NCBI GenBank assembly: GCA_963828455.1
Contig: CAWHFH010000027.1
Location: 1,896 to 65,895 of the forward strand
Length of the DNA stretch: 64,000 bases
Reading direction: 5' to 3'
Origin: an uncultured Acidimicrobiaceae bacterium
GTDB taxonomy: Bacteria; Actinomycetota; Acidimicrobiia; Acidimicrobiales; RAAP-2
Positions 1 to 64,000 of this stretch are shown here, one piece after another. Every line of letters starts with the position of its first letter. The first letter of the stretch is position 1. The translations under genes and the position numbers were made by a program. Below the pieces are notes generated by a model. That model was given only the letters and a program-made list of their open reading frames with translations. It was not told the DNA's origin and did not search any database.

Positions 1-606
1 TGTCTCGCCGTCGGTAGGGACTTCGCGGGCCTGAGCCTCGAGCGTTCCCCGGACCTCGGCGAAGGTCTCCGCCGGCAGCTGGGCGGTCACCGTCCTGACG
101 GACTCGTTGAACCGCAGGGACCGTGCGTCATGGTCCGCACGGGCTGTCTCGGCTGAGGTCTCTTTTCGGGACCGAGCCAACTGGGCCAGTTCTCGCACCG
201 AGTGCTCCTTGGCCCGATCCCGGAACTCGGCGTCGGACTCGGGCGTCGCCGCGTCAACGACGGCCCGTACCTTGTCGAAACTCAACTCACCGGCCGACAA
301 GGCATCCGTCAGGTGTGGCAGGTCGTAGAGACGACCACCGACGTGGGCGAGCGCCCGGGCCGTTGAAACGGAGACCCCGAGGCGCTCCACCATCCAGCAC
401 TCGAGGGAGGTTGCCCCTTCGTCCCGCCAGCCTTCGCGGCGGTCGAGCTCTCCGCTGAGCAGAACGATGAGGCCCGCCGAGGAGGCCATGTTGCGAGCCG
501 ACTCGGCGGCCAGCCCCATGAGCTCCTCGTTCGACATCTTGGCCAGCTCGCTGAGCCCCAGCGACGAAGCGACTGTGGAGATGGGCGAGGTGTCGACTAC
601 GGGCAC
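1..606 (-). CDS. DUF222-domain protein (13E12 / HNH-endonuclease family), N-terminal part; gene continues past the left edge
   Basis: My own minus-strand translation from GTG 606 (or ATG 537) gives ..LSELAKMSNEELMGLAAESARNMASSAGLIVLLSGELDRREGWRDEGATSLECWMVERLGVSVSTARALAHVGGRLYDLPHLTDALSAGELSFDKVRAV.. This is the typical DUF222 N-terminal region. It is absent from the ORF track because no stop lies inside the window. Confidence 0.6.
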   Translation of the reverse strand, partial: MPVVDTSPISTVASSLGLSELAKMSNEELMGLAAESARNMASSAGLIVLLSGELDRREGWRDEGATSLECWMVERLGVSVSTARALAHVGGRLYDLPHLTDALSAGELSFDKVRAVVDAATPESDAEFRDRAKEHSVRELAQLARSRKETSAETARADHDARSLRFNESVRTVTAQLPAETFAEVRGTLEAQAREVPTDGET

Positions 607-652
607 GCCGGAGAATGGTCGCAGCGAGGGCGGTATACCCGAACTTTCTCGA

Positions 653-1724
653 TCAGCGGCCCGCCGTCCCGAAGACGTCTCGCAGCTCCATCGGCACGGG
701 GGATTCGAGCTGGCCGTAGGTGCAGGAGGAAGGCTCACGATCGGGCCGCCAGCGCAAGAGGGACGTTGCGTGGCGGAAGCGATCGCCCTGAAGGTGGTCG
801 TACGAGACCTCACAGACGGTCTCCGGTCGCAACGGCTCCCAGGTCATGTCCTTGCCGGCGTTCCAGCGATTCATCGCGCCCGGGCGCACGGCCCTCCGCC
901 TGCGCCTCGGCCCAGCCTGCCCAGGGGTGGTCCTTGAGGGCGTTCTTGCGGTAGGGCTTCACCTCGTCTGCTAGCTCGCGCCGACGAGCCACACTGAACC
1001 CCGAGGCGACGCCGACGTGGTGGAGCGTTCCAGCGTCGTCGAAGAGGCCCAGGAGGAGCGATCCGACCCCCTCGCCGTCCTTGTGGGTGCGGAAACCAGC
1101 CACGACACAGTCGGCTGTGCGCTGGTGCTTCACCTTCAGCATGACCCGCTTGTCGGGCAGGTACTGGAGGTCCGCGGCCTTGGCAACCACGCCATCGAGC
1201 CCGGCGCCCTCGAAGCGCGAGAACCAGTCGGATGCCACGTCAGGATCCTGGGTGGCCGGCGTCAGGTGGACCGGCGGCTTGGTCTTCTTCAGCAGCTTCT
1301 CGATCACTTTGCGGCGTTGCCCGTACGGCGTCTCCATGTACGAGGTGTCGTCGTGGGCCAGGAGGTCGAAGGCGACGAAGGACGCCGGCGTCGCCGCCGC
1401 GAGCTGGTTGATCCGCTTCGCGGCCGGGTGGATGCGCTGGGACAGAGCGTCGAAATCGAGCCCCGTCGTCCCGGCGATGACCACCTCACCGTCGAGGACG
1501 ATGCGCTGTGGGAGCTCACGGCGGAGTGCGTCGACGAGCTCGGGAAAGTATCGAGTCAGGGGCTTCTCGTTGCGGCTGCCGAGCTCCACGTCGTCGCCGT
1601 CACGGAACACGATGCAGCGGAACCCGTCCCACTTCGGCTCGTAGTACAAGCCTTTCTCTCGGGGCAGGTCACGGGTGAGCTTGGCCAGCATGGGCGAGAC
1701 CGGGGGCGAGACGGGAAGGTTCAT
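653..1724 (-). CDS. ATP-dependent DNA ligase (stand-alone LigC / LigD-ligase-domain type), interrupted by a 1-nt frameshift near 875-885
   Basis: Adenylation motif EPKWDGFRC plus a nucleotidyltransferase core lie in ORF 810..1982, with likely start ATG 1724 (MNLPVSPPVSPMLAKL). The OB-fold C-terminus (RWNAGKDMTWEPLRPETVCEVSYDHLQGDRFRHATSLLRWRPDREPSSCTYGQL) lies in ORF 653..889, one frame away. The span is 1072 nt = 3n+1. ATGA overlap with the upstream gene's stop. Confidence 0.85.
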
Positions 1725-2752
1725 GCCGCCTCTCCGTGGGACGACGCCCAGGACACAAGACCGTCGGCCGTCGAGCGGTTGACGACGCGGTCGAAGGGAA
1801 CGTCGGCGGCGACCGCGTTCCGGCAGCCGCGTCCGAGCCATTCCAGCTGGCCGGGAGCATGCGCATCGGTGTCGACGGCGAAGGAGCATCCGAGCTCGAC
1901 GGCGAGCCGCAGCAGGTCCTCGGGAGGATCCTGGCGTTCGGGGCGGGAGTTGATCTCGACCGCGGTACCGGTGCTGGCGCACGCAGAGAAGACGGCCTCG
2001 GCGTCGAACGTTGACTGCGGCCGGCCGCGCCCCACGATGATGCGCCCCGTGCAGTGCCCGAGGATGTCCGTGTGCGGGCTCTCGATCGCCGCCACCATGC
2101 GCTCCGTCATCTGCCTCGCATCCATCCGCAGCTTGGAGTGGACGCTGGCTACGACGACGTCGAGTTGGCCGAGGAGATCGAGGTCCAGGTCGAGAGAGCC
2201 GTCCTCGAGGATGTCGACTTCCATGCCGGTCAGGATGCGGAAGGGGGCGAGCTGTACGTTGAGGTCGTCGACGAGGTCGAGCTGTTCGGCGAGTCGCTCC
2301 TCGTTGAGCCCGTGCGCGACGGTGAGCCGGGCGCTGTGGTCGGTCAGGACGAGGTACTCGCGGCCCAGGTCGCGGGCCGCCTCGGCCATCTCGAGGATGG
2401 GGCTGCCGCCGTCAGACCAGTCGGAGTGGGAGTGGCAGTCGCCCCGGAGGGACTCGAGCAGCTCGGCCGCGGCGCCTTCGAGTACCAGGTCGTCCTTCGT
2501 GAGCTCCTTGTCGATCTTGGTCAGGTAGGCGGGCACCTTGCCGTCGAGCGCCTCGGCGATCACCTGCGCCGTCGACTTGCCCACGCCTTCGATTGACTGC
2601 AAGCGACCTGTTTGCGCCAGTGCCGCCACCTCGTCGTCCGGCATGTCCTTGATCGCCCGAGCGGCACCGCGGAACGCTCGTACCTTGTAGGTGTCCGCGC
2701 CGTTGCGTTCGAGGCGGAACGCGATCTGGTTCAGCGCGTCGAGTGGTTTCAC
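1721..2752 (-). CDS. HhH + PHP-domain phosphoesterase (PolX C-terminal-like, no polymerase domain)
   Basis: Helix-hairpin-helix region (RLQSIEGVGKSTAQVIAE) followed by PHP His/Asp motifs (GDCHSHSDWSDG, LVLTDHS, VASVHS, ILGHCTGR, FAVDTDAH). GTG 2752 (VKPLDALNQIAF) is preferred because the longer ORF start is R/S-rich and overlaps the next gene. Confidence 0.75.
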   Translation of the reverse strand: MKPLDALNQIAFRLERNGADTYKVRAFRGAARAIKDMPDDEVAALAQTGRLQSIEGVGKSTAQVIAEALDGKVPAYLTKIDKELTKDDLVLEGAAAELLESLRGDCHSHSDWSDGGSPILEMAEAARDLGREYLVLTDHSARLTVAHGLNEERLAEQLDLVDDLNVQLAPFRILTGMEVDILEDGSLDLDLDLLGQLDVVVASVHSKLRMDARQMTERMVAAIESPHTDILGHCTGRIIVGRGRPQSTFDAEAVFSACASTGTAVEINSRPERQDPPEDLLRLAVELGCSFAVDTDAHAPGQLEWLGRGCRNAVAADVPFDRVVNRSTADGLVSWASSHGEAA

Positions 2753-2759
2753 CGTGGTC

Positions 2760-3824
2760 CTACGCCTTCTCTCTCTTGGGCTGCTTCGACTGCTTGGGCT
2801 GCTTCGGTTCGCTCGGCTCCTTCTTCGCCCGGCTCGGAGCGACACGAGGCGGCTCGTCGGGCATCTTGGGGTACTGCGGCGGCCACGGTGCGTCGTGCAA
2901 CCCCGCCTTCTTGTCTTGCTCCGCCATGGCGAGGAGCGGTTCGATCGACTGGGGCGCGGCTGCGATGTCCGCCCACGGGTCGCCGCGCCCGGCCACCAAC
3001 TCCGGCACGGACCGGATGGTCAGCTCGTCGGGCACCACCGTCTCGACCTCGTCCCACGCGAGGGGCGTGGACACCTGCCCCCCCACACGCGGCCGGGCGA
3101 ACCAAGCCCCGAAGACGGTCTTGTGCGGCGCGTTCTGGTTGAAGTCGACGAAGACACGCGTGCCGCGTTCCTCCTTCCACCATCTGGCAGTGATCTCGTC
3201 GGGGTGTCGGCGCTCCAGCTCTCGGGCGAGGGCGACGGCGGCGGCCCGCACGGCGATCGAATCCCAGCGAGGCTCGAGCCGGAGGTAGACGTGCAGGCCG
3301 TTGTTTCCCGTCGTCTTCGGGTAGCTGCGCAGGCCCAGCTCGTCGAGGAGGTCCCGGCACCTCAGCGCGGCGCCCCGGACCTCCTCGAAGCCGATGCCCT
3401 TGACGGGGTCGAGGTCGATGCGCAGCTCGTCGGCGTGGTGCGGGTCGGCGGCCAGATACGGCCACAGGTGGAGCCCGAGGCAGCCGAAGTTGACGGCCCA
3501 CACGACATGGGAGATGTCCGCGACGACCAGCGCGTTGGACGTGGTGCCGTTGGGCGTCGAGACGATCGTCGATTCCAGCCAGTCCGGAGCGCCCGCCGGG
3601 ATCCGCTTCTGGAAGAAGGACTTGCCGGCGGCCCCGTCGGGAAAACGTTGCAGGAGCGCCGGCCGGCCTCCGGCCGTGTTGAGGAGATGCTGGCCGATAT
3701 CGAGGTAGTACGACACCAGGTCGGACTTCGTCGCTTCGATGGCAGGGAAGTACACCTTGTCCGGCCGGCTGACACGGACCTCGCGCCCGTCGACCTCCAC
3801 GATGCGCTCGTCGTCCGCCGGCAC
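2760..3824 (-). CDS. LigD-type NHEJ primase-polymerase domain protein (PolDom)
   Basis: Supporting segments: VDGREVRVSRPDKVYFPAIEATKSDLVSYY, FFQKR, HLWPY, RIDLDP, KTTGNNGLHVYL, VFVDFNQN. Lys/Pro-rich C-terminal tail. The start is either GTG 3824 or the ORF-track TTG 3926. Confidence 0.85.
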   Translation of the reverse strand: MPADDERIVEVDGREVRVSRPDKVYFPAIEATKSDLVSYYLDIGQHLLNTAGGRPALLQRFPDGAAGKSFFQKRIPAGAPDWLESTIVSTPNGTTSNALVVADISHVVWAVNFGCLGLHLWPYLAADPHHADELRIDLDPVKGIGFEEVRGAALRCRDLLDELGLRSYPKTTGNNGLHVYLRLEPRWDSIAVRAAAVALARELERRHPDEITARWWKEERGTRVFVDFNQNAPHKTVFGAWFARPRVGGQVSTPLAWDEVETVVPDELTIRSVPELVAGRGDPWADIAAAPQSIEPLLAMAEQDKKAGLHDAPWPPQYPKMPDEPPRVAPSRAKKEPSEPKQPKQSKQPKREKA

Positions 3825-4265
3825 ACCGTCGACTCTAGCGACGGGGACGTCCGTTGGTCCGGGGCACGCATCGGATCGCGCCTGGTGGCAACGGGTACGA
3901 ATGCTTAGGTCGTCGACCCCGAGCAAGCGACGACGAGGCGACGGGTCCGACAGAGAAGGGTCGATCGAGCGTGTCGCAGAGCCTTGCTTCGGAGGGCCGT
4001 CGCACGTCAGCCCCCGAGCCAGGCTTCGTCAGCAGGTGTCGCTGCGGTGTCTTCCGCCCGAAGCCTGCCCCGGGGCTGTACGAGGTCGGCCGGCCGGCAG
4101 GCTGCCAGACCTGCCCGCCGGCGCAGTCCTTGCCAAGGGCCCGCGTGAAAGGTGGTCTGCGTGTGAGACCATGCAACGATCGTGACCTCGGGTAGTGGCC
4201 GCCGATAGGCACAAGGACCCCTCCTTGGGCGCAATTTCACCGCCGCGTCACGCGCCCTGACCTCG

Positions 4266-5118
4266 TCAGATGAAGTCGGCCAGCCCCTCCCAGCCCCGGG
4301 GCGGTGGGGCCAGGCGCCAGAACTGTTCGGGCACCCGGCCCTCCATGCGCGGCAGTCAAGGCGTGGTCCCGTTCGAGCGGCGCGATCTGCGAGGCGTAGC
4401 ACCAGATGGCCCGCCGCTTGCGCTCCTCGTCGGGCACGTGGGGCACGATCGCCGGCGTCGCCCACAGCGGCGAACGGAGGAGTTTGGCCACCCGCCAGGC
4501 GAGCAGGCCGGGCAGGTGCTTGTAGCCGTGGTCCTCGTAACAGAACCACGTGCGCTCAGGCTGCTGCGCCTGGACCAACAGGCACGCGTCGTGAGTCATG
4601 TCGTGATCCGGGTTGGCCAGGCCCATGGGGAAGAAGACCGCGGTGGGATCGATCTCGGCGATGACGGCGCCGAGCACCGGCGCCACGACGGAAGCCGCCG
4701 GACGTTCGCCCACCGGCAGGTACTGGTGGTCCGGGAAGTCGAGCCAGCGATAGGAAGACTCCAAGACGGCCATCGCCGCGACGTCCTCCTCCCGTCGCAC
4801 CGCCACGATGTCGTCGCCGGCCACGAAGCCGCCGAGCGCGTCCCATTCCGTCGGCTCGGCTGGATAGGCCGGCGGCCGGCCGCCCAGCACCGTGATCACG
4901 GTCGTGTCGTCGTAGGTGGCGATGAGATGCCCAGCGCCCATCGCCGCGTCGTCGAAGTGCGGCGACACCACGACGATCCGGGCGAACACGCCTGCGTCGA
5001 CCTCGCCCCAGGTCGGCTCCCCGAACGCCCCCCCGGCTCCAGCTCCAGCTTCGTACTCTGTCCCCACGTCGGTCATAGGCGTCGGATCATACGGGGAGGT
5101 CGTCGACGTCGACGTCAT
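4266..5118 (-). CDS. PIG-L / LmbE-family deacetylase; the C-terminus continues in another frame (frameshift about 4345-4365)
   Basis: VVVSPHFDDAAMGAGHLI (PIG-L motif), HPDH-like NPDHDMTH, YASQ. After ..ERDHALT the natural-looking end LPRMEGRVPEQFWRLAPPPRGWEGLADFI* is in a different frame, with stop at 4266-4268. The span is 853 nt = 3n+1. An alternative start is ATG 5076. Confidence 0.7.
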
Positions 5119-6343
5119 CAGCGATGGCGAGGTGGCGCCGGAACGTCGGCATGAGTGCGCCGATCACCGCCGCGCCCGCGATGCACGCCAGGCCGCCCGA
5201 CACCACGGCGAATTCCACCGAGGTCGCCGTCGCCACAGCACCCGACTCCAAGTCGCCCAGCCGGGGCCCGCCCTGCACGACGGCCATCTGTATTGACGAC
5301 ATCCGGCTCCGGAAGCGTTCTGGGATCGACGTCTGCAAGATCGTGTTGCGTACCACCGCCGAGATCACGTCCGCCCACCCGGCGACTGCCAGCAGCGCGA
5401 GTGCGAACCACAACGTATCGACGAACCCGAACAGGGTGATCGCCACGCCCCAGATCACCACCGCGATGATCACCGTCCAGCCCTGCCGGCGCAGGTGGGC
5501 GACCCATCCCGTCGTGAGGGCGCCCACGAAAGCACCGACCCCGGGCGCGGCGTACAGGAACCCCAACGTAATGGTCCCCCCGTGGAAGATCGTCTCGGCC
5601 ATGGCGGGGAACAGCGCACGCGGCATGCCGAACACCATCGCGTTGATGTCGATCACGTAGACGCCCTGCAGCGCCTGCCGGGTCCGCAGGTAGCGCAGCC
5701 CCTCCTTGGTCGACTGCCAGACCGAGAGCCCGCCCGCGTTGTCGGCCGGCGGGACGGGGTGCAACATGACCGCTGTCGCCACGGCGGCAACGAAGGACAA
5801 GCTGTCGAGCGCGTAGACGAGGGGCAGCCCGATCGCCAGCAGGATCCCCGACAGTGCTGGCCCGATGATCGTCCCCAACTGGAACTCGATCTGCATCATC
5901 GCGAGCGCAGCCGACATCTGCGGCTTCGCCACCATTCCCGGGACCGAGGCCATGCGCGCCGTGCTGGAGAAGCCGTAGAAACCCGAGGCCAGCGCGCTGA
6001 TGACGTACAGCGCGACGAGGGACGGGTGCGCCACCGCCGCGTTGATTGCCATCGCCCCACTGGTCATCGCCAGCACGACGCCGGTCCAGATCATCATCGG
6101 CCGGCGGTCCATTGTGTCGCCGATGGGACCGGCCGCCAACGCGCCGGCGAGGAACGGGAACAGCTGCGCCAAGGAGATCGCACCCACCTGCAACGACGAG
6201 TGGGTCATCGAATAGACCTGATAGGGGATCGCCACCACCGTGAGCTGCGTCCCCAACATGGAGACCAGCTGCCCTATGAAGAGCAGTCGAAAGTCGCGGC
6301 TCTCCCGAAGGGGCGTCGTATCGACGAGGATCCGCCCCGGCAT
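5087..6343 (-). CDS. MFS transporter (EntS/DHA3-like)
   Basis: 418-aa ORF with about 12 hydrophobic segments. The N-terminus RDFRLLFIGQLVSMLGTQLTVVAIPYQVY is typical of this MFS subfamily. Confidence 0.85.
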   Translation of the reverse strand: MPGRILVDTTPLRESRDFRLLFIGQLVSMLGTQLTVVAIPYQVYSMTHSSLQVGAISLAQLFPFLAGALAAGPIGDTMDRRPMMIWTGVVLAMTSGAMAINAAVAHPSLVALYVISALASGFYGFSSTARMASVPGMVAKPQMSAALAMMQIEFQLGTIIGPALSGILLAIGLPLVYALDSLSFVAAVATAVMLHPVPPADNAGGLSVWQSTKEGLRYLRTRQALQGVYVIDINAMVFGMPRALFPAMAETIFHGGTITLGFLYAAPGVGAFVGALTTGWVAHLRRQGWTVIIAVVIWGVAITLFGFVDTLWFALALLAVAGWADVISAVVRNTILQTSIPERFRSRMSSIQMAVVQGGPRLGDLESGAVATATSVEFAVVSGGLACIAGAAVIGALMPTFRRHLAIADDVDVDDLPV

Positions 6344-6372
6344 CCCCCAAGCCTAGGTACGTATACGAACCC

Positions 6373-7209
6373 TCAGCGGGCGGCCCGGCCGAAGTCCCGC
6401 AGCTTGATGTCCCAGGCCGCCGGCCAGTCCCGGGTCCGCAACAACGCATCGCTGCCGCCGTCGCAGAAGATGACCGAGCCGCAGAAGAACGTGCTGTCCG
6501 GTCCGACCAAGAACTCGACCAGCGCGGCGATCTCCTCGGGCCGTCCCGGCCGCCCGAGCGGTATGGGCAGCATGTCGAGCATCGCCCCGGTGCGCTCGTC
6601 GGCCCGCATGGCGGCGACCATCGGCGTGTCGATCATCCCCGGGGCGACGGCGTTGAGCCGAAGCCCGGCGCCGGCCCACTCGGGCCCCGTGGCGTGCGCC
6701 CGGACCCAGTGCGCGACGGCGATCTTGGACGCGGCGTAAGCGGCGATCGACGTGTCCTCGTCGGCCACCGCGCCGGACCGGTCCTCGTCGCCGGCGAGGC
6801 AAGCCTCGATCACGGCGAGCGGGATGTCGGGCTGCACCGTTGTCGAGTTCGAGCTGATCGCAACGGCGGCGCCCCCGGGGGCGAGCAACGGTCGCAGGCC
6901 CTCGAGCAGCTCGACCGTGCCGAAGTAGTTCACCGACGTCAACAGCGAGCCCTTCCTGTCCGGCGACCCCGCCAGCCCGGCGCACGTCACGACGGCGGCC
7001 AGGGCCCCGTCCGCCAGACCCGTTGCCTCGTCCACGGCGCGCCGGCGTTCGCCGGGGGAGGACAGGTCGGCGGTGACGGCGACGTCGGTGTCCGGCCGGT
7101 CGATGCCGATGACGCGGAAGCCCGCCGCCCCGAGTCTGGCGGTGGTGGCGCGGCCGATGCCCGAAGCCGCGCCCGTGACAACGGCGTTCTTGGTAGGGGC
7201 GTCAGGCAG
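6373..7209 (-). CDS. SDR-family oxidoreductase; start codon unresolved
   Basis: The ORF-track start (GTG 7035) cuts off the Rossmann motif. The in-frame upstream translation reads LPDAPTKNAVVTGAASGIGRATTARLGAAGFRVIGIDR. No ATG/GTG/TTG lies between the stop at 7255-7257 and 7035; only CTG 7209 is present. Confidence 0.7.
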   Translation of the reverse strand: MPDAPTKNAVVTGAASGIGRATTARLGAAGFRVIGIDRPDTDVAVTADLSSPGERRRAVDEATGLADGALAAVVTCAGLAGSPDRKGSLLTSVNYFGTVELLEGLRPLLAPGGAAVAISSNSTTVQPDIPLAVIEACLAGDEDRSGAVADEDTSIAAYAASKIAVAHWVRAHATGPEWAGAGLRLNAVAPGMIDTPMVAAMRADERTGAMLDMLPIPLGRPGRPEEIAALVEFLVGPDSTFFCGSVIFCDGGSDALLRTRDWPAAWDIKLRDFGRAAR

Positions 7210-7660
7210 CGCGTCGGGCCTTGAGGACGGCGAGGGCTTTGTCGGCGTGCGAGTTCATCGAGATTTCGCTGTGGATGACGTCGAGGATGGTCCTGTCGGT
7301 GTCGATCACGAACGTCGTGCGTTTGTTGGGGCCGAAGCCGCGCTTGGCGCCGAGCTCGGCGGCGACCGTGCGGTCGGGGTCAGAGAGGAGGGGCAGGCCC
7401 AGCGACTCCTTCTCGTCGAACTGCTTCTGCTTCTCGACCTTGTCCGAGCTGATGCCGACGGGTTGCGCGCCCAGCGCGCCGAACTCGGCCTTGAGGTCGC
7501 GGAAGTGACAGCTCTCCTTCGTGCAGCCGTACGTCATGGCCGCCGGGTAGAAGAACAGCACGACGGGCCCGTTGGCGAGGAAGTCGCTCAGCTTGCGGGG
7601 CGTGCCCGTCTGGTCGGGGAGCTCGAAGTCGGGGACGGTCTCGCCGGTGCGCAATGCCAT
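7202..7660 (-). CDS. bcp: Thiol peroxidase / peroxiredoxin Bcp
   Basis: MALRTGETVPDFELPDQTG..VVLFFYPAAMTYGCTKESCHFRD (peroxiredoxin PxxxTxxC-type motif). 153 aa counted from ATG 7660. Confidence 0.85.
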   Translation of the reverse strand: MALRTGETVPDFELPDQTGTPRKLSDFLANGPVVLFFYPAAMTYGCTKESCHFRDLKAEFGALGAQPVGISSDKVEKQKQFDEKESLGLPLLSDPDRTVAAELGAKRGFGPNKRTTFVIDTDRTILDVIHSEISMNSHADKALAVLKARRAA

Positions 7661-7734
7661 AGCGCTCAATGTACGGCGTGGGGCGGCCGCGTGCCCGGGC
7701 GGACCGAGGGGCTCGTCGGGCCGGCGGGCGGTGG

Positions 7735-8481
7735 TCAGGCCTCGAAGCGGAAGCCGACGCCCCGGACCGTGACGAGGTGGCGGGGGTTGGCGGGGTCGGG
7801 TTCGATCTTGCGGCGGAGGCGCTTGATGTGCGTATCCAGGGTCCGGGTGTCGGTCAGCTCCTGGTCCCACCAGAGCCGGTCGATGCACCAGTCCCGGGTG
7901 ACGACCTGGCCGCTGTGCGACATGAGGAGCGCGAGGAGGTCGAACTCCTTGCGGGACAGGTCCACGGAGCGCTCGTCGACGGTGACCTCGCGGCGGCCCG
8001 CATCGAGGCGGACGGGCCCGACGGTGAGGACCTCCCCGTGATGTTCGGCCACGTCGACGCCCCGTCTGAGGACCGCTCGCATGCGCGCCACGAGTTCGCG
8101 GAGGCGGAAGGGCTTCGCGACGTAGTCGGACGCGCCGAGCTCGAGGCCGAGGACGATGTCGACCTCGGAGTCCCGGGCCGTGACCATGATGATCGGCACC
8201 GGCTTGAGGGCGCGCATCTGCTGGCAGATCTCGATGCCGGACTGGTCGGGGAGCATGACGTCGAGCAGGACGAGGTCCGGGTGGACCCGGTGGAAGAGGC
8301 GCAGCGCCTCGTGGCCGTCGCCGGCCGCCTCGACGGCGAAACCCTCACGGGTCAGGCCCGAGGCGAGGGCTTGTCTATACGACTCCTCGTCGTCGACGAC
8401 GAGGACGAGGGGCCGGTTGTCCCGGGCTGGCGCTTGGGTCGGTGACCGCCCCGAGATCGCCGCAACGTTTGCGATCGCCAC
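7735..8481 (-). CDS. OmpR/PhoB-family response regulator
   Basis: REC domain (LVLVVDDE..DLVLLDVMLPD..MVTA..KPF) followed by a winged-helix domain (LSRKEFDLLALLM..VRGVGFRF). Confidence 0.9.
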   Translation of the reverse strand: MAIANVAAISGRSPTQAPARDNRPLVLVVDDEESYRQALASGLTREGFAVEAAGDGHEALRLFHRVHPDLVLLDVMLPDQSGIEICQQMRALKPVPIIMVTARDSEVDIVLGLELGASDYVAKPFRLRELVARMRAVLRRGVDVAEHHGEVLTVGPVRLDAGRREVTVDERSVDLSRKEFDLLALLMSHSGQVVTRDWCIDRLWWDQELTDTRTLDTHIKRLRRKIEPDPANPRHLVTVRGVGFRFEA

Positions 8482-8933
8482 GTCGTCAGGCTGCGTCGTT
8501 CGGCGCCGGTCGAGGTGGAAGAGGGTGTGCGGTGGAGCGAGGGGCAGGCGACGGCGGCCGATGGGGGGTAGATCGCACCGACGTCGCCTGGGCGCGCGAG
8601 GAGGCGAAGCCCCGCGCCATGGTGACCAACGACCCGAGGACCCCGGGGCGGTGTGAGCGTACGGGCTCCGTCCGGATCGAGATGACCTCGGCCAGGTTGT
8701 CCCGGCCGTGACGGCGTCCGGTGTCGGGACCGGAACGGGAGTCCCTGCCGGCGTGGCCCATGTGCCGTTCCACGGTCGCCATCGGGGGTCACGCTAGAAA
8801 GCCGAGGTGAACTGCCTGTGAAAGCGTTGCAACCGGAAAGTGTTCTAACGATGAACTCTTTTGTTTGCGTTCCCGGCGACAGCAGTACGCTCCCGGGACA
8901 GTTCCGGCCACCTGGATGTGGGAGGTAGCACCG

Positions 8934-9440
8934 ATGACCGAGGCCATGGGCCACGGGGTGAACCAGCGCAAGGCGATCCAGATGACGCCCGACGAGGTGG
9001 AGGCGTTCTTGGCCGAGCGACGGCCGATGACGATGTGCTCCATCGGGCCCGATGGCTCCATCCACGCCGTGGCCATGTGGTACGGCTTCATGGAGGGCGC
9101 GATCGCCGTCGAGACGAAGACCAAGTCGCAGAAAGTGCAGAACCTGCGCCGCGACCCTCGCCTGACGCTGTTGTTCGAGGACGGGGACTACTACGACGAG
9201 CTACGCGGCGTGGAGCTCGTCGGCAAGGCGGAGATCATCGACGACCCCGAGCGGTTGTGGCCGCTCGGGGTCAGCGTCTTCGAGCGCTACTACGGCGAGT
9301 TCACCGACGACCTCAAGCCGTTCGTGGAGACGATGCTCAACAAGCGGGTCGCCATAAAGATGCACGTCGATCGCACCGTGAGCTGGGACCACCGCAAGCT
9401 GGGTCTGCCGGCGACGCGGCCCGCCGCCGGCACCTCGTAA
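8934..9440 (+). CDS. Pyridoxamine 5'-phosphate oxidase family protein (PPOX-class, F420/FMN-dependent type)
   Basis: MTPDEVEAFLAERRPMTMCSIGPDGSIHAVAMWYGFMEGAIAVETKTKSQKVQNLRRDPRLTLLFE. GGAGG lies 8 nt upstream of ATG 8934. Confidence 0.75.
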   Translation: MTEAMGHGVNQRKAIQMTPDEVEAFLAERRPMTMCSIGPDGSIHAVAMWYGFMEGAIAVETKTKSQKVQNLRRDPRLTLLFEDGDYYDELRGVELVGKAEIIDDPERLWPLGVSVFERYYGEFTDDLKPFVETMLNKRVAIKMHVDRTVSWDHRKLGLPATRPAAGTS

Positions 9441-9490
9441 GACGAGGTGAAATTCGCGACGACGCAGGTCGCGTCCCGCCGTCCCGGGCC

Positions 9491-9940
9491 ATGGCCGCGT
9501 ACGGCTCGCCCGCCTTCTACGAAGGGCGGGAGGTGCGGGACCACATCGAGGTGCTCGAGGTCGTGCGGCACGAGGACACCGGGTCGCGGCTCCTCATGGA
9601 GGTGCGCTTCGCCTTCCGGGGCCCGATCTCGCCGGCGGTCCAGCGCTTCATCGACCACAACAAGATGACGTGGATCACCCGCAACGAGATCCGGCCCGAC
9701 GAGGCCCGGGCCGACTGGCAGGTCCTGCCCGACCACTACCCGGACCGGCTGAAGTCCTCGGGCGTCTACACGTTCGACGCCGGACCCGACGGAGCCGAGG
9801 AGAGCTCGGTCGTAGGGATCGAGGGCGACCTCAAGGTGCACGTGCCCCTGCTCGGCAAGTCGGTCGAGCGGGTGATCGTCTCCGGGCTACGGAAGTACTT
9901 CGAGGCCGAGGTCCTGACGATCCCCGACGTCAGGTCTTGA
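9491..9940 (+). CDS. DUF2505-like (SRPBCC-fold) protein; the N-terminus is possibly frameshifted
   Basis: The C-terminal part VHVPLLGKSVERVIVSGLRKYFEAEV resembles DUF2505 proteins. A plausible first strand, VKFATTQ (GTG 9447), sits one frame away. Confidence 0.5.
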   Translation: MAAYGSPAFYEGREVRDHIEVLEVVRHEDTGSRLLMEVRFAFRGPISPAVQRFIDHNKMTWITRNEIRPDEARADWQVLPDHYPDRLKSSGVYTFDAGPDGAEESSVVGIEGDLKVHVPLLGKSVERVIVSGLRKYFEAEVLTIPDVRS

Positions 9941-11324
9941 GCAGCTGCGCCATCCCGTCTTCGATCCCGTGCGCCAGCACGTCGATGTCCGGCGTCGTGT
10001 CGTAGTCGCCCGTGATCCCGAAGTTGACCTCGCCGTCGTACGAGAAGATCGCGATACCCAACCGGACCTGCCCGGCCAACGGCACGTAGGGGAAGGCGCG
10101 CAGCATCCGGCGCCCCGCCGCGTACAGCGGGAATTGCGGGCCGGGCACGTTCGTCGTCACCGTGTTCACGTTGCGCTGCCCCGCCCGGGTTGCAATGCGC
10201 ATGCCCAGAGCGAGCAGCATCGGGGGCGCGAAGCCCGTCATCGACGTCAGCGCCTCGCCGGCCAGTGCCTGCTTCGACTCCTTCAGGTCCTTCATCTGGT
10301 CCGTGATGGCGGCCAGGCGCAACACCGGGTCCTCGATCTCGATCGGCAGTTCGGCGAACATCGCTGACACCTTGTTCTCGTACGTGCCGTCGCCGACGGC
10401 TCGGCCCGATTCGTCACGGGCCCGGACGGAAACCGGCACCAGCGTGCGGACCACCCGTTCGACGTCTTCGTCCCGCGCCAACAGCAGATCCCGGAAACCG
10501 TTCGTGATACAAGCCAGGACCACGTCGTTGAAGGTGCCGCCGTGCTCCTTGCGCACCGTGCGGATGTCCGAGACCGTCGTCGTCGCCCAGGCGTAGCGGC
10601 GGTGCGGGCCCAGCGGACCGTTCAGGCTCGACAGCGGCGTCGGCCGTACGAGGCCGCTCAAAGCGAACACGCCGTTCGCCACCTCACCGGCGTAGGCAAC
10701 CGCCTGCCGGAGCCAGCGTGTCTGCGCCCGGGCCGCCCGGAGCTGCTCGTAGGGCGAGCGCACCATGTTCTCGAGCGCCTCGATGACGAGCTCGGTACCC
10801 GACGGCTCGGCATGCGGCGTCCACTGCGACGGCTGCTCCGGCCGCGCCGCGTCGGGCGAGAGGTCCATGATCACCGCGAGCAGGTCGGTCCCCGAGACGC
10901 CGTCGACGAGCGCGTGGTGCGTCTTGGCCAACACGGCCCAGCGCCCGTCCTCGAGGCCTTCGACGACCCAGATCTCCCAGAGCGGCTTGGAGCGGTCGAG
11001 CGGCTGCGCCATCACGCGTCCGACGAGCTTGCGCAGCTCGTTCTCGCCTCCGGGCGACGGCAAAGCCGTGTGCCGCAGGTGGTACTCGATGTTGAAGTGG
11101 ACGTCGTCCACCCACACCGGCCGCCCGAGCTCGAAGGGGACGAAGCGCACCTTCTGGCGATACCGCGGCACCAGGTCGAGCTTGGCGTCGACCATCGAGA
11201 CGACGTCGGCGAACGGCGGCGGCGGGCCCTCGAAGATCGCGACGGACGCGATGTGCATGTGCGACACGCCGTCCTCGATGTGCAGGAACGAAGCGTCCAG
11301 CGGGCTCAGGCGGTCAGGACCCAT
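9930..11324 (-). CDS. Wax ester synthase / diacylglycerol acyltransferase (WS/DGAT)
   Basis: 464 aa. N-terminus LSPLDASFLHIE. Catalytic HHALVDGVSG (HHxxxDG). Confidence 0.9.
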   Translation of the reverse strand: MGPDRLSPLDASFLHIEDGVSHMHIASVAIFEGPPPPFADVVSMVDAKLDLVPRYRQKVRFVPFELGRPVWVDDVHFNIEYHLRHTALPSPGGENELRKLVGRVMAQPLDRSKPLWEIWVVEGLEDGRWAVLAKTHHALVDGVSGTDLLAVIMDLSPDAARPEQPSQWTPHAEPSGTELVIEALENMVRSPYEQLRAARAQTRWLRQAVAYAGEVANGVFALSGLVRPTPLSSLNGPLGPHRRYAWATTTVSDIRTVRKEHGGTFNDVVLACITNGFRDLLLARDEDVERVVRTLVPVSVRARDESGRAVGDGTYENKVSAMFAELPIEIEDPVLRLAAITDQMKDLKESKQALAGEALTSMTGFAPPMLLALGMRIATRAGQRNVNTVTTNVPGPQFPLYAAGRRMLRAFPYVPLAGQVRLGIAIFSYDGEVNFGITGDYDTTPDIDVLAHGIEDGMAQLLKT

Positions 11325-11441
11325 GGAGGCCCTCCCTTCGCAGTTACGAGGTACGACGTCGTTCGGAAAGCTACTACCGGCCCGGTGGGGGGGCGCCAGG
11401 AATTCCGATCCCGGAGGCCCGGATCGAAACCGGTCGGGTCG

Positions 11442-12461
11442 TCAGCCCGCAGCCGGGGTCGCAGCGACCGGCGGCTCGCCCAACGTCGCGAGGAACGTTG
11501 ACGACTGCACCCGCCGGCGGGTCTCCTCGTACGCGGCCTCGATGACCCGGGGCGATCGGTCCTCGGCCATCGCCCGCAACCCCATGACCCGTCGGGCGTC
11601 GGCCTCGGGCTCGAGGGTGATGACGGGAATGCCGGCCATCTGGATGCGGGCCACCTCCCGTTCCATGCGCCGGTGGACGGTGCGGCGCAGCCAGCCGTCG
11701 GCGCCGTTGGCGCTGCCGTGCGCCGCCGACATCGACGAGATGATGACGACCAGGTCGAGGCCCTCGGACCGCAAGACGTCGGCGTTGGTCACCGAGTGCA
11801 CGCCGCCGTCGACGTAGTCGGTGCCGCCGATGGAGACGGGCCGGAAGTAGCCGGGGATCGCGCACGAGGCGAGGACGGCGGAGGCCAGGCGGGCGGGCGG
11901 GGCGCCGGGGCGGCCGAAGACGACGCGGCCGCCGTCGGAGCGCCGAACGGCGCAGATGCGCAGGCCATCGGGCCAGCGGTCGCCGGTGAGGTCGTCGAGG
12001 CCCTGCGCGCGGTCGGTGATGTCGAGTCGCCCCGGGGGTATGAGCGTGGAGAGGGCGACGTCGGCGCGGAAAGCGAGGGGGCGGCGGAGGGTGCGGGCGA
12101 GGAGTGCAGGCGAGGGGAGGTTCCACGGACGCAACATCGAGAAGACGGTCGGCGTGGGGAGCGGCCCGGTGTCGGCGGGGAGGATCCGGCGGAGGATGGC
12201 GCCACCCCTCCGGGAAGTAGGGACGCCATAGAGCGAGGCGGCCAGATCCGTGGCGGGAACACCGACACGGAGCGCGGCTCCCGTGACGGAGCCCGCGGAG
12301 GTGCCGACGATGACTGCGGCGTTGCGGGGGTCCCAGCCGATCTCCCGCTCGAGGGCGGCGAGCACGCCGGCCTGGTAGGCCTGCCCGACGACGCCGCCCG
12401 CGCCGAGGACGAGCCCGACGGACGGCGACTGCTTGACCCCTCCACGGATCACCTTCATCAC
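11442..12461 (-). CDS. Patatin-like phospholipase
   Basis: GLVLGAGGVVGQAY (GxGxxG) and GTSAG (GxSxG nucleophile elbow). A DGG motif lies near the C-terminal part. Confidence 0.85.
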   Translation of the reverse strand: MMKVIRGGVKQSPSVGLVLGAGGVVGQAYQAGVLAALEREIGWDPRNAAVIVGTSAGSVTGAALRVGVPATDLAASLYGVPTSRRGGAILRRILPADTGPLPTPTVFSMLRPWNLPSPALLARTLRRPLAFRADVALSTLIPPGRLDITDRAQGLDDLTGDRWPDGLRICAVRRSDGGRVVFGRPGAPPARLASAVLASCAIPGYFRPVSIGGTDYVDGGVHSVTNADVLRSEGLDLVVIISSMSAAHGSANGADGWLRRTVHRRMEREVARIQMAGIPVITLEPEADARRVMGLRAMAEDRSPRVIEAAYEETRRRVQSSTFLATLGEPPVAATPAAG

Positions 12462-12633
12462 CCCCTTCTTACCCGTTCCGCGCGTTCAGCTCGATTTCAC
12501 CAGATGGTGAACGACGAGCGGTGTATTCGCCAAACGCCTGAACAGGGTTCAATCAAATCGCGTCATTTTCCGTCAAGCAACCCCGATGTGCGCTCGGACG
12601 TCGGGGACGGGGGTGGGAACGTCGCTGCCTAGG

Positions 12634-13770
12634 GTGGACCGGATCGTGAGCGAGCTCGTCCGGGTGGTGGCCGTCGTCGGCGGCGGCGTCCTCATCGTGG
12701 GGATGCTGAGCGACGCCGTTGCGACGCTGATCGTGACGCAGGGATCGAGCTCGTTCTGGCGGCCGACCCGGATCTTCTACGCGATGACGTGGCGGGTGAC
12801 CAGGGCGGTGGCGGCGCGGCTGCCGGAGAGGGCCGGGGAGTACTCGCTCAACGTCTATCCAGCGCTGTCGCTGCTGGGACTGCTCGTGTTGTGGCTGGCG
12901 GGGCTCATGGTGGGCTGGTCGCTCGTCTACTGGGGCCTCGACCAGCGGCTGGGCGGGACCCAGGACTTCGGGACGCTCGTCTACTACGCGGGGACGTCGC
13001 TCGTGACGCCGTTGTTCGGCTCGGCGCACGGCAACGCGGTGCGCACGCTGACGTTGCTCGAGACGTTGACAGGCGTCGTGACGATCGCGTTGATGATTTC
13101 GTATCTGCCGGCGTTGTACGGCGCGTACTCGCGCCGCGAGTCCCGCTTGTTGACGCTGGACGACCCGACGGGCGGGCGCATCACGCCGATGCGGGTGGTC
13201 GTGCTCAACGCGCCGGGCGGCGACGTCGAAAGGTTGTACCGGGCGTTCGGCGAGTGGGAGATGTGGACGGCCGACCTGTTGGAGAGCCACGTGTCCTACC
13301 CGATGCTGGCGTTGTTCCGCTCGCAGCACGTGGGGCAGTCGTGGGTCACGGCGCTCGGGTTGGTGACGGACGCGGCGACGCTGGCGTCGGCGTGCGTGGA
13401 GGGCGCGCAGAGCCGGGAGCCCTACTTCCTGTACCGGCGGGGGCGGCGTGCGATCCTCGAGATCTCGGCCCGTCTGCACATCACGCGGGGCGACGGCGGC
13501 GTGTCGTGGCTGAACGAGGCCAATTTCGACTTGGCGTGGAACGGCCTGGTCGAGGCGGGGCTGCCGTTGCGGGACAAGGCCGCGGCGTGGGCGGACCTGC
13601 AGGTGCGGGGCAGCTACGGCGACCAGCTCGAGCGCCTGATCGACTTCCTGGTGGCGCCGCGGGGGTTCTGGGGCCACTCCGCCGAGGAGACGGTGGCCGA
13701 GGAGGTGGCGGCGGCGGCCAGCGAGGCCCGGCGGCGCGCCTACGGCACGGATTTTCGGGCGCGCCGTTAG
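12634..13770 (+). CDS. Membrane protein with a K+-channel-like pore module (degenerate filter)
   Basis: The order is TM segments, then a pore-helix-like LVYYAGTSLVTPLFGS, then an inner helix LTGVVTIALMISYLPALY, then a soluble C-terminal domain. The start is uncertain (12586, 12613 or 12634). Confidence 0.45.
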   Translation: MDRIVSELVRVVAVVGGGVLIVGMLSDAVATLIVTQGSSSFWRPTRIFYAMTWRVTRAVAARLPERAGEYSLNVYPALSLLGLLVLWLAGLMVGWSLVYWGLDQRLGGTQDFGTLVYYAGTSLVTPLFGSAHGNAVRTLTLLETLTGVVTIALMISYLPALYGAYSRRESRLLTLDDPTGGRITPMRVVVLNAPGGDVERLYRAFGEWEMWTADLLESHVSYPMLALFRSQHVGQSWVTALGLVTDAATLASACVEGAQSREPYFLYRRGRRAILEISARLHITRGDGGVSWLNEANFDLAWNGLVEAGLPLRDKAAAWADLQVRGSYGDQLERLIDFLVAPRGFWGHSAEETVAEEVAAAASEARRRAYGTDFRARR

Positions 13771-13784
13771 CCTGCCTGGCGGAC

Positions 13785-14471
13785 ATGGGCTGGACGACGC
13801 GGGTCGACTTGCACCGGATCGCGGCGCACGTGCTGGGGCGCCGGCGGTACGCGGTGAGCGGGCACTTCGGCCTGCGGGCGAGCCCGGGGGGTATCTCGAC
13901 GCCGGCGTTCGGGCCCGAGCCCGAGACCCTGCGGTTGACGCCGCTGTGCCTCGTGCGCGAGGTGGGCTCCGAGTCCCGGGGACTGGCGCTGGCCGGGGCG
14001 ACGCTCGCGGCCTTGGCGGCGTTCGCGGGCGCGGACCTGGACGCCGAGTTCTCCGCGGGTGGCGACATGCCGGCGCTCGCGTCGGTCGACGAGCCGCTGG
14101 AGCTCGACGCCAAGGAGCTCGGGGACCTGTTCTGGTGGTTCGACCTCGGCTGGCGCGTGCTGGACGAGGTCATGGCGGAGCAGAGCGGTTCGTGTGTGGC
14201 GGCGACGATCCAGTTGTGGCCCGAGCACTTCGACGTGGGGACGTCGTTGGACCTCGGGGGCGACGACGGCGTGAATCTCGGCTTCTCGCCCGGCGACGGC
14301 TTCTCCGACGAGCCCTACGTCTATCTCGGTCCCTGGAGCGCGGCGCGACCGGGTCCTTCGTCCTATTGGAACGCGCCGTTCGGGGCGGTCCTGCCCCGCT
14401 CGCAGGTGGGCGACGCGGACGACTGCGGGACGTTCATCCGTACCGGGTTGGACAGGCTCGGGTCGGCATGA
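13785..14471 (+). CDS. Hypothetical protein (conserved-looking, no family assigned)
   Basis: ATG 13785 lies inside composite ORF 12789..14471. High third-position GC. The stop overlaps the next start (ATGA). Confidence 0.5.
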   Translation: MGWTTRVDLHRIAAHVLGRRRYAVSGHFGLRASPGGISTPAFGPEPETLRLTPLCLVREVGSESRGLALAGATLAALAAFAGADLDAEFSAGGDMPALASVDEPLELDAKELGDLFWWFDLGWRVLDEVMAEQSGSCVAATIQLWPEHFDVGTSLDLGGDDGVNLGFSPGDGFSDEPYVYLGPWSAARPGPSSYWNAPFGAVLPRSQVGDADDCGTFIRTGLDRLGSA

Positions 14472-15631
14472 CGCCCGTACCGCTCCCGACCGCCGAGACG
14501 GTGAACCTCGAGCGCCCCAACGGGGCGGAGAGCCAGATCATCGTCGACGGGATCGCCTCGGCGGTGGCCTCGACGGGCGGGTTGCTGCCGGTGCAGCGTT
14601 CGCTGATCACTGCCCTTGCCAGCGGCATGACCGGGTACACGGCGACGCTGGACGACCGGTCGGTCCTGCGGCCCGACGAGTTCGCCGCGGCGTTGGCGCG
14701 CCGTGAGTTGTCGTTCCGCAGCCGCGTCGTGCAGAACATGGTGCTGTGCGCGCTCGTGCTGCACCCGATCCCCGAGGACGTGGCCGAGAAGGTGGCGTCG
14801 TACGCGCGGGAGCTGGGTGTCGAGGACGGGATGGTCCGGGTGGCCGGCGAGTTCGCCCACGGGTCGCTCGGCTTGGCGGCGGTCGACTTCGTCCGCAACG
14901 GTTACGAGGGCACCTGGAACGAAGAGGCGGCGTCGGCCGCCGTGCACTCGTCGCGGGTCCTGCACGACGCGTGGGAATTCTCCGTCAACGATCCCGACCT
15001 GGCGGCGCACTGGGCGGCGCTCGAGGAGCTCCCTTCCGACTCGATCGGACGCGGCGTATGGGAGATGTACCAGTCCCGCGGGTTCACGTTCCCGGGCGCG
15101 CCGGGGTCGGCACCGCCGTTGTTGGCCCAGCACGACTGGGTCCACGTGCTGGGCGGCTACGGCACGACGGTCGAGTCCGAGGTGGAGGTGTTCGGGCTGA
15201 TTGCGCGGGCGAACGACGACATGCACGCCTTCTCGCTGCTGGCGATGGTGATCTCGTTGTTCGAGACCGGCTACCTGGCGCGGGGAGCCGGCCTCTTCGA
15301 GTCCTCGCCGGGACATTTCTCCTCCGACGAACGGATGGCCGTGCGGTTGTCGGACGCAATGGTGCGCGGCGCGCGCTGCCACGACGACGTGACCGGCGCG
15401 GACAGCATCGACTTCCTGCAGATGGACTGGTTCGCGGTGGCGCACCAGTCGTGCGAGGAGTTGCGGGCGCGCTTTCATCTGGTGCCCAAGTCGCAGGCTG
15501 CGCTGGCGGCGGGCTCGGTCGGGCCGTGGGAGCGCGGCGGCATCAGCCCGTTCCAGATGAACGCAGGCCACATGCTCGCCGTGGCGCAGGACCGCCCGTA
15601 CGACGCGCATGGCGCGTCGCTGGCGGACTGA
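14468..15631 (+). CDS. Coq4-like protein (HDxxH-x11-E metal-binding motif)
   Basis: QHDWVHVLGGYGTTVESEVEVFG matches the COQ4-family HDxxH(x)11E signature. 387 aa from ATG 14468. Confidence 0.5.
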   Translation: MTPVPLPTAETVNLERPNGAESQIIVDGIASAVASTGGLLPVQRSLITALASGMTGYTATLDDRSVLRPDEFAAALARRELSFRSRVVQNMVLCALVLHPIPEDVAEKVASYARELGVEDGMVRVAGEFAHGSLGLAAVDFVRNGYEGTWNEEAASAAVHSSRVLHDAWEFSVNDPDLAAHWAALEELPSDSIGRGVWEMYQSRGFTFPGAPGSAPPLLAQHDWVHVLGGYGTTVESEVEVFGLIARANDDMHAFSLLAMVISLFETGYLARGAGLFESSPGHFSSDERMAVRLSDAMVRGARCHDDVTGADSIDFLQMDWFAVAHQSCEELRARFHLVPKSQAALAAGSVGPWERGGISPFQMNAGHMLAVAQDRPYDAHGASLAD

Positions 15632-15633
15632 CC

Positions 15634-16294
15634 TCAGGACTCGAGGAACCGCAGCACGGCGAGGACCCGTCGGTGGTCCTGGTCGGAGACCGGGAGGTCG
15701 AGCTTGGTGAAGATGTTGGCGACGTGCTTCTCGACGGCGCCCTCGCTGACCACCAGTGCCTGGGCGATGGCGCCGTTCGAGCGCCCCTCGGCCATGAGCG
15801 CGAGCACTTCGCGTTTCGCGGGGTGTCAACGCGGAAAGGGTGTCCGAGCGGCGGGTGGCGCCGATGAGCTGGGTGACCACTTCGGGGTCCAAGGCCGTAC
15901 CTCCTATGGCGACCCGCTCGAGCGCTTCGACGAAGTCGCTCACGTCGGCCACGCGGTCCTTCAGCAGGTAGCCGATGCCGGCGGCGTCGTCGGCCAGCAG
16001 GTCCGCCGCGTAGCGGGTCTCGATGTACTGGGAGAACAGGAGGATGCCCAGGCCTTCGTGCTTGGCCCGGAGCTCCAGGGCGAGGCGCAGCCCCTCGTCG
16101 GTGAAGGTCGGGGGCATCCGGATGTCGATCACCGCCACGTCGGGCGGGTTCTGCGCGACGGAGCTGCGGAGCGCGCCGGGCTCGGCCACGGCGCCGGTGA
16201 TGGCGAAGCCGCGATCGACGAGGAGCTGGACGAGCCCGTCCCGGAGGATGGCCGAGTCCTCGGCGATGGCCACCCGCAGCGCGCCCGCCATCAT
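15634..16294 (-). CDS. NarL/LuxR-family response regulator, frameshifted between the REC and HTH domains
   Basis: The REC domain (RVAIAEDSAILRDGL..DVAVIDIRMPP..) reads into LSALTPRE. The HTH domain REVLALMAEGRSNGAIAQALVVSEGAVEKHVANIFTKLDL..RFLES* is one frame off. The plus-strand TTT run at 15814-15816 has one extra base. The span is 661 nt = 3n+1. Confidence 0.85.
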
Positions 16295-17697
16295 CACGGG
16301 GACAGGGGGAGATCGACCGTGACGACGGTGGGGCCGCCGGTCGGGCTCACGAGATCGAGCCGGCCGTCGACCGTGCGCACGCGCTCGGTCAGACCCGAAA
16401 GGCCGCTCGACGTCGAGCCGACCGCTGAGAGGTGCGCGCCGCCCCGGCCGTCGTCGCGGACGACCAAGCGCAGCCAGGTGCCCTGCTGGGCGCACGACAC
16501 GGTGGCGCGGGAGGCCTGCGCGTGCTGCGCGACGTTGGCGAGCAGCTCGGCGACGCAGTAGTACGCGATGGCCTCGATGGCGGGGGTAGGACGGGCGCGC
16601 ACGTCGAAGTTCAGCTCGGTGGGGATCGCACTGCGCGAGGCGAGGGTGGACAACGCGCCTTCGAGACCGATATCGAGCGCGGGCGGGTGGATGCCGCGGG
16701 CGATGTCGCGCAGTTCGGTGATGGCTTCCTTGGCGCCACGGTGCGCCTCGTCGACGAGCTCGCGGACGCGATCGAGGTCGACGTGCTCGGTGTCATCGAG
16801 CTTCTCCTTCGCCATGCCGAGCCGCATGGCCAGGGCGACCAGCTGGGCCTGGGTGCCGTCGTGCAGGTCCCGCTCGATCCGCCGCAGGGTGGCGGCCGAC
16901 GCGTCGACCGTCGTGGTGCGGGCCTGCTCCAGGGAGCGCACCCGGGCAGCGACCGGGTCGGGGCCGAGCAGCGTGCGCATGAGGAGCTTGTCGACGGTGA
17001 CGAACCCGCGCATGACCCACGGGGCGGCGAACAGGAAGATGGCGCCGAGGAGGAACACGCCGACGTTGTGACGGAAGCTGGCCGGTCCCGAGGGCCATCC
17101 GTTCGACAGAAAGATGCCCTGGGCGAGGCCCCACATGCCGGGGCCACCGTTGCCGTGCCAGAAGATCGGGCTCAAGAGGCCGAAGACGGCGTCCCACCAC
17201 AGGCTGAAAGCGACGTAGAGGCCCAACAGCGTCCACGGCACCTTCAGGGCGAGGTAGGCGGCGGAGCGCCAGCCGACGCGGTCGCGCAGGGCCGACTGCA
17301 GCCAGCCGAAGAAACCGGGACGCCGCACGAACGGGTTGGGTTCCTCGATCGTCTCCCCCAAGAAGTTGTAGGCCAGGGCGCGCTGCCAGCGGCCGGTCCC
17401 GCGGGCGATGCGTAGGGAGAACGCGATGATGATCAGACCGACGAACGTGATGATCAGCCACACGCCGGCGATCAACGTGGCGGCTACGACGCCGAAGCTC
17501 ACGGCGGCCAGTGCACCGCTCACAAGCCAGAACGCCAGCTCCGTCCAGGGGCGCCTGGTGAAGGGCTCGCGCAGGACGCGCTGTCCGAGGTCCTTCAGCT
17601 TTTCGGTCTGCTCGTCGGTGAGCCCCACCGACACCCCTTTGTGTTCGGGGTGCTCTGATGGCGCCGGCGCTTCGCCGTCCTCGGTGACCAAGGTCAT
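16294..17697 (-). CDS. Sensor histidine kinase (HisKA_3 type, membrane sensor domain)
   Basis: Multiple TM segments, an H-box RIERDLHDGTQAQL, and a C-terminal HATPase region. The stop overlaps the regulator start (ATGA). Confidence 0.85.
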   Translation of the reverse strand: MTLVTEDGEAPAPSEHPEHKGVSVGLTDEQTEKLKDLGQRVLREPFTRRPWTELAFWLVSGALAAVSFGVVAATLIAGVWLIITFVGLIIIAFSLRIARGTGRWQRALAYNFLGETIEEPNPFVRRPGFFGWLQSALRDRVGWRSAAYLALKVPWTLLGLYVAFSLWWDAVFGLLSPIFWHGNGGPGMWGLAQGIFLSNGWPSGPASFRHNVGVFLLGAIFLFAAPWVMRGFVTVDKLLMRTLLGPDPVAARVRSLEQARTTTVDASAATLRRIERDLHDGTQAQLVALAMRLGMAKEKLDDTEHVDLDRVRELVDEAHRGAKEAITELRDIARGIHPPALDIGLEGALSTLASRSAIPTELNFDVRARPTPAIEAIAYYCVAELLANVAQHAQASRATVSCAQQGTWLRLVVRDDGRGGAHLSAVGSTSSGLSGLTERVRTVDGRLDLVSPTGGPTVVTVDLPLSP

Positions 17698-18506
17698 GCG
17701 TCCCGCTTGATAAGCGCCACCGCTCCCACGGCGAGCGCAGCGACGGTGTACAGCACCATCAGCACGAACCCGATTGTTGCCGATAGCTGGTTCCCCTGTG
17801 GCACGACGGCGGCGACGGACTGGGCGAAGATGATCGCCGGCGTGTACTTGTCGGGGTGCCCGGCGATGGTCTGGAGGAGGATCGGGGCCAGCAGGGTCAA
17901 GCCGGCGAACGTGGCGATTGCACCGGCCGTGTGGCGGATGATCAGCCCGAGCCCGAGCCCGAGGAGCGAGAAGAGGCTCAGGAATGCGCCCGTGAGGACG
18001 ACGGCCCGCAGCACGCCGGGTTGCCCGAGGTGCGCCGTGGGGGCGACCCCGGTCGAGAGTATGGCTTGGCCGAAGAAGAAGGCGCCGAAGCTCATGATCT
18101 CGCCGACGACGAGGGTGACAAGGCCGACGACCGTGGCTTTGGCGGCGAACAGCGTCTCGCGCCGGGGGACGGCAGCGAGGGACGAGCGCATGGTGCCCGA
18201 CCCGTACTCACCCGAGATGGCCAGAACCCCGAGGACGCCCAGCGCGAGCGAGCCGATGGCGAGCCCGGCCATGGCTTGGTTCGTCGGGTCCCAGCCGAAA
18301 CCTTGGTACCACTGGCGCGGGTGATGCGCGGCGCCGTTCGTCGAGAGGAAGGTCACGAGCAGCGTGCCCAGCACGGTGATGCCGAGCAGCAACTTCGTCG
18401 AGCGCAAGGAGGCGAGCTTGCTCACCTCGGCGGCAACGGCCTGGCGGAAGCCCACCCGTCCTCCTCGGGCGGACTTGGTGGCCGGCAACGACAGGGCGAT
18501 GGTCAT
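17694..18506 (-). CDS. ABC-2 type transporter permease
   Basis: Start ATG 18506 (MTIALSLPATKS..), about 6 TM segments, ATGA overlap with the kinase start. Confidence 0.75.
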   Translation of the reverse strand: MTIALSLPATKSARGGRVGFRQAVAAEVSKLASLRSTKLLLGITVLGTLLVTFLSTNGAAHHPRQWYQGFGWDPTNQAMAGLAIGSLALGVLGVLAISGEYGSGTMRSSLAAVPRRETLFAAKATVVGLVTLVVGEIMSFGAFFFGQAILSTGVAPTAHLGQPGVLRAVVLTGAFLSLFSLLGLGLGLIIRHTAGAIATFAGLTLLAPILLQTIAGHPDKYTPAIIFAQSVAAVVPQGNQLSATIGFVLMVLYTVAALAVGAVALIKRDA

Positions 18507-18534
18507 AACGAGTCCTTTCGGGGTCGGGGGTCGA

Positions 18535-19461
18535 TCAGCGGGCCGGGACGAGCTCGCGGTCGCGCGAGCGGTACTCGACCGAGTCGGATGTGAGTTCCAT
18601 GAAGGCGTCCTCGAGTGAGGCGCGGATAGGTGTGAGCTCGTGCAGGGTGAGGGACGCCTGGGCGGCGATCTCCCCGATCCGTGCAGAGGGCACGCCGGTG
18701 ACGACGATGCCGCCGTCCTCCGAGACCATCGGGCGCGCACCTTCCTTGGTCAGCGCGGAGATCATGAGCTGGGGCGTCGGGGTGACGACCCGCACGGCCT
18801 CGGCCTGGTGCTGCGCACTGAACTCCGCGACGCTCGTCTCGGTGATGAGGGTGCCCCGCCCGATGACGACGAGGCGCTCGGCGGTCAGGGCCATCTCCGA
18901 GATCAGGTGGCTCGACACGAGCACGGTGCGGCCGTCGGCGGCGAGGTCCCGCAGGAGGTACCGGGCCCAGCGGATCCCCTCGGGGTCCAGCCCGTTGACC
19001 GGCTCGTCGAAGAGGAGCACGCCCGGGTCGCCGAGCAGGGCGCCGGCGATGCCGAGGCGCTGACCCATGCCGAGTGAGAATTTGCCGGCCCGCTGATCCG
19101 CGACCGAGGTGAGACCGACGGTGTCGAGCACCTCGTCAATACGAGCCTCGGGGATCTCGTTCGACTTGGCCAGCCAGCGGAGGTGTTGGCGTGCCGTGCG
19201 CCCGGGGTGGAACGCCTTGGCGTCGAGGAGCGCGCCGACCTCGCGCAAGGGCCAGCGCAGCTCCTCGTAGAGCAGACCGTTCACCGTCGCCGCGCCCGCG
19301 TCGGGTACGTCGAGGCCCATGATCATGCGCATGGTGGTGGACTTGCCCGATCCGTTCGGGCCGAGGAATCCGGTGACGACGCCGGAGGGGACCGTGAAGC
19401 TGAGACCGTCGACGGCCACGGTCTTGCCGTAGCGCTTCGTCAGTCCGCGGGTGACGATCAT
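18535..19461 (-). CDS. ABC transporter ATP-binding protein
   Basis: Walker A GPNGSGKST, signature FSLGMGQR, Walker B LLFDEP. Confidence 0.9.
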   Translation of the reverse strand: MIVTRGLTKRYGKTVAVDGLSFTVPSGVVTGFLGPNGSGKSTTMRMIMGLDVPDAGAATVNGLLYEELRWPLREVGALLDAKAFHPGRTARQHLRWLAKSNEIPEARIDEVLDTVGLTSVADQRAGKFSLGMGQRLGIAGALLGDPGVLLFDEPVNGLDPEGIRWARYLLRDLAADGRTVLVSSHLISEMALTAERLVVIGRGTLITETSVAEFSAQHQAEAVRVVTPTPQLMISALTKEGARPMVSEDGGIVVTGVPSARIGEIAAQASLTLHELTPIRASLEDAFMELTSDSVEYRSRDRELVPAR

Positions 19462-19504
19462 GAGGGCTCCTTTTCGGTGCCCCAGCGGTTGCCGGGCTCT
19501 GCCC

Positions 19505-21361
19505 TCACAGGATGAAGGGTGCAGCTCGCAGGAAGAATGCCGCTACCGGGCGTCTCGCCCTGGGGCTAGCCCCCCTTTTCGACCGGGTGGCTAGTGCCCG
19601 GAGGCGGCGGGCGACGCCCGGCCACGCCGGGTACGACGGCGCCCGGTCGGGCGCGGTGGCGTACGTCGTCACGGTGCCGGCGGTCGAGAACATCGGGACC
19701 GGCCCGTTCGGGACCACGCCCGCCCGATACCGCGCGCCGCCGTTCACGTGCTGCATGAGGCCGTTGCCCACGACGCCCTCCTCGTCGGGCCCCCTGGCCG
19801 TGGCGTCGTACCAGAGGAACGTGTAGTCGGCCGGCGAGGCGTAGCTGGGGCGCGGGGCTGCGCCTTGGTAGCCGTAGGCGTCGAGCGGGGACGTCGGGCC
19901 GCCGCCCGTGGGCGGTGCACGGAACAGTCCCTCGGTGAAGGTCTCCGGCGTGAGGTGGGGCCCGGCCAGCTGCACGCCGGTGAAGAACTGCAGATACCCC
20001 GGGAGGATTGCCGGCGCGGCGAGGGAGGCGGGACTGGTGTTGGCGCCGTACCACCAGCGGTAGAGGTGGTAGGAATCGCTCGCCGCAACCGGGACCGGAA
20101 CGGCCAAGCTGGACACGCCGAAGGCGTGCGCCCACTCGCTCTGGTCGTAGTAGCGCGCCAAGGTGGAGGTGTCGGTCAGGACGATGCCAGTGATGATCCA
20201 CTCGGGGAAATAGCCGATGTTGGCGCAGGCCTTGGTGAGGTAGATGGGCATGATGGGGTCGCCGGCAAACACGACGCTCGTCGCCCCGGACGCCTTCAGT
20301 TTCTCGGCCAGCGTGGCCGCCTGGGTCGGCAGGGTCGTGAGGTTGAGGGTGTACGTCAGATCGCCCGGTGGCGCCATGTTGACGTGGCCGTCACGAAGCT
20401 TCTTCTCGAGGGATGCCGACAACTCCTGAAAACCGGGGGACGGCGGCACCGATGTCTCGCTCGCGACGATGAAGGAACGCTTGCGCGTGTGCATCGAAGC
20501 GTCACCGGCCCAGATCGCGTCCTTGCCGTTCAACTTGGCGATGAGGTAGTCGGCCGTGACGTTCAAGGAGGTGTCGGCCGTCGGCAGGTTGGCCCACTGG
20601 TAGGGCGCGTTTTGTGCGATCAGGCCGTACGTGGACGAGTCCCCGCAGACCATGCACAGAACGTGCAGACGCGCCAGCTCGTCAACGTAGGCGGACGTCG
20701 TGCCCGGGCCCCCGATGGAGGCGAAGGCATGGTCCTGCTCGGCGACCGTGACGGCGTCGGCGTGCGCGGCAACCGGGTCGCTGTCGGCGCCGCTGGCCTC
20801 GAACGGGATGAGATTCACGTGGCGGCCGTACAGCTCGAAGATCTGATTGAGCATCGCGACGTAGGACTGGACGGTGGCGAGAGCCTGCGCGGGCGTCCCG
20901 GTCGCGCTCGTGATCGCGGACGCGAGGCCCCCGGGCTGGGGCTGGTAGTAGACGAGATTGATCGCTGTGCCGGTCACGCCGCTCGAGGTCGCTCCCCCGT
21001 TGGACCCGGTCGGCATGGGGATGCAGGGCGGCGCGTACACGCTCGGCATCTTGAGGCGGCCGGTGTGGTGGTCGCACTGGGGACCCCAGTCGTAGGACGA
21101 CGTTTTGCCCTCTTTGGCAGCCGTGGCGTACGTGATGGGCACCGACGGCGTCGGGCCGCGCGTGCTCGTCGGGGTCGCCGATGGGCTCGAGGTGTTCGAT
21201 TCGTTCACGGTGGCGACGATGCCGGCGGCGACGAGCGCGGCCACGATGAGTACGACCGGCAACGCTATGCGGACCCGGCTCACCCGCGGCCACGGCCGTT
21301 CGGCGAGGGCTGCCGGCGTCGGTTCTGAGAGGGGCGCTTCGGTCGTTTCGGTCTCGCTCAT
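19505..21361 (-). CDS. Large ABC substrate-binding protein (Leu/Ile/Val-type, PBP1 family), signal-anchored
   Basis: Start ATG 21361 (MSETETTE..), TM anchor IALPVVLIVAALVAAGIV, then a Ser/Thr/Pro linker. It is the last gene of the liv-type operon. The Arg-rich extreme C-terminus is suspicious. Confidence 0.65.
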   Translation of the reverse strand: MSETETTEAPLSEPTPAALAERPWPRVSRVRIALPVVLIVAALVAAGIVATVNESNTSSPSATPTSTRGPTPSVPITYATAAKEGKTSSYDWGPQCDHHTGRLKMPSVYAPPCIPMPTGSNGGATSSGVTGTAINLVYYQPQPGGLASAITSATGTPAQALATVQSYVAMLNQIFELYGRHVNLIPFEASGADSDPVAAHADAVTVAEQDHAFASIGGPGTTSAYVDELARLHVLCMVCGDSSTYGLIAQNAPYQWANLPTADTSLNVTADYLIAKLNGKDAIWAGDASMHTRKRSFIVASETSVPPSPGFQELSASLEKKLRDGHVNMAPPGDLTYTLNLTTLPTQAATLAEKLKASGATSVVFAGDPIMPIYLTKACANIGYFPEWIITGIVLTDTSTLARYYDQSEWAHAFGVSSLAVPVPVAASDSYHLYRWWYGANTSPASLAAPAILPGYLQFFTGVQLAGPHLTPETFTEGLFRAPPTGGGPTSPLDAYGYQGAAPRPSYASPADYTFLWYDATARGPDEEGVVGNGLMQHVNGGARYRAGVVPNGPVPMFSTAGTVTTYATAPDRAPSYPAWPGVARRLRALATRSKRGASPRARRPVAAFFLRAAPFIL

Positions 21362-21362
21362 G

Positions 21363-24317
21363 TCACTCGCTCCCAGTGCCGGTATCAACGGAACCCGTCC
21401 GCGACAGCGCGAGCGGGTCGGATCCGAGGAAGGCCTCGCCCACCGTCGGCAATTGCAGGACGTCGGCAGGCGGCCCGTTGCCGATCACCGCGCCCCGGTC
21501 CATAGCCACTAGGCGGTCGGCGAGTTCCGCGATGAAGGCGATGTCGTGCTCGACGATCAGCATGGTTGCGTCCAACTGGTCGCGGACGTTGCGGAGCAGG
21601 CCCAGCATCGCCTCCACCTCTCGCTGGGCCACGCCCGACGAGGGCTCGTCGAGCAGCACAACGGAGGGTTGGTGGGCGACGACGGCCGCCAGATCCACGA
21701 GCCGGCGAGAGCCCGTGGACAGCTCGCTGACGAGATTGTCGGCGAAGCGTTCGAGCCCGAACATCTCCAGGAGCTCCTCCACCCGCCTTCGGACCGCAGC
21801 CTCGGTGCGCACCTGCACGGGCAGGCGGAGCATCGCGTTGAAGGGGTCGGCGACGTCGGTGAAGCGCTCGAGCGAGACGGCCAGAGCGTCGCGGACCGTG
21901 AGCGCGGAGAAGAGACGCGAGTCCTGGAACGAGCGGCCAAGGCCGAGCTTCGCCCGGGTGGCCGCGGTGCGGTCTGTGACGTCGACGCCGCGCAGCTCGA
22001 CCCTGCCCTGGTCCGCCCGCAAGAACCCCGAGATGACGTCGAACAGCGTCGTCTTCCCGGCGCCGTTGGGGCCGATGATCCCGACCAGCTCACCGTGCGC
22101 TGCGTGCAGCGATACGTCGTCGAGGGCGATGTTGCCGCCGAAGCTCAGCGCCAGCCCGCGTACCTCGAGCTCGTTGCCACCGTCCCGCCCGGCACGGGGG
22201 CCGGCCGCCTGGGCGGCGAGAGAGTCGGATGCCTTCTGCAGGTACACCGACCACAACAGTTCGGGATGGGCGGCCAGCTCGGCGGCCGTGCCGGTGAAGC
22301 GCACAGCGCCGGTGTCCATGACGTAGACGCGGTCGGCCACGGCCACCGCGACGTTCATCGACTGCTCCACGAGCAGGATGGCCGTCCCCGCCTGACGCAT
22401 CGACTCGATGGCCCCGAGCAGTTGCTCGACCACGATCGGAGAGAGCCCGAGCGAGAGCTCGTCGATCAGGAAGAGCTTCGGGCGCGTGATGGTCGCCATG
22501 GCGAGCGCGAGCATCTGCTGTTGCCCACCGGACAGGTTCGCGGCCCGCTCGTCGCGGCGTGCCGCGAGGGTCGGAAAGGAGGCGAGGGCGTCCTCGATCA
22601 TCTGGGCGTCGCTCTCGCCCCGCCGGCGCCCCTGCCAGGCGGCGGCCCGCAGGTTCTCCTCGACGCGCAGGCTGGGGAACGTTCCCTCCCCCCCGGGCAC
22701 CTGGGCCACACCCAACCGGGCGATCTCGTCGGGCGGCAGGTGCGTGATGTCGCGCCCGTCGAAGACGATGGCGCCGTGGTCGGCCTCGACGACGCCACCG
22801 ATCGCCCGGAGCAGCGTCGACTTGCCGGCCCCGTTCGTACCGACAATGGCCACAATCTCGCCCTCGTCGATCTCGATCGCCACTTCGGAGAGGACCGGGA
22901 CACCGTCGTAGCCCACCCGGAGCTCGCGGACGGCGAGGAGGGGCAGCTTGCCGTCGCGGCGGTCCAGCAACATCTGCGCCCTCGTGCGCGTGGAGGTCCA
23001 GACGTCGCGGACGTCGCGTCCGATGAGGCTGCCGGCGCTGGCGACGACCAGCCCGCCGATGGTGAAGACGGGCACGAGCATCAGGAGGCCGTAGCGGAAG
23101 CCGATCGCATCGCCGATGCCGCCCACGATCGGCAGCACCAGGAGCCCCGGCAGCACGAACAAGGCGCCGATGGAGAACCCAACGGAACGGACACGGGCCG
23201 GGATGGCGAGGGACAGGGATGCGAGGACCCCGGGGCCGACCACCGCGAGGGACGCGGCGATGCCGGCGTTCCCGATGAACGCGACGGGGACGTTGGGTGC
23301 GAGCGCGAACAGGATCGCGAAGCCGGCGGCGACGAGCGAGGCGACAGCGAGCATGCGGAACACCAGTCCGGCCTCTCGCTGGGCGAGCCGGGTCGCAATC
23401 GTCGCACCGACGGCGAGCCCGAGAAGACTGAACACCTCGACCGGTGCGGTGAGGTACGCGCGCTCGAGCGCGTCGAGGTGGAAGGTCTGCTGGTACTGCA
23501 GGGAGGCCAGCGAGGCGAACCCGGCGATCGAGGCGGCGAGGAAGGGCAGGGCGACGAAGATCCGGCGCAGGGCGCTGATCTTCCAGACCGTGCGCCAGGC
23601 CTCGCCCAAGGAGGGCGGCGGTTCTGCCGGGGCGTGCATGACTGCCGCGTCCATGAGGGGAGCCGGCTCACCGAGCTCGGACCCCACCATCTGCTCCGAC
23701 AGCTCGAGCTGCTCGTGACGGCCACGCGGCGGCTCGCGCAAGCGGGTGCCGATCAGGACGACGACGATGATCGGCACGGCGAAGACGAGGAAAGGCGCCC
23801 GCCAGGAGAAGAGGGTGGCGAGGCCCGCGCCGATCAGGACGCCAGAGATGACGCCGATGCTGTAGCCCGCGCGGTGGGACGAATAGACGCGCGGGCGCGC
23901 CGGCACCGGGTACCAGTCGGCGAGCAGCGAGTTGTGGGTGGGGAAGATCACGGCCTGCCCCATGTAGACGCCGACCAGCATGATGGTCACCAGCACGACC
24001 GAGTTGGCCAGGCCGACGCCGATGGAGAACGCCGCGCCGATGAGGGCGCCGATCAAAAGAATGCGCACCCGGTTCGTGCGGTCGGCGAGCACAGCGACCG
24101 GCAGCGTGCACGCGAGCCCGGCCGCGCCGGCAATGGCGACGATGAGCAGGATCCCGGCGTTGGTGAGGTGGAACGCGTCGCGCACGTTTGGGGTCAGCAC
24201 GTTGAAGGCGCTCTGCGTGGCCTGGTCCAGCAGCTGGATCGCGACGAGCACGCCGAGGGGGAAGAGCGACTCGCCGCCGCCGAGCTGGTTGATCTTCGAG
24301 AATCGGCCGCCGCTCAT
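21363..24317 (-). CDS. Fusion protein: MFS-like membrane domain + LivF-like NBD + LivG-like NBD
   Basis: One uninterrupted 2955-nt frame. About 470 aa carry roughly 12 hydrophobic segments (..LADRTNRVRILL..). NBD1 has GTNGAGKST / LSGGQQQ / LFLIDELS. NBD2 has GPNGAGKTT / LSTGSRR / VVLLDEPS. ATG 24317 overlaps the LivM stop (ATGA). Confidence 0.8.
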   Translation of the reverse strand: MSGGRFSKINQLGGGESLFPLGVLVAIQLLDQATQSAFNVLTPNVRDAFHLTNAGILLIVAIAGAAGLACTLPVAVLADRTNRVRILLIGALIGAAFSIGVGLANSVVLVTIMLVGVYMGQAVIFPTHNSLLADWYPVPARPRVYSSHRAGYSIGVISGVLIGAGLATLFSWRAPFLVFAVPIIVVVLIGTRLREPPRGRHEQLELSEQMVGSELGEPAPLMDAAVMHAPAEPPPSLGEAWRTVWKISALRRIFVALPFLAASIAGFASLASLQYQQTFHLDALERAYLTAPVEVFSLLGLAVGATIATRLAQREAGLVFRMLAVASLVAAGFAILFALAPNVPVAFIGNAGIAASLAVVGPGVLASLSLAIPARVRSVGFSIGALFVLPGLLVLPIVGGIGDAIGFRYGLLMLVPVFTIGGLVVASAGSLIGRDVRDVWTSTRTRAQMLLDRRDGKLPLLAVRELRVGYDGVPVLSEVAIEIDEGEIVAIVGTNGAGKSTLLRAIGGVVEADHGAIVFDGRDITHLPPDEIARLGVAQVPGGEGTFPSLRVEENLRAAAWQGRRRGESDAQMIEDALASFPTLAARRDERAANLSGGQQQMLALAMATITRPKLFLIDELSLGLSPIVVEQLLGAIESMRQAGTAILLVEQSMNVAVAVADRVYVMDTGAVRFTGTAAELAAHPELLWSVYLQKASDSLAAQAAGPRAGRDGGNELEVRGLALSFGGNIALDDVSLHAAHGELVGIIGPNGAGKTTLFDVISGFLRADQGRVELRGVDVTDRTAATRAKLGLGRSFQDSRLFSALTVRDALAVSLERFTDVADPFNAMLRLPVQVRTEAAVRRRVEELLEMFGLERFADNLVSELSTGSRRLVDLAAVVAHQPSVVLLDEPSSGVAQREVEAMLGLLRNVRDQLDATMLIVEHDIAFIAELADRLVAMDRGAVIGNGPPADVLQLPTVGEAFLGSDPLALSRTGSVDTGTGSE

Positions 24318-25405
24318 GATGCGACCGCCGGCGTGAGGGGTGTGGCGCCGTGGCGGCGGCCGAGCGCGTCCACCGCCCAGTCGCGCAGGTCGTAGCAGAG
24401 ACCGGCTAGACCGCGGGGAAAGAGGATGAGCACGATGATCACGCCGAGGGCCGCCGGGAAGAGCTGCCAGCTCGGCGGAAGGTAGACGACACTGCCCTCC
24501 ACGATGGCCGCGCCGAGAACGGCGCCGAGGGACGACGAGAGCCCTCCGACGGCGGTGGACGTGAAGACGACGAGGCTGGCCGAGGCCAGGAACGAGGTCG
24601 GCTGATACGACTGGGTGGCGAGGAGGAGCAGGACCCCGGCCAGGCCGGCGATGAAGCCGGAGACGGCGAACGCGGTCAGCTTGGCCCACACGATGCGGAC
24701 GCCGTAGCCCGACGCGGCGCGTTGGTTCGCCGGCAGCGCGCGCAGGACGCGGCCGACGCGGCTGTGGCGCAGGCCCTGGACGGCAACGAGGACCAGCACG
24801 AGCACGCCGAGGCTCAGCTCGAACGTCGAGGCCTGCGACGTGATCGAGACGCCGAAGAGGTAGGGGGTGCCGAGCTGGCCCTGGGGGATCCAGGAGAATT
24901 CGGCGGGGACGAGCAGGTAGCCCGAGGCGGCGAGCGCGAAGGCGAGCGTCGTGACCGCGGCGAACATGCCGTCGAGGCGCAGCGTGGGGAGGCCGACGAC
25001 GACCGCGACGACCGCGGCCGTCGCTCCGGCGAGGAGCAAGGCGAGGCTCAGGTCCCAGTGCCAGTCGATGAGCGCGACGGCGCCCATGACGCCGCCGATT
25101 GCGGCGAAGGACATCTGGCCGAGGCTCACCTGGCCGGACCAGCCGGTCAGGACGACGATGGAGCACCCGACGACGGCGAGCGCGACGAGGGCCGAGGCGC
25201 GGATGAGCTCGCCCTGGCCCATCCAGAGCGGGAGGGTGCAGGCGGCGGCGAACGCGATAGCCGCGCCAGTCGGCCTCGCGACCTTGACCTCGGTGAGGTC
25301 GCGGGCGGCGGCGGGGAGATCGCGCACGCTGCCGGCCAGCGACAGTGACGCCTCCACCTCGCGGGTCGCGCCGGGAGGCGAACAGCTGCCGGACGATGAT
25401 CGCAC
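24314..25405 (-). CDS. LivM-type branched-chain amino acid ABC permease
   Basis: GWSGQVSLGQMSFAAIGG and many TM segments. The true N-terminus and its junction with the upstream LivH are unresolved. Confidence 0.8.
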   Translation of the reverse strand: MRSSSGSCSPPGATREVEASLSLAGSVRDLPAAARDLTEVKVARPTGAAIAFAAACTLPLWMGQGELIRASALVALAVVGCSIVVLTGWSGQVSLGQMSFAAIGGVMGAVALIDWHWDLSLALLLAGATAAVVAVVVGLPTLRLDGMFAAVTTLAFALAASGYLLVPAEFSWIPQGQLGTPYLFGVSITSQASTFELSLGVLVLVLVAVQGLRHSRVGRVLRALPANQRAASGYGVRIVWAKLTAFAVSGFIAGLAGVLLLLATQSYQPTSFLASASLVVFTSTAVGGLSSSLGAVLGAAIVEGSVVYLPPSWQLFPAALGVIIVLILFPRGLAGLCYDLRDWAVDALGRRHGATPLTPAVAS

Positions 25406-26328
25406 CGAAGACGACCGCGGCGAGCACCGCGAGCGCGAGAGCCGGGTTGGCCGGGTCGTTCCACGCGACGCCCTGCTGGAGCACGCCGAGGACGACGGCG
25501 GAGGCGGCGATGACGGGCAGCTCGGTGAAGTTGCCGAGCGCCAGCGCCGCGAGCGCGGTGACGAGCGCGGTGAGGCCGTAGGTCGGATCGAGCGGGAGGC
25601 CGAGTATCGCCGCTTGGAAGAATATGGTGACGAACGACAGCACGCCTGCTACCACCCACGTGACGGACTGCAGGCGGCCGACGGGGATGCCGAGCATTGA
25701 GGCGCGGTCGCGCCGGTCGCCGACGGCCTGCACGGCGATCCCGATGTCGGTCTTGGTGAACCACAGCGACACACCGAGAAGGCAGCCGACGGAGACGATG
25801 ACCGCGACGAGGTCGTCACTGTTGAACACGACCGGCGCGATGTGCCAGGTGAAATGCCAGGGGAAGGACACCACCGCGGTCGAGATCGGCGCCTGGCCCC
25901 AGATGCGAGGAACGAGGAGGGCGATCACGACCAGGAGCTGGGAGAGCCCGATGGTGGCGACGGTGAGGATGAGACGGGGGGAGCGCCGGAAGCGGCGCAC
26001 GACCAGGATCTCGACGGTCGCCGTGAGCAGGACGGAGGCAACGAGGCCGGTGGCCAGACCGAGGAAGTAATTGACGCTCGAGAAGCCGATGAGGCCGACG
26101 GCGAGGACGGCCGGTGCGGTACCCAGGTCCCCCTGGGAGAAATTCGACGACCTTGTTCAGCCGATAGGTGAGGCCGAGGCCGACAGCCATCAGGGAGCCG
26201 AGGAGGCCGAGGATGAGGCCCTGCACCCATACCCCGAACGGGACCGGGAACAGCGCGAGCTGTAGCACGAGGACGGCGGCGACCGACACCACGCCTGCTA
26301 CCGCCGTTCGGCCGCGGCCCGGGCCCAT
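25366..26328 (-). CDS. LivH-type ABC permease, with a 1-nt frameshift near 26145 and no in-frame stop at its 3' end
   Basis: The N-terminus in ORF 25816..26328 ends ..TYRLNKVVEF. The expected continuation NFSQGDLGTAPAVLAVGLIGFSSVNYFLGLATGLVASVLLTATVEILVVRRFRRSP.. is one frame off. The sequence gtcgtcGaatttc has one extra base. Confidence 0.8.
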
Positions 26329-26517
26329 GCCGATGTTCAGCGCCTGACGCCTTTGATCACGAACGTGCCCCCCCGGGTCGGTCCGATGGTGCGGCTCAGG
26401 GTAGCGGTCCGGGAACGCTCAGGGATGTCCCGGGTTGTGCAGCAGCGGTGTGCCGGGTCAGAGTGGGTCGATCGGCCGCCGCCCGACCTTCCGTACCCCC
26501 CGTCGAATCGAGGCACC

Positions 26518-27280
26518 GTGACGCTCACCGACGAAGCAGCCGCCGCCCCGCGAGGCGACCCCGGCCGCGCACTCGGTCGACCTGCGCAAGACCTACGGAA
26601 GTGGTGATGCGACGGTGCACACGCTGGCTGGCGTGAACGTGACATTCGAGCGCGGCCGCTTCACCGCGGTGATGGGGCCCTCGGGCTCCGGCAAGTCGAC
26701 GCTGATGCACTGCATGGCCGGGTTGGACCGGCCGACGTCGGGCCAGGTCTTCGTGGGCGACATGGAGCTCGGGCAGCTCGACGACACCGGGCTCACGCAG
26801 ATGCGGCGCGACCGGATCGGCTTCGTCTTCCAGTCCTTCAACCTCGTGCCGACCCTCACAGCGGCGGAGAACATCACGCTGCCGGCCGATCTGGCAGGCA
26901 AGAAAGTGGACAACGAGTGGCTGGACTACCTGGTGCAACAGCTGGGCATCGCTGACCGCTTGCACCACCGGCCGACCGAGTTGTCGGGCGGCCAGCAGCA
27001 GCGCTGCGCCTGTGCCCGCGCGCTGATCAACCGGCCCGACTTGATCTTCGCCGACGAGCCGACGGGCAACCTCGATTCCAACTCGTCGAACGAGATGTTG
27101 GCGTTCATGCGCCGGTCGGTGACGGAGTTCGGCCAGTCGATCGTGATGGTGACTCACGACCCACACGGGGCCGCCTACGCCGACCGGGTCGTGTTCCTGG
27201 CGGACGGCCAGATCGTCGACGAGCTCGCCGCCCCGACCGCCGACTCCGTCCTGGAGCGGGTTCGGAACCTGGGCGGCTGA
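26518..27280 (+). CDS. MacB/LolD-type ABC ATP-binding protein; the N-terminus is frameshifted or uses a non-canonical start
   Basis: Walker A GPSGSGKST, signature LSGGQQQR, Walker B LIFADEPTGNLD. The conserved first strand HSVDLRKTYGSGDATVH is in frame but upstream of the first start codon (GTG 26615). A plausible start, GTG 26518 (VTLTDEAAAAPRGDP), lies in another frame. Confidence 0.8.
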
Positions 27281-27281
27281 C

Positions 27282-29807
27282 ATGTGGAAGGTCACGATCA
27301 AGGGGCTGCTGGCGCACAAGCTGCGGCTTGCGCTTACGGCGTTGGCGATCGTGCTCGGAGTCACGTTCATCGCGGGGACGTTCGTCCTCACGGACACGCT
27401 GCACAACACGTTCGACAACCTGTTCGGGACGATCTACTCGAAGATCGACTTCCAGGTGCGCGGGGTCGCCCAGCTCGGGAGCGGCGGCGGCGCGACCCGG
27501 AATGCAGTGCCCGAGTCGGTCCTCGCCACGGTGCGGGGGGTACCCGGTGTACAGGTGGCCGCAGGGGCGGTCAACGGCCAGGTGGAGTACATCGGCCACG
27601 ACGGCAAGGCGATCTCGTCGGGCGGCGCGCCCACAATCGGGCTGTCGTTCAACCCCGATCAGCGGATCACCCCCCTGCGGCTCGTCCAGGGGAGTCCGCC
27701 CACGACTCCTGACGACGTGGTCATGGATCTCGGTACGGCACAGAAGCACGGCTTCTCCGTCGGGAACCGGGTGCGGATCCTGCTGCCTTTTGCACCAACG
27801 AAGACCTTCACCATCACAGGTCTGGTCAAGTTCGGGACGGCGAACAATCTGGCGGGTGCCTCTCTCGCAGCCTTCGACCTTCCCACCGCGCAGGCGCTGT
27901 TGGGTCACGTCGGCCAGTTCGACAACATCAACGTGGTGACGGCGCCGGGAACCGAGAAACGGACGGTGCAGCGCGCCATCGCAGCGGCACTGCCCGCCGG
28001 CGTCGAAGTGGTAACAGCGCAGACCGTCGTCAACGAGCAGACGAGCACCATCAGCAACGCGCTCGGATTCTTTAACGTGGCGCTCTTGGTGTTCGCCTTC
28101 ATCGCGCTGTTCGTGGGGGCGTTCACGATCGTGAACACGTTCTCGATCACCGTGGGCCAGCGCACGAAGGAGCTGGCATTGCTCCGCATCGTCGGGGCCA
28201 GCCGGGCGCAGGTCTTCCGGTCGGTGTTGACCGAAGCGGCGCTCGTCGGGCTCCTGGCGTCCCTCGTCGGGCTGGGTCTGGGTGTCCTGGCGGCCCTCGG
28301 CCTGGAGGCGTTGCTCGGCGTCTTCGGTGTCACGCTGCCCTCGGGCCCACTCGTGTTCCAGGCGCGCACCGTAATCGTCTGCCTGGTCGTGGGCGTCGGG
28401 GTCACGATGGTCTCGGCCATCGGGCCGGCGCGTCGCGCCGTGCGGATCGCGCCGGTCGAAGCCGTGTCGGAACAACAGGTCGAGCACGAGATCCCCATGC
28501 GGCGCCGGTTCACGTGGGGTTCGGGCATCACCCTCGCCGGCATCGCCGCCCTGGCCGTGGGCTTGGTCGCGCCGGCCATCCAGCTGGTCGGTCTGGGTGC
28601 CGTGCTGATCTTCATCGGCGTCGCCCGGCTGGCGCCGGCGGTGGCGCGGCCGATGTCGAGCGCGCTGGGCCGCCCGCTCGCCCGTCTCCTCGGGATGTCG
28701 GGGCGCCTCGGCCGGGAGAACTCGATGCGCAGCCCGCGAAGGACCGCCCAGACCGCATCGGCGCTCATGGTAGGACTCGCGCTGGTGTCCGCGATCGCCG
28801 TCTTCGGCGCCTCCTTGTCGCAGTCGGCCACCCAGAGCATCGACAAGGCCATCAACGCCGACCTCATCGTCCTGGCCACAAACAACATGGGCCAGGGCAC
28901 GTTCGGCAGGACGGTGCCGACGACCGCGGCCACCGTGCCCGGCGTCACGGCTTCGTCGTCGGTGTACGGCGGGCAGTTCGAGGTGCGCGGGGACATCAAG
29001 TTCCTCGCCGCGGTGGGAGCCACCAACCTGTCCGACACGCTGAACCTCAGCATGAACTCGGGCACGTCGGACTCACTCGCCGCGGGGGACCTGCTGATCG
29101 ACGCGACGACGGCGAGCAACGACCATCTGGTCGTGGGCGGCACCGTGCCGGTCAAGTTCGCCCTGACCGGGGACACGCGCATGCGCATCGGCGGCATCTA
29201 CCAGGACAACCAGCTCATCGGGAGCTATCTCGTGAGCGACCATTTCTACCTGCAGCACTTCCAGAACCCGCTCCCCTTCGCCGTGCTCTTGAAGACAGAC
29301 GGCAGCCCCGGGGTCCAACAAGCCGTGCAGCACGCGCTGCAGCCCTACCCCAACGTGAAGGTTCAGACGCGGGCGGAGTTCGAGCAGTCGCAGGCGGCAC
29401 AGGTGAACCAGCTGCTCGGGCTGGTCTACGCGTTGCTCGCACTCGCGGTGATCATCGCCATGATCGGGATCGTCAACACGCTGATGCTCTCGGTTTTCGA
29501 GCGCACCCACGAGATCGGCCTGCTGCGCGCCGTCGGCATGAAGCGCCGGCAGATCCGCGCCATGATCCGCTCGGAGTCGGTGATTCTGGCCGTCTTCGGC
29601 GCGGTGATCGGGATCATCGTCGGGACACTCCTGGGTATCTCGCTCGTCTCGTCGCTGCACTCGCAGGGCATCACGGTGACGTCCGTCCCGTGGTCCAACC
29701 TGGTGGTCTTCCTCGTGCTGGCGGGCCTGCTGGGCCTTCTTGCGGCGAGCTGGCCCGCCCGGCGCGCCGCCCGACTCGACGTGCTGGCGGCGATCGCGGC
29801 CCAGTAG
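27282..29807 (+). CDS. ABC transporter permease with two FtsX domains (MacB-like)
   Basis: 841 aa with repeated FtsX-type 4-TM modules and large extracytoplasmic loops. It follows the ATPase with a 1-nt gap. Confidence 0.9.
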   Translation: MWKVTIKGLLAHKLRLALTALAIVLGVTFIAGTFVLTDTLHNTFDNLFGTIYSKIDFQVRGVAQLGSGGGATRNAVPESVLATVRGVPGVQVAAGAVNGQVEYIGHDGKAISSGGAPTIGLSFNPDQRITPLRLVQGSPPTTPDDVVMDLGTAQKHGFSVGNRVRILLPFAPTKTFTITGLVKFGTANNLAGASLAAFDLPTAQALLGHVGQFDNINVVTAPGTEKRTVQRAIAAALPAGVEVVTAQTVVNEQTSTISNALGFFNVALLVFAFIALFVGAFTIVNTFSITVGQRTKELALLRIVGASRAQVFRSVLTEAALVGLLASLVGLGLGVLAALGLEALLGVFGVTLPSGPLVFQARTVIVCLVVGVGVTMVSAIGPARRAVRIAPVEAVSEQQVEHEIPMRRRFTWGSGITLAGIAALAVGLVAPAIQLVGLGAVLIFIGVARLAPAVARPMSSALGRPLARLLGMSGRLGRENSMRSPRRTAQTASALMVGLALVSAIAVFGASLSQSATQSIDKAINADLIVLATNNMGQGTFGRTVPTTAATVPGVTASSSVYGGQFEVRGDIKFLAAVGATNLSDTLNLSMNSGTSDSLAAGDLLIDATTASNDHLVVGGTVPVKFALTGDTRMRIGGIYQDNQLIGSYLVSDHFYLQHFQNPLPFAVLLKTDGSPGVQQAVQHALQPYPNVKVQTRAEFEQSQAAQVNQLLGLVYALLALAVIIAMIGIVNTLMLSVFERTHEIGLLRAVGMKRRQIRAMIRSESVILAVFGAVIGIIVGTLLGISLVSSLHSQGITVTSVPWSNLVVFLVLAGLLGLLAASWPARRAARLDVLAAIAAQ

Positions 29808-29838
29808 AGCCCGGGTTGCGGGCGTACAGTTTCGGGCC

Positions 29839-30771
29839 ATGACAACCACGACCACGCCCGGCTCCTTCCGGCTGCCCGGCTATTCGATCGCGGTCGGGCC
29901 GTTCAGCCACCTGGCGGCCGAGCGGGACCGGCTCTCCGCACTCAAGTGGTGCCACTTCGACGCGACGCCCCTCGGCTCGACGGTGGGCGCGGAGTTATCC
30001 GGGATCGACCTGCGCGAGTCGTTGCCCGACGAGGTCGTCGCTGAACTGCGACAGGCTCTCTACGACTACAAGGTCATCTTCTTCCGGGACCAGCCCCTCA
30101 AGCCGCAGCAACACGTTGCGTTCGCTCGGCGCTTCGGCGAGCTCGAGATCCACCCGTTCCTTCCCTCGAACACCGGTGAGCCCGAGCTGGTCCGCTTCGA
30201 GAAGACCGCAGAGGTCAGCGGCTACGAGAACTCGTGGCACCATGACGTCACCTGGCGCGAGTGCCCGTCGATGGGTGCCATCCTGCACGCGGTGAGCGTG
30301 CCCGAGCGCGGGGGCGACACGCTCTTCGCCGACATGTACGCCGCCTACGACTCGCTGGACGAGGACACCAAGTCACAGATCGACGACCTGGTGGCGGTGC
30401 ACGACTTCACCCAGACCTTCGGGCACGGCATGACCAAGGAGGAGCGCCGGAAGGCGCGGGAGCAGTATCCGCAGGTGCAGCATCCCGTGGTCTGTACCCA
30501 CCCCGGCACGGGACGGCTGCATCTCTACGTCAACCGGCCGTTCGTGAGCCACATCGGCGGGATGGACACCGACGAGAGCCGCGTCCTCCTTGACCTGTTG
30601 TGCCGGCAGACCGACTCCCCCGAGCACCAATGCCGCTTCACCTGGAGCACGGACGCGGTGGCCTTCTGGGACAACCGGGCGGTGCAGCACTACGCCTCGA
30701 GCGACTACTGGCCGCAGCGCAGGACGATGGAGCGGGCGTCGATCGTGGGGGCGCGACCGGCTCGGACCTGA
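29839..30771 (+). CDS. TauD/TfdA-family Fe(II)/2-oxoglutarate dioxygenase
   Basis: WHHDVTW (HxD facial-triad region), GGDTLFADMYAAYD, FWDNRAVQH. 310 aa from ATG 29839. Confidence 0.85.
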   Translation: MTTTTTPGSFRLPGYSIAVGPFSHLAAERDRLSALKWCHFDATPLGSTVGAELSGIDLRESLPDEVVAELRQALYDYKVIFFRDQPLKPQQHVAFARRFGELEIHPFLPSNTGEPELVRFEKTAEVSGYENSWHHDVTWRECPSMGAILHAVSVPERGGDTLFADMYAAYDSLDEDTKSQIDDLVAVHDFTQTFGHGMTKEERRKAREQYPQVQHPVVCTHPGTGRLHLYVNRPFVSHIGGMDTDESRVLLDLLCRQTDSPEHQCRFTWSTDAVAFWDNRAVQHYASSDYWPQRRTMERASIVGARPART

Positions 30772-30777
30772 TCGGGT

Positions 30778-31464
30778 TCAGGTCGGCGGCTGCCCGTACG
30801 CAGTCACCGAGATGAAGCGCACCGGGAGCTTGGTCAACCGGACGGGCCCGTGCGGGACCTCGCCGTCGAACTGCAGCGAGTCGCCGACCGTCATCGAATA
30901 GGACGCCCCCGCATAGCCGTACTCCATCTCACCCTCGAGCATGTAGAGGAACTCGGTGCCGGGGTGCTGGTAGAGCGGGAACACCTCGCTCTCGCTGGTC
31001 AGGGTCACCAGCATGGGCTCCATGCGCTTGGCGGGGCCCCGCATGGAGCCGAGCAGCTGGTAGCGGTGGCCGCTGCGCGTGCCCGGCCGCCCCAGCTCCG
31101 GTCCGCCCCCGGACTTCGTGTACAGCGCATCGCGTTCCTCGTCGAGCCCCTGGAACAGAGAGGTGATGGGCACCTCGAGGACCTCGGCGAGGCGCGAGAG
31201 CGTGGCGAGACTCGGCGAGACCTGGGCGTTCTCGATCTTGCTGATCATCGCCCGTGACAGCCCGACCCGTTTGGCCAGCTCCGCCGACGACAGGCCGACC
31301 TCGCGGGCCCGGCTGCGCACGCGCCAGCCGATGACCGACTCGATCTGTGTCGCGCCCTGCTGGGGAGGCGCCGGTACCGGCTCGGCCTCCGCTTCCTCGT
31401 CGTGCACGTGCGGCGCGGGTGCCGCCTTGGCAGCGGAACCCCGGCCGGACTGCCGGGGGGTCAC
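30778..31464 (-). CDS. XRE-family transcriptional regulator with a C-terminal cupin domain
   Basis: HTH region LSSAELAKRVGLSRAMISKIENAQVSPSLATLSRLAEVL, then cupin region HPGTEFLYMLEGEMEY..GDSLQFDGEVPHGP. Confidence 0.85.
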   Translation of the reverse strand: MTPRQSGRGSAAKAAPAPHVHDEEAEAEPVPAPPQQGATQIESVIGWRVRSRAREVGLSSAELAKRVGLSRAMISKIENAQVSPSLATLSRLAEVLEVPITSLFQGLDEERDALYTKSGGGPELGRPGTRSGHRYQLLGSMRGPAKRMEPMLVTLTSESEVFPLYQHPGTEFLYMLEGEMEYGYAGASYSMTVGDSLQFDGEVPHGPVRLTKLPVRFISVTAYGQPPT

Positions 31465-31970
31465 GCCGCGGTGTGCACCGACGCGTCGTCGCCGATGACG
31501 AGGTCGCGTTCCGACGCGCCGTAGCCGTGACGCGCGGCGGCGGGCTGCGGCTCGTCCCCACCGCCGGCGACCTCGATCCGGCGGGCGCCGGAGTCGGCTG
31601 CCACGGGGGCGCGCACCGAGAGGACCCCGTGCTCGGCACGGGCCCGGAGCTCGTGCAGGTCCCAGCTGTCGCCGACCCAGAGGCGCTGGCGGAACGTGCC
31701 GTGCTGGCGGCCGGACTCGATGACGTCGACGCCTGGGCCCTTGGCCAGCTGGCGTCGCAGGGTCACGACGACGGCGCGTCCTTCGACGGACACGTCGATG
31801 TCCTCAGGAGCGACGCCTGGTGTGTCGAACTCGATGACCAGCTCGTCGCCCGTGCGGTAGACGTCGTAGGCCAATGGCGTGGCCACGGCTTCGTGGACGG
31901 TCGTGAGCTGTTCGATCTCCTCTTCACGGAGGGGACGCAGGGTACGGAGTGGATCGACGATCTGAGGCAC
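31461..31970 (-). CDS. Hsp20 / alpha-crystallin family small heat-shock protein
   Basis: AYDVYRTGDELVIEFDTPGVAPEDIDVSVEGRAVVVT..AEHGVLSVRAP. 4-nt overlap with the XRE gene start. Confidence 0.85.
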   Translation of the reverse strand: MPQIVDPLRTLRPLREEEIEQLTTVHEAVATPLAYDVYRTGDELVIEFDTPGVAPEDIDVSVEGRAVVVTLRRQLAKGPGVDVIESGRQHGTFRQRLWVGDSWDLHELRARAEHGVLSVRAPVAADSGARRIEVAGGGDEPQPAAARHGYGASERDLVIGDDASVHTAA

Positions 31971-32146
31971 GGGGACCCCCTTCCTTCGGCTCGGCAGGTG
32001 TGTACACTCAGAATATCAATCATTAACTGGAAGTCAACACCCCGAGCGGGGTCTTCGTGTCCTGCGTCGGCAACTGGGGTGGATATATGCACCGGACGGG
32101 CCGGGGCGCCAGTTGCCGACGGGAGCCGCGAACGTAGTGTTCGGGC

Positions 32147-33682
32147 ATGGGTGGGGTCGGGCGTTTCGCTCGCCGGCTGCGTGATCGGAACGACGACCAC
32201 CTGCCCCTGGCCGCCGGGCCGGTCTCGAACGGCGAGTTCGTCCCCGCTGCGCCGACCGCCCACGACCGCGCCGTCAACACGCTGATCCGCGGGTCGATCG
32301 ACGATGCGAGCCGGCGGACCGGCGTCGACCGCCGGCGCTTCCTGCAGGGCGCGGGCGCTGTCGCGGCGTCGCTGGGCGCGCTGGAGCTCGCAGGATGCTC
32401 GTCGGGTGCGACGTCTCAGGCAGGGCCGCCACACGGCGGGCACTTCAAGGTGCCGCCACCGGAAGACACTGCGGCGTGCGAGAACGCGTTGACGGGCTCG
32501 GAGTTCATCTTCGACGTGCACACCCACCACGTCATACCGGGCGGTCCCTGGGTACAGAACTCGCCCGAGACCACCTCACTGGTTCTCTCCATGCTTCCCC
32601 CGGGATGCACCGACACGCCGCAGCTGGACTGCGTTGACCGGGCCAACTACCTCCACGACCTCTTCCTGGCCAGTGACACGTCCATCGCGGTACTCACCGA
32701 TGTCCCGAACTCGGGCCCGTCCAATGCGCCGATCCCGTTCGCCGACGCACTGAGCACCAAGGAGATAATGGCGGGTCTCACCGGCGGCGGCGCCAGCCGC
32801 GTGCTCGTCGAGAACATCATCGCTCCCAACGTCGGGCCGATCGCTTCGACCCTCGACGAAATGTCGAGTGCAGTGGAGCAGGGCCCGCCGGCCGCCTTCA
32901 AGGTGTACACGGCGTGGAGCCCGTCCGGTCGGGGATATTCGCTGGAAGACCCGGCGGTGGGGTTGCCCACGGTGCAGCACGCGTACGACCTCGGCGTCAA
33001 GGTGTTCGTCGCGCACAAAGGTCTCCCGCTGGTCAACTTCGATCCCGCCTTCAATGGCCCCGACGACATCGTGGCTGTCTCGCGCCAGTTCATCGACATG
33101 CAGTTCGTCGTCTATCACGCGGCCTGGGACCCTTCGCACGTCGAAGGCCCCTACGACCCGAACGCCACCATCGGGATCGACTCTCTGCTGGCCGCGCTCG
33201 ACAAGCACGGCGTCTCGCCGGACGACAACGTCTGGGTGGATGTCGCGACGTTGTGGCGCCAACTCCTGACACAGCCCGACCAGGCAGCGCATGCCATCGG
33301 CAAGCTTCTCAAGCGGGTCGGGGCGAGCCGAGTCCTGTGGGGCACGGACGCTGTCTGGTACGGAAGCCCGGAGGCGCAGATCATGGCCATGCGATCGTTC
33401 GAGATCAGCCAGGCATTCCAGGAGCTCTACGGCTATCCGGAGCTCACCGATCAGGTGAAGGCAGGCCTGTTCGGGCTCAATGCGGCCGAGCTCTTCCGCA
33501 TCGACCCCACCGCGACGCGGTGCGGGTTGAGGTCGGATCCACTCGGTGCGAGCATCTCCGAAGCGGCACAACTGCGATCCGACGGCGCGCTCCCGTCCGC
33601 GTGGGCACCCAACGGTCCGACGTCACGTCGTCAGATGTTGCAATGGCTCGCGTCGTCCACGACGCACTGGGTGCCGTCCTGA
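32147..33682 (+). CDS. Amidohydrolase-family protein with a Tat-type lipoprotein signal
   Basis: VDRRRFLQGAGAVAASLGALELAGCSS (twin-arginine motif plus lipobox), FDVHTHH metal motif, and a C-terminal TIM-barrel-like region. Confidence 0.7.
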   Translation: MGGVGRFARRLRDRNDDHLPLAAGPVSNGEFVPAAPTAHDRAVNTLIRGSIDDASRRTGVDRRRFLQGAGAVAASLGALELAGCSSGATSQAGPPHGGHFKVPPPEDTAACENALTGSEFIFDVHTHHVIPGGPWVQNSPETTSLVLSMLPPGCTDTPQLDCVDRANYLHDLFLASDTSIAVLTDVPNSGPSNAPIPFADALSTKEIMAGLTGGGASRVLVENIIAPNVGPIASTLDEMSSAVEQGPPAAFKVYTAWSPSGRGYSLEDPAVGLPTVQHAYDLGVKVFVAHKGLPLVNFDPAFNGPDDIVAVSRQFIDMQFVVYHAAWDPSHVEGPYDPNATIGIDSLLAALDKHGVSPDDNVWVDVATLWRQLLTQPDQAAHAIGKLLKRVGASRVLWGTDAVWYGSPEAQIMAMRSFEISQAFQELYGYPELTDQVKAGLFGLNAAELFRIDPTATRCGLRSDPLGASISEAAQLRSDGALPSAWAPNGPTSRRQMLQWLASSTTHWVPS

Positions 33683-33695
33683 CCGCGGACGCTTC

Positions 33696-34993
33696 TCAGC
33701 CGTACTGCCAGGTTCGGACCCAGTCGATCTTCGTGGTGGCCGGCAGTGGTGTCACGCCGGGCCGGTACTGGTCGCCGTTCGCGGCACCGAGCGCCGCGGT
33801 GAGCGCCATGAAGAAGGGTTGGTTGAACGGCTCGGGGGCCGTGTCGGGATTGTTCACGTAGGGCCCGTACACGTCGGTCATGCAGGGTTGGCCGTCGTAG
33901 TACGTCGTGATCGAGGTCGGCGTCCAGAGTGCGGCATACGTGTGGAACTGGCCGGCCGGGCTCGAACCCGCGTGCACGCAGTTGTCGTCCGACGAGTTGG
34001 GGTCGTTGTCCGAGCCCGGATAGTGGATGGCCGGGACGTCGTTGTTGGGGTACTCGGAATAGAACTCGCCGTAGTCGATCTCGCCGCTGTTGGGCCACGG
34101 TCCGTAGAGCGTTTCGTTCTCGGGGTACAGCCACAGCGTCTCCTGGAGCCCGGGGACGTTCGGCGCAGGCATTTCCGCACTGGCCTCGAAGAACCCGTAC
34201 TCCTGGCTGAACAGGTTGTACGAGATGACCATCCCGCCCTCGATGTTGGTCTGCGCCTTGGACGCGTACGTCCCCTGGCACCCGATCGGCTGGGCCGACC
34301 GCACGACGGAGAGGTTCAAAGTTCCTCCAGCCACGTTGATCGTGTCAGGGTTGTTGACGTAACACACCTGATGGAAGAGCGGTCCGGTCCTGTACGCACT
34401 GGCGTACGTCAACATCGGCGACCACTTGGACCCGTCCAGAGAGGTGCCGTTGAACTCGTCGTCAAACGTGCAGTGCCACCACCCCGACGGCGCCGCGACC
34501 GGAGGTGTGGTGCCCGCGCAAGGGCCGGTGCCGGCTGGCGCGGCGGGCGCCGTTCCTGGAGAGGCCACGGGCGTGGCCGGCGCGGAAGCGTGCAGGCCGG
34601 CCGCACCGTCTGGCGCGCCGTTCTGGGTCGAGGAGTAGGTCGTCGACCCGCCGCCACTTACCGCATGACCAGCCGACCGAGAGGAAGACGTCGTCGTGGT
34701 CGTGGTGGCGTTGGGGCACTTGTCGACCATCTGGTGCGACCCGCGCAGGTACCGGGACCGGACGATCCGACGGCGTCTGCGCCCGGCCCGTTCGCGTCCG
34801 CTTGCCCCGAGCCCGGGCTTCCGATCAACAGGAGGAACAGGACGACGATGAGGGCCGCGCCCCCAGCGACGTTCGCCACGACCCAGGCGCCTGTACGGCG
34901 ATTACCTCGTGGTTGTGACACCTCAGCCCTCCCAGACGCCGAGCGACCCCGATTGCCACTGAGGAAACCGGGTGCGGCCCGGAAACTTGCCAC
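33696..34993 (-). CDS. Glycoside hydrolase family 16 (beta-glucanase-like); the signal anchor lies in a different frame (frameshift about 34735-34760)
   Basis: Catalytic SGEIDYGEF (ExDxxE) and FDDEFNG. ORF 34658..34993 supplies a TM anchor (GAWVVANVAGGAALIVVLFLLLIG) that runs into the GH16 ORF start. The span is 3n+2. Confidence 0.75.
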
Positions 34994-35092
34994 GGAAGTT
35001 GAATCATGCCGCCCGCGGCCTGACGCCCACCTCCGACCTGCGGATGCACGTCAAAGTCGAAGACGGACCCGACAGAGTGGTCCGGTTGACGG

Positions 35093-35111
35093 TATATCGG
35101 TAACCGATATA
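35093..35111. promoter_or_regulatory. Perfect 19-bp palindrome TATATCGGT-A-ACCGATATA immediately upstream of padR (candidate PadR operator)
   Basis: AT-rich inverted repeat 11 nt before GTG 35123. A related palindrome precedes the second padR at 48898. Confidence 0.5.
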
Positions 35112-35122
35112 GAGTCACGGGC

Positions 35123-35488
35123 GTGGCAGTGCCGAGGCGTAAAGGCGAGGAGGCCCAACCGCCGGGGCAGTTCTCGGGTTTCGGCCGGTACGCGGGACCG
35201 GCGACGCTGATCCTCTCGAGCCTGGCCGAGGGCCCGAAGCACGGGTACACGTTGACCAAGGACATCGAGCGATTCGCCGACGTCCGGCTGGCGCCCGGGA
35301 CGTTGTACGAAGCGCTCAGCCGGTTGGAGGGCCAAGGTCTGATCGAGGCGGTCGAGAGCGACGACCGCCGCCGGCCCTACCGGCTCACCGCCGTGGGCGC
35401 CGAGGCCCTGCGCACCCACCTCGCGGCGCAGCGCAAGATCGCGGACCTCGGGCTCCAGCGCCTCGCGGGCACGTGGGGCGCGGCATGA
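35123..35488 (+). CDS. PadR-family transcriptional regulator
   Basis: LAEGPKHGYTLTKDIERFADVRLAPGTLYEALSRLEGQGLIEAVESDDRRRPYRLT. Confidence 0.9.
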   Translation: MAVPRRKGEEAQPPGQFSGFGRYAGPATLILSSLAEGPKHGYTLTKDIERFADVRLAPGTLYEALSRLEGQGLIEAVESDDRRRPYRLTAVGAEALRTHLAAQRKIADLGLQRLAGTWGAA

Positions 35489-36475
35489 GCGCGTCCATGC
35501 GGCACCGGGCCGAACGACAGCTCCGCTGGTATCCGCGGGAATGGCGCGCCCGTTACGGCGAGGAGTTCACGGAGTTGCTCCTGGCGGAGCTCGAAGAGCG
35601 GCCGCATTCACTGCGTCGCGACGTCGACCTCGCGCGCAGCGGGCTGACCGCTCGCCTGGCGGCCGCCGGACTGGGCGGCCAACCGCTCGAGGCCGAGGAT
35701 TCGTGCCACCGCAGCCTGGCCACGCTGGCCGCTGCACTCTCGATCTTCTTCGTGCTGGCGGTGGCGCTGTGGGCACAGCTGGCGATCGGATGGCAGTGGG
35801 CGCCTCCACGCGACGCGTGCCACGTCGCTCGCGATGGTCGTGATGTCATTTGGCATCCTCGCCGTGGGCGCATTGTGCCTCCTCGCGATTGCGCCGGTGG
35901 CGTGGCTGGCGCTGCGGTCGATCCCTATCCGGTGGCGCCATCTCCTCGGCCCGGTCGGCCTGGCGCTCGGGGGTCTTGTGGTCCTCGTCGTGGGGACCCA
36001 TCACTTCGCCAACGGATGGCCTGGCACCCGCGGCCATCCCTGGACCGACCAGGGGATCGTGCCGGGCGGCGTCGCAGCCTACGCTTGGGCCTCGACCCTC
36101 TTCGTGACCTCGTACTGGCTGCATCCCTCCGCATTGGCTCACTTCCCCGGCGGCGAGGTCGCCTGGATGCTCGGGAGCCCGGTCGCCGTCGCCGCCTTGA
36201 TCGTCGGCGCCACCCGGATCGTCCGCCAGGTCCATCTCTCGCCGCGCGTCATCCGGTACGAGCGGCGGCTCGGACTCCTCGCGGCCGTGACGACGGCGCT
36301 GTACCTCACCGGTGCGGCCCTCTGGGTCGTCGACGGCGGACCGGGTCCGCGCAACCTCTTTCGCATCGGGTCGATCGACGTCGTGGAGCTGGTCGCTCTC
36401 GCCCTGCTGGCGTTCGTCGCGGGACTCGCCGCTGGTCGCATCACTGCCGACAACACGCCCATGGCGCGCGCCTGA
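35485..36475 (+). CDS. PadR-associated membrane protein, frameshifted about 35805-35830
   Basis: ATG 35485 overlaps the padR stop (ATGA). The N-terminus is RQLRWYPREWRARYGEEFTELL. The TM-rich remainder is ORF 35834..36475, one frame off. The span is 3n+1. Confidence 0.6.
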
Positions 36476-36510
36476 CCCGCCGGGCGACGACGGCGGCCGG
36501 CGGCGCTCGC

Positions 36511-37470
36511 GTGACGGTTACCCGACACGACGTCCGCGAGGCGGAGCAACGCAGTGGCGGGTGGAGCCGGCGCTGCATCCTGACCCATGGCCTCGGGGGC
36601 CTCGCCGGCCTTGTCGCTGCAGGTGCCGTCGGGTTCGAGCTGGTGGAGCACGGTGTCCTGCCCGGGAAGCAGGAATTGGACCAACTCGACGGTGCGTGTT
36701 CGGTCGCCGCTCCGCCCCTGCGCTTCCGCAACCCAGGCCCTTCCAGGTCCGGGACCTTCTTTTCGCGGGCCCGGCACCGCCAGGTCGGCTACACCATCGC
36801 CTGGCCGCCGGGACACGGTCCGGGTGACGCATTGCCACTCGTCGTCATGCTCCACGGATTCGGCGCCAACCACACGAACGCGCTCACCTCCATGTCGCCG
36901 GCGCAAGCCGTCGCGCTCGAGGTCGACGGTGTCCCGTTGCCGCCGATGGCCATGGTCACCGTCGACGGGGGCGGCGGCTACTGGAACCCGCATCCGCACG
37001 ACGACCCCATGCAGATGGTGGTCGGGGAGTTGGTCCCGATGTGCCAGGGGCTGAACCTCGGACGGGCTCCGCAGCGCATCGGCACCATGGGCGTCTCGAT
37101 GGGTGGGTACGGGGCGCTGCTGCTCGCCGAGAAGTACCCGGACCTGTTCAGCGCCGTCGCCGCCATCAGCCCGGCGGTCTGGACGACCTATGCGGAGGCG
37201 AAAGGAGCCAATGCCGGCGCGTACGCGTCAGCAGCCGACTTCACGTCGGACGACGCGGTGACCAACGCGTCGTCGTTGGCCGACACGCCCGTCCGCGTCG
37301 CCTCGGGTCTGGGCGACCCGTTCCACCCCGGCGTCGTGGCGTTGGCGCGGGCGCTGCCGAGGTCGGCCGTCGTCGAGCTCTCGCAGGGCTGCCACACCGG
37401 GTCGTTCTTCACCGCCCAGGAGCCTCCGTCGCTGGCCTTCCTGGGCAGGCATCTCTCGGCCGCGGGCTGA
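36511..37470 (+). CDS. Alpha/beta hydrolase (esterase family), possible Tat signal
   Basis: GTG 36511 lies inside composite ORF 35473..37470. WSRRCILTHGLGGLAGLVAAGAVG, LVVMLHGFG, nucleophile elbow GVSMGG. Confidence 0.7.
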   Translation: MTVTRHDVREAEQRSGGWSRRCILTHGLGGLAGLVAAGAVGFELVEHGVLPGKQELDQLDGACSVAAPPLRFRNPGPSRSGTFFSRARHRQVGYTIAWPPGHGPGDALPLVVMLHGFGANHTNALTSMSPAQAVALEVDGVPLPPMAMVTVDGGGGYWNPHPHDDPMQMVVGELVPMCQGLNLGRAPQRIGTMGVSMGGYGALLLAEKYPDLFSAVAAISPAVWTTYAEAKGANAGAYASAADFTSDDAVTNASSLADTPVRVASGLGDPFHPGVVALARALPRSAVVELSQGCHTGSFFTAQEPPSLAFLGRHLSAAG

Positions 37471-37520
37471 TCCCGGCGCCTACCATCGGCGCGACCAAAG
37501 GACTGAGGGCGAGGTGGCCA

Positions 37521-38318
37521 ATGGCGAAGGTCGTGCTGATCACGGGTGCGTCGGCGGGCATCGGCCGGGCCACGGCGGACCGGCTGCACGCCGCCGCCTG
37601 GACGGTCGTCGGGGCGAGCAGACGCGGGACGTCATCGGGCGGTTGGCAGCCGCTGCAGATGGACGTCGACGACGACGAAGACACGAGCCGGGGCGTCGCG
37701 GGCGTCATCCGCGAGCACGGACGACTCGATGCGGTCGTTGCGTCCGCCGGCTGGGGTCTGGCCGGGCCGGTGGAGCTCACGCCGATCGACCAGGCCAAGG
37801 CCCAGGTCGAGACGAACTTCTGGGGCGTCGTCCGGGTGGTGCAATCCGCCCTTCCCGCCATGCGCGAGCAGCGGGCGGGCCGGCTCGTGCTGGTCAGTTC
37901 GATCGCGGGCCTCATCGCGCTGCCGTTCCAGGCCTTTTACAGCGCGAGCAAGTACGCGCTGGAGGGCTTCGCCGAAGGACTGGCCTACGAGGTCGAACCC
38001 TTCGGCGTGCACGTGACGCTCGTGGAGCCGGGCAACATCCGCACCGACTTCACGGCAAGCCGGCGCACCATCGACGAGGACCCCAGCGGGGCCTACGCCG
38101 ACGCCGCGATGAAATCGATCAGCCTCATGGAGAAGGACGAACTGAGGGGCGCGCCACCCGGGTCGGCCGCCGCGGCGATCCAGCGGGTCCTCGAGGCGAA
38201 GCGCCCCCGGCGCCGTGTCTCGGTGGGCAAGGTCGGGGAGCGGATCGGGATCCCGGCCAAGCGTTTGCTGCCCCACCGCGTCTTCGAAAGGGCAGCGGCG
38301 TCCAGCTTGGGCGTGTGA
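37521..38318 (+). CDS. SDR-family oxidoreductase
   Basis: VVLITGASAGIGRA (TGxxxGxG) and YSASKYALE (YxxxK). Confidence 0.85.
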   Translation: MAKVVLITGASAGIGRATADRLHAAAWTVVGASRRGTSSGGWQPLQMDVDDDEDTSRGVAGVIREHGRLDAVVASAGWGLAGPVELTPIDQAKAQVETNFWGVVRVVQSALPAMREQRAGRLVLVSSIAGLIALPFQAFYSASKYALEGFAEGLAYEVEPFGVHVTLVEPGNIRTDFTASRRTIDEDPSGAYADAAMKSISLMEKDELRGAPPGSAAAAIQRVLEAKRPRRRVSVGKVGERIGIPAKRLLPHRVFERAAASSLGV

Positions 38319-38493
38319 TTGGGCCGCCCCGAATCCTTGGGGACCGTTCTGGGTAGATTCACTCCAGGCACGATGGATGCTGCGGGGGCTCACCAGCCCC
38401 GGAGCGAGTCAGAGTGGTGGCGCCTATGGGACGTGGTGTGAATCGGGGCACCCGAGGAACCGCCGGTCCCGCCCGCCTGGGGAGCGGCGTGCG

Positions 38494-39003
38494 ATGACAC
38501 GGACCGGCCTGGTGCTCCACAAGCATCGCCATGCGAGGCCCACTGTCTCGTATGCCGGTCTCCCCGCCGCCAGCTTCGGGGTCCGGATCAAGGCGCTGTT
38601 GCTCACGTGCTGTCTGGTGGTCGCGACGTTGGGCGTGGGCTGGCTCGTCTGGAGCGTGCTCGAATGGCGACGTGGCAGTACGGCGAGCTTCCGGCTGACC
38701 GGGCTCCGAGTCGTTCGTCATTCCGACGGCACGCCCATCGGCCTCGTGTGGTCGGTCGTCCGCAACGCAATCCTGTGCACCGTCCTCTTGATCCCGACGA
38801 TCCTCGCTTGTTTCGTGATCGCCTTCTCGTTCGTGATGGGAGCCTCCCCGCCCAACGACCTTTTCAGCAAGCCGCGCAATGCCCCCTGGGACCGGATCTG
38901 CAGGACCACGGTGGTACAGGAGCGCCGCCGGCCGTTCTCGCGAGGGAAGTATGCCCGCCTGAGCGAGTGGCCACCGGCCAACGAGCCGGTCAGCATGAAC
39001 TGA
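38494..39003 (+). CDS. RDD-family membrane protein
   Basis: TM helices flank SFRLTGLRVVRHSDGTPIGLVWSVVRN and PWDRICRTTVV, a pattern typical of RDD domains. Confidence 0.5.
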   Translation: MTRTGLVLHKHRHARPTVSYAGLPAASFGVRIKALLLTCCLVVATLGVGWLVWSVLEWRRGSTASFRLTGLRVVRHSDGTPIGLVWSVVRNAILCTVLLIPTILACFVIAFSFVMGASPPNDLFSKPRNAPWDRICRTTVVQERRRPFSRGKYARLSEWPPANEPVSMN

Positions 39004-39076
39004 CTTCGCGAGGAGGTCACGACGTCACTAAGGTCCCCCACGGAGGCGGTGTGACGCTCGGGGAGGGGCGGTCTGC

Positions 39077-41395
39077 ATGTGGAGATTCTCATCTGTCGCA
39101 CGGCAAGCGGCGCCGCCCGTGCTGGTCGCGTTTGTCAGCAGCTGGCTGCTCGCGACGTTGATGCCTGTCGGCACCGCAACGGCGGCATCGTCCTCGGCCA
39201 CCCCTTTCATGGCGTCGGGCAGCGTCGAACAGGTCTACGCGGTCGGGCTGCCACCTGTTGCCAACGTCTCGCTCCTCAGACCCGGGGGCCAGGTCGTTTC
39301 CACTCTGCAGGCGGACTCGCTCGGCGGAGTGCTGTTTCGCAATGTGCATCCCGGCGGCGGCTATCGCGTGCGGATCGATGCGGACGGCCAGCAGTCGGCG
39401 CCGGTCACCGTGCATCCGGAGGCCTCCGCCCCGTGGGACCCCAGCATCTACAACCAGTCCATCCCGGCCAGCGGGTACGGTTACCTCACCACGAGGGATG
39501 GCACGCAGATCGCGATCGACGTGCGTCTCCCCTCGACGCGTGCGGCGACCTACCCGACGGTGATCGAGTACGCGGGATACGGGTATGCCGACCCCGCCGG
39601 GCCCGACAGCGGCATCGCCGAGTTGGCCAATCTCATGGGGATCGCGGTGGTCGACGTGAACATGCGGGGAACCGGCTGTTCCGGTGGCGCGTTCGACTAT
39701 TTCGAACCGTTGCAGAACCTCGACGGCTACGACGTCATTGAGACCGTCGCCCACCAACCGTGGGTGCTCGGACACAAGGTCGGGATGATCGGCATCTCCT
39801 ACGGCGCCATCAGCCAGCTCTTCACGGCGCAGACCGATCCTCCGGACCTCGAGGCCATCGCACCACTTTCGACGATCGACGCGACGGCGTCGACGCTGTA
39901 TCCGGGCGGCATCCTGAACACGGGCTTCGCCACCGGGTGGGCCCAGGGTCGCCAGAACGATGCGGAACCCGCCGGGCCGCAGGCCGGCCAGTCGTGGGCT
40001 TACAAGCGCATCCAAGGGGGCGACGCCACCTGCTCGGCCAACCAGACCCTCCATGGTGAGGCGGCTGACCTGAGCGCCAAGATCGCCGCCAACTCGCACT
40101 ACAACCCTGCGGTCGCCGATCCGCTCGACCCCGTGTCCTTCGTGAAGAAGATCAACGTCCCGGTCTTCCTGGCCTGTCAGTGGCAGGACGAACAGACGGG
40201 TGGCCAGTGTCCCGAACTGGTCCGGCACTTCACCGGGACCAACGAGAAATGGTTCACCTTCACGAACGGCGCCCACATCGACTCGCTGGACCCCGCGACC
40301 TTCGACCGCTGGTACGACTTCCTCGAGCTGTACGTCGCGCATCAGGCACCGGAGGGCGGCGCGTCGAGCCTCCACGCCCTGGCGCCGCTGATCTACCAGG
40401 CGGCGATGGGGCTGCCTGCGAGCGATCATGTCCAGTTGCCACCCGATCCCGTTCAGCAGATCCCGACATACGCTGCCGCCCTCGCGGCCTTCGAAAATTT
40501 GCCAGAGGTGCGCGTGCTGTTCGACAACGGCGCGGGGGGGCCCGTCGGAGTCGTTGCCAACGCGGGTGACCCCTATGCGGGTTTCGAGCAGTCATTCTCC
40601 ACTTATCCCGTTCCGTCATCGGCACAGACCTGGTACTTCGGAGCCGGCGGCACACTGGCCTCCGCGCCCTCCGCCAGTGCCGGCGTCGATCAGTACACGT
40701 CGAATGCGAGTGCCGTTCCACTCACCGACTACAGCGGCAACACCGGTGGGGGCGGGATGTGGAGCAACGCCTCGGCGTGGCAGTGGGACTGGCAGCAGAA
40801 TCCTGCCGGCACCGCCGTCTCGTACGTTACGGCCCCCTTGGCGACCGACACCACGGTCATCGGCGCCGGAGCGGTTGATCTCTGGGCCCGGTCGTCGACG
40901 CCGGACGTCGACCTCCAGGCCACCATCAGCGAGGTCCGGCCGGACGGGAACGAGACCTTCGTGCAGAACGGCTGGCTGCGGGCCAGCGAGCGTGCGCTCT
41001 CGCACGGTGCCGACAACATCTTGCGTATCCCGAGCACGGCCACGGACCCGGTCCCGAGTTTCAAGGCCTCCGACACCGCGCCGATGCCGGCCGGCCAATT
41101 CGTGAAGGTGGTGATCCCCCTCTACGACGAGGGGCACGTCTACCGGGCCGGGTCCCGCATCCGCGTCACGATTTCTGCGCCCAACGGGACGCAGCCCGTG
41201 TGGTCCTTCGGCCAGACCCAACCGGCGGGTACGGCGACCGTGAGCATCGCGCATGCCGCGTCCATGCCGTCGAGCTTGGTGCTCCCGGTCGTGGCGGGCG
41301 TCACCGCGCCGACGCCGCTGCCTCCGTGCCCGAGCCTGCGCAACGAGCCGTGCCGGCCCTACCAGCCGATCGTGAACAAGACCACGGCACCGTGA
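39077..41395 (+). CDS. CocE/NonD-family hydrolase (X-Pro dipeptidyl-peptidase S15-like), secreted
   Basis: Signal peptide, TRDGTQIAIDVRLP, EYAGYGY, nucleophile region MIGISYGA. GGGAGGGG lies upstream of ATG 39077. Confidence 0.8.
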   Translation: MWRFSSVARQAAPPVLVAFVSSWLLATLMPVGTATAASSSATPFMASGSVEQVYAVGLPPVANVSLLRPGGQVVSTLQADSLGGVLFRNVHPGGGYRVRIDADGQQSAPVTVHPEASAPWDPSIYNQSIPASGYGYLTTRDGTQIAIDVRLPSTRAATYPTVIEYAGYGYADPAGPDSGIAELANLMGIAVVDVNMRGTGCSGGAFDYFEPLQNLDGYDVIETVAHQPWVLGHKVGMIGISYGAISQLFTAQTDPPDLEAIAPLSTIDATASTLYPGGILNTGFATGWAQGRQNDAEPAGPQAGQSWAYKRIQGGDATCSANQTLHGEAADLSAKIAANSHYNPAVADPLDPVSFVKKINVPVFLACQWQDEQTGGQCPELVRHFTGTNEKWFTFTNGAHIDSLDPATFDRWYDFLELYVAHQAPEGGASSLHALAPLIYQAAMGLPASDHVQLPPDPVQQIPTYAAALAAFENLPEVRVLFDNGAGGPVGVVANAGDPYAGFEQSFSTYPVPSSAQTWYFGAGGTLASAPSASAGVDQYTSNASAVPLTDYSGNTGGGGMWSNASAWQWDWQQNPAGTAVSYVTAPLATDTTVIGAGAVDLWARSSTPDVDLQATISEVRPDGNETFVQNGWLRASERALSHGADNILRIPSTATDPVPSFKASDTAPMPAGQFVKVVIPLYDEGHVYRAGSRIRVTISAPNGTQPVWSFGQTQPAGTATVSIAHAASMPSSLVLPVVAGVTAPTPLPPCPSLRNEPCRPYQPIVNKTTAP

Positions 41396-41443
41396 GCAAC
41401 GTCGAGGTGCCGATAGCGGGCTCGCTCGAGCCGACGCGTTAGC

Positions 41444-42709
41444 TCAAGCCGGCGCGGCCACGACGACCGCGGCGCCGCCCGTCTTGGACTCGTACATGGC
41501 GCGGTCGGCCCGGGCGGTCAGCACGTCGGGTGACTCGTCGACTCCGTCGGTCCACGCCATGCCGATGCTGGCGCCGAGCTCGAGGGTGCCATCCGCGATC
41601 TCCACGGGCTGGATGCTCTCGCTGATGAGCTGCGCGACGGGGTGGACCGACTCGATGTTCGGGACCTCCGGGCAGACGACCAGGAACTCGTCGCCGCCCA
41701 GGCGCCCGATCGCGTCGCCGGTGCGGATGGCGCCGCGGATGCAGGCGGCCGCCCAGAGCAGCGCCTTGTCACCGACGGCATGGCCGTGGCAGTCGTTGAT
41801 CTCCTTGAAGCGGTTGAGGTCGACGAAGATCGCCGCCACGCCGACGCCGGACTCACGGGCGCTGCGGAGGGCCAGGTCGAGGAACTCGAAGATGGCCGCT
41901 CGATTCAGGCAGCCGGTCAGGGTGTCGGTGGACGCCCGCTGCTCCAGTTCGTGGCGGAGGTCGACGCTCTCGGTGACGTCGCTGAGGCAGCCGATGGCGC
42001 CGGTCACCGCGCCGGCGCCGTCGGTCAGCGGGCGCAGGCTCACCTGGCAGACGCGGGTGGTGGCGAAGTCCGGGTGCGGGACGACGACGTTGAAATGCAG
42101 TTCGAGCCCGTCGACCTCGCGCCCGGACAGTGCGGCATCGACGGCGGTGTCGAGCCGGCGACGGTCGTCGTCGGTGACGACGGCGAACAGGCTCGCCATC
42201 TCCGGTGCCGGCGCGGCGCCCAGGATGTGGTGCAGCCGTCCGTTGGTGAACAGCACCCGCCGGTCCCGGTCGACCTGGAAGACGCCGACGGGGAGCGCGT
42301 CCGTCAACCGGGCGATCAGCTCCTCACGGGCGCGGACCTGTTCGGCCAGGCTGTGTTCGCCGGCCTCGGCGGGGCGGATGACCGTGAAGACGTGAGGGTT
42401 GTCGGGATCGTCGAGACGGTTGGTGTTCTCGCAGTCGATCCAGCGCCATCCGCCGTCTGCCTGGCGGTAGCGCCCACGGAAGATCCGGGTCGAGCCCGGC
42501 GTGCCGATCATGGCGAACCATGCGCCGATCGCGTCGGCCTGGTCGTCGGGGTGGATGAAGACCGTCGAGGGCGACCCCATGATCTGATCGGGCCGCCAGC
42601 CGAGGATCTCGGTGACCGAGTCGTCGATCGATGTGATGACGCCGGCCTCGTTGCGGATCACGCTGCATGCCGGCATCGGCCGCTCTGCCTCGCTCGCTCG
42701 GTCATCCAT
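41444..42709 (-). CDS. PAS-domain diguanylate cyclase (GGDEF)
   Basis: Two PAS-like regions, then DTLTGCLNR .. RLGGDEFLVV. Confidence 0.85.
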   Translation of the reverse strand: MDDRASEAERPMPACSVIRNEAGVITSIDDSVTEILGWRPDQIMGSPSTVFIHPDDQADAIGAWFAMIGTPGSTRIFRGRYRQADGGWRWIDCENTNRLDDPDNPHVFTVIRPAEAGEHSLAEQVRAREELIARLTDALPVGVFQVDRDRRVLFTNGRLHHILGAAPAPEMASLFAVVTDDDRRRLDTAVDAALSGREVDGLELHFNVVVPHPDFATTRVCQVSLRPLTDGAGAVTGAIGCLSDVTESVDLRHELEQRASTDTLTGCLNRAAIFEFLDLALRSARESGVGVAAIFVDLNRFKEINDCHGHAVGDKALLWAAACIRGAIRTGDAIGRLGGDEFLVVCPEVPNIESVHPVAQLISESIQPVEIADGTLELGASIGMAWTDGVDESPDVLTARADRAMYESKTGGAAVVVAAPA

Positions 42710-43007
42710 CTCGCACTGAATCGGTTCATTCCGTCCCGTGCTTGATAGGACATGAGTCCCATCCGAGGTTGGCTTCGCCGGCCGCCCCGGGCGTGATCCG
42801 ACGGTCTGGCGGCGGGCTCACGCCGGTCCGGTTGGGCAGGAAAGGAGGAAGGCCCGCACGGTGGGTTCGTGCGGTGCGAATGCGGCTGCTTCCCTACGAA
42901 GAAGACGCAGCCCGGCTCAGCGGCCGGCCAATACGGCGGCGATCCCTAGACGTTGTGCCTAGCGGGCATGGGACTTTGGCCCCGAAGCACTCAAGATCGG
43001 GCACCAG

Positions 43008-44459
43008 ATGGACGAAACGCCCATAGAGGTGCGCTGCGGGCGCGCGGGGCCCCGCGTCATCGGGGACGGGGTCCGGAGGGGAAAAGAGGAAGCCATGGTC
43101 ACCGAGGAGGAGTGGTCCGGGGAGATCGCCCGGACCGAACGGCTGCGCTGGCTCAGCCTGTTCGGCGGGCTCGTCGTCGTTGCCGCGATCTTCGTCCCGT
43201 GCATCATGGCTGGCGAGGCGGTGACGTCCGGCTTCGCAGCGGACCTTCTGGCGGCGGGGCTGATGCTTGCGATTCTCGGGCCGATGTCGGTCGGACTGAT
43301 CTTCGTTGCGGCGCGCCAGCAGGCCAAGGCGGACGAGAAGCTGCGTGTGCTGACCTCCGAGTTGAGCGAAGCCGTCGCCAACGCAGACCGGCAGACGGAG
43401 ATCCGCGATGCGCAGGTGCAGCGCCAGCGCTTCGAGAGCCGCCTGGCCAACGCGTTGGACATGGCCGAGGGCGAGCCAGAGGTCATCGACGTCATCGAGC
43501 GGTCGTTCAGCAAGATCCTCCCGGACGCTCCCGTCGAGCTGCTGCTCGCCGACAACAGCCACGCGCACTTGCACCGGATGGCCGCCGTGGGGCCCGACGG
43601 CGAGCCGCCGTGTTGCGCGGTGGACTCGCCTGACCGCTGCCCGGCGGCGCGGCGGGCCCAGATCCAGACGTTCTCCGACAGCGACGATCTCGACGCGTGC
43701 CCCAAGCTGCGCAACCGCGCGCAGGGCCGGCTTTCCGCACTCTGCGTCCCGGTCTCCATCATGGGGCGGACCGTCGGCGTCATCCATGCCACGGGCGAGC
43801 CCGAGGCCACCGTGGACGACACCCGAATCGACGACCTGACGACGCTGGCCAAGCTGGCGGGCGCCCGCCTCGGTCTGCTGCGGGTCATGGCCGAGACCCA
43901 GCTCCAGGCCTCGACGGACACGTTGACCGGTTTGCTCAACCGCCGCTCGTTCTCTGAGGCGTATGCGGGCATCGGCCATCAGCTGTATCCCGTCGCCGTC
44001 GCCATGGCCGACCTCGACCACTTCAAGACGCTCAACGACACCTACGGGCACGAGACGGGGGACCGTGCCCTGCGCCTCTTCGCCCGCGTCCTGCGCGACA
44101 CGCTGCGGACGAGCGACGTCGTCGGACGCCACGGCGGGGAGGAGTTCGCCATCGCGTTCCCGGATTGCTCGGCGGTGGACGCTACGCGGGCGCTCAATTC
44201 CGTGCGGGCCCATCTCGATGCCGCGATCACGGTCGGCGGCCTGCCCAAGTTCACGGTGAGCTTCGGCCTCACCGAAGCAGAGCCCGGCGAGGAGTTCAGC
44301 ACCGTGTTGCGGCGGGCGGACGGTGCGCTGATGCTGGCCAAGCAGCAGGGGCGCGACCGGATCGTGCTGCACGAGTCCGTGGGCGGCGACGAGGTCCCGA
44401 GCGGGGGCCGGTCCGACCTGCTCGAGACACTCGACGAGGAGTTCCTGACGACGGACTGA
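43008..44459 (+). CDS. Membrane-anchored GAF-like sensor diguanylate cyclase (GGEEF)
   Basis: TM segments, a sensor region, DTLTGLLNRR .. RHGGEEFAIAF. An alternative start is ATG 43095. Confidence 0.8.
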   Translation: MDETPIEVRCGRAGPRVIGDGVRRGKEEAMVTEEEWSGEIARTERLRWLSLFGGLVVVAAIFVPCIMAGEAVTSGFAADLLAAGLMLAILGPMSVGLIFVAARQQAKADEKLRVLTSELSEAVANADRQTEIRDAQVQRQRFESRLANALDMAEGEPEVIDVIERSFSKILPDAPVELLLADNSHAHLHRMAAVGPDGEPPCCAVDSPDRCPAARRAQIQTFSDSDDLDACPKLRNRAQGRLSALCVPVSIMGRTVGVIHATGEPEATVDDTRIDDLTTLAKLAGARLGLLRVMAETQLQASTDTLTGLLNRRSFSEAYAGIGHQLYPVAVAMADLDHFKTLNDTYGHETGDRALRLFARVLRDTLRTSDVVGRHGGEEFAIAFPDCSAVDATRALNSVRAHLDAAITVGGLPKFTVSFGLTEAEPGEEFSTVLRRADGALMLAKQQGRDRIVLHESVGGDEVPSGGRSDLLETLDEEFLTTD

Positions 44460-45059
44460 CCTCGGTGGCGTGCCGCTGCGATGGTCCCCTGGACCGTTGG
44501 ACCGGCCTGCCGGACCGGGCGAGCTCGATGATGCTCTGCGGCACCTCACTCGGCGGCTTGGGCCGCACCCGCATGGCGTCGTCCACCCAGAGCTGGTCCT
44601 CACTCTCTGCTCGCCGGAGGAGGTCGTGCGGCTCACGGGTGCCGATCGGCGTATCGAGCCAGATGCTCAGCCAGGTCCCCTCGGAGGTCCTCCTCTTTTG
44701 GTCCTACGCCTCGGTGTGGCCGGCAACCCGGCCGGGCACCCGCCGCTCGTCGCGGAAGTCGGCGCTGCCGACCACCGTGCCCTGCAGGTTCACGTCGACG
44801 GCAAGCCCGAGGTGGTGGCCCAACTCTTGTATCGAGGTTCATGTACGGAACGCGTGTGAGCGGGCGGCGAATCTAAGAGCGCCGGCGAACGTTGTCGAGG
44901 ACCTCCCGCACCCATGTTTCACGGTGACGCGCCGCAGCGTTGGCTGAAGTTCACCTGCCGGAAATGTGCGCGTCACCGAACGGTCGAGGACTGTTCGAAT
45001 GCCGTTCGTACGCTCGAGCACATCGAGGGGGTCGACGCCGACACAGAGGAGCAAACAAC

Positions 45060-46899
45060 ATGAAATTGAGAGCGAGACTCGCGACGGCAGGTGTTGCTGC
45101 ATTTGCGTTCGCGACCGTGACGCCGTTGGCGGTGTCGTCCTCCAGTGCCTTCGCTGACGGCGATGGCCACGGCCACGACAACGGTCACGACCAGATCAGG
45201 CACGTGCTCCTGATCTCGGTCGACGGGATGCACCAGTCAGACCTGGACTGGTACGCCGCCAACCATCCCAACTCGGAGCTGGCGCGGTTGGCCACGGGCG
45301 GTGCCGAATACACCAACGCACAGACGCCCGTTCCGTCGGACTCCGATCCGGCCGGCACGGCGCTGATGACAGGCGCCGACCCGAAGACCCTCGGCATCTA
45401 CTACGACGACGAGTACAGCCACGGCGTCTTCCCGGCAGGGACGACGAACTGCTCCGGGCCGGTCCCGGGCGGCAACGTGATCTACGACTCTCCGGACGAC
45501 AGCCTTCCCGCCGTGCAGGACCTGCTGAACAACAACAGCGGCAACGCTTTCCCCTCGTTCGACGAGGGCGGTTCGATCTACGCGAACGGGATAGACAAGA
45601 ACCCGGGCCTGATCATGGGCCTGAGCTCGCACCCGCAGTCGGGCGAGAACCCGGCGACCTACCCGGTCGACCCCGAGACGTGCCAGCCGATCCAGCCGTG
45701 GGACTATCTGGGGGTCAACACCATCTTCCAGGTCATCCACAGCGCCGGCCTGCGCACCGCGTGGTCCGACAAGCACGCGATCTACACGTCGTACAACGGT
45801 CCGGGCTCGAACGGCATGAGCATCGACGACTTCTTCGGGCCGGAGATCGACTCGCAGGCCGTCGAACCGAACGGCGTGCCCTACCCGGTCGACGGTGCGT
45901 GGACGGCCGACAACGCCGCCACCAAGCAGTACGACTCCTACAAGGTCCAGGCGGTCATCAACTGGATCAACGGCCACGACCACGCCGGCAACGGGCCGAA
46001 GGTCGGCACGCCGGCGATCTACGGGATGAACTTCCAGGTGGTCTCGACCGCAGAGAAGCTGAAGAGCTCCCCGGCCGTGCTGATCGGGCCAGACGGGCAA
46101 GGCAACTACACCGAGGGCCCGTCGCTGGCCGGCGGGTACGTGACCGTGGGCGGCCAGCAGGTGCCGGGCCCGCTGCTCCAGAGCGCGCTCGACTACGTCA
46201 ACTTCGCCCTGCAGCAGATGGCCAATACGATCCAGGCCGACGGCGAGGCGAACTCGACGGCGATCGTCCTGACGGCCAAGCACGGTCAGTCGCCGTTGAA
46301 CAACAGCCAGCTGCAGCGGATCGACGACGGCCCGATCATCTCCGGCGTCGACGCCGCCTGGGCGGCCACGCACCCGAGCAACCCGACGCTGGTCATGCAA
46401 GAGGCCGATGACGACGGGCTGTTGTGGTGGCTTTCGGACCGCTCGCAGGCGGCGACGGAGTTCGTCAAGGACTACCTGTGGAGCCACAGTGCGCCGGCAG
46501 TCAACTACGCCGGCCAGACCGTCACCGTCCTGCACTCCGGCCTGTCGCAGATCTTCGCCGGCCAGGAGTCGGCGCAATACTTCGGCGTCTCGAACTCCGA
46601 CCCGCGCCACCCGGACGTGTTCGGGATCTCACAGGTGGGCACGATCTACACGGGCGGCTCGAAGATCGCCGAACACGGAGGTGCCAACCCGGGCGACCGG
46701 GACGTTCCGCTCGTCGTCTATGCGCCGGGGACGGGCAGCCGGCCAGTCGGACAACGACGTGGAGACAACGCAGGTCGCTCCGACGATCTTGAAGCTGCTC
46801 GGTCTCTCTCCGAACTCGCTGCAGTCGGTCCAGGAGCAGGGCACACAGGTCCTGCCCGGAATCGGCAACGGGCACGGGAACGACGAGGACGGCAGGTAG
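45060..46899 (+). CDS. Alkaline-phosphatase superfamily protein (nucleotide pyrophosphatase/phosphodiesterase type), secreted; frameshift about 46725-46745
   Basis: Signal peptide MKLRARLATAGVAAFAFA and VLLISVDGMHQSD. The C-terminus AGQSDNDVETTQVAPTILKLLGLSPNSLQ..* is in ORF 46408..46899, one frame off. The span is 1840 nt = 3n+1. Confidence 0.75.
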
Positions 46900-47246
46900 C
46901 GAACGAGTCACGTGTGATCGGGCTGCGGGTGGTTCCGAACCGCTCCGCAGCCCGGCACTCGTTCGGAGGCACGAAGACAGACGCAGCTGTAGCCGATGGC
47001 GCGCTCGTCGGCCGGCTGCGGTCGGACGTGGAGCCGCCCTCAGACCGTCGGGTGTGCGGCACCCGTCGAGCAGGTCCGTGAGTTTCTGGCGATGGTGGGC
47101 CTTCGGAGTGTCCGCCGCCGCAGAGGCCGCCATCGGGCCCAGCCTGCTCGCGGGCTACGAAGAGCAGGATTCTCGGGAATCCTCGGTGTCAGTTCTGCTC
47201 GAAGTCGGTCGGGTACTGGGGAACCTCTTCGTTGCCCGTCACTCCG

Positions 47247-48704
47247 CTAGCCGGCTGAGCTGACCAAGCGTCCCATGTAAGCGGCGCCGCCGAACGTGAA
47301 GATCCCACCGTCGGCGGCCGCCATCCAGTAGCCGTTCGTAGCGTTGTCCGGGCCCATCCCCACCACGGGCGAAGCCAGGCGGATGCTGCCCGTCGAGCCG
47401 TAGAAGGGAGCCTGTCCGTAGGTGAAGATCCCCCCGTCGGCGGCCACGAACCGGTAGCCCTGACCGCTGGGAGCCGCCTCCATGCCGACGATCGGCTGGT
47501 TGAGGTGGATGCTCCCGGTGCTGCCGAAGAACGGCGCCTTGTAGCTGAAGATCCCGCCGTCGGCCGCGACCTCCCAGTACCCGCCCGTGGCCGGGTCCTC
47601 GGCCATTCCGACGACGGGCTGGTTGAGCGGCGTCCCTCCCATGGAACCGTGGAAGACGGCATCGCCGTAGCTGAAGATGCCTCCGTCCGAGGCGACGAGC
47701 CAATATCCCTTGCCGGTGGGCGTCGGGGCCATGCCCACGACCGGCTTGTTGAGGTGCAGGGACCCCGTTGATCCGTAGAAGCTGGCGTCACCGAAGCTGA
47801 AGATGCCACCGTCGGAGGCCACCAGCCAGTACCCGCCGCCGTCGGGCGTGGCCGTGATGCCGACCAGCGGCGCATTGAGTCGTCCGGTCAGCGACCCGAG
47901 ACTGTGAGCAGCGCCGAAGGCGGCGATCGTGCCGTTGGCCTCGGCCTCCCAGTACCCGGACCCGTTCGGGAGCGGTGCGATGCCGATCGTGCGTTCGGAA
48001 ACGACGGCGGCAACCTGGCTCCACGTCACGGTTACGTCGCTCGGTTGCGCACACGACGAGACCAAGACGGCGGCAATGGAGCCCGAAGCCGAGGCGGCAC
48101 CCATAGAGAGAACCGGCGGCCCGGGACAGCCGCCGAACTCGTTGAGGATGATGTCACGGTGGACCCAGCACCCCGAGGGCGATGCGGGGCTGCACGCGGA
48201 GTTCGTCGTCGCGGGCCCGGCGTAGCCGTCGTCGTACATCATGTAATAGTCGGCAGCGAGCACCGAAGCCTGCCCGGCCCAAAGGGACCCGCCGAAGGTG
48301 ATCGGCCCCGCGTTGGTGACCGAGGACGGAATGGGGGGATCCGTGTTCCCATTGGCGCCTGCCTGCGCGTACGAGTCGAGTTCTCCGGTCATGTCGTCGA
48401 TCGGCGGCAGGCCGCGGTCCATGCGCTCGACGTTCACCACAGCGAACATCTGCTCGGCAATCGGCAACGAGCTCAGGGCGGACTCGGAGATGTCCAGGGT
48501 CCCGACGCCCTCCTGGGCGCGAGCCGAATCGATCGAGCTGAGCCAGCTGCCACTGCTGGGCGCGATGTTGGACGCTGGGTTGGTCGGCGGCAACATCCCA
48601 TCGCCGCCAGCGGGTGCGCCGGCCAGGCCGACGGTGATGAAGCCGACGATCATGACGCCGATTGGCAGCAGGATCGCGACGCGACAACGAGCGCGGTTGT
48701 ACAA
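47247..48704 (-). CDS. Secreted/anchored protein: CAP(SCP)-like domain + six ~40-aa tandem repeats (predicted beta-propeller)
   Basis: TTG 48704 sits 7 nt after AGGAGG. TM anchor ILLPIGVMIVGFITVGL. The repeat unit is P-hVG-h-x3-P-x-G-x-GYW-x-V-x2-DGGIF-x-(F/Y)G-x-A-x-F-x-GS, repeated six times. Confidence 0.7.
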   Translation of the reverse strand: MYNRARCRVAILLPIGVMIVGFITVGLAGAPAGGDGMLPPTNPASNIAPSSGSWLSSIDSARAQEGVGTLDISESALSSLPIAEQMFAVVNVERMDRGLPPIDDMTGELDSYAQAGANGNTDPPIPSSVTNAGPITFGGSLWAGQASVLAADYYMMYDDGYAGPATTNSACSPASPSGCWVHRDIILNEFGGCPGPPVLSMGAASASGSIAAVLVSSCAQPSDVTVTWSQVAAVVSERTIGIAPLPNGSGYWEAEANGTIAAFGAAHSLGSLTGRLNAPLVGITATPDGGGYWLVASDGGIFSFGDASFYGSTGSLHLNKPVVGMAPTPTGKGYWLVASDGGIFSYGDAVFHGSMGGTPLNQPVVGMAEDPATGGYWEVAADGGIFSYKAPFFGSTGSIHLNQPIVGMEAAPSGQGYRFVAADGGIFTYGQAPFYGSTGSIRLASPVVGMGPDNATNGYWMAAADGGIFTFGGAAYMGRLVSSAG

Positions 48705-48897
48705 GTGATTCCCTCCTGGATCTCTTCCCGTTGCCCGAAGCATTCCCAACGGGACGAAAACGAAACGCGGGTTGCCCTCAAAACGTTTTTCTGACTTGTA
48801 CAAGAAGCGACGTCCGTCGGCGTCGGCCCCACCGAAACGGAGCGTGACCTGCGATATTCGGACAAGAGCCCACGAGTCCGAGGCTGCCCGGTTCGCA

Positions 48898-48918
48898 ATA
48901 TATCGATAGTCGATATAT
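48898..48918. promoter_or_regulatory. Inverted repeat ATATATCGA-TAG-TCGATATAT upstream of the second padR (candidate PadR operator)
   Basis: 9-bp perfect arms, 9 nt before GTG 48928. The half-site ATATCG is shared with the palindrome at 35093. Confidence 0.5.
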
Positions 48919-48927
48919 AAAGGACAA

Positions 48928-49275
48928 GTGACCGAGTTCCGGGAGCCGACCTTCTTGGTCCTCGTGGCGCTCGCAAGGGACCGCCTCCATGGATACGGCA
49001 TCATTCGAGAAGTCGAGCGGCTCTCGAACGGCAAGACGGTGCTCCGCGCGGGAACGTTGTACCCGACCCTCGATCGCCTCAGCTCGGAGGGCCTGATCGA
49101 GCGTGCGGGCGAGGAGATCGTCGACGGGCGCCTCCGGCGCTATTACCGCTTGTCCGACCGCGGGAGTGCCATTCTCGAGGCTGAATCCAAGCAGCGCGTC
49201 GCCGTGTCGAAAGAAGCTCTCCGCAGGCTGCGAGTTGCGAGCGTCAAGCCGCGTCTGGCGGGCGGTGTTTCATGA
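48928..49275 (+). CDS. PadR-family transcriptional regulator
   Basis: FLVLVALARDRLHGYGIIREVERLSNGKTVLRAGTLYPTLDRLSSEGLIERAGEEIVDGRLRRYYRLS. Confidence 0.9.
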   Translation: MTEFREPTFLVLVALARDRLHGYGIIREVERLSNGKTVLRAGTLYPTLDRLSSEGLIERAGEEIVDGRLRRYYRLSDRGSAILEAESKQRVAVSKEALRRLRVASVKPRLAGGVS

Positions 49276-49567
49276 CGAATCGAGAGTATCGCCTCGCCGT
49301 GCTGCTCTGGGTGTATCCCACGTCGTATCCCGAGAAACGCGGCGACGAGATCCTCGGAACATCGTTCGACAGCACACCTCCGTCCAATCGTCCGGAGATG
49401 GCGCGCGACGTCATCGACGTGCTGGCCTCGCAATCGCGAAGAGCATCACCCAAGCACACGACCCCTCGGGCCGCAGGGGGACTCTGCGTGATAACGGAGC
49501 TCCCGACCGCTCCACCGCGCACCGGCAGCCAACGACTGCCGCCGCGTGTCGACGCCGGCGCTTCTGA
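49272..49567 (+). pseudogene. Remnant of a PadR-associated membrane-protein gene (N-terminal ~100 codons only, also frameshifted near 49425)
   Basis: ATGA overlap with the padR stop. REYRLAVLLWVYPTSYPEKRGDEILG parallels the WYPREWRARYGEEF of the 35485 paralogue. No TM-encoding region follows. Confidence 0.4.
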
Positions 49568-49634
49568 AGGTGTTCTCAGCCGTAGTAGTTGAGGAGAAAT
49601 ACCGTTCGTCCGCGCGGCCGGCGACGTTTGTCGG

Positions 49635-49778
49635 GAGCGGGCGACGTTCTCAGGTTGGGAAGCCCACGAGACTGCTGCGCGACCTGCGGCTGAGTGAAAA
49701 CGCCACCTCAAGGTCGCTCACATCTATCTCCAGTTCCTTCCTGTTGTGTCCTTTTCGCTCTTCGGTGTGGCACGAAAT
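49635..49778 (-). repeat. tRNA-Gly(CCC)-3'-fragment repeat, copy 1 (T arm deleted)
   Basis: Plus strand: gagcgggcgacg|ttctcaggttgggaagccc ... ggtgtggcacgaaat. It aligns with the copies at 52561, 58328 and 58747 and lacks the 15 nt ggaatcgaacccgcg. Confidence 0.7.
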
Positions 49779-49891
49779 CGAGTGAAATGGCGAGTGGCGC
49801 GTTGGGCACGGACGCCCTAGGAATCAGGTTCCGTCGCGAGAAGCGCAACCACTGACTAGAAAAAGACGCTCCGGTCTACAGACCCAGAGAA

Positions 49892-50515
49892 CTAATCGAC
49901 GGGGTCCCCTAAACCGCGCGCCACGAATGTGATCGCCGTCTCCACGAATTCGTCGTTGACCACGTCCGGCTGAAGAACACGCAGTTGGCCAATGCCGCGA
50001 AACAGGATCTCGATGATCCTTGCAGTCTGGAGCGGCGATACCAGGGGTTCGAGCCCCGCTCGCTCTCGCTCGGCTTGAAGAAGGTCCGCCAGAGCCTGAG
50101 CTCCTTCGTCATCGATTCGGGTCAGCTCCTCTCGAACTTCCGGGTTGCGCGCAGCGTAGAGGGAGAACTCTTGATACAGGAGGCTGAAGTTGCGACCAGT
50201 GTCCGCGCTCTGGTCGCGAAGCAAAGCAACGAAGTCCGAGATTCGAGATTCGGGTGGCTCCTCCGAGTCCCTCAGGACTGCTCGAAGGGCGTCCATTTCC
50301 CGGTCGTAGTTTGCCTTGAACAAGGCCAGGAAGAGATCCTCCTTGTTCTTGAAGTTGGAGTAAACGGCGCCTTTGGTGAAGCCAGCGACCGCGGCGACCT
50401 CGTCGAGGGACGTTCCATGGAAACCGCGTTCGGCGAACGCTTCTGCGGCCGCGGCCAAAAGGTGATCACGGGTTTGCTGGCGTCGGCGCTCGGGGGTCAG
50501 GGGCAGCAGGTCCAT
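49892..50515 (-). CDS. TetR/AcrR-family transcriptional regulator
   Basis: TRDHLLAAAAEAFAERGFHGTSLDEVAAVAGFTKGAVYSNFKNKEDLFLALF. Confidence 0.9.
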   Translation of the reverse strand: MDLLPLTPERRRQQTRDHLLAAAAEAFAERGFHGTSLDEVAAVAGFTKGAVYSNFKNKEDLFLALFKANYDREMDALRAVLRDSEEPPESRISDFVALLRDQSADTGRNFSLLYQEFSLYAARNPEVREELTRIDDEGAQALADLLQAERERAGLEPLVSPLQTARIIEILFRGIGQLRVLQPDVVNDEFVETAITFVARGLGDPVD

Positions 50516-50555
50516 AGGGTTGCGCTACCGCCCAGCATAGTAAATACTGAATGGT

Positions 50556-51572
50556 ATGGAGGATTCCCAGAAGTATTTATCTGACGGACCAGCCGGGTGG
50601 CAATCGGGAGCTGGGCCCTTCACTGCGGCGGTCCAGGCCACGGGGTTGGTCCGTCGTTTCGGCTCAACGGTCGCGGTCGATGGACTCAATCTGCAGGTCC
50701 GGCGAGGGGAGATCTACGGCTTCCTCGGTCCAAACGGGGCGGGAAAATCCACCGTCGTGCGCATCTTGTGCACGCTGTTGCGACCCAGCGCCGGGACGGC
50801 GTGGGTGGCCGGCTACGACGTCACAGAGGATCCCCAGTCTGTTCGCGTCCGGATCGGTGTCGCCCTTCAGGACGCCGCGCTCGACGATCGACAATCCGGC
50901 CGCGAGCTGCTCTCGCTTCAGGGCCGGCTCTACGGGCTGAGTGCGGCGCAGATCCGAGCCCGAGTCGGCGACGTCCTCGATCTGGTCGACATCGGCTCAG
51001 CCATCGATCGGCGCATCGGCACCTACTCGGGCGGAATGAAGCGGCGGCTCGACCTCGCGGCGGCGCTGGTCCACAACCCTGAGGTCCTGTTTCTCGACGA
51101 GCCCACCACCGGGCTCGACCCCCACAGCCGAGCAGCGGTCTGGTCCGAGGTGACGAGGCTGAACCGCGAGCTCGGCATGACGATCCTCCTCACGACGCAA
51201 TATCTCGACGAAGCGGACACCCTGGCCGACCGGGTAGGCATCATCTCGTCCGGGCGCTTGGTGGCAGAGGGCACTCCGAAAGCCCTCAAGCACTCCGTGG
51301 GCCATGACGTGGTCGTTGCCGAAGTCGAGGGCAACGGCGCCAAGGCACTGGATGCTCTCGGTTCCCTCGAAGGGCTCGAGCCGGCATGGAATGCAGACGG
51401 CATCCTCACGGTGAGCGCTCCGGACGGCGCGGCAGCCCTTGGCACGGTAGCGGTGACGCTCGGCCAAGTGGGCCTGCAAATCAAAAGCCTCAGCATGCGC
51501 ACCCCCACCTTGGACGACGTCTTCATGGCGATGACGGGATCTCGCATCGAACAAAGCGAAGCGCTCCTGTGA
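50556..51572 (+). CDS. ABC transporter ATP-binding protein (DrrA-like)
   Basis: Walker A GPNGAGKST, signature YSGGMKRR, Walker B LFLDEPTTGLDP. Divergent from tetR across only 40 nt. Confidence 0.9.
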   Translation: MEDSQKYLSDGPAGWQSGAGPFTAAVQATGLVRRFGSTVAVDGLNLQVRRGEIYGFLGPNGAGKSTVVRILCTLLRPSAGTAWVAGYDVTEDPQSVRVRIGVALQDAALDDRQSGRELLSLQGRLYGLSAAQIRARVGDVLDLVDIGSAIDRRIGTYSGGMKRRLDLAAALVHNPEVLFLDEPTTGLDPHSRAAVWSEVTRLNRELGMTILLTTQYLDEADTLADRVGIISSGRLVAEGTPKALKHSVGHDVVVAEVEGNGAKALDALGSLEGLEPAWNADGILTVSAPDGAAALGTVAVTLGQVGLQIKSLSMRTPTLDDVFMAMTGSRIEQSEALL

Positions 51573-52369
51573 CCGTGACCGCCGTCCACAGCGTTGAGGC
51601 GCTCGGACGAGAGGCTGGTTTCGTCCACGACATCCGAGCCGTCGCCGGCCGGGCTCTCCGCCAAATTCCGCGGGAACCCGCGGCGGTCCTTCCGGCCGTA
51701 TTCGTCCCGGCGTTCTTCTACGCGGTCAACCTCGGCGCGCTCGAGAAGCTGGCCGGCACAGCCCTCGACTACAAGTCCTTCCTTCTGCCCATGGCGATTG
51801 CCTTTGCCGTGACGGGAATGTCCAGGGCGCCAGCACTCGTGACCGATATCCAGGGCGGGTACTTCGACCGACTCTGTATGACCCCGATCAGGCGTTCTGC
51901 CCTGCTTCTCGGCCTCATGGTGGCCGACGTTGCGGTGATCGCGGCACTGTGCCTCCCGGTCATCGCCATAGGTGCCATCGTCGGCGTGCGTTTTGCCACC
52001 GGGCTACCGGGTCTCGTGGTGTTCGTCGGCTTCTCGGCGCTGTGGGGTTTGGGCTTTACCTGCTTTCCCTACGCGGTCGCACTCAAGACCGGCAGTCCCG
52101 CCGCCGTGAATGCGTGCTACGTGGTCTTCTTTCCCCTCTTCTTCCTCACCGACGCGGTCGTCCCCAAGGAGCTTCTCGCGGGATGGTTCTCGACCATCGC
52201 CACCTACAACCCGGTGACGTATCTGCTCGGTGCGCTTCGATCCCTGCTCACATCAGGGTGGGAGATCCGCCCTCTTTTGGAAGGACTGGCTGCTGTGTCT
52301 GGCCTGGCGTTGGTGGGCATGGCTCTGGCGCTTGCAGCACTACGAGCCAGGATTCGAATGGGAGATTGA
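51569..52369 (+). CDS. ABC-2 type transporter permease
   Basis: GTG 51569 overlaps the ATPase stop (GTGA). Six hydrophobic segments. Confidence 0.8.
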   Translation: MTVTAVHSVEALGREAGFVHDIRAVAGRALRQIPREPAAVLPAVFVPAFFYAVNLGALEKLAGTALDYKSFLLPMAIAFAVTGMSRAPALVTDIQGGYFDRLCMTPIRRSALLLGLMVADVAVIAALCLPVIAIGAIVGVRFATGLPGLVVFVGFSALWGLGFTCFPYAVALKTGSPAAVNACYVVFFPLFFLTDAVVPKELLAGWFSTIATYNPVTYLLGALRSLLTSGWEIRPLLEGLAAVSGLALVGMALALAALRARIRMGD

Positions 52370-52560
52370 ACCTTTAAGCGTTCGAGCACCCGCGCCTCAT
52401 TGTTCTATGGAACAGTTGTGGCGGCATGGCGAACACGCTGCTTCGAGGGGCACAAAATGCACGCCGTGGGGCACGATCGCGTTCTTTGCTACGCGGTCTG
52501 GAGCCGTTGCCGTCCCGACTGTTCCAAAGCTCTTGAGCCCCGACCGGTGCTGTTTGCCGA

Positions 52561-52722
52561 GAGCGGGCGACGGGAATCGAACCCGCGTTCTCAACTCGGG
52601 AAGTCCATCAGAGGGTGCGGCGCGACCAGCGGTGGAGCGAAAAAGGCCAGCGGAACGCATTTCGCACCTAACCGCCGCTATTCGCTGTTGCGCCCTGTTT
52701 CTTTTTGCGTGTTGCACGAAAC
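52561..52722 (-). repeat. tRNA-Gly(CCC)-3'-fragment repeat, copy 2
   Basis: The minus strand ends ..GACTTCCCGAGTTGAGAACGCGGGTTCGATTCCCGTCGCCCGCTC. Upstream is the conserved ATTTCGTGC..GGGCGCAACAGCGAAT..TAGGTGCGAA block. Confidence 0.75.
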
Positions 52723-52986
52723 CGGCCCGGATCCGCTGTTGCACGCCGCAGAGGTGGCTTTCCAGCCTGCAAGCTGAGAAACAGGTCAGTCCCCGTTGGC
52801 AGCGACGACGGCCCCCGTTGAAGTGCGCTCCCGACATGTCTCCCTCAAGGAGGCGTTGCCAAAAGACAACAGTTTGCCCTGCGCTATCTGCCATCCAATA
52901 ACCCCCACCGCTAGGAGCGCGCAGTTGGAACAGAGACCCTCGGCCCGATCAGGGCGACCGAGATCTTTCATGCTGCCTTGCTCGGT

Positions 52987-53688
52987 CTATGGGTTGACCT
53001 CGATGCCCAGGTAACGCTCGAATACGTCCTCGGCGCGGAGGTCGGCGGCGGCCCCCGAGAACACGATCTGACCACGGTTCATGAGGTACACGGTGTCGGC
53101 GAGCTCAAGTGCACGCGTCACGTACTGCTCGACGATCAGCAGAGAAATGTCGCTGGCCGCGACCTGCGACAACGCCTCGAAGACCTGGTCGACGAGGAGC
53201 GGCGACAGCCCGAGGGACGCCTCGTCAACGACCACGATCCTGGGGTTCGTGACATAGGTCCTCACCAAGGAGAGCATCTGCTGCTCGCCGCCACTCAGGC
53301 TTCCCGCCTGCTGACCGAGACGCGTCGCCAGTGCCGGGAATTGGTCCCCAGCCTTCTCGACGCTTTCCTTCTCCTTTCCTTTGGGTGAGCTCAGGACGAT
53401 GTTCTCCTTGACCGTCAGGGAGGGGAATATCCCGTGTCCTTCCGGCAGGTGGCAGAGCCCGCGCCGCGCCAGCGCATAGGGCTTCAGGCCGGTCACGTCC
53501 TGTCCATCGAGCAGCACGCGGCCCGCCATCGGTTTGATCAGCCCCGAGGCCGTGCGCAGTGTCGTCGTCTTTCCTGCACCATTGGGGCCCAGGAGGGCGA
53601 CGACCGTCGAGTCCGGAACCGAGATGGTGACGTCCCGCAGGACCACCGTCTCGCCGTAACCGGCCGTCAGTCGGTTGAGCTCAAGCAC
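52987..53688 (-). CDS. LivF-type ABC ATP-binding protein
   Basis: GTG 53688 (VLELNRLTAGYG..), Walker A GPNGAGKTT, signature LSGGEQQM, Walker B VVVDEAS. Confidence 0.9.
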   Translation of the reverse strand: MLELNRLTAGYGETVVLRDVTISVPDSTVVALLGPNGAGKTTTLRTASGLIKPMAGRVLLDGQDVTGLKPYALARRGLCHLPEGHGIFPSLTVKENIVLSSPKGKEKESVEKAGDQFPALATRLGQQAGSLSGGEQQMLSLVRTYVTNPRIVVVDEASLGLSPLLVDQVFEALSQVAASDISLLIVEQYVTRALELADTVYLMNRGQIVFSGAAADLRAEDVFERYLGIEVNP

Positions 53689-55501
53689 CGCTCGCCCCAC
53701 TCGGCGGCGCGGGATTGGCACCCGGGACAGTGTCGCCCTCGGAGCCCAGATACGCGCTCCGCACGACCGGGCTGGCCAGCATCTCTGCGGGAGATCCCTC
53801 GAAGACGAGTTGGCCGAAGTCCAGCACGTAGATGTTCCGACAGACCTGACGCACGAGCGCCATGTCGTGTTCGACCAGCAAGATGCCCAGGCCACGGTCG
53901 GCGACTGCACTGGTCAGGATCTCGCCGAACCGCTTCGTCTCGGCACCGTCGAGGCCCGAGGACGGCTCGTCCAGCAGCAACATATCGAATGGACCGGCGA
54001 GCACCCGCGCCAACTCGACCATTCGGCGCTGGCCTACCGGCAGCAGTCCGGCTTGGAGGTTGGTCAAGGGCCCGATCCCGGTGAGCTCGATGGCCTCCTC
54101 GACCGCCCTGCTGACGATCGCCCGTTGGGCCGCGGTACTCATCAACTGACGGACAGGGTTGGCTCCGGCCATCGACGACTCCCGGCCCAGGGCCACGTTC
54201 TCCCGCACGGTGAGGGACGAGAACAGCTCGACCCGCTGGAACGAGCGGCCCAGGCCCAGGCGGGACCGACCGGACGGCCCGAGGGACGTGACATCACGCC
54301 CGTGCAACATCACCCGTCCCTCTTTCGGCTTTACCAGGCCCGAGCACGCGTTGAACGTGGTCGTCTTTCCTGCGCCGTTGGGGCCAACTAATCCCGTGAT
54401 GCAAGCCATGGGCGCCGTGAGGCTCACGTCCCGAGTCGCCATGACGCCGCCGTAACGAACCGACAACCGCCGGACCTCGAGCCCATTGGCACCAGGCTCG
54501 ACTGTGGTCGCGCCCGCCGTGACCCGCTTGTCCAGGCGAGCAGCATCCTCCTCCGACGCGGCGGCCTGCACCAGGGCGCGGCGCATCTGCTCTTCGGTCA
54601 CCGCGTGCTCCGGTTGGCGGCCGCCGAGACGATCAAGGAGCTGGCGGACCTTCAACGGTACGCTCGCTGTCCTGCTCGCGAAGACGGCATAGGTTGCTGC
54701 GGCCACACCGAAGATGATCTGAAGGTAGGTGGTGACATTGCTCCCCGTGAAGTAGCCCGGGATGATCGACACGCCTAGCGCGGCGATGAGCGCGTACCAG
54801 GGCTCTCCGCCGATCGCGATGACGACGAGCGCCACGTAGACGAGAGACTCGAACGGGTCGTAGTTGCTCCCGACCGCGTAATGAATTTCGATCGCCATCA
54901 ACGCGCCAGCGAGGCTCGCGAACGCGGCCGAGATGCAGAAGATCGAGACCTTTATGACGTTGGTCGTTGCACCTTGTGTCTCGAGCGCCAACGGCGAGTC
55001 AGCTAACGCACCGAGGAGGCGTCCCATCCTGCTGCGCTGGATCGCGATGATCGCGAGTGTGCTCAGGACGGCCGCGGCCAGCAGTACGTAGTAGAAGCCC
55101 TTGTCCGAAGCCAGCGAGAGACCGAAGACGCTCACCTGGGGCCGCGGAGCCGGGATCCCCGCCGTTGTCAGCCCGAACATCAAGTTGGTCGGGTAGAAGA
55201 GATACTGGAGGAGGATCCCGAAGCCCAGCGTGGCGAGCGCCAGGAACAAGCCAGACAGCCGGATGGCCGGGATCGAGACGATGGCTCCGACAGGCACGGC
55301 GACCAGCGTGGCCAAGAGCAGTGCGAGCAGCCACGGCATGTGGTAGCTGTCCGCGAAGTGCCCGAATGCAGCGGCGCCCACCGCCGCGAACGCAAAGTGG
55401 CAGAGCGAGATCTGACCGGAGATCCGCACGAGCAGGCCGAGCGAAAGCAGCAGGATGGCATCCGCCAGGAAGCTCGCCCAGATGGCCAGGTGGTCGCCCA
55501 C
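53681..55501 (-). CDS. LivM-type permease fused to a LivG-type ATP-binding domain
   Basis: Permease part ..GQISLCHFAFAAVGA.. and many TMs. Then GPNGAGKTT, LPVGQRRM, LLLDEPSSGLD. The first TM and N-terminus continue upstream in the LivH frame region. Confidence 0.85.
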   Translation of the reverse strand: MGDHLAIWASFLADAILLLSLGLLVRISGQISLCHFAFAAVGAAAFGHFADSYHMPWLLALLLATLVAVPVGAIVSIPAIRLSGLFLALATLGFGILLQYLFYPTNLMFGLTTAGIPAPRPQVSVFGLSLASDKGFYYVLLAAAVLSTLAIIAIQRSRMGRLLGALADSPLALETQGATTNVIKVSIFCISAAFASLAGALMAIEIHYAVGSNYDPFESLVYVALVVIAIGGEPWYALIAALGVSIIPGYFTGSNVTTYLQIIFGVAAATYAVFASRTASVPLKVRQLLDRLGGRQPEHAVTEEQMRRALVQAAASEEDAARLDKRVTAGATTVEPGANGLEVRRLSVRYGGVMATRDVSLTAPMACITGLVGPNGAGKTTTFNACSGLVKPKEGRVMLHGRDVTSLGPSGRSRLGLGRSFQRVELFSSLTVRENVALGRESSMAGANPVRQLMSTAAQRAIVSRAVEEAIELTGIGPLTNLQAGLLPVGQRRMVELARVLAGPFDMLLLDEPSSGLDGAETKRFGEILTSAVADRGLGILLVEHDMALVRQVCRNIYVLDFGQLVFEGSPAEMLASPVVRSAYLGSEGDTVPGANPAPPSGASGA

Positions 55502-55505
55502 CAGG

Positions 55506-56483
55506 TTCGGGACAAGGCACAGAACGGACGATGACCACGGCGAACACGGCCAGCCGCACCCTCCAGGGCGCGTACCACGCTTTTCGAACGGGCAGTGTGG
55601 TCACGACCCGACGCTCTGCCAGTCGTGCTTTGGGTGTGACGACCAGGGCAACGAACAGGACGATGAACGGGATCGCCGGGGGTAGCCCGCTCAGCCAGCT
55701 GACCGATACTGCGTACTTGGTCGCCAGCGATCCCGCGATGCCAATGAGCAGGCCACCGAGGAAGGTCAACGGAAGGCTCGAGAAATAGCCGATCGCCGCT
55801 GCCCCGAATGCGTAGACGACGAGCGTCGAGATGATTTCGGCGTTCAGGCTCAGGCCGGGGGCGAGCAGCAGTCCCGCCATGGAGCAAAACGTCATGCTGA
55901 TGACCCAGGCCCACCGCCGCACCCGAATGGGGTTTTCGCCGGTCATCGACAGAAGGTCAGGGTTGTCGACGACCCCGCGCATCGCGAATCCCATCCGGAC
56001 GAAGCGGAAGAAGTAGTACAGGACCGCAGTCGCAATGACCGAAATGATCGTCACCGTGATCTGATCCCACCCCACGTTCACACCGAAGATCGGAACGGTC
56101 GAAGTGGGGAGGAACGGTGGAAAGTTCACTTCATTGTTGCCGTACCAAAGTTCGCCGATACCGAGGACGATGAGCAGGAGTCCCACCGTGGCGACCACCT
56201 TGAGCGTCGCTCCAACCCGCTCGAGGGCACGACCGAGGAGCTCCATGAGCAGTCCCTCTGCTGGGCCAATGACCAGGACGCATACCGCGGCGGCCACGCC
56301 CCACGGCCAGCCGTGTTCGTCGTGCAGCCAGTAGAAAACGAACACGGTCAGGGCCGCGATCGCGCCGTAAGCGAGGTTGAAGATCCCGGAGGTCTTGTAA
56401 GCGAGCACCAGGCCGACGCCCGCGAGGCCGTACACGGCCCCGGTAGCGAGGCCAATGACGATGAAGGGCAGGAAGTCCTGCAC
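55506..56483 (-). CDS. LivH-type ABC permease; no in-frame stop before the LivM part (frame change about 55520-55525)
   Basis: GTG 56483. MQDFLPFIVIGLATGAVYGLAGVGLVLAYKTSGIFNLAYGA (LivH signature region). Confidence 0.85.
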
Positions 56484-56887
56484 CGGTCAGTACCGCACCC
56501 AGTGGTACGCCGGACTGGCGCTCGTCGTCGCTGACGTGAGCGTCGAAATCGTGACGCCCCCCGTGCGTGGCCACGTCCTCCATGAACAGGTTTACCTCCC
56601 GAACGGCACGTACTCGTAGCCGATTGTGTCCGACCGTGCCACTCGCTTGGCGCAGGGGCGGATTGCGTCATCCGGCAGCGGTCCGTCCGCCGACTGGCCG
56701 GTTTGGCTCCTTGGGTGTGATCGGGCAGCGGATTCCGTGCAGACCAGCAGGGAGGCCGGACGGATCCGTTACGAGGTCGTATAGTCCCGAACAGGGGTAT
56801 CACCGCTTCCTGACGGAAAGCCGATTGGGGACACAAAGGGTACGGCGTCGATACGCCGCCTGAACGGGGCCGGAAGGCCCAGGGGGA

Positions 56888-58132
56888 GTGCACGTGACAG
56901 GACGCGTGAAGCAGACGACCATGGTCTTGGCGGCGGGGTTCCTTGCCGTCGCAGGTGTCCTGAGCGTTGCCGTGATGCCGGCCGCTCGGGCAAGCGCCGC
57001 CGGCGCAGCGAGCACGGTCACCATCGCCGATCTGTGCAGCTGCACGGGTCCGGAGGCATCGTCGATCAGCCAGACCTCCGCCACGATGCAGTCGTGGGCG
57101 TCCTGGGTCAACAGCCACGGCGGTCTTGCGGGGCACCAGGTGCATCTCGTGGTCCTCGACGACGGTTACAGCGCGGCCAAGGCCCTGGCCAATGCCCAGA
57201 CTGCGATCAATCAGGACCACGCGGTCGCCATTTTCGACAACAGCGACGAGGACCCGTCGTTCGCTTCGGTGGTCAAGACGGCGAACGTGCCGGTGCTTGG
57301 CGGGCAGGAGACCGAATCGGGCTGGCAGAACTCTGACTTCTTCCCGGCCGGGGCAACGTTCAACTACACAAACGCGGTGGGCACCATCATCGCCAAGGAC
57401 GCCGGGGTGAAGAAGTTCGCCGCGCTGTATTGCGTGGAGGTGAACATCTGTGCACAGTCGGTCCAGCAAGGCGAGCAGATCGCGTCGCATTATGGCATCA
57501 AGTACGTCTACACAGCGGGCATCGGGTTCGCGGCCCCCAACTACACGGCCCAGTGCCTGGCGGCCAAGCAGTCTGGCGCCACTGCGATGACCGTCGGCGA
57601 CGCCTCCCAGATCGTCGAGCACGTCGTGCAGGACTGCGCGGCGCAGGATTACTCACCGCGCCAGCTCTCGAGCGACGGGACGGTCGCCAGCGCCTGGCTG
57701 AAGATCCCCGCCTTTAACGGGAACATCGACTCCCAGTCGGACTTCCTATGGTTCGTCCACAACTCGGCCACCGCTACGATGTACAAGGCGCTCGACAAGT
57801 ACGCGCCGCAAGTGCCGAGCGGGCCGAACTTCGGTGAGATCGTGCTTCAATCCTGGTCCGACGGCGCCCTTCTGCAGGCCGCCATCGAAGCTGCCAAGAC
57901 CACTTCTAGCACGCCCATCACCTCGGCTCTCATCCTCAAGGGCATCTATGGGTTGCCTTCGGGCGAGACCCTCGGCGGGCTCTCGCCGCCCCTGCACTTC
58001 GTCAAGGGCCAGCCGGCCAACAACAGCTGCTTCTTCGAGATGGGCATCAAGGACGCCAAGTTCGTGGTTCTGCACGGCGGCACCACACTGTGTGCTCCAC
58101 TGGTCAAGCCAGGGACAGTGCCAACCTCCTGA
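56888..58132 (+). CDS. ABC substrate-binding protein (Leu/Ile/Val-type PBP1), secreted
   Basis: Signal peptide MVLAAGFLAVAGVLSVAVMPAARASA. Divergent from the livHMGF-type operon. AGGGGGA lies upstream of GTG 56888. Confidence 0.8.
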   Translation: MHVTGRVKQTTMVLAAGFLAVAGVLSVAVMPAARASAAGAASTVTIADLCSCTGPEASSISQTSATMQSWASWVNSHGGLAGHQVHLVVLDDGYSAAKALANAQTAINQDHAVAIFDNSDEDPSFASVVKTANVPVLGGQETESGWQNSDFFPAGATFNYTNAVGTIIAKDAGVKKFAALYCVEVNICAQSVQQGEQIASHYGIKYVYTAGIGFAAPNYTAQCLAAKQSGATAMTVGDASQIVEHVVQDCAAQDYSPRQLSSDGTVASAWLKIPAFNGNIDSQSDFLWFVHNSATATMYKALDKYAPQVPSGPNFGEIVLQSWSDGALLQAAIEAAKTTSSTPITSALILKGIYGLPSGETLGGLSPPLHFVKGQPANNSCFFEMGIKDAKFVVLHGGTTLCAPLVKPGTVPTS

Positions 58133-58185
58133 TCGCATCCATCCGTCTCTCCCGCCCACGAACCCGACGATGTTCGCGTGAGGCT

Positions 58186-58248
58186 GAGAACCCGCGTTTC
58201 AGTCGCGGCCGATTTCTGTCATTGCTGTGGGACGCGTGTGCACGAACG
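58186..58248 (-). repeat. Short degenerate copy of the tRNA-fragment repeat (internal part missing)
   Basis: gagaacccgcgtttcag .. gcgtgtgcacgaacg resembles both ends of the longer copies (gaacccgcgttctca .. gcgtgttgcacgaaac). Confidence 0.35.
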
Positions 58249-58327
58249 CCCATTTGCAAGGGTTCTGCAGCGAGTCGAGAGCGAATTCTTCCGACGAGAA
58301 GATCTCGTGACCTGCGAGGTCTGCCGA

Positions 58328-58486
58328 GAGCGGGCGACGGGAATCGAACCCGCATTCTCAGCTTGGGAAGCTGACGGGGGAAGGTTGCGCCACCTGCCGA
58401 CAAGGAATGCTCAGCTGAAAGGCCATTCGCACTTAACTGTTGCTGTCCCTGTTGCGCCCCTTCTGTCGCTGCTTGGGGCACGAAAT
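58328..58486 (-). repeat. tRNA-Gly(CCC)-3'-fragment repeat, copy 3 (best-preserved tRNA part)
   Basis: Minus strand: TCAGC-TTCCCAA-GCTGA / GAAT / GCGGG-TTCGATT-CCCGT / CGCCCGC-T. The preceding 27 nt cannot form an acceptor 5' strand or a D arm. Confidence 0.8.
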
Positions 58487-58535
58487 AGCGCCAATTCGGC
58501 AAGGGCACACTGGGGCACGCCTGTCCGGATAGACC

Positions 58536-58740
58536 TCAGCCCTTGACGGCGAAGAGTGTCCAGCTGCCCGGCACGCCCTTGAGCTCGTGCTCACCTCGAT
58601 CCTCGAATTCGATGCCGGATCCGGCGACAAGATCTGTCACGGTGCGTGAGACGAGTACCTCGTCGGGCCGAGCAAGGGAGGAAACCCTGCTGCCGATGTG
58701 CACCGCGATCCCCGTGATGTCGTTCTCCATCGTTTCGACT
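58536..58740 (-). pseudogene. C-terminal fragment of a class III adenylate/guanylate cyclase-domain gene
   Basis: [61 protein letters not shown]. No upstream catalytic part is present. The reading frame runs straight into the truncated repeat copy. Confidence 0.6.
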
Positions 58741-58746
58741 TCACCG

Positions 58747-58904
58747 ATCGAACCCGCGTTCTCAGCTTGGGAAGCCCATCGGTGGTGACCTCGCGATCTG
58801 CGGTTTCGCATAAAGACCCAGCTGGAGCACTATCCGCACCTATTCGGTGATATTCGCTGTTGCCCCCTTTTTGCTCTCGCGGGTGGCACGAAATGACCTC
58901 AATG
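58747..58904 (-). repeat. tRNA-Gly(CCC)-3'-fragment repeat, copy 4 (acceptor end truncated)
   Basis: Plus strand: atcgaacccgcgttctcagcttgggaagc ... attcgctgttgcccccttttt..gggtggcacgaaat. The acceptor-strand bases are replaced by the cyclase fragment. Confidence 0.7.
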
Positions 58905-58967
58905 TGGGAAGTGGCACGGAGACCGTCACCGTTCTCAGCCACCAGGGCAGAGACCGCGGCTAGCGGG

Positions 58968-60325
58968 TCAAAGATTCGCCGGGGTCCAACTACGCCCCCC
59001 GTCGGAGGTAGTCGTTAGGACCGGATAGCAGTTGTAATCCGGCTGATCCGCGACCGCCTTGCTGAAACAGACAGGATTCTGTTCGATCGCCAAGCCGAAG
59101 CTCGGCGATGCGAAAGTGACACCCTCGACGTCGCCTACACCGACAGCGGGGGTCGGTTTGAAGGATTGCCAGGTCTGCCCGGCATCCGTCGTCTCGTACA
59201 GCCTCGAACCGACGTCGATCCTCCACTGCAGAGGACCCATGGCCGCGAAGCGAGTTGCCACACTCCCTGGTTGGAACTGGGAACCTTCGAATACCGGGAT
59301 GGGATAACCGGTCCAAGTCGCCCCGCCGTCATTGGTGACGTAGATCACGGGATCCTTGTCGTAGTCGGTGCCTTTCGTCGCCAAGGTCACGGCATCTTGG
59401 GTACCGAAGAATGCCGGCAGTGTGTACTGGAGGCCGATTGGAAGGGCGGCAACCGCCGACCAGGAGCGACCACCGTCCGTGGTGCGATAGATGGCTCCAC
59501 CGGGAACCTGCTGCTGCTGGTTGTACGTGGGATAGGTTCCGGGAACGGCCCATCCGTCGAGATTGCTGGTGAAGACCAGCTGCGATCCTTCGAGAGGCCC
59601 GCCGACTGCGACGCCTCCGAGGCTGGGCAAGGTGGCGATCTGGGCCCAGCTCTCTCCGCCGTCATGGGTCGAAAAGAGGGGAGAGCCTTGGCCTTGGAGC
59701 CCACTGGCGACGGCGAAGCCATTCTGCGCGTCCACCATGCTCAGCGAGAGTGGCCCGCAGTTTTGCAAACAACCCGGTGGAGCGACGAAGGACCAACTCC
59801 GTCCGCCATCGGTGGAACGTTCGATACCCTCACCCCTGCTCGAACCATTGTTGGGCTGCGATACGAGTCCTGGCACGTCATAGATCGCGACCCACAGATT
59901 GTTGGTTCCGATGGCGTCTACGGCGGTGATGTCAATGGAAACCGTGACGCCGTGCAGCGTGGGTGGCGTGACTGTTTGCCAGCTCCGACCCCCGTCAGAG
60001 GTGACCTCCAATGAGTCGCCGGTCGTGGCCCAGTCAAGGCCGCCGTCAGCCACGCCAATCGTCTGTGCGGGTGGGTAGACGGGCAGTGAAGTAGCCGCCC
60101 GCGTGTCCTGCTTGGGTTGGGCTATGGGTGGTGGGGGTTGCTGATGGCGTGTGGGAGCGTTTCTCGGTCCGCTCGAGCCCCGACCGGTAACAAGCACGGA
60201 TCCGATGACGATGGCTACGACCAAGACAACACCAGCAGAAGCTGTGGCCCGTCGACGTCGTCTCGTCGGCGAGCCTCTCTGAAGAGTGCCTCAGCCTCCT
60301 TGGGTGGCACAGCTTCGAGGCCCAT
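58968..60325 (-). CDS. Membrane-anchored Asp-box (BNR) repeat beta-propeller protein; N-terminus frameshifted about 60251-60270
   Basis: Seven S/T-x-D-G-G-x-S/T-W boxes (TSDGGRSW, STDGGRSW, THDGGESW, TTDGGRSW, TNDGGATW, TTDAGQTW, TSDGGRSW). The ORF-track start falls inside the TM helix. ATG 60325 (MGLEAVPPKEAEALFREARRR) is one frame off. The span is 3n+2. Confidence 0.75.
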
Positions 60326-60360
60326 TTCATGGACCTCGGGTTCGAGTAATGGCACCTTGG

Positions 60361-60720
60361 TCATGGCAGCGTTGTGATCATGTCGATCACGTCTTCGCGC
60401 CGGTAGCCGTGTGAGCGGGCGAAGTCGACGAGTTCGTGGACACGACTGAGCACCGCGCCCCGTTGGGGTGTGCCCGACACCGTGATGCCCCGCCCGCGGG
60501 TGAACTCGAGCAGCCCCTCGTCACGAAGGTTGTGCAGAGCGCGGAAGACGGTGTTCTTGTTGACCCCGAGGACGGCGGCGATGTCCTTGGCCAAGGGCAG
60601 CCGGTCGCCCGGGCCCGCTTCGCCCTCGGCGATGGCCCTTCGGATCTCAGCGGCCACCTGGTCGTGCAGGGGGACTGGTTCATCCCGGTCGATGTTGACA
60701 GTCAACATGGTCCTAGTCAT
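60361..60720 (-). CDS. GntR-family transcriptional regulator (short, YtrA-like)
   Basis: PLHDQVAAEIRRAIAEGEAGPGDRLPLAKDIAAVLGVNKNTVFRALHNLRDEGLLEFTRGRGITV. Confidence 0.9.
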   Translation of the reverse strand: MTRTMLTVNIDRDEPVPLHDQVAAEIRRAIAEGEAGPGDRLPLAKDIAAVLGVNKNTVFRALHNLRDEGLLEFTRGRGITVSGTPQRGAVLSRVHELVDFARSHGYRREDVIDMITTLP

Positions 60721-60749
60721 AGTAGTTCTGTGAAGCGATTGGAAGGCCC

Positions 60750-61475
60750 ATGACGCTGACCGATCGGAACCGCCGAGTGGCCGACCCCATGCCTCCCGCG
60801 ACGGACGTCCTTTTCAAAGAGGCGAGGCAACGACGTCGCCGGCGGCGTGTCGGAATGGCCGGCGTTTCCGCCGTCGTCGTGGCCGCTGCGGTCGCGTTGG
60901 GGGTCGTTCTCCCATCGTCTAGTCACGGTCGCTCTGCCAGGAGGACAGCCACAACGACATCTCGCTCGCATTCGGCCACGTCGGGTCCACCAAGGTGCTC
61001 GGTTGGCCAACTTGCGGCGACGGCGGTGTTCATCGGGCCAAACTTCGAACTGGGTGCAATCAAGATCTCGAATACATCGGCGCACGCCTGCTCCCTTTCC
61101 GGTAGACCCCAAGTGGAGGATCTCAACGTGACAGGCACCAACGGGACTGACAGCACGCTCAATACAATCGAACTCCCATATGCCAGAGCGGGATTACCGC
61201 TACCGCCGAAGAGTCCGGTGGAGCTCTCGGCCGGAGGAGCATCTCCACAGGCCATCGTCGAGCTGGATTGGCTTTGGTGCGGTGCGCCACCCGGCTCAAT
61301 CAGTTTCGAGGTCTACTTCCCGAAATGGTCGCTGCCGCTCACGGTCCCGGCCCAAGCGGTGTCGCCCGCAGGGTTCCGGCCGGCAGTCCCGTCTGGGTGT
61401 CCAGCGACCGCATTGTTCGCAGTTGACGTGGTCCGGGGGTTGAACTCGAACGGCCTCGTTTCTTCCACACCTTGA
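60750..61475 (+). CDS. Membrane-anchored DUF4232-like protein
   Basis: N-terminus LFKEARQRRRRRR plus a TM helix. Then CSVGQLAATAVFIGPNFELGAIKISNTSAHACSLSGRPQV, which fits the DUF4232 pattern (C..L...G......N.s...C.L.G.P). Confidence 0.55.
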   Translation: MTLTDRNRRVADPMPPATDVLFKEARQRRRRRRVGMAGVSAVVVAAAVALGVVLPSSSHGRSARRTATTTSRSHSATSGPPRCSVGQLAATAVFIGPNFELGAIKISNTSAHACSLSGRPQVEDLNVTGTNGTDSTLNTIELPYARAGLPLPPKSPVELSAGGASPQAIVELDWLWCGAPPGSISFEVYFPKWSLPLTVPAQAVSPAGFRPAVPSGCPATALFAVDVVRGLNSNGLVSSTP

Positions 61476-61615
61476 ATCTCCGACGAGTAGGAGAACACCG
61501 GGCTGTTCAGCTCTCTCCGACGCCCGTCCCAATGTGGTGACCGGTCCGGCTGTCTCGCGTGCCTCTGTCTGCGAGGGGGCTCTGGTCTGGGACAATGGGG
61601 GTGGAGGTGATCAGC

Positions 61616-62722
61616 ATGGAGGCTGCGGCGGTCGCCGAAGCCCTGTCGGTATCGGTACAGGCGGGAGTCCCCGTGCTGCTCTGGGGGAGCCCCGGGACCG
61701 GAAAGACATCCGTCGTGCGCGCCCTCGGCGAGAGCCTGGGCTGGCCCACCGAGGTCGTGATCGGCTCGATCCGCGAACCGGCTGACTTCGCCGGGCTGCC
61801 TGTCGTCATCGACGGGGCGGTCCAGATGGCCCCGCCACTATGGGCTCGACGTCTAGCAGCTGCGGAACACGGCCTCCTCTTTCTCGACGAACTGACCACA
61901 GCGCCACCGGCCGTACAGGCCGCCATGTTGCGTGTAGTGCTCGAACGTGTGGTCGGCGACCTGACCTTGCCCGACGGTGTCCGGGTGGTGGCGGCCGCCA
62001 ATCCGCCGGAGGAGGCAGCAGATGGGTGGCAGCTTTCCCCGCCTTTGGCCAACCGCCTTGTGCACCTTGACTGGCCGGTGGATGCCAAGTCAGTGTCACG
62101 CGGGCATCGCGCTGAGGGTTTCCTCGTCCAATCTCCTTCGACGGGCAGATGCCAACCGATACGCAAACGGTGGGAGCTCGCGTGGCGGTCGGAGCGTTCC
62201 TCGAAGTGCGGCCAGCCCTGGCGCTCGACGTGCCGGCCGTTGCCGAACAAGCTGGCCGTGGCTGGCCGAGCCCCAGGAGCTGGGAGGCCGTGGCGCGTCT
62301 GTTGGCGGCGTGCGATGCCGTGGGTGCCTCCGAAGATGCTCGGACGCTCCTCGTGTTGGGCGCGGTCGGCGACGGCGCAGGCATCGAGTTCCTCTCGTGG
62401 TTCGCCAACATGGATCTTCCCGACCCCGAAGTCGTGCTCGCCGACCCCGACGGCTTCGAGCTCCCCGAGCGCAGTGACCGCGGCCTTCGCGGTGCTGAGC
62501 GCAGTCGCCGCGGTGGCCATCAGCCGGGGGGACCGCGAATCGTGGACGGCGGCATGGAGGGTGGTCGAGCGGGTGGCGGACCAGGCGCCCGACGTGGCCG
62601 CGCTGGCCGCGCGGAGCTTGGCCAACGCCCGCCCGGAGGGAGCCGCGTTGCCCAGCGGCCTGCTCAAGATGGCCCCCGTGTTGCGGGCAGCCGGGCTGAT
62701 CCGAACCGATGGTGAGTCGTGA
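61616..62722 (+). CDS. MoxR-like AAA+ ATPase (AAA_5 type) with two compensating frameshifts (about 62116-62150 and 62476-62485)
   Basis: GGAGGTGA lies 5 nt upstream of ATG 61616. Walker A GSPGTGKTS, Walker B LLFLDELT, VVAAANP. The middle segment (..VGAFLEVRPALALDVP..GWPSPRSWEAVARLLAA..DLPDPEVVLADPDGFELPERSDR) is in ORF 62149..62715's frame. Confidence 0.8.
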   Translation: MEAAAVAEALSVSVQAGVPVLLWGSPGTGKTSVVRALGESLGWPTEVVIGSIREPADFAGLPVVIDGAVQMAPPLWARRLAAAEHGLLFLDELTTAPPAVQAAMLRVVLERVVGDLTLPDGVRVVAAANPPEEAADGWQLSPPLANRLVHLDWPVDAKSVSRGHRAEGFLVQSPSTGRCQPIRKRWELAWRSERSSKCGQPWRSTCRPLPNKLAVAGRAPGAGRPWRVCWRRAMPWVPPKMLGRSSCWARSATAQASSSSRGSPTWIFPTPKSCSPTPTASSSPSAVTAAFAVLSAVAAVAISRGDRESWTAAWRVVERVADQAPDVAALAARSLANARPEGAALPSGLLKMAPVLRAAGLIRTDGES

Positions 62723-64000
62723 TCTTGGGTCGGATCGAGCGGCTCGGAGTTGATCAGCGCCGCGTCTGGTCCGCCGCACGAGTGTGGGCTGCGCACCAAG
62801 CTCCGTACATGGCGAGCGCGCTACTGGCCCTCGACCCCGTGGTAGTGGACCAGTCCGAGGAGCCGCCCCAGGCCCGTTTCGACCTCAGCGCGTTGCCCGT
62901 CGACGACGAATGGCACGTCTACCTCGACCCTGAGGTGCTGAGCGCCAGCGACATCCACTCCGCAGGGTTCTGGCTCATCCACCAGGTGAGCCATCTCCTC
63001 CGTCACCATGCGGAGCGATCCTTGGCGGGAGGCGATGACGCGTCGGAGGGGCCGCTGACACGACGCACTGATGCTCAGCGCGGTTGGAACGTCGCGGCCG
63101 ATTGCGAGATCAACGACGACCTCGTGGCGGGCGAAGCTGCTACGCCTCGCGAGGCCGTCCGACCGAGCACTCTCGGCCTTCCGGACGCCTTGACGGCGGA
63201 GGAGTACTGGGACCTTCTCGGTGGCCGGGCGGAGACGAAGGATCCCTCCAGCAACGATGTGAACCACCGAGGCGATTGCGGCAGCGGCTGTGACGGTGCC
63301 AAGCGGCCCTGGGACAGTGGCTCGCCCGGAGTCGGCCAAACGGGGCGCAGGCTGGTCGAGCGGGACGTGGCTCGTCGTATCAAGGAGCACCAACGCCGGC
63401 GTGGGAGCGTGCCCGCGGGTTGGCGGCGTTGGGCCGACGAAGTCCTCGAGCCCACAGTCAGCTGGCAGCGACTCCTCGCCTCGGCCGTGCGCCTCGGCGT
63501 GGCCGATGTCGCCGGCCGCGTCGACTTCAGCTACCGCAAGCCGCCACGGCGGAGCGCGGCGGTGCCCGACGTGGTCCTTCCCAGCCTGCGCCAACCGCTC
63601 CCCAAGGTGGCCATGGTCCTCGACACGTCGGGAAGCATGAACGACCTGATGCTGTCCCAATGTCTTGGCGAAGTACAAGGCGTTCTCCGTGGCCTCGGCG
63701 TCGGTCGACGGCACTTGCGCATCGTGTGCTGCGACGCCACTGCGTTCGAAGCCCAGAAGGTGCTCGAAGCTCGAGACGTCCAACTGCTCGGAGGGGGTGG
63801 CACCGACATGGGCGCCGGGCTCGCAAAGGCGGCGGAACTCCGCCCACGGCCTGATCTCATCATCCTCCTGACGGACGGCTTCACTCCTTGGCCGGCCGAG
63901 CCACCAAAGAGGATCAATGTGATCGTCGGCCTCATGGACCCCAATGGGGCGGTGCCCGACTGGGCTCGGGCTATCACCATCGGTCCGCCCGTGGCGGCGT
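62719..64000 (+). CDS. Putative-metallopeptidase-domain + VWA-like (DUF2201-type) protein; partial, runs off the right edge
   Basis: My own translation from GTG 62719 (GTGA overlap with the AAA+ stop): ..GFWLIHQVSHLLRHH..WNVAADCEINDDL.. then VWA MIDAS-like VLDTSGSM, GGGGTDM, ILLTDG. Absent from the ORF track because there is no stop inside the window. Confidence 0.75.
   Translation, partial: MILGRIERLGVDQRRVWSAARVWAAHQAPYMASALLALDPVVVDQSEEPPQARFDLSALPVDDEWHVYLDPEVLSASDIHSAGFWLIHQVSHLLRHHAERSLAGGDDASEGPLTRRTDAQRGWNVAADCEINDDLVAGEAATPREAVRPSTLGLPDALTAEEYWDLLGGRAETKDPSSNDVNHRGDCGSGCDGAKRPWDSGSPGVGQTGRRLVERDVARRIKEHQRRRGSVPAGWRRWADEVLEPTVSWQRLLASAVRLGVADVAGRVDFSYRKPPRRSAAVPDVVLPSLRQPLPKVAMVLDTSGSMNDLMLSQCLGEVQGVLRGLGVGRRHLRIVCCDATAFEAQKVLEARDVQLLGGGGTDMGAGLAKAAELRPRPDLIILLTDGFTPWPAEPPKRINVIVGLMDPNGAVPDWARAITIGPPVAA

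Follow-up and report, generated by a model that had tools for sequence, protein, structure and literature searches.

The stretch of DNA analysed here (64 kb, referred to as the window) carries direct repeats that end in a fragment of a tRNA-Gly(CCC) gene and lie between blocks of transporter genes, which raises the question of what these repeats are and how the array arose. A profile built solely from 16 copies of other genomes detected four minus-strand copies in the window (nhmmer), all in one orientation: c1 at 49612-49811 (E 4e-27), c2 at 52538-52748 (E 1.3e-51), c3 at 58301-58519 (E 3.8e-47) and c4 at 58747-58921 (E 8.8e-44); no fifth copy was found elsewhere in the 64 kb. The number, positions and shared orientation agree with the original prediction. 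Its unit size of about 150 nt was an underestimate, as every unit is longer, and a further degenerate copy proposed at 58186-58248 was not detected at E<=10 and corresponds to the P' arm of c3. A leader-only profile without the tRNA part recovered the identical four copies (E 1e-14 to 3e-29); the family is therefore independent of its tRNA-like part.

The kinship of this part with a real tRNA-Gly(CCC) was borne out, as the core is 98-100% identical to the intact genes of related MAGs. That only a tRNA-like 3' part is present held insofar as the tRNA 5' half is missing from the alignment of every copy, but Rfam aligned a full-length tRNA to c3 (58329-58397), its D region being shortened and its score of 31.7 bits marginal relative to the gathering score of 29. 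ARAGORN made no call for c3, and the match is a pseudo-tRNA hit.

The repeats are very probably att copies belonging to a tyrosine integrase with tRNA-Gly(CCC) as its target. Their core (O) begins in the anticodon loop, takes in the remainder of the tRNA as far as its 3' end and extends a few bases past it, the shared leader of about 160 nt 5' of the core is the element-side P arm, and the approximately 190 nt 3' of the core, where kept, are the P' arm of the next element. Read in this way, the window contains the following features:

49572..49593, minus strand: shortened P' arm after c1 (CTCAAC-TACTACG-GCTGAGAAC)
49612..49811, minus strand: att copy c1, P arm and degenerate core (nhmmer, alignment); core 49633-49661, T arm with a 15-nt deletion; intact octamer CGTGCCAC at 49767-49774, weaker CCGTGCCC at 49804-49811
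49892..52369: cassette A, integrase-less (Pfam; tblastn for integrase negative)
49892-50515, minus strand: TetR regulator of cassette A (Pfam)
50556-51572, plus strand: ABC ATPase of cassette A (Pfam)
51386-52369, plus strand: ORF, ABC-2 permease of cassette A (Pfam)
52447..52759, minus strand: complete att unit c2, P-O-P' (nhmmer, octamer mapping); core 52559-52602 (coordinate mapping); P arm octamers CGTGCAAC at 52738-52745 and 52711-52718; P' octamers CGTGCCCC at 52468-52475, CGTGCATT at about 52456-52463 and TGTGCCCC at 52447-52454
52987..58132: cassette B, integrase-less, liv-type ABC importer and binding protein (Pfam)
52987-53910, minus strand: ORF, ATPase of cassette B (Pfam)
53681-55501, minus strand: ORF, permease and ATPase of cassette B (Pfam)
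54999-56483, minus strand: ORF, permease of cassette B (Pfam)
56888-58132, plus strand: Peripla_BP_6 binding protein of cassette B (Pfam)
58182..58524, minus strand: att unit c3, P-O-P' (nhmmer, Rfam, octamer mapping); core 58326-58369 (coordinate mapping); P arm octamers CGTGCCCC at 58512-58519 and 58475-58482; P' arm with octamer CGTGCACA at 58237-58244 and half palindrome GTTCTCAGC at 58183-58191
58536..58746, minus strand: C-terminal fragment of an adenylate/guanylate cyclase (Pfam Guanylate_cyc, positions 113-181 of 183)
58747..58929, minus strand: att copy c4 (nhmmer), leader 86% identical to the L007 copy; core 58747-58773, cut within the T loop; P arm octamers CGTGCCAC at 58911-58918 and 58883-58890
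58968..61475: further low-GC block, upper end without recognisable att copy (Pfam, GC)
58968-60224, minus strand: BNR-repeat protein (Pfam)
60361-60720, minus strand: GntR regulator (Pfam)
60750-61475, plus strand: ORF of the low-GC block
61559..64000, plus strand: conserved chromosomal flank (Pfam; nucleotide identity to L010)
61559-62722, plus strand: MoxR-type AAA ATPase (Pfam)
62719 to window end, plus strand: DUF2201/VWA metallopeptidase-like gene (Pfam)

The gene blocks between the copies were thus as originally described. GC content is 0.60-0.68 (mostly 0.61-0.66) over about 48.5-61.5 kb compared to 0.67-0.70 outside, and this stretch of some 13 kb comprises at least three, perhaps five, small cassettes. 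Two of the four copies are damaged. The cyclase fragment, joined directly to the truncated c4 core and 76% identical at the nucleotide level to a gene beside the array of the related locus L011, is a leftover of a cassette or flank gene. The remnant following c1 contains the palindrome element that elsewhere lies about +150 to +185 past the copies; as this matches the P' anatomy of other copies, it suggests that the array once extended below c1. The block at 58968..61475 (GC 0.61-0.65, compared to 0.68-0.70 past 61500) is missing at the syntenic place in L010, whose segment 6454-8000 is 82% identical to window positions 61565-63115 and abuts its first att copy. No att copy bounding the low-GC region was found near 61.5 kb, and no clean lower end either.

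The arms resemble those of integrase attachment sites. An octamer, CGTGC(C/A)(A/C)C, occurs on the P arm at about -155, -145 and -117 and recurs across the core on the P' arm (about +115, +126 and +136); its orientation is forward throughout, and its variant (CAAC or CCAC) is uniform inside any one P arm. Beyond the octamers, the P' arm carries a palindrome mirroring the right half of the core. The leader is conserved blockwise in short motifs, as is the case for protein-binding sites. The octamers are putative arm-type binding sites of the integrase, and crossover would occur within the anticodon loop. Pfam detected no arm-binding domain in the integrase N-terminus, so that octamer binding is putative. 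The conserved sequence of about 125 nt 5' of the tRNA part had been held against an att reading; it is, however, expected of the att arms of related elements, and the phased, same-orientation octamers recurring across the core fit such arms. Accompanying the intact tRNA-Gly(CCC) in L002, octamers occur downstream only, corresponding to an attL form.

Lambda-type attP sites at tRNA genes are known in actinobacteria from mycobacteriophage L5 (tRNA-Gly) and pSAM2 (tRNA-Pro). In these systems, core identity extends from the tRNA 3' end back to the anticodon region, each arm has several arm-type repeats at helical-turn spacing, and the integrase gene adjoins the regenerated tRNA. The sites described here share the core span, the repeats at such spacing on two arms and an integrase beside the tRNA, but have no detectable sequence relation to them, and a phage or plasmid backbone is absent.

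As had been stated, the window contains neither an integrase (tblastn, Pfam) nor an intact tRNA-Gly(CCC) (including by ARAGORN); however, both were located in related genomes, adjacent to each other and linked to the repeat unit. In L009, an intact tRNA is followed by a tyrosine integrase (Pfam Phage_integrase, 7e-26), a Fic gene, an ORF and the repeat, with the P' arm of the element after the tRNA. At E<=1e-30, the integrase family numbers 1162 relatives, whose names derive from Acidimicrobiia MAGs. In L030, L033, L034 and L036, too, an intact tRNA-Gly(CCC) has a relative on its own strand, about 200-550 nt downstream, giving five such loci in total. A 3' tRNA fragment follows 3.5-5.3 kb further on in L030, L033 and L034; its T-arm variant is that of the genome's own tRNA in L030 and L034, while in L033 tRNA and fragment have the standard T arm and agree in an acceptor variant. 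Positions 9822-14281 of L035 are 98.7% identical to the L009 element, and there the same P' arm comes after an array copy's core and is then broken by an ISL3 fragment. In remoter relatives, whose integrases are 65-72% identical to that of L009, the distal repeats match in the core only and not in the P arm; the link between arm family and integrase thus comes from one lineage (L009/L001/L035).

The repeat unit occurred in nine uncultured Acidimicrobiaceae/Acidimicrobiales MAGs (leader pattern scan) and four soil metagenome contigs (core-plus-leader scan), and was found neither in viral contigs nor in the plasmid collection. At least two same-orientation copies per 8-kb locus were present in at least L006, L010 and L011, and L035 has five full copies within 21 kb; all arrays have a single orientation and copies occur nowhere else. 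Homology stops exactly at the core 3' end in the pairs L001/L009, L002/L017 and L002/L011. The proposed synteny comparison revealed unlike cassettes beside conserved flanks: L002 and L009 have the flank upstream of the tRNA in common (86%) with different inserts, and different cassettes likewise adjoin the MoxR flank (82%) that is common to the window and L010. The usual tRNA-Gly flank genes (Fer4/CCG protein, dCTP deaminase) are absent from the window, indicating that the array, like that of L010, lies off the canonical tRNA locus. The window leaders are 59-61% identical among themselves, compared to 65-86% to copies in other genomes; judged by these identities, the window copies appear to be of independent origin from different element lineages.

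Together, the arms and the loci of the relatives support the suggested reading that elements integrated one after another at tRNA-Gly through a tRNA-targeting tyrosine integrase and then decayed. A circular element with P-O-P' would recombine with the tRNA (B-O-B') or, alternatively, with an att copy already inside an array, each integration adding one cassette and one copy of O with arms, and the window would be the product of several integrations of different element lineages. As none of the window cassettes now has an integrase gene, they would be decayed or cis/trans-mobilizable islets, any of which may still be able to move.

It is possible, although unlikely, that the integrase-less cassettes are not decay products but the normal cargo of an integron-like capture platform, in which small P-O-P' circles are inserted into and excised from the array by one integrase in trans. 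An integrase is present in about one in 14 distinct cassettes over all loci, the cassettes are small throughout (about 2-6 kb), many copies have complete arms on both sides of the core, an integrase element targets an array copy (L035), and one TetR-MFS cassette recurs, at 94-97% identity and beside differing neighbours, in three species-level genomes. As in integron arrays (IntI, attI, attC), chromosomal recombinase-less cassettes lie between recombination sites of one orientation. However, no excised circle or empty site was observed, the damaged copies (c1, c4, L006b) are as decay predicts, and ordinary accretion of cis-mobilizable elements (CIMEs) accounts for identical facts (PMC5704250). 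Unlike integron cassettes, those described here are multi-gene, encode regulators of their own and use both strands for their genes. The att sites are lambda-type, about 350 bp long with a tRNA-derived core, rather than attC hairpins; they yielded no consensus fold, and the integrase scores far under the integron-integrase cut-offs.

That the copies arose when a tRNA-Gly gene and the region upstream of it were duplicated in situ and decayed, the cassettes being shuffled by homologous recombination between the copies, is very improbable: direct repeats with common sequence on either side of the tRNA part and the marginal score of c3 as a whole tRNA would fit, but the leader is unrelated to the upstream regions of intact tRNA-Gly genes (where nhmmer matches begin only at profile position ~155), window copies are nearer to those of other genomes than to one another, all lack the tRNA 5' half, and phased octamers occur on either arm. 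Although the sample is small, the grouping of copies already tends to follow element lineages and not genomes, which points away from such duplication. The proposed tRNA-derived dispersed-repeat or small-RNA family acting by homologous recombination found no support: neither conserved leader structure or covariation nor an excess of promoters or terminators was seen, copies are confined to same-orientation arrays, and each window copy is nearer to those of other genomes than to its window neighbours. Least probable of all is a structured RNA gene family of about 160-190 nt with a tRNA-like 3' domain, since cross-genome conservation, the intact T arm of most copies, the Rfam match of c3 and an ARAGORN tRNA-Gly call for L011b are countered by a leader without predicted pairs (covariation term +0.6; helices in the tRNA-derived core only; RNAalifold, 20 copies), uncompensated substitutions in the putative acceptor 5' strand of the alignment, no promoter-like sites, terminator-like sites at shuffled expectation, no match to Rfam families other than tRNA at E<=1, and conservation in short motif blocks like those of protein-binding sites.

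The original prediction could name no described element that matches, but serial integration has counterparts in tandem tRNA/tmRNA-gene islands and CIMEs (PMC5704250, PMC3146451). These form by site-specific accretion, e.g., ICESt1/CIME of Streptococcus thermophilus (PMC5704250). As in CIMEs, the elements are tandem with one att specificity, the bounding att copies include the 3' end of the target gene, att sites are kept while integrase and transfer genes are mostly lost, and a newcomer integrates at an att site belonging to an element already in place, here in L035 (PMC5704250). Unlike CIMEs, the host clade is uncultured soil Acidimicrobiaceae and the target tRNA-Gly(CCC), arrays are long (five copies per 21 kb), mobilisation is putative, and element size is very small, 3.5-6 kb even where an integrase is present, with no conjugation or phage genes seen. 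In Dehalococcoides, numerous ssrA-specific islands follow a single small-RNA gene in tandem on its downstream side; each is delimited by a direct repeat of the gene 3' end that has additional conserved sequence upstream of it. The region is of low GC and strain-variable, and a CIME nature has been proposed for 15 islands that lack integration modules (PMC3146451). Tandem islands, gene-3'-end repeats, upstream conserved sequence, low GC and variable content recur here (PMC3146451). Dehalococcoides uses a serine recombinase (DsiB) and a 20-bp repeat at the tmRNA T loop (PMC3146451), in contrast to the tyrosine integrase, the core of about 44 bp from the anticodon loop and the arms of about 160-190 bp with octamer repeats described here. 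The window array is accordingly a CIME-like tandem accretion of small islands; att scars at genome islands are of a well-known kind, occurring here in a little-studied group of soil actinobacteria.

The original prediction had read four minus-strand copies of a tRNA-like repeat in the window. These copies proved genuine, as a repeat search returned them as multi-copy direct-repeat families and they could be aligned with MAFFT. The three gene blocks they separate were likewise recognized by Pfam, and the copies (c1 to c4) and their surroundings are arranged as follows:

49633-49661, minus strand: core of c1, with the T arm shortened by 15 nt
49892-52369: cassette A, TetR regulator and ABC-2 exporter
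52559-52602, minus strand: core of c2
52987-58132: cassette B, liv-type ABC importer with binding protein
58326-58369, minus strand: core of c3
58536-58746: C-terminal cyclase fragment (Pfam), joined to the truncated end of c4
58747-58773, minus strand: core of c4, truncated within the T loop
above c4: BNR protein, GntR regulator and an ORF (Pfam)
from 61559 onward: MoxR-type AAA ATPase and DUF2201/VWA gene (Pfam)

A window-independent nhmmer profile, built from 16 copies all taken from other genomes, matched the window at 49612-49811, 52538-52748, 58301-58519 and 58747-58921 (E 4e-27 to 1.3e-51), and no further match was found in the window beyond these four. The same copies were recovered by a leader-only profile (E 1e-14 to 3e-29) comprising the first 165 alignment columns, from which the tRNA part was excluded. 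A fifth, degenerate piece proposed at 58186-58248 turned out to be no copy; it belongs to the downstream arm that c3 carries. The leaders of the window copies were 59-61% identical to those of their neighbours, whereas identity to copies elsewhere reached 65-86%, indicating that the window copies arrived separately and did not arise by local duplication.

The anatomy of the repeat became apparent from the blockwise conservation in an alignment of 20 copies. From TTCCCAAG to the 3' end, the core of c2, c3 and c4 is 98-100% identical to the intact tRNA-Gly(CCC) of L002 and L009, two loci from other genomes. On both sides of TTCCCAAG, the anchor of the core, the octamer CGTGC(C/A)(A/C)C recurs at fixed offsets and always in the same orientation, at -155, -145 and -117 in the 5' (P) arm and at about +115, +126 and +136 in the 3' (P') arm. 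The variant, CAAC or CCAC, is uniform across all sites within one 5' arm, and no clear pattern emerged for a cassette-specific pairing of P' and P variants. These octamers, including CGTGCCAC and CGTGCAAC, are candidate integrase-binding sites. The octamer alone occurs 16 times on the minus strand of the window against about 11 expected, without enrichment, and is meaningful only by its fixed positions inside the units. The downstream octamers are followed by GCGCGTTCTCAGC-N7-GCTGAGAAC, in which the right half of the core (GCTGAGAAC) is inverted across a 7-nt spacer. Of these motifs, the intact tRNA-Gly(CCC) of L002 has just the downstream octamers with the palindrome, corresponding to the form tRNA-O-P' (attL, O being the core), and the repeats are of the P-O or P-O-P' type. 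The unit has the layout of a lambda-type att site in which the tRNA sequence between anticodon loop and 3' end makes up the core. Among att classes, the anticodon-centred one has been described as the commoner (Islander; PMC4383910).

Some further features of the unit were observed. The P' palindrome, GTTCTCAGC-N7-GCTGAGAAC with a variable 7-nt spacer, lies about 150-185 nt past the core, in a layout resembling a second core-type site. It was located in the window and in loci of other genomes:

L002: 4165-4192
L010: about 3100-3130, 6005-6035
L011: present
L025: present
the window: 58183-58191, 49572-49593

Directly 5' of the intact tRNA-Gly lies GCGCGTTCTC in L002 (3975-3988) and GCGGCGTTCTC in L009 (5967-5980), the reverse complement of GAGAACGCG, which is the variable-loop/T-stem segment of tRNA-Gly. 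A decamer of these sequences is also present in the P' palindrome, and the likeness may be a coincidence. In the L009 repeat (1295-1345), about 15 nt (TCGCCCGCTCTCTTC) are duplicated in tandem at the core's 3' edge.

Units of this kind are not confined to the window. A leader-pattern scan of species-representative genomes returned 17 loci, nine of which were uncultured Acidimicrobiaceae/Acidimicrobiales MAGs with the whole unit, the other eight having matched by chance, and four soil contigs came from a scan of metagenomes. In these relatives the units form same-orientation arrays with a spacing of 2-6 kb, and one contig (L035) holds five full copies within 21 kb. In L002, L009, L030, L033 and L034 the intact tRNA is followed downstream by a displaced 3' fragment in the same orientation.

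Comparison of these loci strongly indicated site-specific insertion. In three pairs (L001/L009, L002/L017 and L002/L011) the point at which homology breaks off coincides exactly with the core's 3' end. L002 and L009 have the flank upstream of the tRNA in common (86%) and differ in their inserts, which are TetR and MFS genes without an integrase in L002 and an integrase with a Fic gene in L009. Similarly, the window and the MAG L010 share the MoxR flank at 82% nucleotide identity, and their cassettes differ. This flank makes a related member of the Acidimicrobiaceae the probable source of the window. The element of L009 was 98.7% identical to L035 9822-14281; its P' arm comes after the intact tRNA in L009 and after the core of an array copy in L035, in which an ISL3 fragment then interrupts the arm. 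From these two contexts it can be concluded that the element has used both a tRNA and a resident att copy as targets.

The att site is linked to an integrase through L009, where an intact tRNA-Gly(CCC) is followed in turn by a tyrosine integrase encoded on the same strand (Pfam Phage_integrase, 7e-26), the Fic gene, an ORF and the repeat. No arm-binding domain was found in this integrase (Pfam, E<=5). It has 1162 relatives at E<=1e-30, some of them named by their sources as coming from Acidimicrobiia MAGs, and the genomic contexts of six relatives were taken. A tyrosine integrase adjoins the tRNA or an att site in L009, L030, L033, L034, L035 and L036, not in the window. In L030, L033, L034 and L036 it lies about 200-550 nt 3' of an intact tRNA-Gly(CCC), and in the first three of these a 3' tRNA fragment follows 3.5-5.3 kb further on, the left edge of identity falling within the anticodon loop or stem. 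Fragment and the genome's own tRNA have a T-arm variant in common in L030 and L034; in L033 both have the standard T arm and share an acceptor variant instead. These distant elements have only the core in common with the window repeats, which indicates that the arms are specific to the element subfamily. As a side observation, the integrase-bearing islands at tRNA-Gly(CCC) in L030, L031, L033 and L034 measure only 3.5-5.3 kb; besides the integrase they contain two to four small genes, with no calls of conjugation or phage genes. A further contig with an integrase relative, L032, has an ISL3 transposase between tRNA-Gly fragment and integrase and, at 16223-16298 (minus strand), a tRNA-Ile with the anticodon TAT, uncommon in bacteria, that adjoins an IS110-family transposase.

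Within the window, GC content drops from 0.67-0.70 to 0.60-0.68 (mostly 0.61-0.66) at about 48.5-61.5 kb, and no att remnant was seen near the upper bound of this block (61.2-61.6 kb). As originally predicted, the window contains neither an integrase, the L009 integrase giving no tblastn match better than E 0.66, nor an intact tRNA-Gly; ARAGORN called none, and the 5' half was absent in a sequence scan allowing up to three mismatches. The genes that canonically flank tRNA-Gly (Fer4/CCG protein, dCTP deaminase and others) had no matches in the window, and the absence of the Fer4/CCG and dCTP deaminase flank indicates that the window array, like that of L010, lies away from the usual tRNA-Gly locus. 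Cis-mobilizable elements (CIMEs) and tandem accretion were taken as defined earlier (PMC5704250). In accordance with the CIME definition, no integrase or transfer genes were found by Pfam among all large ORFs at 47-64 kb, and cassette B is flanked by attL and attR, having c3 and c2 on its two sides with intact cores and arms. The sites of cassette A are c2 and, on the right, the damaged c1. Judging from its sites, cassette B could in principle be excised in trans.

The cyclase fragment matches, at 76% identity, the terminal part of a cyclase gene flanking the L011 array (L011 2-544). Its orientation relative to the copies is opposite to that of the L011 counterpart, which points to a deletion or inversion at the c4 junction. 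Below c1, a large ORF without a Pfam match (47247-49034) holds three staggered nucleotide matches (47388-47840; 67-71%) to L035 3293-3816, implying an internal repeat. The L035 segment lies directly upstream of the first att copy of that contig, and the matching sequence may represent array-associated cargo common to both. Elsewhere in the window, ARAGORN called a tRNA-Ser with the unusual anticodon ACT at 12948-13033 (plus strand); the call is probably false, as Rfam did not match a tRNA at this position, even with the threshold at E<=10.

The first reading of the original prediction, serial integration at tRNA-Gly, was very probably correct. In the proposed mechanism, circular elements with P-O-P' would integrate into the tRNA or an existing att copy by means of a tRNA-Gly(CCC)-specific integrase, with the crossover probably in the anticodon loop, and repeated integration would build the array. 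Across the loci an integrase was present in about one of 14 distinct cassettes, and since most cassettes lack one, the system fits the CIME/tandem-accretion definition. In this respect it resembles the Dehalococcoides ssrA islands, 15 of which have been reported without integration modules (PMC3146451). The kind is already known from tandem tRNA-gene islands and CIMEs, and the family, in uncultured Acidimicrobiaceae, is new. Nothing pointed to a phage origin: both DNA patterns had no matches among viral contigs, where the integrase query gave one match of 23% identity that was of no use. In a plasmid collection, megablast with 49500-59100 yielded only two short ABC-gene matches, and the repeat was absent. 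Look-ups of the TetR regulator and the ABC ATPase by exact protein sequence gave no record.

The arrays are dominated by tiny cassettes with complete att sites but no integrase, which leaves room for a capture system acting in trans. The att system at tRNA-Gly(CCC) in soil Acidimicrobiaceae would then be an integron-like capture array whose cassettes are moved by an integrase in trans, possibly also at loci without the tRNA, which we consider an unlikely though not negligible extension of serial integration. If true, a single integrase would insert, excise and exchange small integrase-less cassettes, each of which has a complete lambda-type att site built on a tRNA-derived core.

A structured small RNA, part of the other reading of the original prediction, is highly improbable, and so is a functional tRNA gene. 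Rfam gave a marginal full-length tRNA match for c3, which has a shortened D region and reached only 31.7 bits where the gathering score is 29; however, ARAGORN called none of the four window copies, and no other Rfam family matched at E<=1. RNAalifold predicted no leader pairs in the 20 copies, with an unfavourable covariation term (+0.6), and a leader hairpin of ATTTCGTGCC with GGTGCGAAAT was rejected on the same grounds. In addition, the 5' strand facing the acceptor 3' strand varies without compensation, no promoter-like sites were found and terminator-like sites equalled the shuffled expectation. A true integron, with intI, attI and a promoter heading the array and attC sites folding as imperfect hairpins, was rejected, as the window has no integrase, the repeat has no consensus fold and the related integrase scored 38 bits against the 265-bit cut-off of the integron-integrase model.

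With serial integration as the preferred reading, an odd 'tRNA-like repeat' is resolved into a defined att site with core, two arms, octamer motif and palindrome. This also explains spurious tRNA calls, by Rfam on c3 and by ARAGORN on a copy in L011, whose tRNA-like part (1444-1519, minus strand) was taken for a tRNA-Gly(CCC) of 76 nt with its anticodon at position 37. When MAGs are annotated, copies of this kind can lead to too many tRNAs being counted. The integrase and its compact, well-delimited site are a candidate pair for genetic tools in Actinomycetota. What stands out is that integrase-less mini-cassettes whose sites are complete predominate, in arrays of five or more. The att site is tied to a large tRNA-Gly(CCC)-specific integrase family in an uncultured soil lineage, and marks a hot spot of gene flux with transporters and regulators as cargo.
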